64,000 nt of DNA. Origin: a candidate division FCPU426 bacterium (GTDB lineage: Bacteria > Oederibacteriota > Muellerivitia > Muellerivitales > Muellerivitaceae). A program made the position numbers and the translations under genes. Below, one piece after another: positions 1-64,000 of the stretch. Location of the stretch: contig CAVYSE010000021.1 of the NCBI GenBank assembly GCA_963771075.1, positions 1-64,000 on the forward strand, read 5' to 3'. The notes below the pieces were generated by a model. That model was not told the DNA's origin. It was given only the letters and a program-made list of their open reading frames with translations, and ran no database searches. Position 1 is the first letter of the stretch. Every line of letters begins with the position of its first letter.

Positions 1-6
1 TCCGCT

Positions 7-921
7 GCATGCATATCGGCAAAGTGCATGTAAAGTTACGGGTTTAGCAAGAGAACAAGCCGTCAAAGCCCGATGAAATAAGGAATCCGGGTCATGCCGT
101 CTGTTGAAGCGGTAAGTATATTCAGCCAAATAACGGCCGATGTACTTGGCGCTCACGCCGTGATGAGTTCCTTTGAGCCATGTCTTGGCGTTGGAAATGA
201 ACTTGTGAACCCAGGGCAACCAACGGTCAAAGGATTGCCCCTTTCCCGCCATTTTCTCGTATTCCACTTCTACGTTTTCCAGATGATTCAAACGAGAACT
301 GGCATCCCTGCGAATTCGAGACCCTTTTTGGACGGCCTCATTTACAAATTCTTTCGCCTTCTGTTGGGTTTCGTAAGCCACTTTTACCTTGGCAAAGCCC
401 GCTTTTGGTTTTTTGCGACCCTTTTCGTCTGTCCATTCCTTGCTTTCCACCCCAATAAGCACTTGGACCTCGTTGTAGGTCTTTCGTTTCCCAAACTGCG
501 CACCGTCCAACTCGATTAAACCCTTGAGTTGATAGCATTTTTCCCTTTGCGCTAGGGCTTCTCGTAACTTTTGCAACATCCCCCAAACGGTTTCGTATCC
601 CCTTCCCAAATGCCGTCTCAGTTCTTGGGCTGAAACGCCTCTTTTGCCTTGCATAACAAAGCCAATAGCCCTGATCCAGATAAGCAAAGGAAGCTTGGAA
701 TGCTCGAAAATAGTTCCTGCCCGTACTCGGATTTGTTTAAAACAAACGTCGCATTGCCTTATTTCGGACCGACGTTTGTGCTGCCAATAGTTTTCATTCT
801 CGCAATAGGGACAAACAAATTTTTTTCCACCAAAACGACACTTCCACACCCAATCGCGAGCCTTCTCTTCCGTATTGATCCCCTTGAAGATCTCAATGCT
901 TTTCATCCGCCGATAGGTCAT
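7..921 (-). pseudogene. IS1595-family transposase, frameshifted near the N-terminus
   Basis: Manual translation: ATG at 921 after a GAGGAGG RBS gives MTYRRMKSIEIF..., then a frameshift in the A/T run near 820, a zinc ribbon FVCPYC...QCDVC, the DDE motif GLIELDGAQFG and C-terminal YTYRFNRR. It is missing from the ORF track because the frame runs off the window edge. Confidence 0.8.
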
Positions 922-993
922 AAATTTCCTCCTCAGCGGAGAGTATACGCTTGTATTCCATTATTTCAACATGCACTTTGCCGATATGCATGC
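7..993 (-). mobile_element. IS1595-family insertion sequence (~987 bp)
   Basis: Perfect 25-bp terminal inverted repeats GCATGCATATCGGCAAAGTGCATGT (7-31) and ACATGCACTTTGCCGATATGCATGC (969-993) enclose an IS1595-type transposase on the minus strand. Flanks tccgct / gctccgcg are compatible with a partly visible target duplication. Confidence 0.85.
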
Positions 994-2624
994 GCTCCGC
1001 GACCGACGAAAATAAGGGTTTTTTGCTAAACGGGAAAATCCTGCTTTCCCTGGCCGATCTGGAAGACCTGGCCCTGGTAGAAAAGGCCCTACGGGAAGTC
1101 TTGGACGACTACCTGACCGAACCCCAGGTGAAGGGCCTGGTTGTCCATATCCAAGAAGGCGGAGCCGCGGAGGGCTACCGACCCACAGTTAAGTCTAAAG
1201 TTAAACCTGAGCCAGGCTCCCCGGCAAAGGGCCCTTCTGCCCCCACACCCCATCCATCCGGCGCTATGCCCAAAGATCAACCCGGTCCCCATCATGATAA
1301 GAAGCCTCATTCCACCCATTCCCAACCCCAAGGCAATGGATCGATAAATACGGCAATCAAGAAAGATCCGGGTGAGTCTCACGCCGATACCCCAATGGTA
1401 TCGGCACAGACAGGTCATGGTCGTCGCCTTGAGAGCGACGACCAGTCGTTATTTTGGGGCACAATGGCCGGCATCCCCTGGATCAAGGCCATTCGAGCCA
1501 AAATCAATGCAGGGCAAGACCTCGCCCTCTGGGAAAAGCTGTTCTTGGTGGCGGCCTTCTTTGGTCGGATCTTGCATTGGCTATGGCATACGACCTGGCC
1601 CATTGCCAAGAGGTTCTTTCAGCTGGGTTGGGCGAAACTTGAAAAGGGCTTTGAACAGCCATCCTTAGGCTCCTGGGGGAGGTGGTAGGCAAGCCCGCCA
1701 AGAAAATAGCCAAGGGCGTGGTAGGTATCGCCTTGGTGGTGGGCCTGGCCTATGGGCTTTATCTATTCTTCTTCCACCCGGCGGGTTTGAGGGGCTTGTT
1801 GAGCCGGACCGCCTCTGGGGTGATCCATTGGGTAGGGTCTTGGGTAAACCCTTGGGAAAGCGATAGTAAGGCTGTTCCTCAACCACTACCCACGACAATT
1901 CCAACCCCGGGAACTTCAAATCCAACACAAAGACACGAAGCCCCAAAGGAGGCACAGAATATCGCGTTTCGGTGAAACCCAAAACCCAGCTGGGCTTCCG
2001 CCACTCATATTTCGCCTAAAGCTTCCCTGACCCTCTGTTCCGAGGTCTCAAACCGAGGAACAAGGTTTGGGCGCGCCAATTCCGGAAAAGGGAATTGGTG
2101 CTCTGGCTGCGAACCGTCGACTGCCGAACTAAATCTGGCCCCATCGGCTACCGATAATAGACCTTCGACTAACCCTTCGGGCCAGTCCCAGTTGGACCTT
2201 CTCAACCAAATCAACGCGGAATCAAAAACCGCCCAGGCTTTCGCCCAGGTCTTTTACGCGGCGGATTACAACGACCTGTTGGGCAGGAGAACCAAACTCA
2301 ACAAATATTTGGGCCCAGGCTATTCCGGCGCTTTTTTCAAAGCCTTTCCAATCGGCTTTGAAGATCAAGGAAATCGGCGAACATAAGCTGGTCGAAAGTT
2401 TCAAACCCTCGGGCGACGCGAAACTATTGAGGTCGGACGATCAATCGGAGGAATTCCAAGTGGAGGGCACCTTGGTCACCCGGAGTGAGATGGATATTTC
2501 GGACCCCGTCACCACCCAAAAACCCTCGGGGCTCGTGATTGACCTCTCCCGTGAGCCGGAGTCGAAGGGGCTTGTGACCGGCGTGAGGGAAATGGTTTTT
2601 CCGGGAAAAAAGGGTAACCCGTAA
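994..2624 (+). pseudogene. Fragmented membrane-anchored protein gene(s), 5' end cut by the IS1595 element; function unknown
   Basis: Consecutive overlapping + strand ORFs (951-1688, 1682-1975, 2192-2386, 2358-2624) with transmembrane and Pro-rich segments, consistent with frameshift decay. Confidence 0.4.
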
Positions 2625-2700
2625 AACAATTCTTTAAGCACTTCATGAAAAGATCCAATTACAAAGAAATTATTTTAATACTCTTGCCTACTCATGGCGG

Positions 2701-2753
2701 CGGCCCCGAAAACGACCCCTTCAACCCTCCCCGCAGGGCGGTACGGCTGGCGG
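2701..2753 (+). repeat. 53-bp direct repeat, left copy (partner 14661-14713)
   Basis: cggccccgaaaacgaccccttcaaccctccccgcagggcggtacggctggcgg; 48/53 identical to the right copy by manual alignment. Confidence 0.85.
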
Positions 2754-2791
2754 CGCCGTGAGGGAAGCGGTTGTTTTAGCGGCCAAACTAG

Positions 2792-2817
2792 GGTGTCCAC
2801 TAAATCGGGGAAGTCCA
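2792..2817. mobile_element. Isolated IS3-family-like terminal inverted repeat remnant
   Basis: GGTGTCCACTAAATCGGGGAAGTCCA resembles IS3-family ends (TG...CA); no transposase is adjacent. Confidence 0.45.
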
Positions 2818-2852
2818 CATGACCAAAGGGGGTAAAATAGTCGTTATCGGGT

Positions 2853-2880
2853 TGTCCACGACGGGGACCGATCGCGGACA
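2853..2880 (+). repeat. Array site R1
   Basis: TGTCCACGACG GGGACC GATCGCGGACA. Confidence 0.9.
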
Positions 2881-2907
2881 GGTAAAAGACGTATGAAGGT
2901 GTAATGA

Positions 2908-3282
2908 ATGGAACATTTTTTTCTGTGGTTGAAGAAATTTTTCACAATTGACAGGTCGGCGATTTTTGTGGTTTTGGTAGTTATATTTTATTTCTTGATC
3001 CATATGAGCGCGGAACTTAATGATTGGTATACAAAGTGCGCGGCTCGATTACCGGTACCAACAACATTTTGTTTTTCAATTGGCGAACAGCTTCAATTTT
3101 TTAATCATTCGTGGGTGGTTTTACTAACTCTTCCCTTGTATGTCGGGGTGGTCTTTTTTTGCGAGAAGGTGATAAAAAAACTAGTTTGGTTGAAATAAGG
3201 ATTGATTATTATTTTTTTGGGCATTGTTTTAGGGCTAATAACCATTGCCATGTATATCCCCATGTTTCAGGTGGTGGAATAA
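2908..3282 (+). pseudogene. Small membrane protein with PilC/GspF-like motifs and an internal TAA at 3196-3198
   Basis: ORF 2908-3198 continues in frame after the stop as GLIIIFLGIVLGLITIAMYIPMFQVVE*, resembling the PilC/GspF C-terminus. It has an LPVPT motif, and its final stop overlaps site R2. Confidence 0.55.
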
Positions 3283-3309
3283 GTCCATGATGGGGACCCG
3301 CATTGGACA
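3282..3309 (+). repeat. Array site R2
   Basis: AGTCCATGATG GGGACC CGCATTGGACA. Confidence 0.9.
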
Positions 3310-3378
3310 GGATAATTTTAATGATCGAGCCGTTTCTAAAGAGTTGAAATCCAGGTTGGATATAGAAAGAATTCTTTC

Positions 3379-4152
3379 ATGACCACCCGAATCCTTAAAC
3401 CCTGGCCCGTTCTGGCGGACGTCATCGCTTCCATTGATCTTCATGACACCGCAACCACTGGCGAAGGTCCCGCCTATTCGGTTTTGCCCTCGCCCCAATT
3501 TGTCATGGGGTTTCAATTGCAAGGCCGTTTGAAAACGCTTCGTCCCGGGAGCGAAACAACCCTTACTCCCAGCGGCGTTACCGGACTCCAGGGGCAAAGC
3601 CGTCTTTATCAAGGGGTCGGCAAGACCCGGTCCATCCTGGTGCGTTTCAAACCCTGGGGGCCTTCCTGCTTTTTACCGGGGCCCATGGGCGAGCTGATGA
3701 ACGAAAGTGTGGACCTGCGCCAGTTGTGGGACCCGCAAGAAGTCAGCGACCTCGAAGATAAGCTTTATCACTCTACGCCCGGACCGGCGGTGGTCCTCTT
3801 GCAAACTTTTCTGGTCAAGCGCCGCCGGTTTCAAACCATCGATCCTCTGGCGCTCAACGCCGCCCAACGGTTCATCCTCAAAGCGGGTAATGTTTTGATC
3901 GGACGCATGGCCGGGGAACTGGCCACCACCGAACGTTCCCTCGAAAGACGGTTCCAGCAATGGATCGGCACCAGCCCCAAACGGTTCGCGGCCCTGCTGC
4001 GTTTCCAAAAAAGCATCCAAATGCTTCAGGAGGGGAAGGATGGGACAGAGGTGGCCTATGAGTGCGGCTATTTCGACCAGGCCCATTTCATCCAGGAATT
4101 CAAGAATTTTACCGGGGTTTCACCCCAAAAATATAAAACCGGGCTGCTTTAA
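3379..4152 (+). CDS. AraC-family transcriptional regulator
   Basis: C-terminal double HTH (SLERRFQQWIGTSPK...VAYECGYFDQAHFIQEFKNFTGVSP). Confidence 0.92.
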   Translation: MTTRILKPWPVLADVIASIDLHDTATTGEGPAYSVLPSPQFVMGFQLQGRLKTLRPGSETTLTPSGVTGLQGQSRLYQGVGKTRSILVRFKPWGPSCFLPGPMGELMNESVDLRQLWDPQEVSDLEDKLYHSTPGPAVVLLQTFLVKRRRFQTIDPLALNAAQRFILKAGNVLIGRMAGELATTERSLERRFQQWIGTSPKRFAALLRFQKSIQMLQEGKDGTEVAYECGYFDQAHFIQEFKNFTGVSPQKYKTGLL

Positions 4153-4237
4153 GATTGTCGGATTTTTCCAATAGGTTTTTTCCACACCTACCTAAAATTA
4201 TTCAAGTTGGTTTATTACATCAAACAGGAGGACGCAA

Positions 4238-4900
4238 ATGAAAACGGAACAAAGGGCAGAGGTTTTGATCAATGTGCACAAGGGACTACGCCGGGGGCTG
4301 TTGGGCCTGGCGCTCAAGCTGGGCGCCTTGGACTGGCAGGATCAGGAAGAGGTCAAGGCGGCCGGGGAAGATTTCGCCACCATGCTTCACTTTTTAATGG
4401 AACACGCGGCCAACGAGGACCAGATCCAATTTCCGATGCTGGAAAATAAGGTGCCCGGGGCCGCCTGTCGGGAAATGGAAGAACACCATCGTCTGGAAGC
4501 GCAGATCGACGATTTGGAAAAACAATGGGCGCGGCTGGCTGTGGAAACGGATAAATCCAAGCCGGGTTACGCCTTCTATCTGGCCTATAACCGGTTCCTT
4601 TCGGATTATCTGGCCCACATGGACCACGAAGAGACGGATCTGACCGACGCCCTTTATCAAAATTTCACCGACGCTGAAATCGAGGCGGAGTTCAAAAAAA
4701 TCATCGCCCGCACCCAGCCCGCGGACATGGGCATGATGCTGGGCTATATGATCCCGGGGATGAATCCGGCGGAGAGGGCCCAGTTCCTTTCCAAGCTTCA
4801 AAAGACCGCGCCGGCGCCGGTTTTTGAGAAAGTGAAAGGATTGGCCCAAAAGGTTCTGTCTTCCGGCGATTGGGAAAAGCTATCAGCTCGGTTAGGATAA
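4238..4900 (+). CDS. Hemerythrin/HHE cation-binding domain protein
   Basis: VHKGLRR, HAANED, EEHH and HMDHEE motifs; AGGAGG RBS. Confidence 0.85.
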   Translation: MKTEQRAEVLINVHKGLRRGLLGLALKLGALDWQDQEEVKAAGEDFATMLHFLMEHAANEDQIQFPMLENKVPGAACREMEEHHRLEAQIDDLEKQWARLAVETDKSKPGYAFYLAYNRFLSDYLAHMDHEETDLTDALYQNFTDAEIEAEFKKIIARTQPADMGMMLGYMIPGMNPAERAQFLSKLQKTAPAPVFEKVKGLAQKVLSSGDWEKLSARLG

Positions 4901-4928
4901 CCGTGATGGGGAAAACCGCTACTAATGT

Positions 4929-4956
4929 TGTCCACGACGGGGACCTGTAGTGGACA
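4929..4956 (+). repeat. Array site R3
   Basis: TGTCCACGACG GGGACC TGTAGTGGACA, flanked by GT...AC. Confidence 0.92.
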
Positions 4957-5002
4957 ACTAAAAACCCTATGAGGGATAGTCTAATGATAAGAAACCCAAA
5001 CC

Positions 5003-5031
5003 TTGACGACTCCCTATTTATTGTATATACT
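5003..5031 (+). promoter_or_regulatory. Sigma70-type promoter of brnTA, probably leaderless
   Basis: TTGACG-17 bp-TATACT, with the ATG 6 nt after the -10 box. Confidence 0.65.
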
Positions 5032-5037
5032 AATATT

Positions 5038-5319
5038 ATGAGATTTGATTGGAACTCCGCTAAGGACGAAGCTAACTTTAAGAAACACGGCGTTTCATTC
5101 AAAACAGCTATCTCGGCCTTTGATGATCCATATGCCCTGGTAGCCGCTGACCCTAAGCATTCCACCACTGAATCCAGGGAATGGTTGATTGGAGAAGCTG
5201 ACGGTGGAAAGGTTCTGGTGGTAGTTTTCACCAAACGCTTACAAGGCCAGATCTGTCGCATCATCAGCGCAAGGCCGGCAAGCCGTCGGGAAAGGAACCG
5301 TTATGAAGAGCTCAAATGA
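5038..5319 (+). CDS. brnT: BrnT-family toxin
   Basis: MRFDWNSAKDEANFKKHGVSF...RIISARPA signature. Confidence 0.92.
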   Translation: MRFDWNSAKDEANFKKHGVSFKTAISAFDDPYALVAADPKHSTTESREWLIGEADGGKVLVVVFTKRLQGQICRIISARPASRRERNRYEELK

Positions 5320-5593
5320 ATTTCCGTTTCACAAGGCAAGAAGGTTGACTCCCGGAGAAGTGGAGAAGAACCGTCAGGCGATCGAACATCACACTGGCAA
5401 ACCGCGCCGTCCGCGTGGCCGACCCGCTAAAGAGCCTCATGAGCTTTATTTGCCGGTTTCCATTCGCCTTAATCCGAAAACCTTAGAATGGGCCAAGAGA
5501 ATTGGCCGACAAAGAGGCATTGGATACCAAACCGTCATCAACGAAGCCTTATTGAGTGTTGCCGGAGAAAAGAAATTTTCCCACGCGCATTAA
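5303..5593 (+). CDS. brnA: BrnA-family antitoxin
   Basis: RGRP...VSIRL...GYQTVIN motif; overlaps brnT. Confidence 0.88.
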   Translation: MKSSNEFPFHKARRLTPGEVEKNRQAIEHHTGKPRRPRGRPAKEPHELYLPVSIRLNPKTLEWAKRIGRQRGIGYQTVINEALLSVAGEKKFSHAH

Positions 5594-5607
5594 GGCTTTC
5601 CGGAGCT

Positions 5608-5635
5608 TGTCCACGACGGGGACCCATCGTGGACA
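5608..5635 (+). repeat. Array site R4
   Basis: TGTCCACGACG GGGACC CATCGTGGACA. Confidence 0.92.
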
Positions 5636-5655
5636 GATGAAAAGAAAGGAATCGA

Positions 5656-5992
5656 ATGAATATAAAAGGATTTAAAGATTCTATTTGTAGACTTCCTCCA
5701 AAATATTCTTTTTGTGGGATTGTTGGCCATAATTTCAATTGTTTATGTCAAAAATGCCCTTGAATTAGATCACCATGGAAGAATCGGGAATGGAATTTTT
5801 TGGTTGATATGGGGATCGGTTTTTTATTTATTGGTTTGTATTAAGCCTTTAATGAAATGGATGTACCAGATGCAAATGGATTGGATTAAGAAAAAGAAAA
5901 CTTTTGAAGACTTTCAAAAAGATGGCCAAAAAGCCTTTTACACCGCCGTCTATTTTGCTCTCATTAATTTTATTTTAGCTTTTTTCTATTAA
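5656..5992 (+). CDS. Hypothetical membrane protein, probably frameshifted in the T-run near 5709-5713
   Basis: An ATG at 5656 after an AAGGA RBS is out of frame with the hydrophobic ORF 5714-5992. Confidence 0.55.
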
Positions 5993-6021
5993 AGGAAATT
6001 TTGCAATTACCCATTTAAAGT

Positions 6022-6049
6022 TGTTCACGACGGGGATCCGGATTGGACA
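6022..6049 (+). repeat. Array site R5
   Basis: TGTTCACGACG GGGATC CGGATTGGACA. Confidence 0.88.
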
Positions 6050-6104
6050 AAGATTTTGTAAGACTTAGCCGCTTTTTTTAAGGTTTAATTTATTCGGAGG
6101 CTTT

Positions 6105-7016
6105 TTGAACTCTTTTCTTATCATTCTTACCTTTTTATCAGGACTTTCCGTGCAGGCCTATTTTTTTACCCAGGGATTACCCAAACCATCCGAAAGGCGA
6201 CGCTGGCTACTCTTAGTTTTTTCTATTTCCCTATTATTGGTCCTTCTTCCAATGGACATCCCCGATCTTATAGGGGGAAAACCATGGGTCGAAATCGCTT
6301 ATAGCTCATTCATCGTTTTGACTTTGGTTTTTTGCCTTGTGACCACCGGCATTTTATTCATGGACAAAACCGTACCTTCAATTGGCCAAGCAAATATACT
6401 TTCTTTTACGATGATTTTTTGGCTTGTTTGTTTTAAACACTTTGACGGTTTTGGGTTAGGGACATCATTTTTAATTTCTTTCGGCAGTGTCGCCACTCTT
6501 GGGACACTGCTCGTTATTCTTTTAAAGGCGCAATTGAATTTTTTAGGAAAACTTTTCTTTTACAGTTGGTTTTTGTTTATCAATGTTTATCTTTGTAGTT
6601 TCCAGGTTCTTTTAGGAGATTTTAGGCTAGTGGATATGGATAGGGGATGGGAATTCCTGGGTCATTACCACTATCTATCCGCGTTCTTTTCAGGAATGGC
6701 GATCCTGTTCTTTACTGTCTATGGATTTTATTTTTCCCTGGCCTTGGGATCCCTCGTCAAATTGGCCTTTAAGGGGAGCCGACAAGCCAAAGCGAAGGGT
6801 GGTAAAAAATGGGAAGATGCGGAAATGATGATAAGCCATCTTTCGGACTATCAAATTGGCATAAAAGAAGCGCTTCTCATCATACTTTTTCAAGGCGGTC
6901 TTTATTTGTTAAATGAATGGCATCCTTTTTTCTCAGTGCCGTTGCTGGTTAATTTTTCGATCGTCGTCTTGCCATTTGTTTTAAGATGGATTTTCCAATC
7001 CATTTCCAAACTATAA
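6105..7016 (+). CDS. Hypothetical multi-pass membrane protein
   Basis: 303-aa hydrophobic AT-rich ORF; GGAGG RBS before a TTG start. Confidence 0.8.
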   Translation: MNSFLIILTFLSGLSVQAYFFTQGLPKPSERRRWLLLVFSISLLLVLLPMDIPDLIGGKPWVEIAYSSFIVLTLVFCLVTTGILFMDKTVPSIGQANILSFTMIFWLVCFKHFDGFGLGTSFLISFGSVATLGTLLVILLKAQLNFLGKLFFYSWFLFINVYLCSFQVLLGDFRLVDMDRGWEFLGHYHYLSAFFSGMAILFFTVYGFYFSLALGSLVKLAFKGSRQAKAKGGKKWEDAEMMISHLSDYQIGIKEALLIILFQGGLYLLNEWHPFFSVPLLVNFSIVVLPFVLRWIFQSISKL

Positions 7017-7019
7017 GGT

Positions 7020-7047
7020 TGTCCATGACGGGGACCCGTATTGGACG
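7020..7047 (+). repeat. Array site R6
   Basis: TGTCCATGACG GGGACC CGTATTGGACG. Confidence 0.88.
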
Positions 7048-7140
7048 ATCCTTTTTAACCCAAAGAGTTAAAATGGGTTCCGAAGGTCTGCCAGAGGGGG
7101 AGGTGGACAAACCATATTCGAAGTGAAAAAAGGAGAATCT

Positions 7141-7647
7141 ATGCTGGCAAAAAAAATCGCCTTGGGATTCGGAATCGCGTTGGTTTTTCCATTGCTTATT
7201 CATTTCGGGGTCAGCTCATTTGTTCATGAACCGAAATGGAAAGATTACCACAAGAATGATTATCAAGATTTGAGCGCAATGCCTCAAGCGGAACGATCCG
7301 CGGCCATTGAGGAAAGAAACAAAAAGCAAAAAGAAAATCAGGACGCGTTCGATAAAGCGAAATCTAGTTTTGACCAAATATTGTTTTGGGTCGCGCTCCC
7401 GATCGGGTTGATCGCCATAGTTGTTGGCGCTTTTCTCGCAGCTCAAGGCATCGGGACCGGCCTCGTTTTCGGAGGAATTTTTACGCTCATTGACGGCTAT
7501 GGGAATAACTGGAATGACATAGATGATAGGCTCAAATTTTTGTCATTACTCGTCACTTTCATCATTCTCATTTTCGTTGGCTATAAGAAAATTGAAAACA
7601 AAGCAAAAAAAGACGCAGCTCCCCAAAACCCGCCCAACATTAGCTGA
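7141..7647 (+). CDS. Hypothetical membrane protein
   Basis: AAGGAG RBS, ATG at 7141, about four hydrophobic segments. Confidence 0.8.
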   Translation: MLAKKIALGFGIALVFPLLIHFGVSSFVHEPKWKDYHKNDYQDLSAMPQAERSAAIEERNKKQKENQDAFDKAKSSFDQILFWVALPIGLIAIVVGAFLAAQGIGTGLVFGGIFTLIDGYGNNWNDIDDRLKFLSLLVTFIILIFVGYKKIENKAKKDAAPQNPPNIS

Positions 7648-7662
7648 ATCGTAAACGAACCT

Positions 7663-9639
7663 GCAGAGTAGAGCGCTGGCGCGTATGCCTTAGAGTACGG
7701 TGGCGAATCCAACCCTTTCGGATTGGGCCTCAGTCCGGCTCTCATCACCACGTTTCCAGCGCCCCCTCATCAAACCGTACGTGACCTTTTCGATCATACG
7801 GCTTTCCGACAACCTTTCAACCGGCAGCATTCAAGGCAAAAGCTGGAATCCAGTTCAAACCAAGGCGTTTCACTTCCTCGATCGACCATGTTCGTCCTTC
7901 CCAGGCGTACTTATGCCTCCGAAACAAAGTCAGCCTTTCGAGTACGTAAAATTGAAGCTTGGAAAAGTATGGCTGGCTGTCCCCAATTCGGAAATAGTTG
8001 GCCCACCCCCTTAACACCGGGTTCAAAGCCTTCGCTACATCCTCCATTGGAGATAAGAGCCGCTCTCGGCCCGCCGTCATCTGCTTCACTTTCTCGGCGA
8101 TTTTCTTCATGGCCTTCCGGCTCGGCCAGCTCAGGCAACAGGTCTTACCCAATCCTACCACCGGCATACCTACTCGAAAGTGGAACCCAAGGAAGTCAAA
8201 CCCTTCCTTCCCAGGCCCCATTTCCACCAGCCGTGTCTTTTCGGGGTGCAGTTCAAGCCCTAGTCGTCCCATCAATTCCTTGATGACTTCCAGGCTCTTT
8301 TCCGCATGGGCTTGGCTTCCGCACAACACCACAAAATCGTCGGCGTAGCGCACCAGCCTACCCAGTTTCCTGTGCCTCTTATTCCAAACCTTGTCCAGCA
8401 AGTGAAGGTAAACATTGGATAACAGCGGTGAGATCACCCCGCCTTGCGGTGTCCCTCGGAGAGTCGGCGTAAGCCTTCCTTCCTCAAACACACCCGCCTT
8501 CAGCCACCCTCGGATCAGTTTCAAAACCTTCCGGTCACTGATCCTCTGGCGCACCAGCACCATCAGTTTGTCGTGGTCGATGGAATCGAAATACTTCCGA
8601 ATATCTCCATCCACCACCCATCTGTACCCGCCATTGATCCACTTCTTGATCTCCCGGTGGGCCTGCTGGGCTCCGCGTTTTGGCCGAAATCCAAACGAGC
8701 CTTCCAGAAAGTCCGCCTCAAAGATGGGTTCCACCACCTTCCGGCAAGCCGCTTGAACTACCCGATCCCGAATTACCGGGATTCCCAACGGTCTCTTGCT
8801 TCCATCAGGCTTGGGTATTTCCACTCGTCTCACAGGTTTAGGCAGATACTTCCCAGCTTTGAGTTCTTCCTGGATGCCCTTCAGGAATGGAATAATTCCC
8901 ACCTTCTCTTCGATCCATTCCAGCGTTTCCCCGTCCACTCCTCCTTGGCCTTTATTAGCCTTCACCTGTTTCCATGCCGCTGTCAGGACATCCCATCGGG
9001 TCATCCTGTCATGCAGTACATGAAATCTCCGGCTTGGGCTCCTCTTGGCCGCTCGGTATAGCGCCCTTTGAAGGGTTCGCGCCTTGTCTTCGGAGTTGTT
9101 GGCCCTTTGGGGCATGCTCCAGCGCCTCCCTTTTGAAGGTTGCTTGGTTGAAGCAGGGGTCCTTCCCTCCAGGTGGTTTTGTTGTCCACCCTTCACAGGT
9201 ATTGTGACCCCCTCCGACTTCCTCCCGCCCTTGCCCCTTTTCGGTTTTAGCCTTATAGCGGCAAGTCTTTTGGCGGGTAGGATCTCCCAGGTTGCTTGCA
9301 AAGCCTTTCCAGCATTCCGTTCCCCATACGCCGGAGGACTTGCCCCGCTTGCTCCAGATTCTTCAGCGGGATCGTGGCCTTCGCCGGTAGACACGCGGCT
9401 CGGCATCCTCTTGCACCTTTCGGTGTCCCATTCACGACGCGGCAGGATTCACTTGATGTTGCGGACTGCTAGATTGTTCCCTCACTGAATGAGGTTTATG
9501 ACCCCGTTTCGGGCAGAACCTCTCGGTCCTACGCCGGGGGCTGACTTCCAGGCTCTCTGGCGATTACCTGGTCAGGATTTGGGCTGGCCCTCTTCGGCCT
9601 ACTCCCTCACCTGCTGGCTCTACAAACCTTCGCTGGCAC
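7663..9639 (-). mobile_element. Group II intron (ribozyme plus RT/maturase)
   Basis: 5' end GTGCCAGCG at 9639; domain V GAAAGCCGTATGATCGAAAAGGTCACGTACGGTTTGATGAGGGG just after the RT stop; domain VI ending ...GCGCTCTACTCTGC near 7663 (3' end uncertain by 1-2 nt). Confidence 0.9.
7817..9115 (-). CDS. ltrA: Group II intron reverse transcriptase/maturase, no endonuclease domain
   Basis: NKGQGGVDG, RPLGIP, GTPQGGVISPLLSN, RYADDF and maturase RGWANYF motifs. Likely start MPQRANN at 9115. Confidence 0.95.
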   Translation of the reverse strand: MPQRANNSEDKARTLQRALYRAAKRSPSRRFHVLHDRMTRWDVLTAAWKQVKANKGQGGVDGETLEWIEEKVGIIPFLKGIQEELKAGKYLPKPVRRVEIPKPDGSKRPLGIPVIRDRVVQAACRKVVEPIFEADFLEGSFGFRPKRGAQQAHREIKKWINGGYRWVVDGDIRKYFDSIDHDKLMVLVRQRISDRKVLKLIRGWLKAGVFEEGRLTPTLRGTPQGGVISPLLSNVYLHLLDKVWNKRHRKLGRLVRYADDFVVLCGSQAHAEKSLEVIKELMGRLGLELHPEKTRLVEMGPGKEGFDFLGFHFRVGMPVVGLGKTCCLSWPSRKAMKKIAEKVKQMTAGRERLLSPMEDVAKALNPVLRGWANYFRIGDSQPYFSKLQFYVLERLTLFRRHKYAWEGRTWSIEEVKRLGLNWIPAFALNAAG

Positions 9640-9641
9640 GA

Positions 9642-9669
9642 TGTCTACGATGGGGACCCATCGTGGACA
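9642..9669 (+). repeat. Array site R7, next to the intron 5' end
   Basis: TGTCTACGATG GGGACC CATCGTGGACA. Confidence 0.9.
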
Positions 9670-9775
9670 GGTTTAACGACCTGTCATGGACGGTGTTTTT
9701 AACCGATTTGATGTATTAAACTTCATTGTGATATACACCATCCAGATTTAATATGGTGTATCAGGAGGTGAATCC

Positions 9776-9979
9776 ATGGCACGCACAAATATCGTCCTTG
9801 ACGACGAATTGATCCGGCAAGCGGTTCGATTGACGGGGGCAAAGTCCAAACGCGAGGCGGTCGATATCGCCTTGAGAAAGCTCATCAAACAGGCGGGGCT
9901 CTACCAAAAATTCCTCAAGCTTGAGGGGAAACTGCATTGGGAAGGCGACCTGAAGCAAATGAGAAAAAGCAGGGTATGA
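9776..9979 (+). CDS. vapB: VapB-type antitoxin
   Basis: MARTNIVLDDELI...SKREAVDIAL; translationally coupled to the PIN toxin. Confidence 0.88.
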   Translation: MARTNIVLDDELIRQAVRLTGAKSKREAVDIALRKLIKQAGLYQKFLKLEGKLHWEGDLKQMRKSRV

Positions 9980-10368
9980 TTGTCGTTGATTCATCGGTTT
10001 GGATTGATTATTTCAACCACCATCCTTCTCCTACCGCCGAGAAGTTGAAAACCTGTTTCGCCGCCGAAACCCCATTGGCTATTATTCCCATGGTTCTAAT
10101 GGAAGTATTATCCGGGTTTAAGTCCGACACGGATTTTAAAAAAGCTTTGGATTTCATGTTGGACTTGCCAATTATTCAAACCGGCCCCTCCGTTCACGTC
10201 AACGCAGCCCGGTTGTTCCGCCATCTTCGACAAAAGGGTATTACCATAAACGGTCATGGCGATTGTCTGATAGCCCAAGCTTGCATCGAAAACGGGGCTC
10301 ATCTTCTGGCGGTGGACAGTGACTTCGAACATATCGCACGCCATTGCTCTTTAAAACTAGCCCATTAA
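9976..10368 (+). CDS. vapC: VapC PIN-domain toxin
   Basis: MIVVDSSVWID...EVLSG...DCLIA...DSDF. Confidence 0.92.
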   Translation: MIVVDSSVWIDYFNHHPSPTAEKLKTCFAAETPLAIIPMVLMEVLSGFKSDTDFKKALDFMLDLPIIQTGPSVHVNAARLFRHLRQKGITINGHGDCLIAQACIENGAHLLAVDSDFEHIARHCSLKLAH

Positions 10369-10401
10369 TATTCAAGCCTGAAATTGAGACAAGGTTCAGG
10401 T

Positions 10402-10429
10402 TGTCCACGATGGGGACCCGGAATGGACA
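10402..10429 (+). repeat. Array site R8
   Basis: TGTCCACGATG GGGACC CGGAATGGACA. Confidence 0.92.
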
Positions 10430-10482
10430 AAGAAAAATGGATAATGGTTTGTCTGCCGAAGCCTTGGCGAAGGTAGTTGGCC

Positions 10483-11806
10483 TGATAACATGAAAAAGGC
10501 TGCAGAGCTCCAAGCGTAGAGCGTCTCCACTTAAGTGGGACGAGGCTCTAGGATAAACCCAGAGTCGAAAAGGCACTCACCTTTGCAGGTGGTGCAAAAC
10601 GCTTAGGAGGTGCAGCCGTGGGACAGTATATCGGAGTAGACCTACACCAGAAAACATCCTACGTCACGAGAGTGAATGAGAAAGGAAAGGTGCTGGAACA
10701 AGTCGATCTGAAGAACGACGCGGATACTTTAAAGGCTTATTTCAAGAAGCAACCCGTGAGTAGCCAGGTCGTAGTAGAAGCCACAGGTCATTGGTATCAC
10801 TTTTACGAACTCATCGAGGATCGATTCCCCAACCTGGTATTGGCCCACCCCCAAAAGGTCAAAGCCATAGCCTCGGCCAAGATCAAGACGGATAAAATTG
10901 ATTCGGGAATCCTGGCTCAACTTTTGCGGGTGGATCTGCTGCCACGAGCCTATGTGCCACCCCGAGAGATCCGCGACTTACGGGAAATCCTTAGGTACCG
11001 GGCTTCCCTGGTGCAATTGAGAACACAAGCCAAAAACCGGATGACTTCGGTCATGACCAAGGCGGGAATCGAACCCGTTACTAAAAACCGATTCGGAATA
11101 AAGAACTTCCGCGAACTTGCCACGGTAGGTACCCGGCCTTGCTACCGTTTGGAACTGGACGGATATATGGAAGTAATCCGGGAACTAGGCCAAGAGATCG
11201 CCAAATCAGAAGAGGTGATCAAGAAAATGGCAGCAGAAAGCCCGGAAGCCCAGCTGATGATGACCATGCCAGGCGTGGGTGCCTTTTCGGCTTTATTAAT
11301 TTTGAGCGAGATTGGGGATATTCGCCGGTTCCCGGACGCGGAACATCTATGTTCTTATGGTGGATTGGTCCCCAGTGTTCACGCATCAGGGGGAAAAAGC
11401 CACAACGGCCACATCACCAAACAGGGTTCTAAATGGATTCGCTGGATATTGGTTGAGAACTCGCTTCATGCCATTCGCAAAACCCGACGGTATGGGACCT
11501 TATACACGAGGGTGAAGAAGAAGCATGGGAATAACGCGGGACGAATAGCAGTAGCAAGGGCTATGCTGAAAAGCATCTTTCATATGTTACGAAAGAAGGA
11601 AGCTTTTGAGGACTGCCCGGCCAGCTCCGACGGGGTCTGACACAACCCGCAAGAGTTGAGGTCCTTGGCCTGATTGAGCGGCCGGGTCCAACGTTATCGT
11701 GCGGTGAAACAACCGCGAATAGGTGACTGACTTGTAGTCCTTTGAGACTCAGGTTGGACTTGGGGCCGTGATACTACGCTTTTGCCTGGACATTCTTTTT
11801 CATAGG
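10483..11806 (+). mobile_element. IS110-family element, IS1111-like
   Basis: Subterminal inverted repeats ATGAAAAAG (10490-10498) and CTTTTTCAT (11795-11803) flank the transposase, with ~160 bp of non-coding sequence on the right. Exact ends are inferred from IS1111 convention. Confidence 0.7.
10618..11640 (+). CDS. IS110-family transposase
   Basis: YIGVDLH, VEATG, KTDKIDS and GLVPSVHASG motifs. Confidence 0.95.
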   Translation: MGQYIGVDLHQKTSYVTRVNEKGKVLEQVDLKNDADTLKAYFKKQPVSSQVVVEATGHWYHFYELIEDRFPNLVLAHPQKVKAIASAKIKTDKIDSGILAQLLRVDLLPRAYVPPREIRDLREILRYRASLVQLRTQAKNRMTSVMTKAGIEPVTKNRFGIKNFRELATVGTRPCYRLELDGYMEVIRELGQEIAKSEEVIKKMAAESPEAQLMMTMPGVGAFSALLILSEIGDIRRFPDAEHLCSYGGLVPSVHASGGKSHNGHITKQGSKWIRWILVENSLHAIRKTRRYGTLYTRVKKKHGNNAGRIAVARAMLKSIFHMLRKKEAFEDCPASSDGV

Positions 11807-11858
11807 TGACCCCGATTTTTCGTTGGTGTTTGTTACTTTCATTTATGAGGGTGGTTAT

Positions 11859-12383
11859 ATGCTTGATTTAACAAAACTTAAAAACTATTTATGGCGCCCA
11901 TTTGAAATTGAGAGCAAGCGCCCGGTTAAAACAATCCAAGACGGAATCTCTAAAAAGGTAATCAAAGAGATGTCGTTTCAATGGTTGCCTGATGAGAAGC
12001 TGAGGGGAAAATCGACTAACGGTCATTTTGAGATTTCTTATAAACCTCTTTCCTCATACTTTATGAGAGGCGCGGGCTCTTTGACAATGCGGGGTGTTAT
12101 CGAAAGCGAGGGAACGGGCAGCCGCATTTATGGCCATTTGCCCGGTCCGCCCTTTGCGGTTTATTTACTTTTGGCCATATGGATTGGTTTTTGTATCATG
12201 CTTTTAAATCAATTTATCCGAGAGGCTTTAGCCCATAATTTTGTTGCGTCAGAACAACTTCCGCTTTGTATCGTCGGACTTATCTTTCCAGGCATGGCGG
12301 TTATCATTTTTTTCTTTGATAGGGAAGCCAACAAGGCTGGCGAGGGGAAAATATTGGATTTGCTGAAAGCGATCGTCAAATAA
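11859..12383 (+). CDS. Hypothetical membrane protein
   Basis: ORF with two C-terminal transmembrane segments; GAGG RBS. Confidence 0.75.
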   Translation: MLDLTKLKNYLWRPFEIESKRPVKTIQDGISKKVIKEMSFQWLPDEKLRGKSTNGHFEISYKPLSSYFMRGAGSLTMRGVIESEGTGSRIYGHLPGPPFAVYLLLAIWIGFCIMLLNQFIREALAHNFVASEQLPLCIVGLIFPGMAVIIFFFDREANKAGEGKILDLLKAIVK

Positions 12384-12427
12384 TGACACAAAGGGGTCGG
12401 CCATTAACCATTTCGGAACGAATTAAT

Positions 12428-12455
12428 TGTCCACGACGGGGACCCTTCGTGGACA
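12428..12455 (+). repeat. Array site R9
   Basis: TGTCCACGACG GGGACC CTTCGTGGACA. Confidence 0.92.
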
Positions 12456-12502
12456 AAGAAAAGCTGTAGATTGAGCCGGGAAATATTTGAGGTGAAATAT
12501 TC

Positions 12503-12985
12503 ATGAATTATGTACCTGTTTTTGATGTTGGCCATGTCGGGGTCACCTATTGGTTTATAAAGTTTTGGGTGTTCTTGGTCGTTCCTGTTTTTTTAGGAAT
12601 TTGGGGGTTGGTGGTGGGTAGAAAATCCACCGTTTCCAGGCCGGTAAAGATTCTGTATTTAATTTTCTGGGTTATTTCATTTCTTTTTTGCGCTTACTCT
12701 CCAACCAGCGATTTTTTAAATCTTCGCGAGGCATTGTTGACTGGTAAATGCAGTGTTGTGGCAGGCGCTGTGACTGATTTTGTTCCAATGCCTGGTGAAG
12801 GGCACAAAAATGAATCATTTAAAGTTCAAGGAACAGGTTTTTCCTATTCCGATTATTCACCCCAAGCAGGGTTTAACAATTCTTCTTCCCATGGTGGTCC
12901 GATTAAAGAAGGCCTTAAAGTTAGGATTTCTTATTTGACTGAAAATGGAGAAAATGAAATCGCTAAACTTGAAATCGTTAATTGA
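12503..12985 (+). CDS. Hypothetical membrane protein
   Basis: GAGGTG RBS; two N-terminal transmembrane segments, then a soluble beta-rich domain. Confidence 0.8.
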   Translation: MNYVPVFDVGHVGVTYWFIKFWVFLVVPVFLGIWGLVVGRKSTVSRPVKILYLIFWVISFLFCAYSPTSDFLNLREALLTGKCSVVAGAVTDFVPMPGEGHKNESFKVQGTGFSYSDYSPQAGFNNSSSHGGPIKEGLKVRISYLTENGENEIAKLEIVN

Positions 12986-13013
12986 ATAATTCAGTGGGGC
13001 GGTTCTGAACTGT

Positions 13014-13041
13014 TGTCCACGAAGGGGACCCGTATTGGACA
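13014..13041 (+). repeat. Array site R10
   Basis: TGTCCACGAAG GGGACC CGTATTGGACA. Confidence 0.92.
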
Positions 13042-13072
13042 ACCAAAAAATGGTTTATTTGGAAAATTTTAA

Positions 13073-13606
13073 ATGAGACCACCTGATATTATCGAAACGA
13101 CCCGACTTCGATTGAGGCCCCCTGAAATTGCCGATGCGGTGTCCATTTTTGAAAGTTACGCCCAGGATCCCGAAGTTGTGAAATTTTTAACCTGGCACCC
13201 TCACAAAAACGTCAAAGAAACCCAAACATTTCTTAAAGGTGTTTTGGATAGGGCTCAAAATGCCACCCGATTTCCCTATGTGATAACCCGATTAACAGAC
13301 GGCCAATTTCTCGGAATGTTCGAGTTGAGGTTGGATGGGCACATGGCTGACGCGGGGTACGTCCTTGCGAAAGCCCATTGGGGAAAAGGTTATATGACCG
13401 AAGCGGTAAAAGTCTTTGTGGAGTGGAGTCTCGCACAAGAGAGCATTTTCAGATTTTGGTCAATCTGCGACATCGAAAATCCAGCTTCTGCCAGGGTCAT
13501 GGAAAAAGCCGGAATGAAGCTTGAGGGAATTTTGCGTCGACGAATCATTCATCCAAATGCAAGTAAGGAACCCAGGGATGTATATTGTTATTCAGTAGTT
13601 AAATAG
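13073..13606 (+). CDS. GNAT N-acetyltransferase, RimJ/RimL type
   Basis: IETTRLRLRP, HWGKGYMTEA and ENPASARVMEKAGM motifs. Confidence 0.92.
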   Translation: MRPPDIIETTRLRLRPPEIADAVSIFESYAQDPEVVKFLTWHPHKNVKETQTFLKGVLDRAQNATRFPYVITRLTDGQFLGMFELRLDGHMADAGYVLAKAHWGKGYMTEAVKVFVEWSLAQESIFRFWSICDIENPASARVMEKAGMKLEGILRRRIIHPNASKEPRDVYCYSVVK

Positions 13607-13615
13607 AAAAAGCGT

Positions 13616-13643
13616 TGTCCACAACGGGGACCCGGATTGGACA
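13616..13643 (+). repeat. Array site R11
   Basis: TGTCCACAACG GGGACC CGGATTGGACA. Confidence 0.9.
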
Positions 13644-13707
13644 AGGGATAAATGGCTCAAGGCCTTAACACTAGGTTTGACTACATACTCGGGAGTTAAA
13701 TGCCAAC

Positions 13708-14364
13708 ATGGACAAAAAAGCAGTGGTTTTGTGGACTGGCGGAAAAGATTCTTCCTTGGCCTTCTATGAAGCCGTTTCAATGGGATATAAAGTGAACGCT
13801 CTTGTCACTTTCGCTCCCGAAAATGAAAGGTTCCTCGCCCATCCCCTGAAATTCATGAAGCGTCAAGCGAAGGCTATTCATCTCCCTCACCGGACGATCC
13901 ACATTCGTCCGCCCTTTAAGGAGGGTTACGAAAAGGCGATCCAAGGCTTGAGCCGAACGATCGGTACATTGGTTACCGGCGACATTTCGGAGGTGGACGG
14001 CCATCCAAACTGGATCAGGGAATGCAGCAAGAAAAGTGGCGTAGGTGTTCTTACGCCCCTTTGGAAACGTAACCGAGTTGAAATCCTCCGCAAACTTCTT
14101 TCCCTCGGATTCAGCGTTATCTTTTCCTGCGTGAAAAAACCTTGGCTTGCTAAGGAATGGGTCGGCCAGACGCTCGACGAGCGATGTTTGAACCGGTTGA
14201 TGGAAATACACAAAGAAACCGGGTTGGATGTTTGTGGGGAAAACGGGGAATACCATACCTTGGTTACGGACGGTCCTCTATTCAGGAAAGGCATTCAAAT
14301 CACCAGTCAATCGATTTGCACGGAAGGTAAGTTTATGTATATGCAAATCAAAAGAATGAAATAG
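13708..14364 (+). CDS. Diphthine-ammonia-ligase-like ATP pyrophosphatase (DUF71)
   Basis: WTGGKDS PP-loop and DVCGENGEYHTLV motif. Confidence 0.9.
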   Translation: MDKKAVVLWTGGKDSSLAFYEAVSMGYKVNALVTFAPENERFLAHPLKFMKRQAKAIHLPHRTIHIRPPFKEGYEKAIQGLSRTIGTLVTGDISEVDGHPNWIRECSKKSGVGVLTPLWKRNRVEILRKLLSLGFSVIFSCVKKPWLAKEWVGQTLDERCLNRLMEIHKETGLDVCGENGEYHTLVTDGPLFRKGIQITSQSICTEGKFMYMQIKRMK

Positions 14365-14389
14365 CTGCACATGGGCAAGCCCGTGGTAC

Positions 14390-14406
14390 TGTCCACGGCG
14401 GGGAGC
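14390..14406 (+). repeat. Terminal half-site R12 (left arm plus spacer only)
   Basis: TGTCCACGGCG GGGAGC with no TGGACA right arm; 25 bp after the last cassette stop. Confidence 0.65.
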
Positions 14407-14660
14407 ACCAAGCTCCCAGCTTGGTGCAGTGGTCGTGGTCAAGCAGAAATAAGACGGATAACCTAGCCTGGAAATCACTCAAACGGGTTAAAAGGAGGCT
14501 GGATGCCGATCACCAACAGCAGTTCCGGGACCCGTAAACGGGGTCAGTCATCAATTATTAAAAATATCTAAATCGCCAGATATTCCTTATACCGCTCGGA
14601 ATTATTTAAAAGGCAGTAAATCCTTGATAGCCACTATTCATTTTAAGGCCCCTACGAGAC

Positions 14661-14713
14661 CGGCTCCGAAAACGACACCTTCAACCCGCCCCGCAGGGTG
14701 GTGCGGCTGGCGG
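14661..14713 (+). repeat. 53-bp direct repeat, right copy
   Basis: 48/53 identical to 2701-2753. Confidence 0.85.
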
Positions 14714-14852
14714 GGGGGCAATCCGTAATAAGCCATGACGGTGAACCGATATCCTTTAAAACCTGGGTACCACCCCTTATCCCAATACAAAGGGCCCGGC
14801 CCCTTTGTTATTAGACAACCGTATGTCAACTTATTAGTCAACCGAAGGAGAT

Positions 14853-15137
14853 GGTAGTGGGTCAGTTTGAATAATTCCCCACTTCCCCCATGCCTCTATT
14901 GAGAAAAATGATAGGGGGCATGGGGACGTCCCCATTTTTATTTCGTATGTTTCCAAATGAAGAAATGGGGGTGAAAAAGGGGGGCAGGGGGGTATTAGCC
15001 TTTAACTAAAAAGCTAACTCCCCCTTAATTCCCCTCTTTCATGCTGTTCCTCATATAAATTTCAGTTAATGAGAACAGTATAGTGCTTTAGCACAGAGGG
15101 GGAAAAAGAGGGTCCACCATCAAACTGATCTACTACC
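14853..15137. mobile_element. MITE (285 bp)
   Basis: Terminal inverted repeats GGTAGTGGGTCAGTTTGA / TCAAACTGATCTACTACC (16/18) and an 8-bp target duplication AAGGAGAT at 14845-14852 and 15138-15145; no ORF inside. Confidence 0.8.
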
Positions 15138-15193
15138 AAGGAGATCATGAGCCCCACGGCTCATGGCCATGGGCTGGACAAGGGGCCAACCCT

Positions 15194-16249
15194 TTACCGG
15201 TCGGACCTTTTCAACGCCAAGCGGAGGGATGTGGTATAGGGCGGCCGGCAGATGCCCGTTTCCATGACGATCCCCGTGATGAGTTTTCCGGGGGTGACGT
15301 CAAAAGCGGGGTTGTAAACGGGATATTCTTCCTTCGCGATGGGATAACCCTGGGGATGGGTCACTTCCCGGGAGCCCCGCTGTTCAATGACGATTTCCTC
15401 GCCGGTTTTTTTGGTCAAATCCAGCGTGGTCGTTGGCGCCGATATGAAAAAAGGGATCCCGTGCGCCTTGGCCAATACCGCCAGCGAATAGGTGCCGATC
15501 TTGTTCGCCGTGTCCCCGTTCGCCACGATCCGGTCCGCCCCGACGATCACCGCGTCGACCTTCCCCTGTTTCATGACGAAAGCGGACATGTTGTCCGTGA
15601 TTAAATGGAAGGGGACCTTGGCATGGGCGAGCTCGAAGGCCGTCAAGCGGGCGCCCTGCAAATAGGGCCGCGTCTCATCCACCCACACGTGCACTTTCTT
15701 GTTCCGCCGATAGGCCTCCAGGATTCCCGCCAGGGCCGTTCCCTGCCCCCCGGTCGCCAAAGCCCCCGTGTTGCAATGGGTCATGATTTGGGCGCGCCCC
15801 CTTAGGGCGTCCGCCCCAAAGCGGCCCAGCTTTTGGCACAGTATTTCATCTTCCCGGTGGATGGCGAGGGCCTCGCGCTCGATGGCCTTTTTCTGGAAGC
15901 CGACCGGCTTCCCCCCGTTTTCCATGAGAAGTTCGCGCATCCGGTCCAAGGCCCAAAAAAGGTTGACGGCCGTGGGGCGGGTTTTCCTCAGGCGGGCGAT
16001 GCCCTTTTCCACCTGGTTCACGAACACTTGCGCGGAATTCGTCTTGGCGTTTTTCGCGCCCACCGCGACCCCATAGGCCGCGGTGACCCCGATGGCCGGC
16101 GCGCCCCGGACCGTCATGTCCTCGATGGCCTTCGCGGTTTTCTCAACCGTGTCGCACTTGACCCAGACTTCTTTGAAAGGAAGCAACCGCTGTTCTAGCA
16201 GGTAGAGAATTCCATTTTTCCACCGGATGGGCTTCAGGGCTTCGGTCAT
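15194..16249 (-). CDS. mtnA: S-methyl-5-thioribose-1-phosphate isomerase
   Basis: VRGAPAIG, TRPTAVNL, THCNTGALAT, ETRPYLQGARLT and NKIGTY motifs. Confidence 0.95.
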   Translation of the reverse strand: MTEALKPIRWKNGILYLLEQRLLPFKEVWVKCDTVEKTAKAIEDMTVRGAPAIGVTAAYGVAVGAKNAKTNSAQVFVNQVEKGIARLRKTRPTAVNLFWALDRMRELLMENGGKPVGFQKKAIEREALAIHREDEILCQKLGRFGADALRGRAQIMTHCNTGALATGGQGTALAGILEAYRRNKKVHVWVDETRPYLQGARLTAFELAHAKVPFHLITDNMSAFVMKQGKVDAVIVGADRIVANGDTANKIGTYSLAVLAKAHGIPFFISAPTTTLDLTKKTGEEIVIEQRGSREVTHPQGYPIAKEEYPVYNPAFDVTPGKLITGIVMETGICRPPYTTSLRLALKRSDR

Positions 16250-16300
16250 ATTCGCTCCTATTGGATATAAAAAGTCGTAACTGCTCAGGTCAGGCAAGTC

Positions 16301-16601
16301 GTCATTGCGAGGGTCAGCCCCAACCCTTCGACTTTGCTCAGGGCCCTGAGGCTCTCGAAGGGTCGGGGCGGTTTGTCCTACGTTGCCCAATGGGCAACGT
16401 AAATCAGGACTATGCCGCTAACCCTTTGTCTTTTTTTGTAAAGCGGCATGAACCAGGCATGTAGTAGTTGGCCTGAATTCGGCCAACCATCCTGGGGCTT
16501 TAGCCCCAGGACAATCTCAGGTTGTACACCTTGAACCTACGGCAAAACCTGAGATTCCCACGTCGCAAAACGAGCCTATCGGCTCTGCTCCTCGGAATGA
16601 C
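16301..16601. repeat. Nested REP-like palindromic intergenic element
   Basis: Outer pair GTCATTGCGAGG / CCTCGGAATGAC; inner hairpins CCCTTCGA...TCGAAGGG, TACGTTGCCCAATGGGCAACGTA and CCTGGGGCTTTAGCCCCAGG. Confidence 0.55.
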
Positions 16602-16640
16602 TTCAAACCGAGACACTACCAAATGTTTTTTTGCTGTCCC

Positions 16641-17465
16641 TTATTTGCTTTCCAAGCTCATCGCCACTTCTTTCATCAAGGCCGTGAGTTTCGGTTCGGC
16701 TTCCTGCGCGTGCTTGATGATTTGGGTGATATCGGCGGGTTCCAGGGTGTCCGCCACGCACTTGTCCGTGACCACCGAAATGCCCAAAACCTTCAATCCC
16801 GCGTGCACCGCCACGATCACCTCGGGAACGGTGGACATCCCCACCACATCCGCCAGGGTGGAAAGCCAGCGGTATTCGGCCCTCGTCTCGAGGTTGGGGC
16901 CGGTCACCGCAACATAAACCCCCTTCTGGACCTGGATCCGTTTATCCCAGGCGATCTTTTCCGTCAAGGCGATCAATTCCTTGGAATAGGGCTCCGCCAT
17001 GTCGGGCCAGCGCGGCCCCAAGCGGTCGTCATTTTTGCCCAGGAGGGGGTTGTCCCCCATCATATTGATGTGGTCCTCGATGATCATGAGGTCGCCGGGA
17101 TGGTAGGCGCGGTTCATCCCCCCGCAGGCGTTCGAGACCAGGAGATACTTCACCCCCAATTCCTTCATGACCCGGACGGGGAAAGTCACCTGCTGGAGCG
17201 TATAACCCTCGTAACGGTGAAACCTTCCCTTCATCGCCACCACGTCGGTTTTTCCCAATTGGCCGAACACCAATTCGCCCGCGTGGGATTCCACGGTCGA
17301 AAGCGGGAAATGGGGGATCTGGCCATAGGGCAGGACCTGGGGGTTTTTGATCTCATGCGCCAAGGCTCCCAGCCCGGTGCCCAGGATGATCCCCACCTTC
17401 GGTTTGGCCTTGATCGTCTTCTTGATCTCCCGAACGGATTCCTGGACTTGATCGAATATTTCCAT
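16641..17465 (-). CDS. punA: Purine-nucleoside phosphorylase, trimeric type
   Basis: GIILGTGLG, GRFHRYEG and VGMSTVPE motifs. Confidence 0.92.
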   Translation of the reverse strand: MEIFDQVQESVREIKKTIKAKPKVGIILGTGLGALAHEIKNPQVLPYGQIPHFPLSTVESHAGELVFGQLGKTDVVAMKGRFHRYEGYTLQQVTFPVRVMKELGVKYLLVSNACGGMNRAYHPGDLMIIEDHINMMGDNPLLGKNDDRLGPRWPDMAEPYSKELIALTEKIAWDKRIQVQKGVYVAVTGPNLETRAEYRWLSTLADVVGMSTVPEVIVAVHAGLKVLGISVVTDKCVADTLEPADITQIIKHAQEAEPKLTALMKEVAMSLESK

Positions 17466-17478
17466 TGCGCCCTCTCCT

Positions 17479-17790
17479 TCAAACGGCTTTGAGATTTTTT
17501 TCCAAAACCCGAGTCACCTCGGGGATGTTCATTCCCCTCAACTTGACCACCTTATGGCGGGACGCCTTGCCCCGTTCCACCGTCAAATCCGTCTTCGCGG
17601 CGCCCAGCAAATCGGAGATAAAACGCAGGAGCGCCTCGTTCGCCGCGCCCTCCACCGGGGGCGCCATGATTTTTATTTTCAATTCCCCGTTTTCGACCCC
17701 CACCACCCGGTTCCGGGCGGAACGGGGCACCAGCTTGACCCGTAATAAACAATCCCCTTCCACCTGGCGCAAAACCGAGTCCCATTCCAT
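17479..17790 (-). CDS. yggU: DUF167 family protein
   Basis: APPVEGAAN motif; yggT-proC-yggS gene context. Confidence 0.88.
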   Translation of the reverse strand: MEWDSVLRQVEGDCLLRVKLVPRSARNRVVGVENGELKIKIMAPPVEGAANEALLRFISDLLGAAKTDLTVERGKASRHKVVKLRGMNIPEVTRVLEKNLKAV

Positions 17791-17794
17791 CCAT

Positions 17795-18076
17795 TCACCC
17801 CCTCAGGGCGAAGCCCCAGAGGCAGAGCCACGGAATCCCGAACCGGCCCAGCATCCACAGGATGAAAGCCAACCCCAATCCCCGGCTGTCAAAGCCGTTC
17901 CATTGGAACGAAAACCAGCTCCGGCAAGGTTTCAGCAAGGGTAACGTCAGGTAAAAAAAGAGCTTCCGCACCGGGTTGAGGAAGCTTCCCGGCAGGGAAT
18001 GGAAGAGCCAATCCATCATCAAAACCAGGGCATAAACGTTGCAAAACAGGGTGAGTAAAAGGGCCAGGAAGATCAT
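17795..18076 (-). CDS. yggT: YggT-family membrane protein, divergent
   Basis: Small membrane ORF with LTLPLLKP...FD motif; gene context. Confidence 0.65.
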   Translation of the reverse strand: MIFLALLLTLFCNVYALVLMMDWLFHSLPGSFLNPVRKLFFYLTLPLLKPCRSWFSFQWNGFDSRGLGLAFILWMLGRFGIPWLCLWGFALRG

Positions 18077-18897
18077 GACTCGGCCATCCGGCGCAGTTCC
18101 GCCCCGCGGTTTACGGCCGATTGGATCGCGGCTTCCACCGTCTCTTTAAATTTTCCCACGGCCATCGCTTCCAGGGCGGCCTGGGTGGTCCCCCCGGGGG
18201 AAGTCACCTGGGCCCTCAGTTCCTCGGGCGTTTTACCCGTTTCCAAAATCATCCGGGCCGCGCCCAGGGCCGTTTGGGCGGCCAATAATTTCGCGACCTC
18301 CGGTTTCAAGCCGCCGCGAACGCCTTGTTCCACCATGATCTCCACCATGTGGAAAAAATAAGCCGGTCCGCTTCCCGAAAGGGCGGTGACGAGATCCATC
18401 TGGTCTTCCCTGACCTCCACCGCCTTCCCCACCGCCGAGAAGAGTTCCAGGACCCTTTGGACATGCTTTTTTTTCGCCCTTCCGCCCCCGGCCACCGCCG
18501 CCATTCCGGCGCCGAGCAATGCGGGGGTATTGGGCATGACCCGGACGACGGGGCATCCTTGGGGAAGGAACTTCTCGATTTGCCGGGTCGAAATCCCGGC
18601 GGCGATGGATACCACCAGGGCCTCGCGGGGAAAAAGGGGGCCCGCCTGGGCCAGGAGGCCCTTCATTTGCTGGGGCTTCGTCGCCAGGAGGACCAGATCC
18701 GCCCGGGGCAGAATCTTGGTCGGATCGGTTTGGGTTTTGATCTTGAGGGGACCCGCCGATTTTCTCAGCTTGGCCCCGTCGATATCGACCGCCGTGATTC
18801 GGGAGGCGGGAATCATCCGGTTACGGACCCATCCCCGGACCAAGGCGCTGCCCATGGCCCCAAAGCCCAATACCACCGTGTCTTGTTTGTTTTTCAT
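18073..18897 (-). CDS. proC: Pyrroline-5-carboxylate reductase
   Basis: GFGAMG, RVMPNTP, SGSGPAY and VTSPGGTT motifs. Confidence 0.95.
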   Translation of the reverse strand: MKNKQDTVVLGFGAMGSALVRGWVRNRMIPASRITAVDIDGAKLRKSAGPLKIKTQTDPTKILPRADLVLLATKPQQMKGLLAQAGPLFPREALVVSIAAGISTRQIEKFLPQGCPVVRVMPNTPALLGAGMAAVAGGGRAKKKHVQRVLELFSAVGKAVEVREDQMDLVTALSGSGPAYFFHMVEIMVEQGVRGGLKPEVAKLLAAQTALGAARMILETGKTPEELRAQVTSPGGTTQAALEAMAVGKFKETVEAAIQSAVNRGAELRRMAES

Positions 18898-19194
18898 GGT
18901 TCCATCCTCATTCCCGACATTGTAGCGGGCCCCGATAGGCGGCACGAATTTTTTATTTTAAGAATTTCTAACAAAATCCAATATTTACCACAGAGACACG
19001 GAGACACAGAGTAAACCCGGACAATTGGTTTAAGATTCCTTGAGTTTAGAAATATTTTTTCCTGTCCCCTTTCGCCCAAAAGGCGAAAGAAAACGGGACA
19101 ATACCGACCCCATTTAATGTCTTATGGATGGTCGGCATGTGCCTCTGTGGCCGCCAAAGGCGGCCTGTGGTGAAATTAGGTTTTGTTATAGTCT

Positions 19195-19869
19195 CTAAGT
19201 CCTGCCGCCAAAGAGGGCGGACCCCACCCTCACCAGGGTCGAACCTTCTTCGATCGCCATTTCAAAATCACCGCTCATTCCCATCGAAAGAATGTCGAAA
19301 GCGGGACCGGCGCTCCCGGCCGCCCGGTCAAAAAGTTCCTTGAGGGTTTTAAACGCGTCCCTTTGCCGCGCGGCGTCCTCCGTCAAGGGCCCCACCGTCA
19401 TCAGGCCGCGCAAACGAAGTTTGGGCAAGGAACCGATTTCCCGGATCGCCGCCAGGGCCCGATCCGGCGGAATCCCGGATTTGGACGTTTCGCCCGAGGT
19501 ATTGACCTCCAGCAAAATGTCCTGGGGGTTTTCGCCCAATCGTTTGGAGAGGGCCTGGGCCAAGTCCACCCCGTCGATGGAGTGGATCAAATCGAACTTG
19601 CCGATGGTTTTATTGATCTTGTTGGTCTGAAGCTGGCCGATGAGATGCCAATGGATGTCTTGGGGGAGGAAAGGCATTTTTTCGAGCGATTCCTGGACGC
19701 GGTTCTCGCCGAAATGGCGGAGGCCGCAATCGTAGGCCGCTTGGATGGTTTCAGCCGGGAAGGTTTTGGTCACCGCCAACAGGGAAACCGATTGCGGGGG
19801 GCGCCCCGACCGCGCGGCCGCTTCCCCCATGCGGCCCCGAATCTCGCTAATTCGCTGGGCAATATTCAC
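19195..19869 (-). CDS. yggS: PLP homeostasis protein
   Basis: LAVTK, FGENRVQE, LSMGMSGDF and VRVGSALFG motifs. Confidence 0.95.
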   Translation of the reverse strand: MNIAQRISEIRGRMGEAAARSGRPPQSVSLLAVTKTFPAETIQAAYDCGLRHFGENRVQESLEKMPFLPQDIHWHLIGQLQTNKINKTIGKFDLIHSIDGVDLAQALSKRLGENPQDILLEVNTSGETSKSGIPPDRALAAIREIGSLPKLRLRGLMTVGPLTEDAARQRDAFKTLKELFDRAAGSAGPAFDILSMGMSGDFEMAIEEGSTLVRVGSALFGGRT

Positions 19870-19898
19870 GCATGCCGCCCTTGGCCTTTATTGGAAGA

Positions 19899-20837
19899 TC
19901 AGGACTTTTTCTTGGGGCCTGAAAGGAGGTTCCATTCCACGAGAATGGGGCTCGCCACGAAAACCGATGAATAGGTACCCACGATCACGCCCGCCAGGAG
20001 GGTCATGGCGAAGTCTTTCAAGGTGTCGCTTCCCATGATGCAAAGGGGTAAAAGGGTCAGGAACACTGTCAAACTCGTGTTAATCGTCCGGCTGAGGGTC
20101 TCATTCACGCTCAAATTGACCAGCCCGGAAAAGGTTTGATCCTTCAGCAATAGCCTCATGTTTTCCCGGATACGGTCGAAATTAACCACCGTATCGTTCA
20201 GGGAGTAACCCGCCAGGGTCAAGAGGGCCGTGACCTGCAGGAGGTTGAATTCCCTGCCCGTCAGGATGATGAAGCCCAGGATCACCAGGATGTCGTGGAA
20301 GGTCGTGATGATGGCCGCCACGGCGAACCTGAAATCGAACCTCCAGGCGATGTAGATCAGGATCCCGAACATGGCGATCATGAAAGCGTTGGTGGCGTCT
20401 TCCCGCAATTTTTGGGAAACCGCCGGACCGACCTCGTCGGAGCCGTCCAACACGAAATGGGCGTCCGGGAAATTCTTGTTAAATACGGTCAAGACTTCCT
20501 CGCCGATGCTGCCCACCGCCTTGGTCGGGTCGTGCTTGATCTTGATGATCATCTTGAATGAATTGGAGGTGGAATCGTCCTTGACCTGCTGGATTTGGGC
20601 CTCGGGAAATCCTTCCCCCTTCAAGGTTTGCCGGATGGGGTCCAGGTCCACGGCCTTTTGGGACGATATCCTTAATTGGACACCCGCCCCGAAATCCGTA
20701 CCGAGATTGGCCTTGCCCTGGTAAAGCAAAACAATGGCGTAAACCCCGGCCAAACAGGCCAAGCCGGAAAGCCCCAGGAAAAACCTGCGGACCTTCATGA
20801 AGTCGATTTTCGGTTCCTTAAACCACTGAAACATCAT
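19899..20837 (-). CDS. secF: Protein translocase subunit SecF
   Basis: GYSLNDTVVNFDRIRE and GTYSSVFVASP motifs. Confidence 0.95.
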   Translation of the reverse strand: MMFQWFKEPKIDFMKVRRFFLGLSGLACLAGVYAIVLLYQGKANLGTDFGAGVQLRISSQKAVDLDPIRQTLKGEGFPEAQIQQVKDDSTSNSFKMIIKIKHDPTKAVGSIGEEVLTVFNKNFPDAHFVLDGSDEVGPAVSQKLREDATNAFMIAMFGILIYIAWRFDFRFAVAAIITTFHDILVILGFIILTGREFNLLQVTALLTLAGYSLNDTVVNFDRIRENMRLLLKDQTFSGLVNLSVNETLSRTINTSLTVFLTLLPLCIMGSDTLKDFAMTLLAGVIVGTYSSVFVASPILVEWNLLSGPKKKS

Positions 20838-20856
20838 TGGGATGCCTTTCCGTTCG

Positions 20857-22158
20857 TTAAATGCTTAAGCCTTGGTATTCCTTGCGGGCGTCAAAAATCA
20901 TCTTGGTAATCACGACGGCGGTAAAGAGGCTGAGGGCCACGCCCAAACTCAGGGTCACGGCGAATCCCTTGATGGGCCCCGTCCCGAACTGGAACAAGAC
21001 CGCGGCCGAAATGAGCGTGGTGACATGGGTGTCGATAATGGCCACCAGGGCGCGATGGTAACCCGCGTCGATGGCGGACCGGATGGTTTTTCCCGCCTTC
21101 AGTTCCTCGCGGATACGCTCGAAAATAAGGACGTTGGAATCAACCGACAATCCCAAGGTCAGGATGATGCCGGCGATACCCGGAAGGGTCAAAGTGGCCT
21201 GCAGGAGGGACAAACAACCCATCAGGAAAATCAGGTTCACCAAAAGCCCGACGTTGGCGATGATCCCGGAGACCTGGTAATAAATGGCCATGAAAACCAG
21301 CACCAGTAGGAGCCCGTAAATGGCCGCCCAAGTTCCCTTCTTAACCGAATCCGCCCCCAAGGTCGGACCCACCTGGAATTGCCCGGTCACTTTTAAGGGA
21401 GCCGGTAACGCGCCCGCCTGGAGGATGAGCGCCAGGTCCTTGGCTTCCTCATCCGTAAAACTCCCGGTAATCTGCCCCTGGCCCCCGGGAATGCGGGTTT
21501 GAATGTTGGGCGCCGAATAGACCTTGTTGTCGAGGACGATCGCCAAATGCCGGTTAATGTTCTCGCCGGTAATGATCCCGAATTTGTGGCCCCCCTCCGC
21601 GTTCATTTTAAAGGAGATGATGGGGCGGCCATATTGATCCGTAATGACCTTCGCTTCCACCAGGGAGGCGCCCGTTAGGAGCACGTCTTCCAATAGGTAA
21701 CCGCCCTCTTCCTTGCCGGGAAAATAAGTAATCCCCTTGGGAAGTTTGGCCGGGTCGATCTTTCCGTCCTTATCCTGGTAATCCGATTCACGCAAATTGG
21801 AAACTAAACGAAATTCCAACTGCGCCGTTGAAAGGATCACATCCCTGGCGCGCTTGATATCGCTTAAGCCCGGCAGCTGGATGACGATACCGTCGGTCCC
21901 TTCCCGCTCCAAAACGGGCTCGCTGACGCCCAGCCCATCCACGCGATTTCTCAGGATTTCCAGGGCGCGGTCGGCCGCTTGGGAGATTTCATCCTCGGTT
22001 TTGCCCTGCATTTTGTCCCGGTCAACGGCCATGTTCATATGCAATCCGCCCTTAATATCCAATCCCAACTTGAGTTTTTTGGAGGGGGGATAAAGCACAT
22101 AAATACAACCAAATACCATTAGCAGAACCACAATGGCCATCAACTTTTGTGCGGTCAC
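20857..22158 (-). CDS. secD: Protein translocase subunit SecD
   Basis: LGLDIKGG, RVDGLGVSEP and VDSNVLIFERIREE motifs. Confidence 0.95.
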   Translation of the reverse strand: MTAQKLMAIVVLLMVFGCIYVLYPPSKKLKLGLDIKGGLHMNMAVDRDKMQGKTEDEISQAADRALEILRNRVDGLGVSEPVLEREGTDGIVIQLPGLSDIKRARDVILSTAQLEFRLVSNLRESDYQDKDGKIDPAKLPKGITYFPGKEEGGYLLEDVLLTGASLVEAKVITDQYGRPIISFKMNAEGGHKFGIITGENINRHLAIVLDNKVYSAPNIQTRIPGGQGQITGSFTDEEAKDLALILQAGALPAPLKVTGQFQVGPTLGADSVKKGTWAAIYGLLLVLVFMAIYYQVSGIIANVGLLVNLIFLMGCLSLLQATLTLPGIAGIILTLGLSVDSNVLIFERIREELKAGKTIRSAIDAGYHRALVAIIDTHVTTLISAAVLFQFGTGPIKGFAVTLSLGVALSLFTAVVITKMIFDARKEYQGLSI

Positions 22159-22357
22159 GGAAAACCTTTCAAGGAATGGGATTTTATGAAATTGAAGGCC
22201 TTCTCAGGGCACTTCTCGGGGAAAAACGGTGGCAGTATAGAAAAAAAACCGAAAAACTGTCAATAAAATGCGGTAGGGATAGGGTTCCGGTTTGGGGTCC
22301 TTGTCACCTTGGGCCCGAAGGCCCATGAAACAAGACTATACCAACCTCTTTATTGGG

Positions 22358-22771
22358 TCATTGCGTCGGCACGGACGCCTTATGGGGCGCTTTTAACACG
22401 CCTTTCAGTTGTTCCCGCAACATGTCGGGCGATATGACACCCACCCAGTTTTTGACTACCTTGCCTTTTTTTAATACGAATGTCGCCGGGATGGCCGATA
22501 TATTAAATTGCCGGTCCAAATTAGGGTTATCATCCACGTTCACCCGGCAAACCTTTAGCTTATTTCCATAGTCTTTGGCGACTTCATCCACCACAGGTCC
22601 ATACATCCGGCAGGGGCCGCACCAGGTCGCCCAAAAATCGATCAAGACGGGCACCTTTGAGTTTAAAACGTCTTTCTGGAAGCTGTCATCGGTGGTGTTG
22701 ATCACTTGGCCGAAACCCATGGCGGGCGCGCACAGGAGGATCAAAAGCAGTACTTTTTTGAAGAAGGGCAA
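22358..22771 (-). CDS. Thioredoxin paralog with N-terminal signal peptide
   Basis: WCGPC active site preceded by a hydrophobic leader. Confidence 0.85.
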   Translation of the reverse strand: MPFFKKVLLLILLCAPAMGFGQVINTTDDSFQKDVLNSKVPVLIDFWATWCGPCRMYGPVVDEVAKDYGNKLKVCRVNVDDNPNLDRQFNISAIPATFVLKKGKVVKNWVGVISPDMLREQLKGVLKAPHKASVPTQ

Positions 22772-22821
22772 AAGAACCTCAATCCGATCAACCAGGGTAA
22801 CCGCGACTTACCATCCAGGCC

Positions 22822-23148
22822 TTAACCCAGGACTTCCCCTATTTCACTTACCAATTTCGACTTCGGATGGGCACCGACCAGTTGTTTCACCATTTGCCCG
22901 TTTTTGAAAAACAAGAGGGTGGGTATGCTTCGGATATGGTAGTCCATTGAAACCTGCTGGTTTTCATCCACATTGACCTTGGCGATCTTGATTTTTCCGT
23001 CATATTCCTTGGCCAATTCATCCAAGACCGGGCCTACCATCCGGCAGGGGCCGCACCATTCCGCCCAGAAATCCACCAAAACAGGCTCTTTCGCCTCTAA
23101 CACGTCTTTTTTGAAATTTCCATCGGTGGTGTGAACGGTAGCGCCCAT
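22822..23148 (-). CDS. trxA: Thioredoxin
   Basis: [10 protein letters not shown]. Confidence 0.95.
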
Positions 23149-23269
23149 GAATTCCTCCAGTCAAGATCAATGCAGGGCACTTTCTTCCGCCCTTCACCTG
23201 TGAGAATCAGTTTAGGAACCACAACTGGTAGTGTCAAGGACCCCGGTTGGTTCCGACGGAACCCGGCGC

Positions 23270-24631
23270 CTAGGGTTCAGGCCCTTTTAAATCCCAAAGA
23301 CTCGCCCTCAACCGGGGCGTTAACCCTTGGGGGACTCCTTCCAAACAAATAACCCTTTTACCGAATCTTTCCAAATAAGCCTCTTTTTGATCCGCGAGCA
23401 AAACCCAGCAAATGCCCTCGTCCGATCGAATCCAGCTTTGAATTGGAACCTTTTTTTTCAGGAGAATTTCAGCCGCTTTGAAAAAGGCTTCCGAGGATTG
23501 ATCGTCCCTGAAGGAGAGGTAAGAGGTCAAAAGGATGGAGGAATCGCTGGTCGCCTCGTAGGCTTGAACCCCATCCCCTTTCCATCCCTGAACCGCCCGC
23601 GAGGCCTCCTCTTTTTCAACATAATTTCCCAATACGCTTTCCCAGCCGTATTCCCCCAGGGAATTCTTCCAGATGAGCCGGTAATCCCGAAGCAAGGTTT
23701 GGGTCAAATCCTCCAATTCCACCCTGACGAAAGGCAGGGGTTTGGGACAATACCCGTTTAGCTCAATGATTTGTTGGGTCGATCGCGGTGGGTTTTGATA
23801 TACCTCTCCCGCGCTTTTCCATCCATGGAGCCGGACCCAGCGCTGAAAAAAAGTCACGCCGTAGACATAGGGAAAGTTGATGGGATCGGCGGACAGGGCC
23901 CTTTTCCCCACGGCTTTAAGCCCGTTCCTTTCCAACATTTGGCCCAGCTCGACCCAGGGCGCGATGTCCCCGATGCGCGTAAAATCCTTTCCTTCCTCCC
24001 TGAGTTTCCAGTCCAGGGACAACCCCTCCGCCTCGCCCTCGATCATCGCGGTACGGGCGAACTGCTCGTCCAGCGTGAACGAACTTTGTTCCCTCAATTC
24101 GCTTCCCAGGTCGAATTGCATGTCTTGAAGGGCGTGGACCAACTCATGGGCCATGACCCTTTCCTGGTTGCCCGGGCTGATACCCCGGAGCAAATAAAGG
24201 GTTTTGGTATCCGGATCGTAAAGCCCCTGGACCAGGGTTAGGAACAGGCGCAAATAAGTCGTGATCAGGTCGTCGTTTTTCCCGAGCAGGCCAAGGGCCC
24301 GAAAGGCCGCCTCATCATTTTCTTTTTCAGGGGACGGATATTGGGATTGGAGCCGCCTCAGGTAATACCGCGCGAAAAATTCCTTGTCCGCCAAGGCGAG
24401 TTTCACTTTCCTCGTGATGGGGACTCCCCGCATAACGGACAATTCTTGGAGGATGCCGTCCGCTTCCTGGGCCAATTCATCCTGGGTTTGAAGGGAGGCG
24501 ATCCCTTCCAGGTTAACGTTGGGAAGGGGGGCGGCCCGGACGCCCAAGGGGATCAAGAAAATCGAGGATAGCCCCAAAAGCCCCGGGAACCCCAGCCGCT
24601 TAGCCCCGTAGAAAACGGTACCCCTCCTCAA
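23270..24631 (-). CDS. Secreted HExxH protein, putative metallopeptidase
   Basis: AHELVHALQD and IEGEA motifs; signal peptide. Confidence 0.7.
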   Translation of the reverse strand: MRRGTVFYGAKRLGFPGLLGLSSIFLIPLGVRAAPLPNVNLEGIASLQTQDELAQEADGILQELSVMRGVPITRKVKLALADKEFFARYYLRRLQSQYPSPEKENDEAAFRALGLLGKNDDLITTYLRLFLTLVQGLYDPDTKTLYLLRGISPGNQERVMAHELVHALQDMQFDLGSELREQSSFTLDEQFARTAMIEGEAEGLSLDWKLREEGKDFTRIGDIAPWVELGQMLERNGLKAVGKRALSADPINFPYVYGVTFFQRWVRLHGWKSAGEVYQNPPRSTQQIIELNGYCPKPLPFVRVELEDLTQTLLRDYRLIWKNSLGEYGWESVLGNYVEKEEASRAVQGWKGDGVQAYEATSDSSILLTSYLSFRDDQSSEAFFKAAEILLKKKVPIQSWIRSDEGICWVLLADQKEAYLERFGKRVICLEGVPQGLTPRLRASLWDLKGPEP

Positions 24632-25595
24632 TCATGCGCAAAACCTCCAAACCGTCCCGGCCCGAGGTGGAGGGTTGGGTTCCCTTCCGGATGGATTCGA
24701 CAAAATGCCCATAAATGGTCGGGCTGAAACTCCGGGAGGATAGCGGCGGATGGCTTTTCCCCTTGGAGTTTAAAAGGGAAAGGGTGATCGGGTCCCCTTT
24801 TGAAAGATTGACCGCCAAGGTTCCCTTGGAACCGTAAAAGATGAAGTGATTGTGGTATTCCGCGTCCATCCAACCGACGCTGACGTTTCCCACGATACCG
24901 CCCTGGAATTCAATCAAACAGGCGCAATGGAGTTCCGGGGCGGTCCTTTTTTTATTACGGCCGGGAACGGCCAGGGCGCCCTTCACCACCCCTTCCCTTT
25001 CCAGCATGAAGCGGAGGGTGTCGAAAGGATGGGAACCCAGGTCCATGAGGGCCCCCCCTCCCGATTTCAGGAGGTCAAAAAACCAGTCGGCGTTTTGGCT
25101 CCAAGCCCGGGGCCCCCGGTGGGTCAAATTGGCCTTAAAAGCCAATACCTTCCCGATGCTTCCCCGGTCCAGGATTTCCTTCGCGCTTCGGATGGCCGGG
25201 TCGAACCTCATGTTGTGATGCACCATGAGGACCCTTTTGCGCGCCTTCGCGGCCCGGACCATCCGCGTGCCTTCGCGATGGCTCACGGCCATCGGTTTCT
25301 CGACCAATACGTGTTTCCCCCTGGCCAAAGCCGCCAGGGTGATGGGCAGGTGGGTGAAATTGGGCGTGCAGATGGAGACCGCGTCTAAATGATCCGAGTC
25401 CAACATCTTCCGCCAATCGGTGAATATGTGGGGAATGCCGTAGCGCAGGGCGACTTGCCGGGCATGGTCTTCCCTTTTGGAGTGGACCGCCGTCAGGACG
25501 CAGTTGGGCGTTTTGGCGTAACCGGGCAAATGGGCCTTCAGGGCGATTTGCCCCAGGCCGATGACACCGATGCGCACGGGATTGGTTTTGTTCAT
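24600..25595 (-). CDS. Gfo/Idh/MocA oxidoreductase
   Basis: GLGQIA, HVLVEKP and GGALMDLGSH motifs. Confidence 0.92.
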   Translation of the reverse strand: MNKTNPVRIGVIGLGQIALKAHLPGYAKTPNCVLTAVHSKREDHARQVALRYGIPHIFTDWRKMLDSDHLDAVSICTPNFTHLPITLAALARGKHVLVEKPMAVSHREGTRMVRAAKARKRVLMVHHNMRFDPAIRSAKEILDRGSIGKVLAFKANLTHRGPRAWSQNADWFFDLLKSGGGALMDLGSHPFDTLRFMLEREGVVKGALAVPGRNKKRTAPELHCACLIEFQGGIVGNVSVGWMDAEYHNHFIFYGSKGTLAVNLSKGDPITLSLLNSKGKSHPPLSSRSFSPTIYGHFVESIRKGTQPSTSGRDGLEVLRMIEEGYRFLRG

Positions 25596-25633
25596 GGGAG
25601 GATTATAACCCGGTTGGGGCCGCGGTCATGCCC

Positions 25634-28600
25634 TCAACGCAGGAGGAGGATTTTACGGATGAATTTTTGGGATCCGCCGCCTGAAAAGGTGACCTTTAAA
25701 TAATAAAGCCCGCTTGAAGCTTGATTCCCGAATTGGTCCAGCCCGTCCCAGGAGAGGTAGCCATAACCGTTCAAAGCAACGGTTCCCCACCTGATTTTCC
25801 TGAAGCCCGTGGTGAAAACGGACCATTCCGCGGAACCCTGGTCCGGATCATAAACATCGACGATGATCGGTTTGCCGCCGTTTGAGGGGTTCGGGAAGGG
25901 GGCCGAAACCCAAACGGACGCTTGGGGAGTAAGGGTGGGGAAAGGCGTCAGGCTTGGGACGGGCGTGTCGACCGGGGTCAAGGTAGCCGTGGGCGAAATC
26001 GTGGGGCTGGGGGTGGGGGTTAAGGACCTCGTCATGGTCCAAGTCGGTGTCGGGGTTTGGGTCGCTGTGGGCGTCGTCGTCCGGGTATCGGTCGCCGAGA
26101 AAGTGGGGGTCGGGGTGAAGGATGGCGTATTCGAATTGGTTTCGGTCGCGGTTGCGGTGTTTGTAAACCCAATGGTGGAGGTGGGGGTCGGGGAGAATGT
26201 CGGTGTCGTCGTACGGGTCGAGGTGAAACCCGGGGTCGGCGACCCGGAGGGTGTTGGAGTCGGGCTGGGAGAAAAGGTGAAGTAAGGGGTATTCACGGGT
26301 GTGTCCGTAATCGTGGAGTGTGGGGTAGGGCTCCAAGTGACGGTATTGATCACCGTTGGGGTAAGGGTGGGGGTGGAAGTCACCGTTAAAGTGAGGGTTT
26401 GGGTTGAAGTAAAACTCGCGCTAGGCGTAGAAGTGTAAGTCGCGGAAGGGGTGGAGGAAGGCACAGGATACGCCGTCAGTGTGGGGGTCAGGGTCAAGGT
26501 GGGTTGCAAAGTCGCCGTGGTTGAGTTGACCGGTGTCGGGGTTTGAGTGGAACTGAGGAGGACCGTTGGGGTCCAAGTAAAACTGTTGGTCAAGGAAGCG
26601 GTGGTCGTCGGCGTAGCGCTCCCCGTAGAGGTTGGGGTTGAATTTGGAGTTTGGGTGCGTGAAAAGGTGGATGTGGGTGAATCCGTATATGTATTCGTCG
26701 AGGTCGCAGTCGAAAATGGCGTATTCGTTAAGGTGACCCCAGGCGTATTGGTCCGGGTGAGCGTAGGGGTTGAAGTCGTGGAAAAGACGGGACTGGGGGT
26801 CAGGGTGAATGTGGAAGTGACCGTTTGGGAAAGGGTTGAGGTCGCCGTCAGGGTAAGAGTAGGGGTGATTACGGGAGTATGGGTATTCGTCAAAACCGTG
26901 CTCGGGGTCGGTGAAACCGTAACCGTTCCGGTGAGGGTAGGGCTGGAAGTGAGGGTATAGGTTTTTGTGGAGGTTTGGGTCAAGGTCGGGGTAACCGAAT
27001 TGGTTAAGGACGCGGTCAAGGTAAAGGTGGCCGTGTTTTGGGGAGTATTCGTCCGGGTGGAAGTGAAGGTGGATGTCACTGAAAAAGTGGGAGTGGGCGT
27101 CCCCGTTGGAATGGGAGTGGCCGTCAGGGTGGGGGTCAAGGTGGAGATAACGGTGGCCGTCCGGGTGGGAGTTAGGGTGAAAGGCGGGGTTGGGGTAAAG
27201 GTCAAGGTGGATGAAAAGGTAAAGGTAGCGGTTGGGGTCGGCGTATTGGAACGGGTAGCGGTCCAGGTGGAAGAATGGGTTGGGGTGGGACTCTGGGTGA
27301 AGGTGCGCGTGGGGGTGGGGGTGCCGGAGGGGGTTGGGGAAAAGGTCATCGTGGGGCTTGTCCCGCAATTCACCGTGGGGGTAGTGAGAGGTGTCGGGCT
27401 GGGAATGGGCGTGCAGGCCACGGCCCCGCAGGGTGAATTCACGTCGTAGGCGTGTTTCGCGGCCCAGATACAGTTGGCCCTCATATAATAAGGCGCCCGA
27501 ATATTGGCAAGGCCCGTGGTCCATGCCTCGGGCGTGCGGAACCACATTTGCCCCAGGTTCCAGACGCAATTGTAGAGGCTGTTCCCGATGGAAACCCCCT
27601 GGGTAAACATGCCCTCTTGGATCATGCCCGCGACCGCACCCCAAGTGGTGCCCACCCAGGCTTCCTGGGTTTGGGAAGTACTGGTATCGATCGCCCCCGC
27701 CGAGGTCATGACATTGACCACGCCATGGGTTCCCGTGTCGAATTTGGAGTAGTTATTATTGAAAACCGCCTGCCAGGCGCTGACCGCGTGCGACGCGGGA
27801 ACCACATCCGCCAGGCCGCAGGCTTTGGCGTACCATTGGCCGCAAAGTTGGTCGCTCATGATCCGCGCCACCCCGGTCACTCCGCCGGCCCCGCTCCCCG
27901 TGTCGATGTTGTAGTAGTTCCCCGTCGAGTCCCAAAGGTTGGTTTCGAAATCGGCCTGCCCGAGGGTCAGCCACGACTGGTAGGTGTTGGCCAGGGCGGC
28001 GTTTCCTTCCGCGGTCGCGATGGCTTTCCCAGCCTCACAAGCGGCGAGATAGAGGCTACCGCAATAGGACGTCTCACCGGTTAGCCCTAAATTGTCGTAG
28101 GTTTGGTCCACTCCGGTGGATATGGGGAGGTTATAGGTGACCCCGCCGGAAACGCACTGGCTATGGACCTTGGTCATCGCGGTTTGCACCGAAGGCCAGC
28201 AATAGTTCAGGAAGGCCGTATCGCTGCTGCCGGTGAGTTCCCAATCACGGTAAACCATGAGCACCAATTTGGAATTCAGGTCTTTCCAGGTCGTGGAGTC
28301 CCGGTAGGTGTAATCGTTCCACGCCGTGAAGACGTCGTTCAGGCTCCCGAAATCGTGGGCGCAGGTTCCGATGGCGGCAGGCCGGGGAAGGGTTTGGGAG
28401 GGGCTCACCACCACGCTGTCGCTGAACTGCTCGACCTCTTGTTTATCGATATTGGGCCACATTTGGGCCAGCGCCCAGGAACCGTAGAACCGGACGTCCG
28501 AGGTGCCGTAAAAAGCGTAGATATAGGATTCCAGGCTGCTGAACATGTCGGGGCCGGCGTCATAAGAGGTGTTTCCATATTGGCCCGCTTCCCAGATCGT

Positions 28601-29698
28601 GCCGCCGATCACGTAATAATAAAGCTCATTGAACAGCATTTGCTTGAACCAGTCCGGGTAGGGCCCGCCCAGGACTCCCCCTTGCCAGGTATCGATCGAG
28701 GATTCCCAAGTCGCATAATTATTCAAGGCGTCGTTGGCGATGCTGAAGGAATTCAATCCCGTCCGGCCATAGGTACGCGTGTATTCCCTGTACCATTGGG
28801 CCCCGGTTCCGGGCTGGCAAAGCGGGATATCCCAGGCGATCGTTATTGGGATCTTGACCGACTGCCCCGGAGCGAGCGTTACCTTGAACGCGATTCCCCC
28901 GATGGTATTGCTTCCCACCGTGTTGCTCAAAAGGCCCGCGGTATTGAAGGCCGTTTGAAGCGTCGCCACGGTCGCGGCGGATTCATAGGTGATGGATACC
29001 CCCGCCGAGGATTGGGCGGCCAGGGTAAACTCCCCCTGGCTTTTCGAAGTGGCGCTCCCGCCCGTACGGGTTAAAACGATTCCTGTATTATTACCCGAGG
29101 TGGTCACGGAAGCGCTCGCCCCTCCGAAGGTATTGTCCCAGGTCACCATGATGGCCACATCGGTGGAAGTGCAGGTCGGGTTCGAGAGGTCCCACTCGTA
29201 GATCCCCTCCGGGTAGCTGCTGCGGTTGTCGTCGCCCGGAATCATCGGCGTGAATTGGGTGACCCGAGCCTTACAGGAAAATTTGGACCCGTAATAATCC
29301 ACCCAAGACTTGGGATAAAGGGAGTAATAATTGGCTTGGCCCGATCCAAGGGTTGTGGCGTTCAACAGATTGGTCGCCGCCGTCTGCCCGGAGGGTTTCT
29401 GGTACATGTAAAAATGGCAATTGCTATCCAGGGTATAAGGATCGTTGTTGGTCCAGGCCGCGGGAGAGGTGGCGATATTGAGCCGGCTTAAATAAAAATC
29501 GCCGGCGAAATTCCAAGTATAAGACCCGGCCCCAAAACCGCCGCTCGGAGCGCCATCCAGATAACCGCCGGCGTTGATATCCCGGCTCCATGCTTGAGAG
29601 GGTATGTTGGTGGTGGCGAGGGCGGTTGAACTTATGAAAAACAGGCAGGAATATATGAGGAAATAACGATATTGCTTAAAGATTAATTCTCTCGCCAA
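25634..29698 (-). CDS. Secreted GH116 glycoside hydrolase with Thr/Pro linker and C-terminal sorting/Ig-like domain
   Basis: GGFGAG, FNELYY, LESYIYAFYGTSDV, WKDLNSK, DQTYD and FRTPEA (GH116-type motifs); ~500-aa T/P/S tract; C-terminal PFPNP...GLYY. Confidence 0.85.
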   Translation of the reverse strand: MARELIFKQYRYFLIYSCLFFISSTALATTNIPSQAWSRDINAGGYLDGAPSGGFGAGSYTWNFAGDFYLSRLNIATSPAAWTNNDPYTLDSNCHFYMYQKPSGQTAATNLLNATTLGSGQANYYSLYPKSWVDYYGSKFSCKARVTQFTPMIPGDDNRSSYPEGIYEWDLSNPTCTSTDVAIMVTWDNTFGGASASVTTSGNNTGIVLTRTGGSATSKSQGEFTLAAQSSAGVSITYESAATVATLQTAFNTAGLLSNTVGSNTIGGIAFKVTLAPGQSVKIPITIAWDIPLCQPGTGAQWYREYTRTYGRTGLNSFSIANDALNNYATWESSIDTWQGGVLGGPYPDWFKQMLFNELYYYVIGGTIWEAGQYGNTSYDAGPDMFSSLESYIYAFYGTSDVRFYGSWALAQMWPNIDKQEVEQFSDSVVVSPSQTLPRPAAIGTCAHDFGSLNDVFTAWNDYTYRDSTTWKDLNSKLVLMVYRDWELTGSSDTAFLNYCWPSVQTAMTKVHSQCVSGGVTYNLPISTGVDQTYDNLGLTGETSYCGSLYLAACEAGKAIATAEGNAALANTYQSWLTLGQADFETNLWDSTGNYYNIDTGSGAGGVTGVARIMSDQLCGQWYAKACGLADVVPASHAVSAWQAVFNNNYSKFDTGTHGVVNVMTSAGAIDTSTSQTQEAWVGTTWGAVAGMIQEGMFTQGVSIGNSLYNCVWNLGQMWFRTPEAWTTGLANIRAPYYMRANCIWAAKHAYDVNSPCGAVACTPIPSPTPLTTPTVNCGTSPTMTFSPTPSGTPTPTRTFTQSPTPTHSSTWTATRSNTPTPTATFTFSSTLTFTPTPPFTLTPTRTATVISTLTPTLTATPIPTGTPTPTFSVTSTFTSTRTNTPQNTATFTLTASLTNSVTPTLTQTSTKTYTLTSSPTLTGTVTVSPTPSTVLTNTHTPVITPTLTLTATSTLSQTVTSTFTLTPSPVFSTTSTPTLTRTNTPGVTLTNTPFSTATSTNTYTDSPTSTFSRTQTPNSTPTSTGSATPTTTASLTNSFTWTPTVLLSSTQTPTPVNSTTATLQPTLTLTPTLTAYPVPSSTPSATYTSTPSASFTSTQTLTLTVTSTPTLTPTVINTVTWSPTPHSTITDTPVNTPYFTFSPSPTPTPSGSPTPGFTSTRTTTPTFSPTPTSTIGFTNTATATETNSNTPSFTPTPTFSATDTRTTTPTATQTPTPTWTMTRSLTPTPSPTISPTATLTPVDTPVPSLTPFPTLTPQASVWVSAPFPNPSNGGKPIIVDVYDPDQGSAEWSVFTTGFRKIRWGTVALNGYGYLSWDGLDQFGNQASSGLYYLKVTFSGGGSQKFIRKILLLR

Positions 29699-29970
29699 AT
29701 GGGTAACCTTGATGAAACTTTTTTAAACTTATTAAAAATTTACCATACTCAAACCAAATCTTGGATTGATTCGCCTTTGAAAAATATCGAAAAAGCGTTT
29801 TATACCGGTGTTTTGAACATTAAACCTTTTTTCCTTTACATTATTTTAGATAATTTATTTACAGCATTAACTGGTTTGTCATTTTTTAATAAAGTTCAAT
29901 CTTTTTCATTAGTTTAAACACACATTCAAGGCTTGATGAATAGAAGATGAAAATGTCTCACGTCCAGCAA

Positions 29971-32043
29971 TTATTGAAGGACCAAAACTTTTCGAATCAC
30001 TTTATAAAATCCGACTTGAACTTTTACGTAATAAATCCCATCTGAAACGGTTGTTCCCGAACTGTCTTTCAAATCCCATTGAATATGGGACGTTCCAATG
30101 GGAGACGTTCCACTACGAATCGTACGGAATGCCACCGAATAAACGTTCCATTGGATCGGGCCGGGTTCCGGCATATTAATGTCAAAATGGATTGGATCAC
30201 CGGAAGTCGGATTGGGATAGGGAAGAGAAACCGGCGCGGGGATGGGCGTAAAGGTGGGTGTCGGCGTGAAGGTAGGGGTGGGACTGAGCGTGATCGTCGC
30301 GGTATTCACCGGCGTCAGGGTAAAGGTATGGGTGGGCGGGACCGGCGTCAAAGTTAACGTGATCGTCGCCGTTAGGGTATAGGTGAATGATTCGACCGGG
30401 GTATTCGTGATCGTGAAGGTCAGTGTGGGAGTGAAGGTACTTGTGGGGGTATCGGAGGCGGTGAAACTATTTGTGGCGGTAGTGGTAAAGGTGTCGGTCA
30501 CCGTGTAGGTGTTTTCCGGAGTAAGGGTTATGGTGTCCGTGGGGCCGGCGGTAAAAGTATCCGTGGGGGAGTCAGTGACGGTTTGGGTCGGCGATTGGCT
30601 CGGGGTGGAGGTGGGAGTGGCCGTTCCGGTGCTCGTCGGGGTGCTGGTGATCGTAGGGGTTAAAACGGGAGTTAAGGTCGGCGTAGGCGTCAAGGTCACG
30701 GTGGGAGACGCGGTTAAAGTGGGGGTACCGGTATAGGTAAGCGTAGGGGTACTGGTTAGGGTGAGGGTAAAGGTGGGGGTCAAACTAATCGTCGGGGTAT
30801 TCGTGGGACCCGTCGGACAAGTCGGTACTTGCGTGGCCAACCATTCGGTAACAGGCACACCGTGATTGCTGGTAAGGGGAAAAGGCACGGTCCAACTGGT
30901 GATCAAGGCTGGACATTGGTTCGTATTGACCGCCCAAGCCGCTCCACCGTTTATGCCCGGTTGTGTGCTGATCCAATTGGTGACAGTGGTATCCCAAGCC
31001 CCACCGTCACTGACATCGCCCAAACAAGACGTCGATTCCCCGAATTCCGAAATCAAGACCGGGTACACCGCCGCGCAAGGATCAATGTAGGTCACTCCAT
31101 CCGTGGCCGGGTTGAAGTTTCCACTTACCCCTTTATTGGGATACACATGAGCGTCATAAACCACACCATACCCGGTCCCCGTATCCGTCAAGGGATAGCT
31201 AAGCCCGCCACCCGGTTGCTTTCCAACCACACCCCTCAAGTCGTAGGCCCAATTTAATCCTCCAGCGATGACGACGTTATTGGCGCCTTCATCTCGTATT
31301 GCCGACAATAAAGCGAGCATTCCAGGGGTGGTAGAGGGTGTTCCCCCCGTTGCCCCCCCGTTCAACCATACATCCCATTTGACTGCCGTTTCAGTGTAAG
31401 TGGGGTCGATCGGTTCGTTATACAAGTCAAACAGGACCGCTGGATTATTTTTAATCCAAGAGGTTCCCGCGACACTGCTCCAAAAGGTGACACTATTTCC
31501 ATCCGGCATATCCTGTTGCCCGGTTGAGGTTTTCCAGCCCGCGCCGGTACAAGGTGTGGTCGATGTGGTGGATGCGTAGGTTCCCGACCAATGGAGATCG
31601 AGGATGACATAAGCGTTATTTTGAGAGCAATAGTCGATGATCGATTGAACCATCCCCTGATAAGCCGCTATTTGTACCGGGATGTTGTTGTTGCTAGAAT
31701 TCGTGCAACCCATCCAAAAATCCTGGTTTAAGGGAAGTCGTATTAAGTTCGCGTGCCAGGCGGTAACGGCCTGGGCCACGCCCGCGACCATATTGGCCAT
31801 TGAAATACTATCAATGGTCGTTACTCCAACACCATAGCTATTGCCAGTCGCGTTAATCTCAAGCCCTGAATAATCCACACCCTTTAACACAACCGTGCAT
31901 CCACTTGTGGTTGTCACCAAGTGATTACCCGATACCATTAATTGGGAAGGTTGAGCCAAAATTTCTGTTACATTAAAAAAAGAAAATAGTACAACCCATG
32001 CTGTAATCAAAACTAAGCGTTTAAGGAAAAATTTTACAAACAT
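29971..32043 (-). CDS. Secreted GH5 glycoside hydrolase with Thr/Pro linker and C-terminal domain
   Basis: IRLP, LDLHW, LYNEP (acid/base), AHVY and ISEFG (nucleophile) motifs. Confidence 0.88.
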   Translation of the reverse strand: MFVKFFLKRLVLITAWVVLFSFFNVTEILAQPSQLMVSGNHLVTTTSGCTVVLKGVDYSGLEINATGNSYGVGVTTIDSISMANMVAGVAQAVTAWHANLIRLPLNQDFWMGCTNSSNNNIPVQIAAYQGMVQSIIDYCSQNNAYVILDLHWSGTYASTTSTTPCTGAGWKTSTGQQDMPDGNSVTFWSSVAGTSWIKNNPAVLFDLYNEPIDPTYTETAVKWDVWLNGGATGGTPSTTPGMLALLSAIRDEGANNVVIAGGLNWAYDLRGVVGKQPGGGLSYPLTDTGTGYGVVYDAHVYPNKGVSGNFNPATDGVTYIDPCAAVYPVLISEFGESTSCLGDVSDGGAWDTTVTNWISTQPGINGGAAWAVNTNQCPALITSWTVPFPLTSNHGVPVTEWLATQVPTCPTGPTNTPTISLTPTFTLTLTSTPTLTYTGTPTLTASPTVTLTPTPTLTPVLTPTITSTPTSTGTATPTSTPSQSPTQTVTDSPTDTFTAGPTDTITLTPENTYTVTDTFTTTATNSFTASDTPTSTFTPTLTFTITNTPVESFTYTLTATITLTLTPVPPTHTFTLTPVNTATITLSPTPTFTPTPTFTPIPAPVSLPYPNPTSGDPIHFDINMPEPGPIQWNVYSVAFRTIRSGTSPIGTSHIQWDLKDSSGTTVSDGIYYVKVQVGFYKVIRKVLVLQ

Positions 32044-32249
32044 GCGGAAATTCGCCTTTCAGTAAGCAAAATAATTCGTAAACGGCTAAACGTTAAAATG
32101 CAAGTTTTATACCCTTTTTTAACTCATAAACGAATAAGCAACAAATGATTAATAAAGGATTTTAATGGGTTTCTTGTTTGAAAGTTATCTCGGGATTGAA
32201 ACTAAAATCGCAACTGTTTGAAAAGCCGACAAATTCAAATTAATTAGAC

Positions 32250-32283
32250 AAAAAAAGCGCTCTTGTTAAAAAAGCGCTTTTTT
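32250..32283 (-). terminator. Probable intrinsic terminator
   Basis: AAAAAAGCGCT...AGCGCTTTTTT hairpin with A/T tails, just downstream of the gene ending at 32309. Confidence 0.55.
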
Positions 32284-32308
32284 AATGCCGCCTCAATTTT
32301 AAATCTGA

Positions 32309-35300
32309 TTATCGAAGAACGAGAACTTTGAAGACCTTTGATGCTGGTTGGGATCCGAAAACATCAATTCTTAAGTAATAGAGGCCGTCCGAAACCTTCG
32401 ACCCATAGTTGTCCTGCAAATTCCAATTCACTAAACCAAAAGTTGAACTCTGTGCCGTGGCGGGACCCCACGCGACCCTGCGGAAGGCTAAAGTATAAAC
32501 CGTATAAGTGGCATTGGAGCCCCTCGGATAAGTGATCCCAATTTGAACCGGTTGGCCGGTCGTCGGATTGGGATATGGGTTCTGGACCACAGGAACCATA
32601 ACCGGAGTAACGGTATATGTTTCGGTGGGCGTAAAGGACGTCGTTTGGGTTGGGGTCCATGTACCGGTGAAGACAGGCGTCGCGGTCGATGTCAATGTAA
32701 CTGTGGGTGTGTGGGTCGAGGTGAAGGTAAAGGTGTCCGTAGGAGTATTCGTGCCTGTGAAAGTAAAGGTGTAAGTATTGGACGCTGTCTGGGTGGGCGT
32801 GCCTGTAAAGGTCGAGGTGAAGGTTTGGGTAGGTGTATTCGTAATGGTGGTCGTAAACACATTAGTGAATGTTGGGCTGTTGGTGATAGTGGATGTATAG
32901 GTATTCGTGGCAGTAACCGTCGCCGTTAAAGTAGCCGTTGAAGTAGCCGAATTCGTCGAAGTGGATGTAAAGGTTGGAGTCTGGGTGTGTGTCGGTGAAG
33001 AGGTTGCTGTCGGGCTAAAGGAAGAAGTGGCCGTATTGGTAACGGTGGAGCTGAAGGTTTCTGTCTGGGTATTGGAGGAAGTCGGGGTGTTGGTAAAGGT
33101 CGTGGTGACCGTTGGGGTCAAGGTCGAGGTAAAGGTAGACGTGCTGGTTTCCGTAGACGTTGAGGTAGCGGTAGGCACACTTATGGTCAACAACGCCCCA
33201 CTCGTAGAGGTATTGTTAATGACAGCGGGCACCCCGTTGGTGGCAGTGATACTGGCAAGAGCTGCTTCAAAATTGCCCGTGGCGGCCGCGGTAAAGTCAT
33301 AGGAAGCCAAAATAGTGATGCTTGAATTAGCCTGAATGACAAGGCTCAAGGAATTCAAGGTTGAGGTCAACCCAACGAAAGCAGCCGTCCCCAAGGAAGT
33401 GGCTCCCTCAGTGAAAGCCACACCCGTCGTGCCCGTCGCCACATTCCCTGATCCCGAGTCAACCACCGCAATTTCAGTAACCGTTACGGGCCCCGCGCTG
33501 GTATTGGTCAATACCAAATTCAAATCCGGCACTGTAGTGACTGAACCGGATAGCCAGGAAGCGTTTGGAGGTTGCGTTCCATCAACAATGTTGATCGTTG
33601 CCGCGCCGGGTAAAGGAGTATTCGTAATCGTTGCAGTCGAAGTAATAGTCGGGGTCGTAGTGATGGTTGGAGTATGCGTTGAAGTAAAGGTATTCGTCGC
33701 GGTCGTTGTAAAACTATTCGTCACGGTATTGGTATGAGTTACGGTTGCGGTTGGCGTACGGGTTGGGGTTAAGGTGCTCGTGTAAGTTTCCGAATTAGTG
33801 AAGGTGCTTGTAGGCGTTAAAGTTATGGTCGATGTAAAGGGCCCTGTTGCCGTGCTGGTAGGCGTGGAAGTCTTGGTAGCGGTTATGGTAAAGGAAACGG
33901 TAGAGCTAGTGGACGGCGTTGAAGTCACTGTCGAGGTAAGGGGCCCCGTTGCCGTGCTGGTGGCAGTGGATGTCTTTGTAGCGGTCGTAGTAAAACTACC
34001 AGTTGAACTGCTTGTAGGGGTTATCGTCGCGGTAAATGGCCCTGTTGCCGTTGAGGTCGGCGTTAATGTCTTTGTCAGGGTAAGGGTCAAACTGCTGGTC
34101 GGGGTAATTGTCGCGGTGAAAGGTCCGGTAGCGGTAATAGAAGGTGTTGTCGTACTAGTCGAAGTAAAGGGACCCGTAGCCGTGCTGGTCGGTGTTGAAG
34201 TTCTAGTCGAGGTTGATGTAATTGATTGCGTCTGAGTACTTGTCGAGGTAAAGGGACCCGTTGCCGTGCTGGTCGGGGTGGAAGTTTTGGTCGAAGTAGC
34301 GGTAAAGCTGGAAGTGATGGTATTGGTTGAAGTCGTCGTCGGAGTCGAGGTGATGGTTGAAGTAAAGGGACCCGTAGCGGTGCTGGTCGCCGTTATGGTT
34401 CTGGTATAAGTAAAGGTAGAAGTGGCTGTTAAAGTGGGCGTGGGCGTGAATGTAGATGAATTTGAAATGGTCGGCGTATAAGTGGTGGTGGAGGTTCGAG
34501 TCAAGGTTTGGGTATTGCTGGGAGTGGACGTTGCCGTGGAAGTGGAGGTTAAAGTAAAGGCAATGGTAGCAGTGGAAGTAAATGAACTGGTGGCCGTATT
34601 AGTATAGGTATTGGTTTTTGTAGGTGTAACAGTTCCGGTCGTTGTGTTGGAAGCCGTAGAGGTGTGAGAGGCCGTGGGAGTGGCGGAAGATGTTGGCGTT
34701 CCCGTCGTTGTATTGGTCTTGGTAGAAGTTACTGAATAAGTAGCGGTTGAAGTTCCGGTAGCGGTATTGGAGGGACTTGGAGTTGCTGAAAATGTTCTTG
34801 TGGGTGTATAGGTGCTGGTGCCTGTCGGAGTCAAGGTTGGACAAGTGCCATAAAAAGCCAAGTTCCCAAAATACAGGGTGACCGCTTGAGCTGCGGCGCT
34901 GAGTTGGGCCGCGATATCGATTTCGCCAATACTCGTGGTGTTATAATTTGCCCCGCTGGCCGTGAAATCGCCAACCGGGAAAACCTCCCTATTCGATCCG
35001 GCCCCGATGATGAACGTAACCGGCACTGAAGAAACAGTTGCCGCCCCCTGATAATCCAACAGCTTCACGGTCATGGTCATCGATTGCGAACCGGTCAAGC
35101 CAGGATTTTGCAATGAAAAAGTCAAATAGGTGTAATTACCTAAAGTCACTAATTGAGAATCCGGGGGCCCGGGGATGGCGTTGTATCCAGCCCAGTTAAA
35201 GCCAAATCCCGCGAAATATCCGTTGGCCGTGACGGCTCCTTCATATAGATACCCCAAGGCTTCGCCCGCTTGGGCCGCCGTGGCACTTTGGACGAAAGTC

Positions 35301-37102
35301 GCCGTCGTCGTGTCATTGTTGGAAGCATAGGTTGAACCACCCGTCACCGCGCCTCCGTTATATTCATAATAGGGGCAACCAGGAAGTGGGGTCGGCGTTG
35401 TAGTGGCTGTAGGAGTTCCAGTAGCGGTAAAGGTGTATAGCGGAGTGGGGGTCCAAGTACGTGTTGTCGTGGCCGAGGGAGTCGAAGTAGCGCAAGGGCC
35501 AAAGAAACCTAAATCATCAACAAAAATCGTTTGCGTTCCCGAGGGCATTCCCGCCCCCGTCGTAAAGTCAATTTCCATGACGGAAGTATTCGTAAAAGTG
35601 GATACCGCTTTGAAATTGGAAGTTGGAATCAAAACTGATTGCCAAGAAGTGGTTATACCGCTTGGTAAAATGTACCTGTTAAGGTAACAGAAGTTGAATG
35701 ATCTTGGGCTGCTCGTTGAATCAACTAAATTAACCATGCAATTATTGATCGGAGCGCCGGTTGTAGCTGTAATCCAGAACTGTAAATAGGTGTATTGGGT
35801 CATGTCTAATAAGTTATGGTAAGGGGGGGCGACCGGATTCGCAGTAGCGTAATTGGCCCAATTCAGTCCGGTTCCTGCGTAATAGCTGTTCTAGTCCAAT
35901 TAAACGCGATTTCTAAACAATCCGTTCTTGAATGATATCGGATTTGGTTGTAATTCAGTATCGGTAGCGGAAGACGTCCATGTTTTAATGGTAGACAAAT
36001 CGGTAGTTGACGTATCCCCGTTGTAATAAATTGATTCGCAGCCCGACACGGTCGGGGTAGCGGTTGGAGTCGCGGTGACTGTGGGTGTACGAGTGGGGGT
36101 ATAGGTCTGGGTGGAAGTACCAGGCACAGGCGTATTGGTGTGGGTACTGGTGGGCCCGGTTACACAACTCGCAAATTGACTCGTGCTAAACCAAGGGTCC
36201 TGGCCGCTATTAGCATTAGGACCCCACTGACCGCTATTTGCGAAAACGGTTACCGGGGCGAGGCCTGATTCATAACTAGTTAGTTGGAAATAAGAAGTAT
36301 AACTTGAATAGGTGGGGTTCCCATTCCCGCCCCAGAAGAAAGGGAGATTATTACTTCCGCCGGCATCCGATGAACAAGCGGCAAATGGGCCCGTGGAACT
36401 GGTACTGTACCCAACCGACTTAATGGGCAAGGAAGCGTTGGCAAACATGATCGGGTTATACCCTGACTTCGCGCCATTATACGCAACTCCTATATTGCCA
36501 CCCGAGCCACTCACCGCGGTCAATATGCTCGCCGGACACACGACAAACCGCCAAGTTACGGTTGATCCTGAAAGGGTATTGGTTCCGGAATTGGATGGGA
36601 AGGAACCGCCCCCAGATAATGTGGAGTAGGCTGCGGTGGCAATATCCAAATGATATGAACCCACCCAACAATTATTGGCATTGTTCCCACCTTGTGGGCA
36701 CTCATCCACAATCACAACCGTTACGGATGCCCCATTGCTGGAATTATGTAATGCCGCGCAGGCCCCGCATGGAAATCCGCCCAAATGTCCACCATTTCCA
36801 CCCGAGGCGGCCGTATCGCCAAAACTATCACTGTCAATAGCCGCATAGGCATTTGAAGCAAAAGCGCCTGTCTCGGCGTAACCGCAAGCGGTTTCACCGG
36901 TTAAAGAGTATTCGGTCGGCTGGTTTTCCTCGTAAGTTATCGGGGCATCATTAGGGCAAAATTGGGGCGTAGCCAACAAGGTAGGAATAGCGACATAATT
37001 GGAATAGCTATAGGGTTGTGCGGCATTCAATCGGGATTGGAATAAAAATAAAAGGGCAAAAACCGAAACCCTTAAAAACGATATTTGGGTTTTATTTTTC
37101 AT
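32309..37102 (-). pseudogene. Large secreted expansin-like (DPBB) protein with two CBM-like repeats, a Thr-rich linker and the shared C-terminal domain; split by frameshifts near 35880-35950
   Basis: N-terminal ORF 35900-37102 has ACGY, CGAC, VDECP and HLDI expansin-type motifs. The gap reads CLEIAFNW / YYAGTGLNWANY in shifted frames, matching YFAGFGFNWAGY in ORF 32309-35803. Confidence 0.7.
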
Positions 37103-37450
37103 GGCCTTAAAAACCTTTCAATCCCCGAATTTCTAGTACCTATGCATGATACCAAATATTACTTTTTTTCATTAAAAATGCAATTTCCGTGCCCTAAAAA
37201 GCGCTACCAAAAACACCAATTTTAGCGGTAACTGCTTGTGTTTCATCACATATGCTATTTTGCGCCAAGTGGGTGTTTCCCGTTAAACTGTTTTTCCGGT
37301 CAAACTTACGACAAAATCACCGAACTTTTGACATCTGAATCATATTTCATTGAAAATATTGAATCTAATTTCCCACTAATGATTAGCAGTACTTAGACCG
37401 CTTTTTGAAATAATCACTGTAAATAAGCAAAATAAAAGCGATCCAAAAGG

Positions 37451-38071
37451 TTGATTCCCGTGCACCCAGTAAAATTATCCATTCTAGTTCCTTTTCTTTT
37501 TAGTCTAGGCCTCATTCTCTTGAATCAAGGTTGTGGATCTTCCCCGGCAAATGTCAAACCGGGAGGCCTTCAAATTGGCGATAAGGTCGATGATTTTTCA
37601 TTGATGGATGACAACGGTCAAATAATGAAGCTTTCGGATGTCCCGTCCGGTTGGTACCTGGTTATCGTTTTATACCGCGGATATTGGTGCAACGCCTGTC
37701 GGGATCAACTTTTTAAGTTAAAGGAAGATTTCCCGAGATTCGCTCCATTACACGCTACTCTGGTAGCGGTCAGCACCGATAGCGTGGAAGATTCTGCAAC
37801 AATCAACCAACAATGGCGGTTTCCCTTTCCACTTCTTTCCGATCCGCACTTGAGCCTAATCACCGCTTTGGGGGCTCTTCATGCCAAGGGCCATGGAATC
37901 CACGACATTGCGCATCCTGCGATTATCATCCTTGATCCACAAAAAATAATTCGTTACAAGATCATTGGCCAGAACCCGATCGATCTTCCCAATGACAATG
38001 AGCTCATTTACATACTCCAACAAATGGAATTGGACCTGAGTAAAAACCAACCAGGGGGTTCAATTAAATGA
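37451..38071 (+). CDS. AhpC/TSA (peroxiredoxin-like) family protein, probably exported
   Basis: YRGYWCNAC and FPFPLLSDP motifs; hydrophobic leader. Confidence 0.82.
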   Translation: MIPVHPVKLSILVPFLFSLGLILLNQGCGSSPANVKPGGLQIGDKVDDFSLMDDNGQIMKLSDVPSGWYLVIVLYRGYWCNACRDQLFKLKEDFPRFAPLHATLVAVSTDSVEDSATINQQWRFPFPLLSDPHLSLITALGALHAKGHGIHDIAHPAIIILDPQKIIRYKIIGQNPIDLPNDNELIYILQQMELDLSKNQPGGSIK

Positions 38072-38088
38072 ACATTCCATTCGTTTAT

Positions 38089-40308
38089 TTAGTTTCCAAC
38101 TAAACCCTTCTCAAGCACGCCTTCCGGCACTCCCCTCCGCTTCATGATTAAATGTAATTGATGCCGCAAGATAGGCATTCGTTTGGCTAACTCCCGCAAT
38201 TCGGAAGAAGAAATAACCAGAGTGGATAAATCGGTCAATGCGGTCGCGGTGGCGTTTCGCCTATCGGTGTAGCCCATGGCCACGTTTTCACCGAAAAAAT
38301 CCCCCGCTTTCAGCTCGGTTGCTAACAAGACCTTTCCGTGGTCGTTTTTTTTAGAGATCCCCACGCGCCCAACTGAAATGATAAAAAAATCCTCCGTCTT
38401 GCTGCCCTGCCGGAAGATCACCTCATCCTTCTTGAAAAACTGGTTACGGGCGAGAAGGGATATCTCGTGCTTTGCGGTCGGATCCAAATCCCTAAAGATC
38501 GCGACGGATGAAATCAGCGGGCGCCTTTTCCAAAGACTTTCAAACTGATCTTTCAGCTCATTCTTTTCAACAAAGTCGAGAAAAAGATCCCCCGCCAGTT
38601 GAAAAAGAATAACGGGTGTTTTGGTTACTACCGTCGCATTCGTCTTGGATCGGTTGATGATGGACATCTCCCCGAAAAAGTCCCCGCCTTCCAGGATCGC
38701 CAGCAAGGGATCTTTTTCATTCTCGGGGTCCAAAACCTCTAAAGTTCCCGAGAGGATGAAATAAAACCGATCTCCTTCCCGGCCCTTTTTCACGACTTCA
38801 TAATCCGATGGAAATTCAACCACATTCCCAAGGGAAAGCAGGATATTGAGCCAACTGAGGTCTTTCACATGCAGGAGTTTGAGGGCTTGGATGACCCCGC
38901 TAAAAACCGACTGGGGAAATTGCCGTTCCGGGATAAAGGTCTTTCCCCACCCCGGGCGGGCCACTTGATATTTGGATGTATCCAACTTCGAAGGATTGAT
39001 ATGGTAAAAAAGGAACTCGGTTTCGGGAAAACGGGAGATGGCGGAATCCCAATCCCCGGGCTCCCCATGGATCATGCCCCCTCCCGCATCGATCATGGCC
39101 AGTTCCTCATCCCCCCTCACCAAAGCCTTCATTCGCGCCACATGGTCCGTGCTAACGCATCCCTGAGTTGCCAAGTGGTCCATCCCCTTGAAATGATCAA
39201 GGTCGCTGGAATGCAAAAGCGTGTGATTTTTCCCTTTGTCATCCGGCACGGACACACGAAATCCGATCGTCGGAATGGAATGGATGGTATAAAAGAATTC
39301 CCAAGTCGCCCCGTAAAGGAAATAACTTTTCCCGGGAATGACCTCAACGAAGGGCATCATTTGTCGGACCATCTCGGCCGATTCACCGATAATGTTGGCC
39401 ACTTTCAAAACGGTTGATTCATATATTTCTCGGGTGGAGATCAAATTAAAAGAATGTTCTGAAAGCAAAAGCTCGCTCAAGGCGCAATGATCATCGTGTA
39501 CATGGGTTTGGATCACGGCAGTCAGTCGGTCCTTGGAAACCCCCACCTGTTTGAGATACTTGGAGATTCCGGCGGGCGAATCCACCAGAAAGGCATTCCC
39601 ATGGATCCACATCAAGATTCCGGTCGTCGGCCCCTCCGGGTCAAAACCGGTATAACAGCCTAAAACCTTAAGCCGCAAACCTTGGGGCTTTTCCACTTCG
39701 CCGGATAGATCCAGCAGGGGAGGAAGTTGCTCGCCCTCAAAATTCAGGTCCAATAGGGTTTTCTCTTTTTCCTGGATCACCTCGTATCGGTTCCCCCCCA
39801 AACGCTTGATCAGGAATTGATTTGAATCCGCGAAAATCGGTACGCTGGCCTCTCCATCCTCTTCCGGAAGCTGGACAAATTCGAACACATCATCGACATT
39901 CAGGATCACGCCGTTTCGTTTCAGGGCCAAGCCTTCCGACATCTTGACCAACATTTCCGCCCGGCTCTTGCTGATTCCCCATTTTTTGAGTTCTTCCCGA
40001 CTGGGTCCCAGCAGGGTGATCCGCAGGATCTCGTAAAGCCTTTCACACATGGGTTTGGTCCCCAAAACCCTGAATTTCAGGTTTCGTTGGTATCCCTGCT
40101 CCACGAAAAGGAACCAATAACCCAAAAACTCAAAAGCCATTTGGGAAACACCGTTTCGATGGACGATATCAGGGAGAATACCGACTTGGGGAATTTGCTT
40201 CTTTTTTTTGAGAAGAACCTTCAATATCTCGGGCGGGCTGCCCAAAAGCGCACTTGTGACGGGGCCTTCTAAATGGTAACAACCTGGGGCGAGAGGCGTG
40301 ATTTTCAT
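38089..40308 (-). CDS. Metallo-beta-lactamase-fold protein with two cNMP-binding domains
   Basis: THVHDDH, HSIPT and IHG motifs; two cNMP signatures (GDFFGEMS, GDFFGENV). Confidence 0.85.
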   Translation of the reverse strand: MKITPLAPGCYHLEGPVTSALLGSPPEILKVLLKKKKQIPQVGILPDIVHRNGVSQMAFEFLGYWFLFVEQGYQRNLKFRVLGTKPMCERLYEILRITLLGPSREELKKWGISKSRAEMLVKMSEGLALKRNGVILNVDDVFEFVQLPEEDGEASVPIFADSNQFLIKRLGGNRYEVIQEKEKTLLDLNFEGEQLPPLLDLSGEVEKPQGLRLKVLGCYTGFDPEGPTTGILMWIHGNAFLVDSPAGISKYLKQVGVSKDRLTAVIQTHVHDDHCALSELLLSEHSFNLISTREIYESTVLKVANIIGESAEMVRQMMPFVEVIPGKSYFLYGATWEFFYTIHSIPTIGFRVSVPDDKGKNHTLLHSSDLDHFKGMDHLATQGCVSTDHVARMKALVRGDEELAMIDAGGGMIHGEPGDWDSAISRFPETEFLFYHINPSKLDTSKYQVARPGWGKTFIPERQFPQSVFSGVIQALKLLHVKDLSWLNILLSLGNVVEFPSDYEVVKKGREGDRFYFILSGTLEVLDPENEKDPLLAILEGGDFFGEMSIINRSKTNATVVTKTPVILFQLAGDLFLDFVEKNELKDQFESLWKRRPLISSVAIFRDLDPTAKHEISLLARNQFFKKDEVIFRQGSKTEDFFIISVGRVGISKKNDHGKVLLATELKAGDFFGENVAMGYTDRRNATATALTDLSTLVISSSELRELAKRMPILRHQLHLIMKRRGVPEGVLEKGLVGN

Positions 40309-40598
40309 TGGTTAATCCTCGGCTTTCCTTACTAAGCAGTCGGCACCGTTTTCAGGAAGCTCAATCAAATCGACTCAGCAAGAATTGGATTTACTTCGAT
40401 TTTCAATCGTTTCGAGCGGTCGAAATGTGGGTTCATTATAAAAAACGCATAAAATCAGGTCAATGCAAGGGGCCAGCCCTCCTTCCGCTTCAAGAGTCAA
40501 TCAATTGCGTTTATCCATCAATTTAACTAAAACCCTTATTTTTCTCAAAAAACCCCATTCAATAACATTAGAATGCCTCATTCTTTAAGGAGACTTCC

Positions 40599-42425
40599 TT
40601 GGCGCAACTCGACCCTTTTAGCAAATACCGACCCATTCCCCTCTCCCGCAAACGCCGTACCAAACTACCCTCTTTTCGGACTATCGTTCTATTGGCGCTT
40701 GTCCTCAGCGGGGTGGTCACCTCCAAAACCTACCTTTTAAATCAATACAACTATTTCAAGGGCCTCAAATACTGGAAATCCGGTGATTTGGAACTGTCCC
40801 GAATGGAATTCACGAAGGTTTTGGACCGAAATCCCGGCAACGCCAAGGCCATCGACGGCTTAGGCTTGGTCGAATTGAAGGCGGGCAACCTGGACAAAGC
40901 CAAGGAAAAATACGGCCAGGCCATGGGAACGGGTCTCACTTTCAGCCAAAGGTTTGACCACCTTAAATTCGGCCAAACCTTTATTGATCAAGGTCTATAC
41001 AACCAGGCCGAGTTGGAACTGCAACATGCCCAGGAGCTTCAACCCAATAATCCGGAAATTTATATCGCATTAGGTACATGCCAAAGGGCTTTGGGCGAGG
41101 TTGTCAACGGGGAAAAGGCCTATGAAAAAGCCCTGGCCCTCCAGCCCAAGAACAAAAAAATTCAAGTTCTTCTGGAACAGGCCCGAGAGGAAAAAGACCG
41201 CGGCTCCATCTACTATATATATGATCGCAACGGGGTCCCTCTAGCCCTTCAATGGATTAAAAATGGTGCCAAAGGCTATCCCATGGGCAAGGAGTTCGCC
41301 CACCTCATCGGCTATTACGATCAGGACCCCATCAACAACCGCGGATCGGCCGGTTTGGAACAGATCTACCAAAAGGATTTCCCCGGCAACAAGCTTTATC
41401 TCACCATAGATAGCCGCATCCAGCGCGTCCTTTCCAAGGCCATGGGCTGGGAAAAGGGCGCCATCGTGGTCCTGAACCCGCGCACGGGGGAAATCCTGGG
41501 CTGCGTCTCCCAACCCACCTACACGCCGGAAAAAATCCATAATGAGTGGGGCAATTACAATTGGAACAAAAACACGCCTCTCAAAAACCGGGCCTTTGAA
41601 GGCCTCTACGAACCCGGTTCCATCATCAAAATCGTCAGTTCGGCCGCCGCCGTGGAAAAGAACATCAACCTCAACCTGGTATTTCCCATCTTCTGTAAGG
41701 GTTACGTGAACATCGACGGCCAATTCTTTTACGATTGGCAAAAACACAAGACCGTCCGAAGCCTGGAAGAGGCCTTCGACGATTCCTGCAACGTTTCCTA
41801 CGCCAAACTGGGCTCGGTTCTGGGCGAGGATACCCTTTTCGAGTTCAACAACCGTTTCGGGTTCAACTCCATTCCCAAAACCCTCAGCGTGCCGGTTTCC
41901 ATGGGCTTCTCCCCCCGTTTGGGGCTGACCCATTATGAGCTGGCCGAATCGGCGACCGGCCTGGGAAAATCCTTCCGCATTACGCCCTTGAACGCGGCGC
42001 TGATCGCCTCGGCGATCGCCGATGACGGGGTCATGATGTCGCCCTACCTGGTGAGCAAGCTCACCAACATCAATGGCGCCATCCTGGAAGAAAATAAGCC
42101 GGTCATTTATAAAAACACCATCAGCCGACAGACCGCCCAGTTCCTCACGACCATGATGCTCAACGACGTGGAAAGGGGCATTGGCGTCAAGGCCCGCACC
42201 AAGGGCATCAAGATCGCCGGAAAGACCGGAACTTCCGGTTCCCGGGACCCGAATTTCCATGCCTGGTTCATCTGTTTCGCCCCGGTCGAGAATCCCAAGA
42301 TCGCCATGGCCATCCTGGCGGAAAACGGCGGCACGGGCAAGGATGTGGCGGCCCCCATCGCCCGTAAGGTTTTCGAGGGCATCATGGATTTCGCGGACTT
42401 GACTTCCGATACCGAAAAAAAATAA
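40599..42425 (+). CDS. TPR-fused penicillin-binding transpeptidase
   Basis: N-terminal transmembrane segment, TPR repeats, then SIIK (SxxK), SCN and KTG motifs. Confidence 0.88.
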   Translation: MAQLDPFSKYRPIPLSRKRRTKLPSFRTIVLLALVLSGVVTSKTYLLNQYNYFKGLKYWKSGDLELSRMEFTKVLDRNPGNAKAIDGLGLVELKAGNLDKAKEKYGQAMGTGLTFSQRFDHLKFGQTFIDQGLYNQAELELQHAQELQPNNPEIYIALGTCQRALGEVVNGEKAYEKALALQPKNKKIQVLLEQAREEKDRGSIYYIYDRNGVPLALQWIKNGAKGYPMGKEFAHLIGYYDQDPINNRGSAGLEQIYQKDFPGNKLYLTIDSRIQRVLSKAMGWEKGAIVVLNPRTGEILGCVSQPTYTPEKIHNEWGNYNWNKNTPLKNRAFEGLYEPGSIIKIVSSAAAVEKNINLNLVFPIFCKGYVNIDGQFFYDWQKHKTVRSLEEAFDDSCNVSYAKLGSVLGEDTLFEFNNRFGFNSIPKTLSVPVSMGFSPRLGLTHYELAESATGLGKSFRITPLNAALIASAIADDGVMMSPYLVSKLTNINGAILEENKPVIYKNTISRQTAQFLTTMMLNDVERGIGVKARTKGIKIAGKTGTSGSRDPNFHAWFICFAPVENPKIAMAILAENGGTGKDVAAPIARKVFEGIMDFADLTSDTEKK

Positions 42426-42442
42426 AGGCTTACGGGAATCCA

Positions 42443-42664
42443 ATGGAAATATTGAAGGGGTTCGCCAGCTTTTTAATGGGAACGATCGGCGCCTGGATGA
42501 TGTGGCGCGGCAAAAAAACCATGCAGCCCAAAATGATCCTCTGGGGAGGGATATTGATCGTTCTTTCTTATTGGATCTTTTCCATCGGCGGGAATGACGA
42601 GGTCTCCAAGGAAGCCATCAAATCCATCATTTCCACCACGACCGGCCAATCCCAGCAACCCTAA
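42443..42664 (+). CDS. Small membrane protein
   Basis: 73-aa ORF with two hydrophobic segments, directly after the PBP gene. Confidence 0.6.
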   Translation: MEILKGFASFLMGTIGAWMMWRGKKTMQPKMILWGGILIVLSYWIFSIGGNDEVSKEAIKSIISTTTGQSQQP

Positions 42665-42669
42665 CGATC

Positions 42670-43815
42670 CTAGGCCACTTCCAATTTTTTCGGGTAGGCC
42701 GTCAGGTTCAGGTGGCCCTTCTCGGTGACGACCAGCAGATCCTCAATGCGTACCGCGCCTTGGCCCGGGTAATAGAGTCCCGGCTCCACCGTCACCACTT
42801 CCCCTTTTTTCAATAAATGTTCGGTGGAATTGATGCGAGGAGGCTCATGCACGTCCAAACCGAGTCCATGCCCGGTGCCGTGGAAAAAGCCCATCATGAC
42901 CCCCTTGCGCCGTTCGGTTCTGTAACCGCGGCCTTCCATCTCTTTCGTAATGGCCTGGTGAACATCCCGGCCGTTCACCCCCGGGGCCACCATGGCGATT
43001 CCCTTTTCCTGGGCCGATCGAACCGCCTCATATTGGGCCTTTAAGGCGGGGGAGGCCTTGCCCTTCACGAAGGTTCGCGTGATGTCGGCGTAATAGAGGG
43101 TGGCGCCCGACCTCGGAAAAACATCCACGATCAGCGATTGGTTCGCCCAAACGAGGCCCGTTCCCTCCTGATGGGGATCGCACCCTTGATTCCCGCTGGC
43201 AACGATGGTGTGGCTTCCGACACAGTTGTGTTCCATCATGGAAATATTCAGCACCCGTTTGAGCATTTCCGAGGTCACCCACTCGCCCCGGTAGGTGATC
43301 CTTTTGCCTTTGATTTTCGATTGCTGGAGGACCTTCTCCAATTGGTGGATCGCCCCCTCGGTCACCCGAAGAGATTGGGTGATCATCCGGACTTCTTCCT
43401 TGGATTTGTAAACCCTCTCCTCGAAAAAGGGGTCCGCCTTGCACTCCACCGAAATGCCTTTCTTGCGCAAAGCATCCGCCAGCCCCAGGTTGAAATTTTC
43501 CGGTACCCGGACCCGTGCGATGCCTTTCTTCTTGAGGAAGAAGGAAGTCACCTCGGCCAAGCCGGGCCGGTCTCCCTCTTTCTTGCGGGCCTGCAATTGG
43601 ATATCCGAGTAGGAAAGGACCTCATCCACCTTGGCTTGTTTCTGGGCGCGTCCCAACTCCAGGTCGCTCATCAGGATGATCTTCTTGGACCCAATTTGAA
43701 AATAGGGGAAAGGATCGGGCACCACGAATTGGACGGCGTAATAAAGGTTCGAGTCCGATTCGCTGGCACCATACATCATCAGGGCGGTCGATTTGGTTTT
43801 AGGGGCGAAGGCCAT
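42670..43815 (-). CDS. Xaa-Pro aminopeptidase (M24B)
   Basis: ADITRT, HGTGHGLGLDVHE, EPGLY and RIED motifs. Confidence 0.92.
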   Translation of the reverse strand: MAFAPKTKSTALMMYGASESDSNLYYAVQFVVPDPFPYFQIGSKKIILMSDLELGRAQKQAKVDEVLSYSDIQLQARKKEGDRPGLAEVTSFFLKKKGIARVRVPENFNLGLADALRKKGISVECKADPFFEERVYKSKEEVRMITQSLRVTEGAIHQLEKVLQQSKIKGKRITYRGEWVTSEMLKRVLNISMMEHNCVGSHTIVASGNQGCDPHQEGTGLVWANQSLIVDVFPRSGATLYYADITRTFVKGKASPALKAQYEAVRSAQEKGIAMVAPGVNGRDVHQAITKEMEGRGYRTERRKGVMMGFFHGTGHGLGLDVHEPPRINSTEHLLKKGEVVTVEPGLYYPGQGAVRIEDLLVVTEKGHLNLTAYPKKLEVA

Positions 43816-43888
43816 GGTTTCCTTTTGAATACGGGGTTATGAATTCACCAAATGAAATCTTATTCGGGTCTCCAGGGTGATTCCATTT

Positions 43889-44383
43889 TCAGAAGTAATA
43901 TCTAGCACCCAGCTCGCCATCCAAATTAAAGGAGGTATCCCCACCAGTATTGAACCAGAGAACGGGCACTAACTGAACATAGATGTCCACTGGAACATCC
44001 ACCCGGTCGAAAAGATAAGAAATCCCAACCACGCCGCGGGCCCCCACCGTAACGGTGGTTTGGAGCGACAGATCGCCGCCAAACCCGATATAAAGGGGCA
44101 TCTGCCCTTCCTTGGGATGGATGATGTCGAAATCATGCCAAAGATAATCCAATTGAAGGAGTGTATCGCTATTCCCCAGCTTCACGGCCGGCTGCAAAGC
44201 GTCCACCTTGTCGAGCCAAAGTTTGCCTACCGCTCCCCACGTTCCAGGGTCCCCGAATTCCAGGCCGATTCCAAAGGGGCCTCCTCCCTTAATGGCAGAT
44301 TCATCCGCCCGGCCTAATCCGGTTTGCATCCAGAAAACCAACCCCATTAGCAGGATCACTGACGTACGCAGAATTGAACGCAT
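43889..44383 (-). CDS. Small outer-membrane beta-barrel-like protein
   Basis: Signal peptide, amphipathic strands and C-terminal GARYYF. Confidence 0.7.
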   Translation of the reverse strand: MRSILRTSVILLMGLVFWMQTGLGRADESAIKGGGPFGIGLEFGDPGTWGAVGKLWLDKVDALQPAVKLGNSDTLLQLDYLWHDFDIIHPKEGQMPLYIGFGGDLSLQTTVTVGARGVVGISYLFDRVDVPVDIYVQLVPVLWFNTGGDTSFNLDGELGARYYF

Positions 44384-44480
44384 CTGGCCTTCCCTTTCCC
44401 CAGCTCGTGGATAAAAAGCAAAGAAAATCATAATTTTCGCGAAACGATTAAGCAACGGGCCCGCCGCCGAATTTTTAGGG

Positions 44481-46550
44481 TTATACGGATTTCGGATTCG
44501 AGCCCCAGGGGATCGCTCGAGTCCCGTTCGAAGGAGTCCGGTAGAATCCCGCACCCGCAAACCCCACCAGGGCCAAAAGACTGATAAAAAGCCCCAACCT
44601 GAAGCTCGTTGGTTCATAAGAAAGGCTGACCCGCCTAGCGCCGTTCGACAAAGGAACGCATAAGAAAATTCCATCCGCTTGGTAAATGGCTTGGGGCTTC
44701 CCGTCCACCCAAGACCGCCAGCCCGGCATGGCATTTTGCGTGATCACCCGGTAATCCCCTCCTCCCTCAAAGAATTGGGCGGACAGGGGCGGCTGGGAAG
44801 CTTCCGGGGGCAAGGAAATCGGTACGGGGTCCACGAAAAGCGTCTTCCGAGGATCCATCTCTCCCTTAGCCAAGAGGGTGAATATATTTTTCCTTTCGGC
44901 ATAATTCGTCTTTCCGGTAAAGGTGAAGGAACCTCCCATGGTTCCGGGGTTTTTCCAAAGGGTCCAAGCCTCCTCGCTCCAAACCTTTTCAAAGGGCGGC
45001 GGCATTTGGTCCGAGGTGAGCAGCAGCAGGTCCACCCCCAACAGGTCCATTAATCGGCCCTTGGCATAGGGAAACCCATATTTGAAATAGGCATTCGCGT
45101 CCCAAGAACCCCAGGTCGGCCAGGTTGAACTGTAGATGTTGGCCAAAGGCAAAAAAGAGAAAAGATTGTTGTTGGGAATGAAGTGCTTGAAAAGGGGAGT
45201 TCCCATTCCGTGGGGATCGGGTTGGTAAAGGGCCCGATGTTCCTTTTCATTGGGCAGGACCAAGACCCGCCCCGAACCCAGGTGATCTTTTATTTTCCGG
45301 GTCTCTGTCTCAAGATTGGAATGAGGGGGTGTCAGATTCGTTTCATAGGGATAAAGCCAAATGGGGACGACCAGGAAAACAAGGCTGCATATAAAGCCGA
45401 TCCATTGACTCATCTTTCCTTGTTTTGGAGAAAGGTCCTCCCAAATGAATCCCACCATAAAAATTACAAAAACATTGATCAAAACACAGCTCTTGGCAGG
45501 TTCCAAAAAGGTCGGAATGGGGAAGATCGAGGGAATCGATGTACCCACGAAAAAACCTGTCGCCCAAAGAAGGGTCAAAACAAAGGCGGTCAAAAAAAAT
45601 AGGCTGTTTTGACCCAATCTTTTAAACATCAGAAGTCCGAGCAAAAGGGTCGCCACAGGGGCGGGGCCCGAATAAAGGTTGAAGAAAAAATAGGAGGGTG
45701 AGGCGACGTAATCAGGGGTTGAAGGATTAGCCAAAGCGTTCCAATCAATAAAAGTCTTCAAGTTCTCCAACGGCAGGAAGAAATGGGGGTTGTTGGGTAC
45801 CGCAGGCATGCGGACGGAATGGAGTAAAAAGAATTCAACCGACGGAAGCCATTGGGCCGTGGTCAAGAGAAGCCCAAGGCAAAAAGGCATCACCAACTTC
45901 AGCGCGGAAGCCATTCCTCCAAAGTAAAGGGCGTAGGCGCCGCACCCGGCAAGGGTATAGATCAGGATTTGCGGATATCCCGCCAAGATCTGAAGGGCTA
46001 GGAGCAATGCCCACTTGGTGTTTCCCCAGGGCTTCCCATCCATCACTTCCTTGGTCGCCCAGAACATCCAGGGCATCCAGGCCATGGTGTCCATGGGCGC
46101 ATTGCTCCCCAAATGGTTATATGCGCATGCGTTCAATAGTCCGATGGACGCGCTGAAAAAAGCCCAGAATACCCCTACCTTCGAGGCCCGAAGAAAAGTG
46201 AAGATTCCAACCGAAAAAACAAGCAGGTGAAGAATTCCGGAAATATTCCAGGCGGAAAGGCCCTTCCAAACGAATAGGAGTGTTCCGGGATAAAAGGTTT
46301 CGGTGGCCCAACTGGCAAGCCAGGGCATTCCAAATCCGGAAAGGGGATTCCAAAGGGGAAGTTGCCCCTCCCTCAATGAGGAAAGAACGGACCAACGGAC
46401 CGGCAGGTTCCAAGTATCGTTCTCGGGACAAGCCAAGTGCAGTTCGGGATGAAATAAAAGGGGAAAGTAAGCCAGCAGGGTCAAAATCAGCCAACCGGAA
46501 GCCAAAACCAGATTTATCCGGATTAAACGGGGGGATGATTTCAGGTTCAT
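44481..46550 (-). CDS. YfhO-like membrane glycosyltransferase (GT-C type)
   Basis: GQLPLWNP...GMP, many transmembrane segments and C-terminal PGWRSWVDG. Confidence 0.78.
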   Translation of the reverse strand: MNLKSSPRLIRINLVLASGWLILTLLAYFPLLFHPELHLACPENDTWNLPVRWSVLSSLREGQLPLWNPLSGFGMPWLASWATETFYPGTLLFVWKGLSAWNISGILHLLVFSVGIFTFLRASKVGVFWAFFSASIGLLNACAYNHLGSNAPMDTMAWMPWMFWATKEVMDGKPWGNTKWALLLALQILAGYPQILIYTLAGCGAYALYFGGMASALKLVMPFCLGLLLTTAQWLPSVEFFLLHSVRMPAVPNNPHFFLPLENLKTFIDWNALANPSTPDYVASPSYFFFNLYSGPAPVATLLLGLLMFKRLGQNSLFFLTAFVLTLLWATGFFVGTSIPSIFPIPTFLEPAKSCVLINVFVIFMVGFIWEDLSPKQGKMSQWIGFICSLVFLVVPIWLYPYETNLTPPHSNLETETRKIKDHLGSGRVLVLPNEKEHRALYQPDPHGMGTPLFKHFIPNNNLFSFLPLANIYSSTWPTWGSWDANAYFKYGFPYAKGRLMDLLGVDLLLLTSDQMPPPFEKVWSEEAWTLWKNPGTMGGSFTFTGKTNYAERKNIFTLLAKGEMDPRKTLFVDPVPISLPPEASQPPLSAQFFEGGGDYRVITQNAMPGWRSWVDGKPQAIYQADGIFLCVPLSNGARRVSLSYEPTSFRLGLFISLLALVGFAGAGFYRTPSNGTRAIPWGSNPKSV

Positions 46551-46718
46551 TTAAACCATATTAAGGGTTTCTAAAAAAATCACAAATCTTTCGCCCCGGG
46601 CCCCGAGGGGCCCCAGAGAACAGGGTTAATATCTTTAAGGGTCCTCAAACCACAATATTTCATTGTTTTTCACCTTGCCTCTGTGCGTTGCCATAGGCGG
46701 CCCGGGGTGATCTCTTTT

Positions 46719-47207
46719 TTACACACTTTCTCGCAATTGGCGCAACCGGCCCCGTCGTTTCAGTTCTTCCCGCAAATCCCTGATCTTTCCCGTCAATTTC
46801 TCATGGGGAATTTCCAGCAGGTTTCCCTCAATCTCCAGGTTCGCGGGCGATTCGAACTGATCGGTTTGAGAATCCACGAAAAGAACTTCCGGAACCTCCA
46901 ACCCCTCCCGGTACTCATCCCCGATTTCGGCGAAATAAGCCGTCTTGTCCAATATCTTCGGGAACCGGTAAACGAGCGCGCCCAGGTTTTTCCCTCCCTC
47001 CACCACCAAATGGATGAAATGCACGTCCGACATGGCGTCTTCCAGGGCCAGTTTGTCCTCGGGAAAGTAAGCGGCCACGAACTGGATAAGCCAGGCGAAT
47101 TGGTGTTCTAAAAAAGCTTTTTGTTGTGCCTGGATCTGCTCGATCTGCTCCTGCATTTCCTTTTCCGACATCGGGTTTTCGGAAGGTTCCAGGGGTGATT
47201 CCGGCAT
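46719..47207 (-). CDS. Hypothetical protein
   Basis: 162-aa ORF with AAGGA RBS, co-oriented with neighbours. Confidence 0.6.
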   Translation of the reverse strand: MPESPLEPSENPMSEKEMQEQIEQIQAQQKAFLEHQFAWLIQFVAAYFPEDKLALEDAMSDVHFIHLVVEGGKNLGALVYRFPKILDKTAYFAEIGDEYREGLEVPEVLFVDSQTDQFESPANLEIEGNLLEIPHEKLTGKIRDLREELKRRGRLRQLRESV

Positions 47208-47374
47208 AAGTTTCCTTTCTTTACGTCGCTATTCACTTCAAAACAACAAGGAAGATTCATTTTCGGGCCCAACACCGAACCAAGATCAAACCACCTCATC
47301 GTCTTATGTTTTAACCGGATGGGCGTCTTTGCTTTCTTCACGTCATCCTGGTAAATCCCGTGTCCTATCCGAAG

Positions 47375-47935
47375 TCACGTAATCAACGGGAAAATTTCAA
47401 CGTTGGTATAGATCGATCCCCGGGGGGTTAACTTGCTCTCGATGAGCTTGATTTCCTTCACTACAAAACTTCCCAGGGAGGCGGGGGCGGCTTTTTGGAC
47501 CCTTTCCCACCCCGTCGGATCGGCGCCTTCTTCCCTCACCCGTCCCAGGGTGACATGAGGACTGAACTTTCGGTTTTCCCTGGGAAAGCCCGCCTTCTCC
47601 AGGGGTCCTGCCATCTTCTCGAACAGGTCCACCACCTCATCCCGGCCCTGGAGGACATTCATGAATAACGCGTTGGGCTTTTTCATGTTGGGAAAGGCTC
47701 CCAGTCCGCCCATTTCCAATTCGAACGAGCAATAACCTTGGATCCCCATCTTCAAGGCGGCGGTCAAATTCGTCATTTGTTCCGGCTTGGTTTCCCCCAG
47801 GAAAACCAGGGTCAAGTGAAGCTTCTTCGAGTCCACCCACTTGACCGGCAAATCAAAACCCTGGGCGACCGCCAAAAAACCCTTGATGTTTTCAGCGGGA
47901 GTTCCTTCGATCTCAATGGCCGTAAAAAGTCTCAT
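47375..47935 (-). CDS. thpR: RNA 2',3'-cyclic phosphodiesterase
   Basis: MRLFTAI plus two HxT motifs (HLTL, HVTL). Confidence 0.92.
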   Translation of the reverse strand: MRLFTAIEIEGTPAENIKGFLAVAQGFDLPVKWVDSKKLHLTLVFLGETKPEQMTNLTAALKMGIQGYCSFELEMGGLGAFPNMKKPNALFMNVLQGRDEVVDLFEKMAGPLEKAGFPRENRKFSPHVTLGRVREEGADPTGWERVQKAAPASLGSFVVKEIKLIESKLTPRGSIYTNVEIFPLIT

Positions 47936-47951
47936 GTCTTGGCTCGAATCA

Positions 47952-49205
47952 TCATCCCTTGAGGGCCATGCCCAATACGTGACGCCTCAAAAGTTCCAGG
48001 GCCGCCTGGCTCGCGCGGAATTGGATATTTTCTCGGCTTCCGAAAAGGCGGAATTCCACGCTTTGGCTTCCCGTCTCATCGGCCAAACCCATCCACACCA
48101 GGCCCACCGGCTTTTCGGGCGTTCCCCCGTCCGGTCCGGCGATGCCGGTTGTTGAAAGCGCCAGGGAGGCGCCGGAACGTTTCAGGGCGCCTTCCGCCAT
48201 CCTCATCGCCACCTCGGAGCTGACCGCCCCCTTGGTTTTCAAAAGAACGGGATCCACGCCGAACAGGTCGGTTTTGACCTCGTTGCTGTAGGCAACATAT
48301 CCCGCCTTGAAATACTTGGAACTTCCGGGTATCCGGGTGATCCGATGGGCGATTAAACCTCCGGTGCAGGACTCGGCCAGCGCCAGGCTCAGTCCCCGTG
48401 TCAGGAGCATTCGGCCCACGATGGCCTCCAGGTCCTCCAGGTCCAAGCCATAGATATGGTTCGGCAAAAGCTGGGTGAGCTTCTTGCCCAACCCATCCAA
48501 AAGCGGATCGGCCTCGGCGTCGCTGGCGGCTTTGGCCGTCAAGCGGATGTCCACCCCTTCCTTGTGGGCCAGCACCCCCACCGTGGGGTTGGTGGACCGC
48601 TCGAACAATTCCTTGATGATGTCGTTCAATTGCGATTCGGACATTCCCGTCGTGCGGTAAACCCTCGACTTGATCAGGCTTCCGGACGGGTTCATTTCTT
48701 TCAAGAAGGGTTTCACGGTCCCCTCGAACATCGCCTTCATCTCCGCCGGTACGCCCGGCATGCAGGCCAGGTGGCATTTGCCGACCTTGACGATAAAACC
48801 GGGGGCAGTCCCCACCGGGTTGGGAATGATCACGGCGCCCTGAGGGATAAAGGCCTGGTTCAGGTTGGATTGGGGGAAGGCCATCTTGTTGCGCAAAAAC
48901 CTGGCCTCAATGGCCTTCGCGATGTCCTCATGGTAAACAAGGGTTTTACCGGCCAACTTGGCGGCGACTTTCCGGGTCACGTCATCCACGGTCGGCCCCA
49001 GCCCGCCGGTGCTGAGAACCACCTGGCCGCGCTCGCAGGCCCCCTTCAGGGCGGTTTCAATCCGCTTCTCGTTGTCGCCCACGGCTTGGGAGCCGAAAAC
49101 GTCAATGCCCAATTGGGCCATTTCCTTGGCCAGCCAGGCGGTGTTGGTATCCACGCTCTGGCCCAGCAATAATTCGGTTCCAATGACGACGATTTCACCG
49201 TTCAT
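47952..49205 (-). CDS. cinA: Competence/damage-inducible protein A
   Basis: IGTELLLG, GGLGPTVDD, AESCTGG and TGIAGP motifs. Confidence 0.95.
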   Translation of the reverse strand: MNGEIVVIGTELLLGQSVDTNTAWLAKEMAQLGIDVFGSQAVGDNEKRIETALKGACERGQVVLSTGGLGPTVDDVTRKVAAKLAGKTLVYHEDIAKAIEARFLRNKMAFPQSNLNQAFIPQGAVIIPNPVGTAPGFIVKVGKCHLACMPGVPAEMKAMFEGTVKPFLKEMNPSGSLIKSRVYRTTGMSESQLNDIIKELFERSTNPTVGVLAHKEGVDIRLTAKAASDAEADPLLDGLGKKLTQLLPNHIYGLDLEDLEAIVGRMLLTRGLSLALAESCTGGLIAHRITRIPGSSKYFKAGYVAYSNEVKTDLFGVDPVLLKTKGAVSSEVAMRMAEGALKRSGASLALSTTGIAGPDGGTPEKPVGLVWMGLADETGSQSVEFRLFGSRENIQFRASQAALELLRRHVLGMALKG

Positions 49206-49280
49206 CCGTATGGCTCCTCTAGGATATGGAACTTTTGCGGGCCGCTGAAAAAGCCCCTTCACATCGAGATCGGCTCCGCT

Positions 49281-49742
49281 TTAGGTGGCGATGAAACGGG
49301 CTAAAAAAGCGCCGATCTGCAGCCAAATATTGGCGTAGATGCCCGCCAAGAGATCGTCCAACATGATTCCCCATCCCCCGGGAAGCTTTTCCAGGTCCCG
49401 GATGGGATAGGGTTTCCAAATATCGAAAATGCGAAAAAGCACCAAGGCCATTAGGACATAGGGCCATTCCCGTGGAACCCACAATAGCGCCACGCCCATT
49501 CCCAACACCTCATCGATGACGCAACAGGAAGGGTCCGTGAGCCCCATTTCTTGGGCGGTGACACCCGTGACCGCCGCGCCCACGAACAATATGCCCGCCA
49601 GTACGCCCAACAGCCAAAGGGGCCGATCCATCAGGAGATAAAGCAGGGGCAGGGAAAGGACCGAGGCCCAGGTTCCCGGGGCCGTCGGAAGGAGCCCCAC
49701 AAAACAAAAGGTCGAGAGGAAGAAACAGATTTTCTTGATCAT
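49281..49742 (-). CDS. pgpA: Phosphatidylglycerophosphatase A
   Basis: APGTWAS, VIDEVLG, FRIFDIWKP and DDLLAG motifs. Confidence 0.93.
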   Translation of the reverse strand: MIKKICFFLSTFCFVGLLPTAPGTWASVLSLPLLYLLMDRPLWLLGVLAGILFVGAAVTGVTAQEMGLTDPSCCVIDEVLGMGVALLWVPREWPYVLMALVLFRIFDIWKPYPIRDLEKLPGGWGIMLDDLLAGIYANIWLQIGAFLARFIAT

Positions 49743-50389
49743 GGGTTGTCCTTCAGAACGTTCTTGTTCTTGAAAAAATAATCCAGTCCCGAAAGGATGG
49801 ACAAGGCGGTCGCGTAAAACATCAGCCAGTAGGGTCCGTACCAGACCAAATGGTTGATCCAATCGCCCGTCACGCCCAGTTTGGCGATCACGACGTCCCA
49901 GTTGCCCTGGTAACGCTCCACGGTCGCGCGAACGCAAATGATGGCGAGGATCACCGAGATCGCCACAATCTGGGACACGGTCTTGTGCTTTCCCGCCCGG
50001 CTGGCGGCGATCACCACATTCCGGCTCAGCGCCACCTGGCGGAAACCGGTGATCAAGGTTTCCCGGGCGATGATCACCACGACCATCCAGGCCGGCACCA
50101 GTTCCAACTGGACGAAGGCCAACAAGACCGAAAGGAACAAGATTTTGTCGGCGATCGGGTCCATCAAGGTCCCGAAATCGGTCTTGAGGTTGTATTTGCG
50201 GGCCAGGTAGCCGTCGAAATAATCGCTCAACGCGCCCAAGGCGAAGAGAATGCCGGCCGTCCATTTCGCCCAAAGCTCAGCGCGGAAGATCAGCACCAGG
50301 AAAATGGGCGTCACCAGGATTCGAAAAAAAGTCAGCAGGTTGGCGATATTCCAACGGTTATTGGTCAATAAAAACTTGGGCAGGATCAT
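49739..50389 (-). CDS. pgsA: CDP-diacylglycerol--glycerol-3-phosphate 3-phosphatidyltransferase
   Basis: DYFDGYLARK...GTLMDPIADK. Confidence 0.93.
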   Translation of the reverse strand: MILPKFLLTNNRWNIANLLTFFRILVTPIFLVLIFRAELWAKWTAGILFALGALSDYFDGYLARKYNLKTDFGTLMDPIADKILFLSVLLAFVQLELVPAWMVVVIIARETLITGFRQVALSRNVVIAASRAGKHKTVSQIVAISVILAIICVRATVERYQGNWDVVIAKLGVTGDWINHLVWYGPYWLMFYATALSILSGLDYFFKNKNVLKDNP

Positions 50390-51840
50390 TCGGAAACCTT
50401 GTTCATCGTCGGGTGCGCCACCAAATCTTGGCCCAAAACATGGGAAATTTCCACTTCCAACCACTGGCCCTTTTGCGCTTGGGGAAGGCCCTCGATTAAT
50501 ACCGACCCATCCACCTCCGGCGCCTGGTATCGGGTGCGGGCCTGGGCCGGGCCCTGGGGGTCTACTTCCTCGACCACCGCTTTTAGACGCTCTCCCACCC
50601 ACCTTTGGTGCGCTTTTTCGGCAATTGCGCCTTGGATTTGATAGGCCTGGGCCAGCCGTTCCTTCTTGATCTTTTCGGATACCTGTCGGCCCATGACGCC
50701 CGCGGGCGTGTCCTCTTCCTTGGAATAGGCGAAGAAACCCGCGTAATCCAGTTGGGCAAAATCCAGGAATTCTTCCAATTCCTTGAAATCCTGGTCGGTC
50801 TCCCCCGGGAAACCCACGATAAAGGTGGACCGCAGGGCGGCTTGGGGCAGCTTGGTCTTGATTCGTTCGAGTAATTTTTCCAGGGAAGCCCGGTTCCCGA
50901 TACGTTTCATGGCCTTCAATATCTTGTCGCTGGCATGCTGGAGGGGCACGTCGAAATAGGGCGCGATACGCTCGTGACCGGCCATGACTTCCAGCATCTC
51001 GTCCGTCACCCGGCTCGGGTAGAGATAATGGAGCCGAACCCACTCCAATTTCTTGATCGCCGATAGTTTCCTTAACAGGCTGGAAATCTGGGGTTTGCCA
51101 TATCGGTCCGACCCGTACCAGGTGCTGTCTTGGGCCACCAGACAAAGTTCCTTCACGCCTTGTTCCGCCAATTGCCTCGATTCCCTTTCGATATCTTCCA
51201 GGGACCGGCTTCGGTAGTGGCCCCGGATCTTGGGGATGATGCAGAAGGTGCAGGGCAGGTCGCACCCTTCCGAGATCTTCACATAAGCGAAATGGGATGG
51301 GGTGGAGAGAAAGCGGGGCGAGGAGGCGTCATAAACGTAGGTAGCTTCATTGAATGAATGGGACAATAGGGGCGGCTTCGTTTCGGCCTGGATTTGATAA
51401 ACCGGTAATGGTTCGCCCGGGAATGGGTTGACTTCCGGATAGCCCTTGGCGTCCGTGCGTCTTCGCGATGTTCCTTGAAGTTCGCTTGCGACGTTCTCGA
51501 CGTCGTTCAACCCGAAAAGAATATCGATCTCGGGAAGTTCCTTCCTCAGTTCCTCCCCGTACCTCTGGGCCAGGCATCCGCCCACCACGAGCGACTTCAG
51601 TTTTCCCGTTTTGCGAAGCTTGGCGGCGTCCAGGATTGCGTCGATGGATTCCTTTTTGGCGGCCTCGATGAAACCGCAGGTGTTCACGATGATGACTTCC
51701 GCCTGGGCGGGATCTTGGACCAGGGCATATTGGGCTTGGGCCAAGCGGCCCAGCATGACCTCGCTGTCCACGGTATTCTTGGGACAACCCAGGCTGATCA
51801 CGGCGACGGTTTTGGTTTTGGAGGCGATGGGGGTCTTCAT
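50386..51840 (-). CDS. rimO: Ribosomal protein S12 methylthiotransferase
   Basis: LGCPKNTVDSE, NTCGFI, CDLPCTFC and APEVDG motifs. Confidence 0.95.
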   Translation of the reverse strand: MKTPIASKTKTVAVISLGCPKNTVDSEVMLGRLAQAQYALVQDPAQAEVIIVNTCGFIEAAKKESIDAILDAAKLRKTGKLKSLVVGGCLAQRYGEELRKELPEIDILFGLNDVENVASELQGTSRRRTDAKGYPEVNPFPGEPLPVYQIQAETKPPLLSHSFNEATYVYDASSPRFLSTPSHFAYVKISEGCDLPCTFCIIPKIRGHYRSRSLEDIERESRQLAEQGVKELCLVAQDSTWYGSDRYGKPQISSLLRKLSAIKKLEWVRLHYLYPSRVTDEMLEVMAGHERIAPYFDVPLQHASDKILKAMKRIGNRASLEKLLERIKTKLPQAALRSTFIVGFPGETDQDFKELEEFLDFAQLDYAGFFAYSKEEDTPAGVMGRQVSEKIKKERLAQAYQIQGAIAEKAHQRWVGERLKAVVEEVDPQGPAQARTRYQAPEVDGSVLIEGLPQAQKGQWLEVEISHVLGQDLVAHPTMNKVSE

Positions 51841-51966
51841 GACGGCATACTCTAACATAAGAGCCCAATAATTTCGGGCCTTCGGCGGAGCAAAATAGCT
51901 CAAGAAGGGTTAACAAAACTTCGGTATTCCGACCCGCTCTTGAGGTCGTTTGAAACTCCGGTCTTT

Positions 51967-52689
51967 TCAAAAATATCGTTTGATCATGGCCTGGCCGACC
52001 GTAAAGAAAAGCGCCGCGTCCAGCATGGCGAAAAGCCCGAACCCCACAAAGGTCCAGGTCGTGAGATGCAGGTTCAACCGACGCGCGTGCTCATGCAGGG
52101 AGTCGTGGTATTCCCGGGTGTCCTCCCGGAAATAAAGGTAAAAGCCAAGGATCAAAAGCATCGGAGAGGCGTAAATGAGGTTGTAAAAAAGGATATAAGC
52201 CAACACTCCCGGCACCGCCAGGTGAAGGGCCGAATATTGGGTAAGAGCCAGGAAATAAGGGATCGAGCCGGGAAACGACACGAGGGAAATGAATCCACCG
52301 ATACAAAAAGCGAAAAGGCCGTTCATGTGGATTAGTTTTGTGAGGAGCCATTGGATCAAACGGTTCCGGGGCGCCCTCTTCTTCCTGAAAAAAGTCCAAA
52401 GGCCAATGGCGGTCAGGATCAGCCCCGAGAAGAATTCCGATTGGTAATAGACCCGGTTCGGGACGTTTTTGTAGGGAAACATACGGCTGATGATCTCTCT
52501 CAAAGCGTCGAGCGCGTAATATCCCCCGAAACCGCAAAGAAAATAGACACCGGCCAGCCCGATCAGGTAGGCCACCGCGTTTCGGATGGGATTTTCCGTC
52601 GTCAGCAGCAGGACAAACACGATGATCTGGAGGGTCGTCGAAAGGCTGTCGAACAAGGAAAGCGGGACAGTCGATAGTATTTCGTTCAT
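51967..52689 (-). CDS. GAP/Sap-like membrane protein
   Basis: DSLS near the N-terminus, IPYF and YNLIY motifs, about six transmembrane segments. Confidence 0.6.
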   Translation of the reverse strand: MNEILSTVPLSLFDSLSTTLQIIVFVLLLTTENPIRNAVAYLIGLAGVYFLCGFGGYYALDALREIISRMFPYKNVPNRVYYQSEFFSGLILTAIGLWTFFRKKRAPRNRLIQWLLTKLIHMNGLFAFCIGGFISLVSFPGSIPYFLALTQYSALHLAVPGVLAYILFYNLIYASPMLLILGFYLYFREDTREYHDSLHEHARRLNLHLTTWTFVGFGLFAMLDAALFFTVGQAMIKRYF

Positions 52690-54107
52690 TTAAGTTTTCC
52701 TCTCGTGGCCCGGTCAATACTGCGGGTGATGACCCGCGCTAAAAGCCTGATATCCTTCTCGCGGATGGCCAAGGGCGGCATCAGGACGATCACATTGCCC
52801 AAGGGGCGCAATAACACCCCCTGCTTCTTCGCCTCGGCGCAAACCCGGTAACCCATTTTCAGTGGATAGGGATAGGGTTCGTTGGTTGCCTTGTTTTGGA
52901 TCAGTTCAATACCGCCCATCAGGCCCCGCAAGCGGATATCCGACACGTGGGGATGGTCCCCCAGGGGCTCTAAAAGCGTTTGAAGAAGATGGCTCTTTTC
53001 TTGAATCCCTCTCAGGAACCCCTTTCTCCCCATCAATTGCAAATTGGCGATGGCGGCCGCGCAGCCAAGTTGGTTTCCCATGAAGGTGTGACCGTGATAG
53101 AAGGTTCGGCCCGACTCGAACTTGCCCAGGAAGGCCCGGTAAACCTTTTCGGTGGCCAGGGTGGCCGCGACCGGCAGGTATCCGCCCGTCAGGTTCTTGG
53201 CCAAGCAGAGCAGGTCCGGAAGTACCCCCTCCTGCTCGCAGGCGAACATCGTTCCGGTCCGTCCGAAACCGGTGGCCACCTCATCCAGAATCAAGAGAAC
53301 GTTATATCGGTCGCATAGCCCTCGAATGGCCTTGAGATAACCCCAAGGATGGGTCAGCATCCCCCCGGCCCCTTCAATCAGGGGTTCCATATGGACCGCC
53401 GCCAAGCGGGAACCGTATTTCTTGAAAACTCCCTCGGCTTCCCCCACGCAATCTTTCAGCCATTTTGCGTTCGAGACTTTTCGATTGGGGTACTCAAAGG
53501 GGCTTTTCACTTTGAGGGTTTTGAAGAGCATGGGCCCGAAAATGCCGTGGAAAAGGTCGATCCCGCCCAGGCTGACCGATCCGATCGTATCACCGTGATA
53601 CCCTTCCTTGATTGTTAAGAAGAGGTTTTTCTGATCGTCATATTCTGTTTTTTTGCCGTTCTTCGTGTCTTCGCGGCTTCGTGTTGAATGTTGGTTTTTG
53701 TCCCTAACCTGTTGCCAATATTGAAAAGCCATCTTGGCCGCGATCTCATTGGCTTCCGAACCCGAATCTGAATAAAAAACACGTGTCAGGCCCTTGGGCG
53801 CCAGCTTGACCAGCATTTCCGCCAGCAATATGGCTGGCTCATGGGTGGCCCCCAGCAGGGTGGAATGGGCTATTTTCTTGAGCTGTTTTTGGATGGCCCT
53901 GTCGATTTCGGGCACCTGGTGGCCATGCACGTTGCACCAGAGGGAGGATACGCCATCGAGGTATTTATTCCCCTTGGCGTCGTATAGATAGGTCCCCTTC
54001 CCCCGGGTAATGACGGTGATATCCGGGTCCCTTTCCCATTCCTGTTGTTGGGTAAAGGGATGCCAGAGGTACTTTTTATCTTTTCGGGAGAGGGTTTGAT
54101 GGTTCAT
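52686..54107 (-). CDS. bioA: Adenosylmethionine--8-amino-7-oxononanoate aminotransferase
   Basis: LWHPFTQ, DGVSSLW, YHGDT, DEVATGFGRTG and AKNLTGGYLP motifs. Confidence 0.95.
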   Translation of the reverse strand: MNHQTLSRKDKKYLWHPFTQQQEWERDPDITVITRGKGTYLYDAKGNKYLDGVSSLWCNVHGHQVPEIDRAIQKQLKKIAHSTLLGATHEPAILLAEMLVKLAPKGLTRVFYSDSGSEANEIAAKMAFQYWQQVRDKNQHSTRSREDTKNGKKTEYDDQKNLFLTIKEGYHGDTIGSVSLGGIDLFHGIFGPMLFKTLKVKSPFEYPNRKVSNAKWLKDCVGEAEGVFKKYGSRLAAVHMEPLIEGAGGMLTHPWGYLKAIRGLCDRYNVLLILDEVATGFGRTGTMFACEQEGVLPDLLCLAKNLTGGYLPVAATLATEKVYRAFLGKFESGRTFYHGHTFMGNQLGCAAAIANLQLMGRKGFLRGIQEKSHLLQTLLEPLGDHPHVSDIRLRGLMGGIELIQNKATNEPYPYPLKMGYRVCAEAKKQGVLLRPLGNVIVLMPPLAIREKDIRLLARVITRSIDRATRGKLK

Positions 54108-54183
54108 GGGAGGAAATTATACAGAACTTATTTCAAAGTTTGCCGAAGGTATTTCGGGTTGAAGTCCTGAACAAAGCAAATCC

Positions 54184-54600
54184 TCAAGCCCCCTCGGCCT
54201 TGAACCCCAAGGCTTGGGCTGCCCTCGCTAGGGATTTATCGTGGGTGGAGACGGTTAAATCATCCCCCGTCTCGTCCCTCCACGCGATAGCCGTGGAAAG
54301 GTGGATGGCGTCCAACGTGCCCAAGGCCACGGGAAAAGGTCCGGATGCCCTGCGCAAAATGACCGGGGTCGGTTGGATAATTTCCATGGCTTCCATCGAC
54401 TGAAAAAGGGCTTTCCGGAAGGAAGCATTCTGTTCCTCGGTCATTTCCCCCGTCACACGCATCCGGTCTAGGGTGCGCAGGCACTCTACCTCTACCAGGC
54501 TGCTGGCGATTTTTTGGCCGTAACGCGAGAATTCGCGGAAGGGATCAGGCTGGTTCAAGAGGATACGAAGCAGGACCGAGGAGTCCAGGTATGCGTTCAT
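54184..54600 (-). CDS. vapC: VapC PIN-domain toxin
   Basis: YLDSS, LGTLDAIHL and THD motifs. Confidence 0.9.
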   Translation of the reverse strand: MNAYLDSSVLLRILLNQPDPFREFSRYGQKIASSLVEVECLRTLDRMRVTGEMTEEQNASFRKALFQSMEAMEIIQPTPVILRRASGPFPVALGTLDAIHLSTAIAWRDETGDDLTVSTHDKSLARAAQALGFKAEGA

Positions 54601-54866
54601 CGGTAACTTTGGCGTTCTTCGGCCAAATACCTTAGAACATCAACCTTCTTCCCCAGGCGCGGCGGAAACTGAATCTGTTCAGGGCGCAAAGTCGCGTGGC
54701 GAATAGACAGTTGGCTCGGCTTATCGGGATAGGGAACGACTTGGGCCACGGGGGTGCGCCGGTCCACCAATGTCAGGGGATGCCCGTTTCGGACGTTTCG
54801 GAGGTATTCGCTCAAGTGCGCCTTAAAGTCGGCGATTTGCACGGTTGTTTTTTCTGTTTTATTCAT
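54597..54866 (-). CDS. Phd/YefM-type antitoxin
   Basis: IADFKAHLSEYLRNVRNG...PVAQVVP. Confidence 0.88.
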   Translation of the reverse strand: MNKTEKTTVQIADFKAHLSEYLRNVRNGHPLTLVDRRTPVAQVVPYPDKPSQLSIRHATLRPEQIQFPPRLGKKVDVLRYLAEERQSYR

Positions 54867-54930
54867 GACCCCATGATGACCATATAAGGTCATTTAGTCA
54901 AGAACGGGGTTCAGCCATGTCCCGGAAACA

Positions 54931-55185
54931 ATGACCCCATTGTTGTGCCGGTTATCCACCCCGCTGGCATCCACGCCAATTTTTTCCCCATAGATTTTAG
55001 CTGCTTTCGCCAGTACCTCTTCCGGTTTCAATTTAACTGCCTGTTTCTGGTATTTGGGCACATCCAGGTTTTTGTGCTTTTACCCCACCTCGTGGACAAT
55101 GGTTACGTATTGGCCCCTTTTACAACATTAGCGCAGGAAGAAGGGGTTGGAATAGTTACTATAAAATGAAGACTTGACCCCATTG
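54931..55185. repeat. Deleted copy of the IR-bounded element at 57615-58045
   Basis: 54982-55185 aligns to 57842-58045, and ~54957-54990 aligns to ~57709-57742. Confidence 0.8.
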
Positions 55186-55199
55186 TTGCAAGGCCGTCA

Positions 55200-55475
55200 T
55201 TGGCCGCCTCCAAGAAACCATCCCCTCAAAGCAAAAAGGATATCGAACGTATGCAGAAGATTGGGCCAAGGGAAAGACGTGTGCTCGCTTACTTCGGAAA
55301 GAATTTACAGCTTCGGACAAAAAATCTTTGTTCCTTGTTCGGTATCAAGGAACGCGCGGCCAGGGATTTGCTCGCCAAATGGTTGGAGCTTGGATTGATC
55401 GAAAAACAGGGGTCAGGCAAACGGGACGCCTAATACATTTTATCGGCGGAATATCGGCGTCTTATCGGCAGTTAA
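55200..55475 (+). pseudogene. C-terminal winged-HTH fragment (Fic-family-like) with an internal stop
   Basis: ...RAARDLLAKWLELGLIEKQGSGKRDA*YILSAEY...; no N-terminal domain. Confidence 0.45.
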
Positions 55476-55683
55476 GAATTTAAATTTTGTGGGGAAAGCC
55501 TTCCCCTTGGCCTCGGCTACCTTCGGTGATCCTCGGCACACCCCTTCTCCTGGGGCTTTACCCCAAGCCCCTTTAAAACCCTTTAATTCTTAAATTCTTC
55601 CCCATTAGATTCCCTGCCAGAGACTTCTTGTAAAGCCGTAAAATGGGTCTCGTTTTTTAAATTGTCCATCTAAGGGAAACATA

Positions 55684-57486
55684 ATGAAAAAGTTTCGTAT
55701 GAAATCAGGCCACCTGGAAATCCTATTTTTAATTGCATTCGTTTATTTTACTAATTCTAATCAAGCTATTCCCCAAATTATGCAAAGAACACCGTTTTCA
55801 AAATTAACTCATGATCAATATCTAAAACTGACGCTTGAAGACATTAAAATTATTGCGAACCAGGGTGATTCGGATGCTCAATTACAATTAGGCGTCTTAT
55901 ATTGCGCTGGCACAAACATGGCACATCCCGATATTCAGGAAGGTATAACTTGGTATAAGAAATCCATTGAAAACGGAAATGGACGAGCAGCTCTTTATTT
56001 GGCCGAAATTTACCAACATGGAATTGAAGGCCATCCTGACATGAAAGAGGCCATGAAGTGGTTTTGGAAAGCCTCTGATTTGGGGGATGACGTTGCGACG
56101 ACATGGTTAGCAAAGTGGTACAAGGAAGGAACAAATGGAGTAAATCAAGACTATGCAACGGCCTTAAAATTATTCCAAAAGTTGGTGGATCATGGGAATA
56201 GAGGGGGCACTGTTTCATTGGCGGAAATGTATGTAAAAGGTGATGGCGTTGAAAAAAACTCAACGAAAGCTCGGGAATTGTTGAAAAACTTTCCTGACGA
56301 TGGGAATGCCGATGTTTCCCGGATATTAGTTGAATTGGCCGGCTACGAAAGCGTCAACGCTATAGGAAGTTATTTAGCCAAAGATAAACCCACTATTCCA
56401 TCTTTTTATTTTTGGAGAAGGGCATATCAAAAAAAAGGACCAAGTTATTACAAATTATTTAAATCCGATGAAAATGGGGTTTCATCTGAAGAAAAAGCAT
56501 TTACTATAACCCATGAAGAAGCGACAGAAGAATATCAGACCAAACATCCCGTTCAAGCAGCCTTTGCGTCTTACGCCGATATGGTTAAGTACAGCACCCC
56601 AACGGCAACACCAACACCCATAATATCCCCTTCCAAAAAGTGGTTAATTACCATGCCTGAAGGTAGTTGGGAAGACGATCATTCCATTCAATTGTTAAAC
56701 AGTGATTCTAATCAACAAACAGAAGTAGATATTCCAGGCGGGGGTTGGTCTTGGTCCCCGGTTTGTTGGAATCCGACAAGGGATCTTTTCTATTTTTCCG
56801 AGAACGAAGGATCTTCTACGGATAGGCACAATGATTATTGGCAGTTTGATCCGGTAATGAAAAAATTCACTTTCATCGGTGGGGGTATTGGGTCTTTTGA
56901 ATTCAGCCCCGATGGAAAATGGATTATCTGGAATGATGGAACTTGGATTCAATGGGAAGACCACCAAATTCACGCCTATAGTGTTGAAACAAATATGGAC
57001 TACACATTAACCAACGGCCACTCAGATAATTCTTTTTATAAATGGGCGGATGATAATTCTATTGGAAAATGGGACGAGATAAATAAACACATTAACGCAG
57101 GAAGAAAACTTTACTCACAGAAGGATTTTAAAGGTGCGATCTCCGAATATCTTAAGGCCATCGATTTAGACCCAAATAATGGGACGGCCTATGGCTACAT
57201 GGGTTATTCCTACTTACGAAATGGGCAACTGGACGAAGCGGAAAAATCTCTTCAAAATGCCATGAGGCTCAATCCTGGTGATCCAATGAATAAGTACAAT
57301 TCGTCCTTGGTTTATTGGACGAAACAAAACGGCGGCTTAGCCTCTTTTTGGCTTGAACAACTTTATATCATTGATTATTCCTTTAGACGAAAAGTGGAAA
57401 AAGATCCTCAATTTAAGGATGTCATTAAAAGCCCTGAATACCTAAAGATGATCAAAAAGAGATGGGGAAGATCCAAATCTTCGTAA
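55684..57486 (+). CDS. Secreted Sel1-repeat / propeller-like / TPR protein
   Basis: Sel1 repeats (GDSDAQLQLG..., A.KWFWKA), FSPDGKWI and C-terminal TPRs; AT-rich. Confidence 0.85.
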   Translation: MKKFRMKSGHLEILFLIAFVYFTNSNQAIPQIMQRTPFSKLTHDQYLKLTLEDIKIIANQGDSDAQLQLGVLYCAGTNMAHPDIQEGITWYKKSIENGNGRAALYLAEIYQHGIEGHPDMKEAMKWFWKASDLGDDVATTWLAKWYKEGTNGVNQDYATALKLFQKLVDHGNRGGTVSLAEMYVKGDGVEKNSTKARELLKNFPDDGNADVSRILVELAGYESVNAIGSYLAKDKPTIPSFYFWRRAYQKKGPSYYKLFKSDENGVSSEEKAFTITHEEATEEYQTKHPVQAAFASYADMVKYSTPTATPTPIISPSKKWLITMPEGSWEDDHSIQLLNSDSNQQTEVDIPGGGWSWSPVCWNPTRDLFYFSENEGSSTDRHNDYWQFDPVMKKFTFIGGGIGSFEFSPDGKWIIWNDGTWIQWEDHQIHAYSVETNMDYTLTNGHSDNSFYKWADDNSIGKWDEINKHINAGRKLYSQKDFKGAISEYLKAIDLDPNNGTAYGYMGYSYLRNGQLDEAEKSLQNAMRLNPGDPMNKYNSSLVYWTKQNGGLASFWLEQLYIIDYSFRRKVEKDPQFKDVIKSPEYLKMIKKRWGRSKSS

Positions 57487-57614
57487 AAACTGTCCCCCTA
57501 AGTAACCTGTAGAGAATTGATGGGCTTCCCCCTTGGCCTGCCCTCCGAAGCCTTGGCGTAGGATGACCTCGGCTACCTTCGGTGATCCTCGGCACACCCC
57601 CTTCTCCTGCAAAA

Positions 57615-58045
57615 CAATAGGGTCAAGTCTTCATTTTATATTATCTATCCGAGCCTTGAACCGTGTCTCTCCCTCCATCCGCTTCTTTACCATCGCTATC
57701 CGATTCCCCACCGCGCTGGCACCCACGCCCATCTTTTCCCCAATTTCCATTGAACTCATCCCCGATTTCCGTTTCATCAAATAAATGGCCGCGTCCCGTG
57801 CTTCCGACTCCCTTTTTCCAGCCTTCAATATCTCACCCGGCTTTTCCCCATGGATTTTAGCTACTTTCGCCAGTACCTCTTCCGGTTTCAATTTAATTGC
57901 CTGTTTCTGGTATTTGGGCACATCCAGGTGTTTGTGCTTTTAGCCCACCTCGTGAACAATGGATACGCGATGGCGCATTTTACAACATTAGCGCAGGAAG
58001 AAGCGGTTGGAAAAGCTGCTATAAAGTGAAGACTTGATCTTATTG
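57615..58045. mobile_element. IR-bounded non-autonomous element carrying an HTH remnant
   Basis: CAATAGGGTCAAGTCTTCATTTTATA / TATAAAGTGAAGACTTGATCTTATTG inverted repeats (23/26). Confidence 0.7.
57631..57921 (-). pseudogene. DnaA-C-terminal-like HTH fragment, probably a transposase C-terminus
   Basis: EARDAAIYLMKRKSGMSSMEIGEKMGVGASAV; the stop lies inside the terminal IR. Confidence 0.55.
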
Positions 58046-58255
58046 TTGTTACAGCCTTAGAAGATGCCAATCCCACAGCTATGGCGAGGGCACCATAGCG
58101 GCCGCGCCTCAATTCCCTATCTTGGATCAACCCACTAATCTAAAAACCCTGAAAATCCAGGCCTTTTCCCTCCATCCCTTTTGGCACTCCCCTTGCGTTA
58201 CACCCTATCCAACAGCGGCCTATCTGAACTCGAACCGCTTGAGGAGAAGCACCGA

Positions 58256-58636
58256 ATGTCCCAAGAACCGATCCTGGTCATCGATGACAACCCAATGAAC
58301 CAAAAGCTAGAGAGGGTTTTATTGGAGATCGAGCAGTACCAGGTGAAAACCGCGAAAGACGCCCCTGACGCCTTTCGCGTCCTCGAATCCTTCATGCCCC
58401 GCCTGATCCTGATGGACCTTCAGATGCCCGGCATGGACGGTTTGGAATTGACGAACCGGTTGAAAAGCGATCCCCGCTACCGCGGCATCATCATCGTGAT
58501 GGTGAGCTCGGACGCCCAGAAGGGCGACGGGGACCGTGCCCGCGCGGCCGGATGCGACCTATACCTCACTAAACCCATCGACACCCAGGCCCTCCCGGGC
58601 CTGGTGGCGGGTTTTTTGAGAAAAAACCAGGCTTGA
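58256..58636 (+). CDS. Single-domain response regulator
   Basis: VIDD, LMDLQMPGMDG and TKPID motifs. Confidence 0.92.
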   Translation: MSQEPILVIDDNPMNQKLERVLLEIEQYQVKTAKDAPDAFRVLESFMPRLILMDLQMPGMDGLELTNRLKSDPRYRGIIIVMVSSDAQKGDGDRARAAGCDLYLTKPIDTQALPGLVAGFLRKNQA

Positions 58637-58667
58637 CGGGAAAAGCCCAACCCATGAGGAGGATGCC

Positions 58668-59369
58668 ATGTTGACCGCTTACAAACCGAATCTATCGTCC
58701 CTGAGATCCAGGATGAACCGGGGGTTCCTTGCCGGCCTGGACCTGTTCAAGGCCATCCCCGAAGAAGCCCTCGCCGGGTTGGAAAGGCATTTGGTTGAAA
58801 GGCGCTACGCGAGGAACGCATCCATCCTCCTCGAAGGGGACCCGGCTGAATCGGTGTGGTTCGTCAAGGAAGGCCGGGTGAAGGCCATGGCGAACGCGCC
58901 CAACGGCCGCTGTCAAACCCTTTGCCTGGCGGGTCCCCGGAGCCTTTTTGGAACCTGCTGCTGCCTGGCGGGCGGAAAGATCCCCTGTCATAGCGTCGCC
59001 GAAACGGAAGTGGTCGTGGTTTCCCTGCCGCTCCAGGAATTCCGGGACCTGATGGCCCGATATCCCGCCCTGGCGGCCAACCTGTTAGGGCTCATCAGCG
59101 ACCGCCTGCGCCAATCCAAGGACATGCAGACCTTCGACCAGGAAAGCGTGGAAAAACGCATCCTCCACGTCCTGGTAAACCTGGTCGCTGAATACGGGAA
59201 CACCATCCCCTTGACCCGCCGGGAGATCGCCGAGATCACGGGCACGACCGTGGAAACCAGTATTCGTACCTTCCTCCGCTTGGAAGCCGAGGGGGTCGTC
59301 GGCACAGGCCGCGGCAAGATCATGGTCCATAGCGTTCAAAGCCTGATGGACCGGATGGAAGAAATTTAA
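58668..59369 (+). CDS. Crp/Fnr-family regulator
   Basis: cNMP domain plus HTH LTRREIAEITGTTVETSIR; Cys-rich GTCCC. Confidence 0.92.
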   Translation: MLTAYKPNLSSLRSRMNRGFLAGLDLFKAIPEEALAGLERHLVERRYARNASILLEGDPAESVWFVKEGRVKAMANAPNGRCQTLCLAGPRSLFGTCCCLAGGKIPCHSVAETEVVVVSLPLQEFRDLMARYPALAANLLGLISDRLRQSKDMQTFDQESVEKRILHVLVNLVAEYGNTIPLTRREIAEITGTTVETSIRTFLRLEAEGVVGTGRGKIMVHSVQSLMDRMEEI

Positions 59370-59379
59370 GGAAAGGGGA

Positions 59380-59565
59380 ATGAAAATGGAATATTCAAGT
59401 GAAAAACCCACCCAGGCGCCAAGAAAGAACAAAGCCGATCGGAAGGCAGGAACCAGGTACCCCCATTTCCCCGACAAGGCCATGGAAATCCTGAGGGATT
59501 CCCCCAATCCGCTATTCCGGTCGGCGGACTTGGCCTGGGTGATCGTCAAGGGAAAGGGACGCTGA
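59380..59565 (+). CDS. Small hypothetical protein
   Basis: 61-aa co-oriented ORF with a purine-rich RBS. Confidence 0.35.
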   Translation: MKMEYSSEKPTQAPRKNKADRKAGTRYPHFPDKAMEILRDSPNPLFRSADLAWVIVKGKGR

Positions 59566-59566
59566 G

Positions 59567-59923
59567 ATGAACCCGAAGGAGGGGAACATGACGAGGGATC
59601 AGCAAAAAATCGTATGGAAGAGGATGAACGCCTTGATCCAGGAATTCGAGGTGGACCGGCTCAGCTTCAGGGGATTGGTGGAAAGGCTCATGCTGGTCAT
59701 GGACCCCTCGATCTTCCAGGAGGGGAACGTCGTTCAAACCTGGTACGGGCATTGGATCCGCCTGTGGAACCTGTCGACGGCCTGGCAGCCCGGGATGAGC
59801 GACCACCTGGAACTGATCGGCCTTTTCGTATCGGACTTGCGGGCCTTCATTTCCGGGGAGATCACCAAGCTGGAACTGGAGGGTGAATCCCGGAACTTCC
59901 AATACAGGGAAATGGCCGGTTAG
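59567..59923 (+). CDS. Hypothetical protein
   Basis: 118-aa ORF; GGAGG before the second ATG. Confidence 0.55.
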   Translation: MNPKEGNMTRDQQKIVWKRMNALIQEFEVDRLSFRGLVERLMLVMDPSIFQEGNVVQTWYGHWIRLWNLSTAWQPGMSDHLELIGLFVSDLRAFISGEITKLELEGESRNFQYREMAG

Positions 59924-59930
59924 GCCATAG

Positions 59931-61313
59931 TTAGAGGGCGTACTTTTTAACTTTTAAGTGAAGGGTTTTGTAATCGGTCTTCAGCAGTTTGGACGCCTTG
60001 CTCTTGTTGCCCCCAACGGAACGCAGGGCGTGGGCGATGGCTTGGCGTTCGGCGGCGTCCACCGCCTTTTCGGCGACCTGCTTGAGCGACAAGCCCGGCG
60101 TCAGGGGCACCTCCACCGGTCCGGGGCTTTCCTGTCCATCCTTTTTACCGATAAAAGCCCTAACCGATTTCTCGTCCAAAACCGGCCCCGTGGACAACAA
60201 CACCGCCTGGCGGACCACGTTCCTCAGTTCCCGGATATTCCCCGGCCAGGCGTGGGCCGAGAGCAGTTCCAGGGCCCCCGGCGAAAGGCCAGCCGCGCCC
60301 TTGCGCAGTTCCAGCGCGGCCTCCTGGGTGAACCGCCCGGCCAAGAGGGGGATATCCGACCGGCGTTCCCTTAAAGGGGGGAGGTTCAGGGTGAACTCGG
60401 CCAGGCGGTAGTAAAGGTCCTGCCGGAAACGGCCGGTGCGCGCCTCTTCCTCCAGGGGAGCGTTCGTGGCGGCGATGAAACGCACGTCAATGGCAAAACC
60501 CCTGTCGGCCCCCACGGGTTTCACCTGGCGTTCCTGCAAAACCCGCAACAGTTTGGCCTGCAGGCCCAGGGGCAGGTTCCCCACCTCGTCCAGCAACAGC
60601 GTGCCTCCCCGGGCCTGGAAGAGCAGTCCTTCTTTTTTACGCTCCGCCCCCGTGAAGGCCCCCTTCTCGTGGCCGAACAGCTCGGATTCCAAAAGGTTCT
60701 CCGCCAAGGCCCCGCAGTCCAGCGCCACGAAAGGCCCATCACGCCGGGAGCTTTCCGCATGCAGCGCCCGGGCCGCCAGTTCCTTGCCCGTCCCCGTTTC
60801 TCCCTGGATCAGGACCGTCAAAAGGGAATCCGCCACCTTTTCAATCTGCCCGATGACCCTTTGGACCTCCTCGCTATTGCCCAGGATGCGGCTCAAGGCC
60901 CCGTCCCGGGTGGCCCCCCGCCTCAGCCTTTCCATGCGGGCCAGGAGTTCTCCCTTTTCCAGCGCCCTCTGTAGGGTCACCCGCAACTGGTCCGCGTCAA
61001 AGGGTTTGGTCAGGTAATGGAAGGCTCCCAGCCGCACGGCCCGCAGGGCCGTTTCCGCGTCGTTATGGCTGGTCAGCATCACCACCGGCAGGTGGGGCGA
61101 GAAGGCCTTGAGCTTTTCCAGTACCTGCAAACCGTCCAGGTCCGGCAAGTTCAAGTCCAGCAAAACGGCGTCGGGAATGGATTGGGCGGCCTTCACCAGG
61201 GCCTCCCGGCCCGTCTCGGCCTCGGTCAGGGCGTAGCCCTCTTTTCCGCCCAGCACGGCCCGCAGGAGCTTGCGGCCCAAGGTCTCGTCGTCAACGATCA
61301 GGATCTTTTTCAT
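59931..61313 (-). CDS. Sigma54-dependent NtrC-family response regulator
   Basis: Receiver domain, GETGTGKE, GAFTGA and Fis-type HTH. Confidence 0.95.
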   Translation of the reverse strand: MKKILIVDDETLGRKLLRAVLGGKEGYALTEAETGREALVKAAQSIPDAVLLDLNLPDLDGLQVLEKLKAFSPHLPVVMLTSHNDAETALRAVRLGAFHYLTKPFDADQLRVTLQRALEKGELLARMERLRRGATRDGALSRILGNSEEVQRVIGQIEKVADSLLTVLIQGETGTGKELAARALHAESSRRDGPFVALDCGALAENLLESELFGHEKGAFTGAERKKEGLLFQARGGTLLLDEVGNLPLGLQAKLLRVLQERQVKPVGADRGFAIDVRFIAATNAPLEEEARTGRFRQDLYYRLAEFTLNLPPLRERRSDIPLLAGRFTQEAALELRKGAAGLSPGALELLSAHAWPGNIRELRNVVRQAVLLSTGPVLDEKSVRAFIGKKDGQESPGPVEVPLTPGLSLKQVAEKAVDAAERQAIAHALRSVGGNKSKASKLLKTDYKTLHLKVKKYAL

Positions 61314-61716
61314 TATTCTCCAAAAAAGCGGAAGTGTTATTTTTTTCGCCGTTCAAATATCCCGCCAGCAGCGCAGGCAGGGTTTGGGTATCGATGGGTT
61401 TGGCGATATAACCGTCACAGCCGGCCGCCCGGGCCTTTTCCTCGTCGCCCTTCATGGCATAGGCAGTGAGCGCCAGGATCAGGATTGAGGAAGTTTTCGG
61501 GTCCCCCTTCAGCCGCCGGGTCAGCGTGAGTCCGTCCATCCCGGGAAGCTGGAGGTCCATCAGGATCAGGCGTGGCCGGGAGTTTTCCAGGTACTTCAAG
61601 GCCTCCTCTGCGTCCTGGGCCGTGGCCACCCCGTAACCCTCCCCTTCCAGCATGACCTTGGTCAGCTTGAGGTTTAGGTAGTTGTCGTCCACGACCAAAA
61701 TCAATTCCCCCGGCAT
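61291..61716 (-). CDS. Single-domain response regulator (DivK-like)
   Basis: VVDD, MDLQLPGMDG, TAYAMKGD and KPID motifs. Confidence 0.92.
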   Translation of the reverse strand: MPGELILVVDDNYLNLKLTKVMLEGEGYGVATAQDAEEALKYLENSRPRLILMDLQLPGMDGLTLTRRLKGDPKTSSILILALTAYAMKGDEEKARAAGCDGYIAKPIDTQTLPALLAGYLNGEKNNTSAFLENNEKDPDR

Positions 61717-61825
61717 TTGTTCCCCCCGGCTCTTCCCAAACCGTGCTGGCCACGCGGACAAAGGGTCCCAGGGAAACTTCCTAGTGCCCCCTGTGTCTCT
61801 GGTGTGAAAAATTTGTTTGGGTTAT

Positions 61826-63064
61826 TTACGCTCCCGCCTTCGTCTCGAAGGGGAGCACAGCGAAAAAGACGCTTCCCTTCCCCGGCTCGCTCCGTACCCC
61901 CACCTTCCCGCCCTGGGCCTCCACGATGCTTTTCGTCAGGGCCAGCCCCAGCCCGGTTCCGGCGTATTTTTTGGCCGAACCCGCGTCCAGCTGTTGGAAT
62001 TCCACGAAGAGTTTGGGCAAGTCCTCTCTCTTGATCCCGATTCCCGAATCCTCCACCTCCAGCCGAAAATGGCCCTCTTCCTCCCGGTGGATCCTCAAGG
62101 TCACAATCCCTCCCTCGGGGGAAAACTTGAGGGCGTTGGAAAGGAAGTTGTAAAGCACCTGCTTGAGCTTGGAAGGGTCCAGCAGGGCCGATGGAAGGCC
62201 CGGGGAAATCTCCAGGTCGATCTGGATCCGCTTCTGGGCGGCCAGCCCCCGCAATATGTCTTTCACCTCGGCGGCGACCTTGGAAAGGTCGATCACTTCG
62301 GGCCTGAATTCCATCTTGCCCGCCTCCACCTTGGTCAGGTCCAGGACGTCGTTGATCAGGCGCAGGAGGTGCCGGGCGCTGGTAAGGATGTCGCCCAGGT
62401 ATTCCTTCTGGTCCGGCGCCATGTCCCCCACCTTGCCGTTCACCATCAGTTCGGAGAAACCGATGATGGCGTTCAGGGGAGTCCTCAGCTCGTGGGACAT
62501 GTTGGCCAAAAACTCGCTCTTGAGGCGGTTGGTCTCCTGGATGCGGCGGTTCTCCTCCTCCAGTTGGCGTTTGCGTTCGGTGGTGTCGCGGATCGCGGCG
62601 GTCACATAGACTCCCTGATCCGTTTCCAGGGGGCTGAGGGAGATCTCGGCGGGAAACTCGGTCCCGTCCTTGCGCAAGGCGTAGAGGTCCAACCCCGCTC
62701 CCATGGGCCGTGCCTTGGGGGTGGAGAAATAACTATCCCTTTTGGCCGGGTGCATGTTCCGGAACCGCGGTGGAACGAGCTTTTCCATCGGCTCTCCGAG
62801 GAGTTCGGCCCTTTTCCAGCCGAAAAGGGCCTCGGTTTGGGCGTTCACGATAAGGATGCGGCCATGCTGGCCCACGATGATCATGGCATCGGGCGCGGCT
62901 TCCAAGATACCCCTGAATAGAGCCGCCTGGTCGGGGGCCCCTAAAAAGCTTTTTGTTTTCTTTTTCTTGTTTGGTTGGGTACGCGTTGCGCGATGGACTT
63001 GGCGTGGCTTGATTTTTTTCAAAAGCCGGCTCCCCCGAACCAGGAAATGATTCAACGGGGCCAA
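61826..63064 (-). CDS. PAS-domain sensor histidine kinase
   Basis: PAS domain, SHELRTPL, NFLSNALKF, DSGIG and GTGLGL motifs. Confidence 0.95.
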   Translation of the reverse strand: MAPLNHFLVRGSRLLKKIKPRQVHRATRTQPNKKKKTKSFLGAPDQAALFRGILEAAPDAMIIVGQHGRILIVNAQTEALFGWKRAELLGEPMEKLVPPRFRNMHPAKRDSYFSTPKARPMGAGLDLYALRKDGTEFPAEISLSPLETDQGVYVTAAIRDTTERKRQLEEENRRIQETNRLKSEFLANMSHELRTPLNAIIGFSELMVNGKVGDMAPDQKEYLGDILTSARHLLRLINDVLDLTKVEAGKMEFRPEVIDLSKVAAEVKDILRGLAAQKRIQIDLEISPGLPSALLDPSKLKQVLYNFLSNALKFSPEGGIVTLRIHREEEGHFRLEVEDSGIGIKREDLPKLFVEFQQLDAGSAKKYAGTGLGLALTKSIVEAQGGKVGVRSEPGKGSVFFAVLPFETKAGA

Positions 63065-63182
63065 TAGTAGTCACAGTTGATACTCGTTCTCAAGATGGTC
63101 GAAGAATAAAAAATGACTGATTTTTGGCCTGAAAAACTGATTGGCAAAAAGGAAGATTCGAGTTTAAGGAGGAAGTGCGGCT

Positions 63183-64000
63183 TTACGTCGTCGACAAGGG
63201 ATCGTTCATCCGGCCCATGAACAGCACGGTGTTCGACGCGTTATCCACGATCATGAAGATGAAGGGATGGTCGCAAACGAAGGGGATTGGAGGAGGTGTG
63301 TAGGTAACAATCATAACAGTAACACCAACGACAACCCCCGTCGCGGCGGCGGCGACCGTACCTGTCTCCGTCACATCCACATAGGCCTGATGCACCACAT
63401 CGGTGATGTACAAATTATTGGTGCCATCCATATTCCAGAAATTAGCGCCAATAAGCGTTGTGGGCCCTGGGCGCGTAAAGGCCAAAGGCATCATTGCCGT
63501 CAGGTTGCTGGTTAAGTCGTAATTCGTGGAAAAGGTGAACCTGGGAAGGGCCAAGGCCACCTGGGTGCCCGAGGTGGCGTTCAGGGTGGTCGCGTTCGCG
63601 GTTAAAAACGCGTTGATGTTGGAACCTGTCATGAGTCCTTCCAGTGTCGACATCCCACCCACGGGCGGCAGGAAGATATACATGGAAGCCCCATTGCCCG
63701 TGTAAGGAAGGGCGATGACGCTGGCCGCCCCGTTATAGGTGCCCAGGTTGGCCCCCAAGGTCTGGTGCATCATGCTGACCGATTCGGTCGCGCCGGTGCC
63801 CATCGTGAAGGTTTGCGGAGTCGTTCCCGTGGTCACGAATTTACTTAGCCAATCGGCGTGGAAATAGATGGCGTTCGTGATCACAAGCCGGGTGTAGGGC
63901 GTGAAATTTGCAGGAGACAAAAGATTGGGAATATGGCCATAAGTTTCTTGCGAAACAGCCCCGTCGATCGTCTGGGCCGCGCCCGAGGGGTTATTCACGA
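63183..64000 (-). CDS. Serpin, 5' part outside the window
   Basis: NAIYFHADW, LPRF, hinge ETGTVAAAAT and DHPFIFMI...LFMGR motifs. Confidence 0.93.
   Translation of the reverse strand, partial: VNNPSGAAQTIDGAVSQETYGHIPNLLSPANFTPYTRLVITNAIYFHADWLSKFVTTGTTPQTFTMGTGATESVSMMHQTLGANLGTYNGAASVIALPYTGNGASMYIFLPPVGGMSTLEGLMTGSNINAFLTANATTLNATSGTQVALALPRFTFSTNYDLTSNLTAMMPLAFTRPGPTTLIGANFWNMDGTNNLYITDVVHQAYVDVTETGTVAAAATGVVVGVTVMIVTYTPPPIPFVCDHPFIFMIVDNASNTVLFMGRMNDPLSTT

What the first reader, a model, noticed from the sequence alone, without database searches (positions are those of the whole stretch)
2853..14406. Integron-like gene-cassette array built on a non-attC 28-bp palindromic site: candidate undescribed cassette system
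Seen in sequence: 11 full copies (2853, 3282, 4929, 5608, 6022, 7020, 9642, 10402, 12428, 13014, 13616) and a half copy (14390) of TGTCCACGAyG-GGGACC-CrnnnTGGACA. All face the same way, and each after the first lies about 0-45 bp downstream of a stop codon (once the intron is removed). They delimit 11 modules of 1-2 unrelated genes, all on the + strand and several visibly AT-rich. I did not see the motif in the other 50 kb. Established: this layout and cargo (TA pairs, GNAT, small membrane proteins) are typical of integron arrays. However, attC sites are ~57-141 bp with RYYYAAC...GTTRRRY ends, which these sites lack. Inference: this is a site-specific gene capture/excision platform with a different kind of recombination site.
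Basis: partly seen in the sequence, partly recalled or inferred. Interest (0 to 1): 0.93.

Follow-up and report, generated by a model that had tools for sequence, protein, structure and literature searches.

The report
Serine-recombinase gene-cassette array, non-integron sites
An uncultured bacterium keeps small swappable gene packets in rows separated by one 28-base DNA site, much like an integron, but the site is unrelated to integron sites and is most likely cut by a shortened serine recombinase, which would make this a separately evolved gene-collecting system.

Summary
Confirmed: 11 co-oriented 28-bp sites at the stated places; the 'half copy' at 14390 is a site split by a 23-bp hairpin. 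The genome holds 105 copies in 16 arrays and 12 singles; 68 of 71 neighbouring pairs are co-oriented. Modules move: the AraC/hemerythrin module (3283-4957) is 96% identical in another genus with other neighbours, and identity ends inside the sites. Shared-flank pairs place the crossover in site positions 12-15, fitting a 13-2-13 site with a GA core. The genome's only full-length serine recombinase found (contig C8, 277 aa, no zinc ribbon or coiled coil) ends 14 bp before such a site. It belongs to a short clade under purifying selection whose 3' ends abut a site or part of one in 16 of 16 cases, against 0 of 9 full-length relatives from the same order. No integron integrase was found; the family's Xer has its own palindrome. 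Not shown: catalysis or circles. The enzyme was not found in 19 of 26 site-bearing family genomes as a protein match. This scan already noted such arrays on other DNA, including another piece of this genome.

The parts
7..993 (.). Element with perfect 25-bp terminal inverted repeats that truncates the upstream ParB-like gene; IS family not tested
   Evidence: I5
996..2624 (+). Broken copy of a 700-800 aa ParB-N-like, membrane-anchored gene family; less broken copies on C3, C13, C9 also precede a site (C9: site displaced by an IS110-like element)
2701..2852 (+). Conserved 3' element of that gene family (2701-2753) plus about 100 bp leader; the unit recurs before sites at C3, C13, C9 and twice on C5
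2853..2880 (+). Site 1
2908..3282 (+). Module 1: membrane ORF with in-frame stop at 3196-3198 (pseudogene)
3282..3309 (+). Site 2; right arm and downstream flank identical in G053, left arm different
3379..4900 (+). Module 2: AraC regulator (3379-4152) and hemerythrin-domain protein (4238-4900); 96% identical, site to site, in genome G053 (other genus)
4929..4956 (+). Site 3; left arm and upstream flank identical in G053, right arm different
4969..5593 (+). Module 3: BrnT/BrnA toxin-antitoxin pair; second copy (87%) site to site in the C3 array; relatives in 7 other genomes
5608..5635 (+). Site 4
5714..5992 (+). Module 4: small membrane ORF, module GC 0.31
6022..6049 (+). Site 5
6105..7016 (+). 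Module 5: 303-aa membrane protein, no Pfam match
7020..7047 (+). Site 6
7123..7647 (+). Module 6: 174-aa membrane protein
7662..9641 (-). Group II intron (RT 7817-9406) inserted flush with the edge of site 7; about 10 near-identical copies in the genome, inserted on either side of sites
9642..9669 (+). Site 7
9776..10368 (+). Module 7: VapB/VapC (PIN) pair
10402..10429 (+). Site 8
10478..11802 (+). IS110-family element (transposase 10618-11640), 8 copies in the genome; one public contig joins 10477 to 11803, consistent with an IS-free allele
11823..12383 (+). Module 8 cargo: membrane protein, no Pfam match
12428..12455 (+). Site 9
12503..12985 (+). Module 9: 160-aa protein, no Pfam match
13014..13041 (+). 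Site 10
13073..13606 (+). Module 10: GNAT acetyltransferase; 74% identical copy just after a site in G054
13616..13643 (+). Site 11
13708..14364 (+). Module 11: Diphthami_syn_2 family ATPase
14390..14441 (+). Terminal site, disrupted right after the GA core by a unique 23-bp hairpin (14405-14427); decayed right arm 14429-14441
14661..14713 (+). Second copy of the ParB-family 3' element (91% identical to 2701-2753)

Best explanation
The array is one of 16 chromosomal arrays of a gene-cassette system built from serine-recombinase parts. Each 28-bp site is a 13-2-13 crossover site: two inverted 13-bp arms around an asymmetric GA dinucleotide that sets orientation. A short recombinase (about 277 aa, G000:C8:80002-80835) derived from tRNA-targeting large serine integrases kept the catalytic domain and the recombinase (RD/DBD1) domain, and lost the zinc ribbon and coiled coil. 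It is inferred to bind these short symmetric sites as double-stranded DNA and to recombine any two of them without directionality control. Direct repeats would excise one or more modules as circles carrying one hybrid site, and circles would re-insert at any site, giving co-oriented rows. The enzyme gene sits at the 3' end of its own array, facing it, often beside ArdC/RadC-like mobile-element genes, and would serve enzyme-less arrays such as this window's in trans. Toxin-antitoxin modules would stabilise the rows. SHOWN: sites, polarity, module exchange with breakpoints in the site, crossover within positions 12-15, the enzyme clade, its conservation and its adjacency to sites. INFERRED: that this enzyme cuts these sites, circles, loss of directionality, action in trans. 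UNKNOWN: how new genes acquire sites, and how cassettes are expressed.
For: (1) Module exchange: AraC/hemerythrin module 96% identical in another genus, with the left site sharing only its right arm and the right site sharing only its left arm. BrnTA recurs in a second array of the same genome. A 115-aa cassette is first after the enzyme in G051 and second in G000:C28. (2) Among 309 distinct sites, 33 pairs share only the downstream flank and 22 only the upstream flank (intron junctions removed: 82 to 33 and 30 to 22). Mismatches lean to the side of the unshared flank: 41 left against 33 right in the first set, 15 left against 46 right in the second (positions 1-11 against 17-28). One pair differs at position 11 with the same downstream flank and one at 16-17 with the same upstream flank, which brackets the crossover to 12-15. 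(3) Arm positions 10 and 19 do not covary (Fisher p=0.45), as expected if arms are shuffled on double-stranded DNA. (4) The only PF00239 hit in the genome, and all 4 PF07508 hits, end 14 bp before a site. (5) Short-clade 3' ends abut a site in the same orientation in 16 of 16 cases: 13 full sites, 1 intron-split, 1 half, 1 cut by the contig end, across 8 genomes of 5 genera plus 2 metagenome contigs. This compares with 0 of 9 full-length relatives from the same order (flanks about 1.5 kb) and 0 of 78 other metagenome loci. (6) 19 protein clusters of 275-283 aa at 68% identity or more, then a drop to 61% or less. The clade has support 100/99, nested in long integrases, with dN/dS 0.04-0.16 where computable. 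The Y16-V-R-V-S20 and D89-R-L-Y-R93 motifs are invariant. Top fold matches are serine integrase-att complexes. (7) Deleting the coiled coil makes LI integrase promiscuous for site pairs (PMC5499577, passages). DBD1 contacts DNA near the cleavage site, and DBD2 with the coiled coil tells attP from attB (PMC11722253, passages).
Against: No biochemistry, and no circle seen: only assembled contigs were available. The window's array has no recombinase next to it. The short enzyme was found as a protein match in only 7 of 26 site-bearing family genomes (an eighth, G065, has a DNA remnant). It was not found in the three other genomes of the same genus nor in site-rich G066 (98% complete) or G044. Only 1 of 4 copies in G000 is full length. 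The 12-15 crossover bracket rests on two informative pairs; in the downstream-sharing set the left/right contrast is weak (41 against 33). Core positions 14-15 are no better conserved than 12, 13 or 17, so serine versus 6-bp-spacer geometry is only modestly resolved. A few arm pairs (4/25, 6/23, 7/22, 8/21) show some compensated changes. The RD region differs by about 0.3 pN between subclades while the bulk site consensus is unchanged. A coiled-coil-less LI integrase is poor at intermolecular recombination, and LI DBD1 has little sequence specificity. The 78 metagenome controls come from unrelated organisms and are weak controls. The AlphaFold model is mediocre (pLDDT 67).
Confidence: 0.72

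Rival explanations
1. The cassette system is real, but another, unidentified enzyme runs it. The short serine recombinase is a passenger, or the resolvase/integrase of a mobile island that merely uses one such site as its attachment site.
For: The enzyme was not found in most site-bearing genomes, including near-complete ones. Its gene often lies beside ArdC/RadC-like island genes, and in G067 the enzyme-plus-ArdC block is itself bounded by sites. The enzyme-proximal site often has an atypical right arm.
Against: No other candidate lies next to sites: the nearest tyrosine recombinase is 26 kb or more from any site, and the nearest Y1 transposase 660 bp. If the island uses the site as att, the enzyme recognises the site, which is most of the best explanation. 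The same enzyme end has been joined to different upstream cassettes at least 5 times.
Confidence: 0.13
2. The sites are 11-6-11 dif-like sites and the family's single Xer-type tyrosine recombinase moves 'dif modules', as in Acinetobacter.
For: Length 28 bp can be read as 11-6-11, the dif format (PMC6449649, passages). A single Xer-like orthologue (G000:C6:114198) is confined to the same order as the sites and is present in nearly all its genomes, which would explain enzyme-less arrays.
Against: That gene has its own adjacent, unrelated palindrome (TATAA-N6-TTATA core, covarying outer arms), evident by eye in most of the 30 loci examined. It is also present in the 5 family genomes without sites. 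Cassette sites are in direct orientation, whereas pdif sites are described as inverted. A pair with the same upstream flank differs at spacer positions 16-17.
Confidence: 0.06
3. The motif is a REP-like dispersed repeat or RNA hairpin. Modules change neighbours by homology-driven events between 28-bp copies, and by IS and intron traffic, with no dedicated recombinase.
For: About 100 copies per genome, palindromic, just after stop codons. The genome has 20 Y1 transposase hits. Introns, an IS110-like element and a 35-bp hairpin target the site.
Against: Strict co-orientation (68 of 71) and a conserved asymmetric core. No arm covariation at 10/19, and several window copies fold weakly (-2.8 to -3.6 kcal/mol as DNA). 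None of the 20 Y1 hits is within 600 bp of a site. The neighbours are accessory genes. The strict link to the recombinase 3' end is unexplained by this view.
Confidence: 0.06
4. An atypical integron/CALIN with very short attC-like hairpins recombined as single strands by a divergent IntI.
For: Layout and cargo resemble CALINs (PMC4889954, passages). A group II intron inserts at the site edge, as recalled for attC-targeting introns.
Against: 0 of 31 family genomes have TIGR02249 over the cut-off (best 84.5 of 265 bits). No R-box pair brackets the sites. The sites are near-identical in sequence rather than conserved in structure.
Confidence: 0.03

Closest known systems
Integrons and CALINs (IntI, attI, attC; PMC4889954, passages read)
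   Same: Rows of co-oriented 1-2-gene cassettes, each ending in a site; many toxin-antitoxin and unknown genes (about 20 of 81 and 37 of 81 cargo ORFs outside the window); many arrays lack the enzyme; cassette genesis unknown.
   Different: No IntI; the site is a fixed 28-bp sequence rather than a structure-recognised attC; the candidate enzyme is a serine recombinase, sits at the 3' end of the array and faces it; no single attI-like entry point or Pc shown.
SCC/SCCmec tandem cassettes and Ccr recombinases (PMC11470126, passages read)
   Same: A serine recombinase excises tandem cassettes bounded by repeated att sites, singly or in combination, including cassettes that do not encode it.
   Different: The SCC cassettes described there are 17-48 kb with about four att sites at one locus. 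Here modules have a median of 0.8 kb and about 100 sites lie in 28 places. The enzyme here lacks the zinc ribbon and coiled coil (that Ccr enzymes are full-length is recalled).
Large serine integrases (LI, SPbeta, Bxb1, phiC31; PMC5499577, PMC11722253, passages read)
   Same: Catalytic domain plus recombinase domain, 50-60% identical to tRNA-targeting integrases of about 520 aa; asymmetric central dinucleotide.
   Different: Ends right after the recombinase domain; sites are short, symmetric and all alike instead of attP/attB/attL/attR.
pdif/dif modules of Acinetobacter (XerC/XerD; PMC6449649, passages read)
   Same: 28-bp sites bounding small accessory modules, many with toxin-antitoxin pairs, that change context.
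   Different: Direct rather than inverted orientation; near-symmetric arms with no dif-type core; the host's Xer has a different site.

Membership tests
Integron/CALIN | Integron integrase IntI in the genome | tested here: not met
   TIGR02249 over cut-off in 0 of 31 family genomes; none of the 14 control genomes passed the cut-off either, so there was no positive control
Integron/CALIN | attC with RYYYAAC...GTTRRRY boxes and about 57-141 bp (definition recalled) | tested here: not met
   No box pair within 100 bp of any of the 11 sites; isolated single boxes at 3 sites
Integron/CALIN | Match to the attC covariance model (IntegronFinder) | not testable with these tools
   Model not available; Rfam scan of window 1-20000 gave only intron and chance hits
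Integron/CALIN | Co-oriented array of short mobile cassettes | tested here: met
pdif/dif modules | 28-bp site readable as 11-6-11 | tested here: met
   it reads equally as 13-2-13
pdif/dif modules | Similarity to the host's dif site; XerC and XerD arms | tested here: not met
   The single Xer has its own unrelated adjacent palindrome; that this palindrome is dif is inferred
pdif/dif modules | Modules flanked by inversely oriented sites | tested here: not met
   68 of 71 neighbouring pairs are direct
Large serine recombinase | Resolvase catalytic domain with active-site serine, plus recombinase domain | tested here: met
   PF00239 and PF07508; invariant motifs; fold
Large serine recombinase | Zinc ribbon with coiled coil | tested here: not met
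   19 clusters end at 275-283 aa with no PF13408
Large serine recombinase | Crossover at a central dinucleotide | tested here: inconclusive
   Bracketed to positions 12-15 by two pairs; hybrid and half sites mixed
Large serine recombinase | Catalysis on these sites | not testable with these tools
   Needs an assay
SCC-type composite island | Large cassettes at one chromosomal locus | tested here: not met
   Median module 0.8 kb, 28 places in the genome; no sites in the stretches fetched beside mtnA in 5 relatives
REP/RAYT | Repeats flank a Y1 transposase gene and occur in inverted pairs (definition recalled) | tested here: not met
   0 of 20 Y1 hits within 600 bp of a site; direct orientation

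The most novel reading that the evidence does not exclude
A second, independently evolved integron-like gene-capture system. A phage-type serine integrase was domesticated by losing its directionality module, and now shuffles single-gene cassettes among about a hundred identical 28-bp sites spread over the chromosome. The sites have their own specialised introns, IS element and mini-hairpin parasite. It would also be a natural minimal, bidirectional serine recombinase with a site smaller than loxP (34 bp, recalled).
Probability: 0.62. Interest if true: 0.92.

Novelty: categorically new. Interest (0 to 1): 0.83.

Why it matters
Integrons are the textbook cassette-capture system. A functional analogue built from serine-recombinase parts would show that the strategy evolved more than once, and that such arrays escape attC-based surveys. 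Because the site is a fixed sequence and the enzyme a single 277-aa protein, the system is easy to test and offers a simple model for how cassettes arise. It also tests whether a serine integrase can work with only its first DNA-binding domain, and it could give a compact recombination tool. The arrays hold many unknown accessory genes of an uncultured lineage.

Tried and rejected
Xer/dif reading: attractive because a single Xer tracks the same order; set aside after finding its own palindrome. Other tyrosine recombinases (a three-gene RIT-like block and four tRNA-linked integrases) are 26 kb or more from any site or on contigs without sites. Y1 transposases: not adjacent. The ParB-like gene upstream as the enzyme: only weak ParB-N similarity, and most of its copies have no site after them. 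Promoter/terminator scan: no excess over shuffles (15 against 12.7; 25 against 19.2). Viral contigs: 0 matches to the site pattern. Plasmids: only distant recombinases, the 15 listed at 26-32% identity. Circles: only contigs were available. A joint 5635 to 9693 in one contig (30-letter side) may be a rearranged allele or a site-only match, and is not counted; small-share runs are not used as habitat evidence. Origin of the site from tRNA-Glu: its 5' end matches 11 of 12 letters of the reversed core, but the test was prompted by recall and chosen after the fact, and the closest long relatives overlap tRNA-Asn/Gln; kept as a lead only. Half-site analysis did not sharpen the crossover. Earlier-findings look-up by sequence returned nothing.
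Full report
OBSERVATION. The 11 sites are present as described, all on the + strand. An iterated PWM finds 105 copies above 13 bits in the 4.39-Mb genome, against 0 and 2 in two block-shuffled genomes. They fall into 16 arrays and 12 singles when grouped at 8 kb. Of 71 neighbouring pairs within 5 kb, 68 are co-oriented. With a crude ORF caller, 87 of 99 sites follow a same-direction ORF (median gap 29 bp) and 74 of 98 precede one. The median module is 0.8 kb, with GC 0.49 against 0.53. Window cargo: AraC plus hemerythrin, BrnTA, VapBC, GNAT, a Diphthami_syn_2 ATPase, small membrane proteins, a group II intron and an IS110 element. Of 81 cargo ORFs from the other arrays, about 20 match toxin-antitoxin-type families and 37 match nothing at E<=1e-4. 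The terminal 'half site' is a site split just after GA by a 23-bp hairpin that occurs once in the genome.

DISTRIBUTION. With up to 3 mismatches the site occurs in 25 of 30 other genomes of the family, in 1 of 1 from the sister family, and in 0 of 67 other genomes of the phylum; the reversed control pattern scored 0 everywhere. An exact-pattern scan of species genomes gave 51 stretches, all titled as metagenome-assembled genomes, one of them Candidatus Firestonebacteria. Viral contigs gave 0. I did not establish the phylum name. In the stretches fetched beside mtnA (which lies just past the window's array) from 5 relatives there are no sites, so the array is not a fixed feature of this locus; two of those stretches are short on one side.

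MOBILITY. The AraC/hemerythrin module matches genome G053 (another genus) at 96% from 3283 to 4957. The upstream site shares its right arm and flank but not its left arm; the downstream site shares its left arm and flank but not its right arm. BrnTA recurs site to site on C3 at 87% and in 7 other genomes, where 0, 1 or 2 flanking sites are recognisable. Among 309 distinct sites with flanks (99 from this genome), 33 pairs share only the downstream flank and 22 only the upstream flank, after dropping intron junctions (49 and 8 pairs). The pairs are not independent, since several involve the same enzyme-end site. Mismatches lean to the unshared side (41 left against 33 right; 15 left against 46 right). 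The tightest pairs differ at position 11 with the same downstream flank, and at 16-17 with the same upstream flank, which brackets the crossover to 12-15. Positions 10 and 19 assort freely (p=0.45), against selection for a hairpin, though four other arm pairs show a few compensated changes.

THE ENZYME. The site reads as 11-6-11 or as 13-2-13 with GA in the middle. None of 8 tyrosine recombinases lies within 26 kb of a site. The family's single Xer-like gene carries its own different palindrome. No integron integrase passes the cut-off in 31 genomes. The genome has one PF00239 hit and four PF07508 hits: one full 277-aa gene (C8:80002-80835) and three 5'-truncated copies. Each ends 14 bp before a site and faces the cassettes. 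The protein heads a discrete set of 19 clusters of 275-283 aa. These form one branch (100/99) inside tRNA-targeting large serine integrases of about 520 aa (tree of 46 rows: 26 short, some duplicating each other, and 20 long rows that I chose; midpoint root). dN/dS is 0.04-0.16 in the 14 of 21 whole-gene pairs where dS was not saturated. All 16 short-clade 3' ends examined abut a site or part of one: G000 x4, G070 x3, G053 x2, G067, G051, G072, L142 (13 full), G054 (split by an intron), G065 (half), L141 (contig ends inside it). Against this stand 0 of 9 full-length relatives from the same order and 0 of 78 other metagenome loci. Upstream of the gene lie ArdC/RadC-like island genes in G000, G067 and G054, plasmid-like unknown genes in G051, and housekeeping genes in G053. 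A model (pLDDT 67) matches serine integrase-att structures best.

MECHANISM. In characterised integrases the first DNA-binding domain contacts DNA near the cut, and the zinc ribbon with its coiled coil tells attP from attB (PMC11722253, passages). Removing the coiled coil makes LI integrase promiscuous but weak between molecules (PMC5499577, passages). An enzyme that ends after the first domain should therefore use short, symmetric, interchangeable sites, which is what is seen. I infer excision of modules as one-site circles and re-insertion at any site, with GA fixing polarity, and action in trans on arrays such as this one. Against it: nothing is shown biochemically; no circle was seen (only contigs); the enzyme was found as a protein match in just 7 of 26 site-bearing family genomes and in none of the three other genomes of this genus; the core positions are not uniquely conserved; LI DBD1 has little specificity. 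No leader promoter was shown.

PARASITES OF THE SITE. One group II intron (about 10 copies) inserts at either edge of the site. A second intron type inserts inside it. An IS110-like element sits flush with its left edge (C5, C9). A 35-bp hairpin splits at least 10 sites at one position. The parallel with attC-targeting introns and IS1111 elements is recalled, not tested.

COMPARISON AND NOVELTY. It works like an integron/CALIN (PMC4889954, passages) but fails membership. It shares enzyme class and logic with SCC/Ccr tandem cassettes (PMC11470126, passages) but differs in scale, site number and enzyme anatomy. It shares site length with pdif modules (PMC6449649, passages) but not orientation or sequence. 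PMC6002521 was read in passages and describes a full-length enzyme. Nine literature searches returned no listing that, from title and start of abstract, describes such a system. The library lacks most subscription papers, and I read no supplements. I reached the serine reading before my first look-up of earlier notes (stated). Those notes report the same system on another piece of this genome and apparently in other genomes, and similar ideas in other lineages; they are unchecked and not counted as support.

VERDICT. A real, mobile, non-integron cassette system (about 0.9). Short serine recombinase as its enzyme, 0.72. Class: categorically new, pending an assay. Interest 0.83.

Noticed in passing
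G000:C6:114165-115235 (L005:6167-7236): The family and its sister family have a single Xer-like gene, whereas most other genomes of the phylum show two more distant matches. It carries an adjacent 11-6-11 palindrome with covarying outer arms, probably its dif site; a second copy with another spacer lies at G000:C12:14578.
   Followed up: partly
G000:C26:73645, 134343, 135924, 136851; C5:98233, 102509, 104244; C11:133963; C20:37114; C3:148692: A 35-bp hairpin with 10-bp terminal inverted repeats splits at least 10 cassette sites at the same position and orientation; no larger autonomous element with these ends was seen.
   Followed up: partly
window 996-2852; G000 C3, C13, C9, C5, C1, C11, C18, C27, C28: A multi-copy 700-800 aa ParB-N-like gene family with a membrane segment and a conserved 53-bp 3' element; a subset is followed by a leader and a cassette site.
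   Followed up: partly
G000:C5:85584-86948 and C9:1839-3203: An IS110-like element inserted flush with the left edge of a site.
   Followed up: no
G000:C3:168386-169987; L064, L066, L122, L132: A second group II intron type inserts inside the site after the left arm, including the enzyme-proximal site of G054.
   Followed up: partly
G000:C1:9971 and C18:217143 (tRNA-Glu): The 5' ends of both tRNA-Glu genes match 11 of 12 letters of the reversed site core; possible origin of the site, untested.
   Followed up: partly
window 14853-15136: A repeat with many partial copies across the genome follows the ParB-family 3' element; two public contigs join 2764 to 14853, as in the array-free copy on C11.
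   Followed up: no
G000:C26:138321-143721: Three sites with their modules are duplicated in inverted orientation around an intron fragment; rearrangement or assembly artefact.
   Followed up: no
L088:4837-4849 (G000:C8:80836-80848): A 13-bp palindrome lies between the recombinase stop codon and the site in the G000/G067/G070/G072 subclade, and a similar one follows some sites away from any detected enzyme gene.
   Followed up: no

Follow-up and report, generated by a model that had tools for sequence, protein, structure and literature searches.

A group II intron probably tuned to the arms of a repeated 26-bp palindrome in a candidate division FCPU426 genome

The intron beside site R7 and its boundaries

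The window, which is the whole 64,000-nucleotide stretch of DNA that was analysed, contained an array of palindromic 26-bp sites, and a group II intron was located between the stop of a membrane-protein gene and R7, the seventh of the 11 sites (Table 1). Shuffled sequences gave 0.01 expected matches to the site. The minus-strand group II intron of the original prediction was borne out by two Rfam matches above the gathering threshold, RF02003 for domain I (9590–9454, minus strand, 60.9 bits) and RF00029 for domain V/VI (7806–7663, minus strand, 43.4 bits), and by the RT/maturase, which scored 422.9 bits with TIGR04416 (cut-off 300). The Pfam search of the RT returned RVT_1 and GIIM as the only matches and no HNH domain, in agreement with the predicted lack of an endonuclease domain. 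The AGC triad that had been read in domain V could also be located, and the two class C references have CGC at this place. The bulged A of domain VI is, from its position, a candidate branch point. A promoter scan gave 2 matches compared to 2.4 expected by chance, and no source of intron transcription was seen in it. Contigs of RNA run X15 covered the intron, which shows its presence only.

Table 1. Features of the intron, its exon-pairing elements and the surrounding array (positions in the window)
Feature	Position	Strand	Description
Site array	2854–13642	+	11 same-orientation sites between small accessory genes (AraC, hemerythrin, BrnT/BrnA, PIN toxin, GNAT, IS110)
Membrane-protein gene	7123–7647	+	Upstream in the array; intron lies between its stop and R7
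IBS3	7662	−	A, first 3' exon base; A in 13/13 genome 3' ends and 23/23 relatives
Group II intron	7663–9641	−	1979 nt, starts UCGUG, ends UGC; one of 10 full genome copies, 99.4–100% identical
Domain VI and 3' end	7663–7769	−	Bulged A at 7669, seventh from the end; penultimate G replaces A
Domain V	7772–7805	−	34 nt, AGC triad at 7803–7801
RT/maturase ORF	7817–9115	−	Within the intron; 432 aa, YADD, no endonuclease domain
Candidate EBS3	9326	−	U, intron position 316; best alignment column
EBS1	9387–9393	−	UGUCUAC; pairs 7/7 at all 12 junctions; delta G at 9394
EBS2	9427–9431	−	AUGGG; pairs with exon positions −13 to −9
Site R7	9642–9669		Palindrome 9643–9668, 12-bp arms, central GA, flanking T/A; minus strand is the 5' exon
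IBS1	9642–9648	−	On site R7
IBS2	9650–9654	−	On site R7

The intron had been predicted to start with GTGCC at 9639 and to be separated from R7 by 2 nt. The EBS1 register, the relatives, the flanks and the empty alleles placed the true start at 9641 (UCGUG) instead; the 2 nt are the first bases of the intron itself, which abuts the palindrome. All 12 GTGCC ends in the genome were preceded by the identical two bases. Pairing between EBS1 and the exon was 6/6 for a start at 9641 compared to 3/6 for 9639, and the register of 9641 averaged 5.1/6 in 73 of 77 aligned homologues, shifts of 1–3 nt giving 1.8–3.0. This test began with 85 loci, of which 8 had no upstream DNA and a further 4 failed the motif checks, and L022 and L053 were kept in it although the locus end truncates their exons. 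In the column of 9641, the start of close relatives reads GCGUG or GUGUG. Restored flanks matched empty sites better with 9641 than with 9639 in 11/11 copies, the empty alleles of the sister introns L083 and L185, which are present in this genome, join in the 9641 register, and one contig from run X2 was an exact match over 7663–9641. Given a 3' terminus at 7663, the intron has a length of 1979 nt and reads UCGUG...GC. A 3-nt 5' extension (AUC ahead of GUGCC) was ruled out by alignment with canonical relatives. Alignment was used in place of a strict motif parser, which located the ends in only 9 of 106 loci. An empty allele was not found with the upstream membrane-protein gene as query in 30 family genomes, the contigs of four out of 21 runs contained no joint skipping the intron and no cover of the upstream gene, and a comparison of 34 distinct 3' exons against the genome and all loci gave no empty alleles of this genome's copies.

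The consensus ends GUGYG...AY were not shown by the intron, which has U...GC instead of G...AC. The first and penultimate bases covaried in the close clade, with U/G in 14 introns, G/A in 9 and no exception among the 23, which are relatives and represent few events rather than 23. A non-Watson-Crick contact between the first and penultimate intron bases is known (PMC4238363), and the switch between U1 with penultimate G and G1 with penultimate A offers a natural test of the contact between the intron ends. As a general rule, however, the combination of U1 with penultimate G was rejected, as distant homologues with unreliable 3' ends gave 4 T/G, 2 T/A, 5 G/G and 14 G/A (p = 0.14), and a clade inserted at start codons has U1 with penultimate A.

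Copies, exon pairing and orientation

The genome contained 10 full copies with different flanks, one ORF-less copy and fragments, and near-identity combined with unique flanks in the 10 full copies would imply recent mobility. At 12/12 5' junctions in the genome, the intron started one nucleotide past a site arm and always at an identical position of the 26-bp repeat, although the arms make up 210 of 8.8 million positions. Among 101 matches to a looser pairable target, 49 fell outside the listed sites and none of these 49 was occupied; besides pairing, therefore, protein contacts, the hairpin or selection may matter. An ORF-less version of the intron, about 800 nt long, was present at G000 C2:57253–58050, and genome G044 held at least nine near-identical copies of an ORF-less version, placed at sites. 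At G000 C26:140564–141470, two intron 5' halves face each other in an inverted duplication of part of the array, which is either a rearrangement or an assembly error.

The pairing of EBS1 and EBS2 to the 5' exon, proposed as a check in the original prediction, could be confirmed at 12/12 junctions, with 7/7 positions for EBS1 and 4–5 of 5 for EBS2. Intron position 316 is probably EBS3, the weakest of the three EBS assignments. Among 30 introns with 3' ends read by eye, this position could pair with the opening base of the 3' exon in 27; it was substituted for the base preceding the EBS1 stem, which paired in only 9/25. EBS2 changed together with the variant of the site, in no fewer than five forms, including ACACC/GGTGT, CUGGG/CCCAG, CAGGG/CCCTG and AAGGG/CCCTT. 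In this register, EBS2 pairing was 2/5 in the L099-type sub-lineage and 0–1/5 in L184 and L185. These natural EBS2 variants provide a series on which the retuning to new targets can be tested directly.

Relatives from family genomes and one metagenome scan, all outside this genome, contributed 38 distinct junctions: 26 coincided with whole sites, another 7 with half or degenerate sites, and 5 remained below both thresholds. The same 5' exon motif was thus found in homologues, as a whole or partial site, at 33/38 junctions. The five remaining junctions comprised four at other targets and that of L082, a degenerate site matched by L082's own EBS2. Of these four, L083 and L156 occupied a different palindromic repeat, whereas a third target was used by L184 and L185, and EBS1 was altered in L083, L184 and L185. 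For L083, whose RT is 73% identical, EBS1 paired 7/7 and EBS2 5/5 with its repeat, empty alleles of which occur in this genome. Close homologues, which might have been expected at unrelated sequences had the position in the window been accidental, leave the site when their loops change, and unrelated targets were used by more distant homologues. Empty copies of the L083 repeat were located at G000 C7:100354, C7:111031 and C18:218377, two of the three at 2–3 kb from genes of 370-aa tyrosine recombinases; repeats of this type may be the ends of another mobile element.

Class C introns, including the IIC-attC introns, are not known to use EBS2–IBS2 pairing. Target recognition by the present intron could be explained by IIB-type pairing of EBS1 and EBS2, and probably of EBS3, and not by hairpin recognition of the IIC type, because EBS1 and EBS2 pair with the arm sequence and several relatives occupy half sites without an adjacent left arm.

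With sense defined as the GGGGACC strand of the site, 8 of the 12 copies in the genome were inserted in sense and 4 in antisense orientation. Among the whole-site junctions of the relatives, 24/26 were sense and 1/26 antisense, and antisense insertion, which the copy in the window had suggested as the rule, proved to be confined to a minority. Suitable arms were filled at 7/22 in sense compared to 4/47 in antisense (p = 0.03). The strand with positive residual third-codon G–C skew carried 11/12 copies, including all four antisense ones, and the copy on contig C6 was the exception to this placement on the G-rich strand. Suitable arms were occupied at 10/37 on the G-rich strand and at 1/32 on the other strand (p = 0.008, a value that overstates the difference since the copies cluster on 8 contigs). 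When only arms of the G-rich strand were considered, 6/13 sense and 4/24 antisense arms were filled (p = 0.12). The raw local GC skew was positive for 10/12 copies and negative for the copy in the window, where it was probably distorted by Thr/Pro-rich genes; the third-codon skew, which is a proxy for the replication strand, was adopted after this raw-skew result had been seen. Because of the clustering on 8 contigs, an origin that is not known and a measure chosen afterwards, these counts amount to moderate evidence that intron orientation tracks the replication (G-rich) strand. The sense preference in relatives may exceed what the strand alone explains. The bias towards the G-rich strand agrees with the preference for the lagging strand that PMC8919778 reports for F and unclassified types, as well as with the priming of endonuclease-less introns at the replication fork described in PMC4424553.

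Class of the intron and competing explanations

The RT tree consisted of 56 rows, including 16 references labelled from Tables S1–S2 of PMC3552965 and Table 3 of PMC8919778. The RT fell in a 40-row clade (support 91/94) together with g2, g3 and two 'Unclassified' references, inside none of their subgroups. Constraining the RT with class C was rejected (p-AU = 0.0188) in this tree, which contained no g4, g5, g6 or IIC-attC references and represented class C by two references only, neither of them an attC intron. The suspicion of a non-IIC intron was thus upheld by the RT phylogeny, by which the intron is placed among F-like/unclassified introns and not in class C. Membership in g2 of class F was rejected, since the RT has YADD and not the FADD given for g2 in PMC3552965, and lies outside g2 in the tree, as it does outside g3. 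Class F (g2–g5) and 'Unclassified' introns (PMC3552965, PMC8919778) resemble the present intron in lacking an endonuclease domain, in a length of 430–440 aa and in IIB-type exon pairing. The intron and its homologues matched the same Rfam domain I model.

RmInt1 and RmInt2 reportedly use EBS-guided, replication-dependent homing. The host loci of these class D introns are multicopy IS sequences, according to Table S1 of PMC3552965. Ordinary EBS-guided homing to a multicopy, harmless target would be common to them and the present intron, whereas the present target, which two other intron lineages use as well, is a short palindromic site and not an IS gene or end. IIC-attC introns (S.ma.I2 and relatives) insert antisense to the cassettes, into the bottom strand, according to PMC3001079 and PMC4424553. 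On that description, they share with the present intron the lack of an endonuclease domain and the specialisation on a repeated inter-cassette site, and the copy in the window is antisense and lies between a gene stop and a site. Lack of the endonuclease domain is also common to classes A, D, E and F, and the present intron is unlike the IIC-attC introns in its AGC instead of CGC, its 34-nt domain V and an EBS2 that covaries with the target, as well as in the use of both orientations with sense preferred, of a 26-bp non-attC site and of a genome in which no integron integrase was found. IIB introns in attC arrays are represented by UHB.I2 (CL1) and H.ha.F1/F2 (class E) (PMC7923331). UHB.I2 is similar to the present intron as a non-IIC intron inserted directly after a site, in sense, with a U start and penultimate G (UUGCG..GU). 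UHB.I2 and H.ha.F1/F2, however, occur in attC arrays as single or broken copies and their exons are poorly conserved, whereas here dozens of junctions were found to share a single position in a non-attC site, and EBS covaries with it.

The window most probably contains an active, endonuclease-less intron of the F-like/unclassified clade with exon-binding loops tuned to an arm of the approximately 105-copy 26-bp palindrome. By analogy with endonuclease-less introns, the intron RNA would splice out and bind its RT, reverse splicing would take place into single-stranded fork DNA, mostly the lagging-strand template, one base past an arm, and a nascent-strand primer would start the DNA copying of the intron. 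Because the repeat is palindromic, either arm would be usable, and the copy in the window belongs to the minority at the left arm, hence its antisense orientation to the array. Its insertion keeps the 26 bp whole and interrupts no gene, which likely permits spread. The predicted convergence of a non-IIC intron on cassette sites therefore stood as to target specificity (12/12 and 33/38 junctions) and fell as to mechanism, which is not that of the IIC-attC introns.

An alternative would be a convergence closer to the IIC-attC introns, in which the intron needs a folded single-stranded hairpin and inserts antisense to the cassettes; we regard it as improbable. IBS1 and IBS2 are both part of the stem, so that folding would hide them. 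Antisense copies were in the minority, class C is rejected by the tree, EBS2 varies in step with its target, and 7/38 junctions were at half or degenerate sites, two of these with another intron between the arms (either may have come first). In favour of the hairpin, most tested sites fold as DNA hairpins (z of −2.8 to −4.7 in 6/7 folds), no lone arm was occupied in this genome and the retargeted relative L083 is likewise located at a palindromic repeat. Unclassified and g6 introns often follow terminator hairpins (PMC8919778), which would agree with a need for the hairpin.

Multiplication mainly as DNA, with the copies carried in cassettes by the recombinase of the site after one or a few insertions, is still harder to maintain and may be considered very improbable. 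No two copies share a 3' exon, the sequences differing immediately past base one, whereas cassette copying would have carried the flank, and both arms are used; on the other side, the palindrome is spared by insertion, which favours cassette carriage, and the arm–flank linkage in duplicated site pairs is as expected for crossover at the centre. Given the unique flanks, this explanation is largely refuted for this genome. Chance placement of the intron beside a site is refuted by the 12/12 genome junctions and by the junctions of the relatives, even though 5/38 of the latter were below both thresholds and more distant homologues use unrelated targets, as the off-site relatives have different EBS sequences.

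For the intron with tuned exon-binding loops, the homing mechanism looks ordinary, and the shared, undescribed target looks to be the interesting part. It provides a clear case of non-class-C introns specialised on a cassette-separating repeat via plain base pairing; the literature that was found dealt with homing sites, terminators and attC, and with IIB introns in attC arrays as isolated copies only. The literature search, with most subscription papers outside its reach, returned no paper that describes this repeat or introns inserted at it. Michel et al. 2007 is said to treat specialised intron lineages and may bear on novelty.

A large sister clade was distributed over many phyla (L003, L005–L013, L015–L017, L021–L024 and many more of L001–L085). 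Its EBS1 reads CAU/CAC, insertion occurs directly after ATG or GTG, and the terminal AU of the intron and the next G recreate ATG. This clade looks like start-codon specialists outside the CL1 clade for which PMC12584367 reports such insertion.

The 26-bp site and other introns located in it

A total of 105 sites could be identified in the genome by weight matrix, and the reversed control gave 0. The site pattern search was positive in 21/24 family genomes and in 1/1 genome of the same order, compared to 0/15 other genomes of the phylum. A same-strand stop codon was located at most 60 nt ahead of 63/101 sites, against 13 for the opposite strand. The pattern of stop codon, about 17 bp and site that had been predicted was reproduced at R7, where removal of the intron restored a gap of 16 nt, but it is loose overall, with gaps spread over 3–60 nt under a 60-nt limit. 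The presence of the intron had also been taken as a sign that the sites are functional and structured; colonisation shows only that they are abundant, conserved and harmless targets, and their function rests on other evidence.

Sites of the attC type have a characteristic size and GTTRRRY/RYYYAAC boxes. Inspection of the 105 sites by eye revealed a fixed 26-bp palindrome without these boxes, which sets the sites apart from attC. No integron integrase passed in the genome (96.7% complete), where the best match to TIGR02249 scored 41.8 bits against a cut-off of 265. Where duplicated sites had upstream DNA in common, it was the right arm that differed (3 pairs); where the common DNA was downstream, it was the left arm (one set of 4), and the diverged copy at C21:2854 differed in both arms. 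A short serine recombinase of 277 aa with resolvase and recombinase domains (G000 C8:80002–80835) ends beside a site, and 3' fragments of it (C6:158404, C8:42239, C28:107693) are all beside the same site variant. In 5/6 loci, the short recombinase or its fragment was located 19–72 nt from a site and faced it; in the sixth, in genome G020, a site split by a g2 intron was read about 65 nt from the recombinase. Among the long recombinase relatives, 0/9 had a site within 400 nt, and a search with this query gave no short recombinase in G002, G003 and G005, which have sites. The short serine recombinase could itself be cargo. With two 12-bp arms around GA, the repeats resemble serine-recombinase sites and may be regarded as putative sites of this type, for which the arm linkage and the neighbouring recombinase are suggestive only.

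Two further intron lineages were located in the site. One, a g2 intron (L089 and L102, and a broken copy on contig C3), interrupts the site after base 10, and the other, the L100/L108 intron, after base 18; other g2 relatives (L087 and L103) sit elsewhere. The three intron groups at the site require three changes on the tree. In G044, L175 and L181 each showed one site with a g2-type intron end in the middle and the present intron family at the edge. As a tentative proposal, somewhat short of an even chance, the 26-bp repeats may be the places of crossover in an undescribed, integron-like cassette system that the short serine recombinase drives, and to these repeats three intron lineages were independently retuned, the present one sparing the site and riding in mobile cassettes and the other two splitting and probably disabling it. 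That three lineages have settled in this 26-bp site, each at its own position, makes it a candidate recombination site worth testing.

A small hairpin element was present in the left arm of eight sites (G000 C3:148660, 149259 and 347199; C5:98259; C11:133946; C26:73628, 134326 and 136819). The IS110 in the array occupies positions 10478–11802 of the window, and run X1 contained its empty allele with a joint from 10477 to 11803. Positions 25900–36100 of the window contained, on the minus strand, long coding regions with repeats of the Thr/Pro type, which probably code for large surface proteins.
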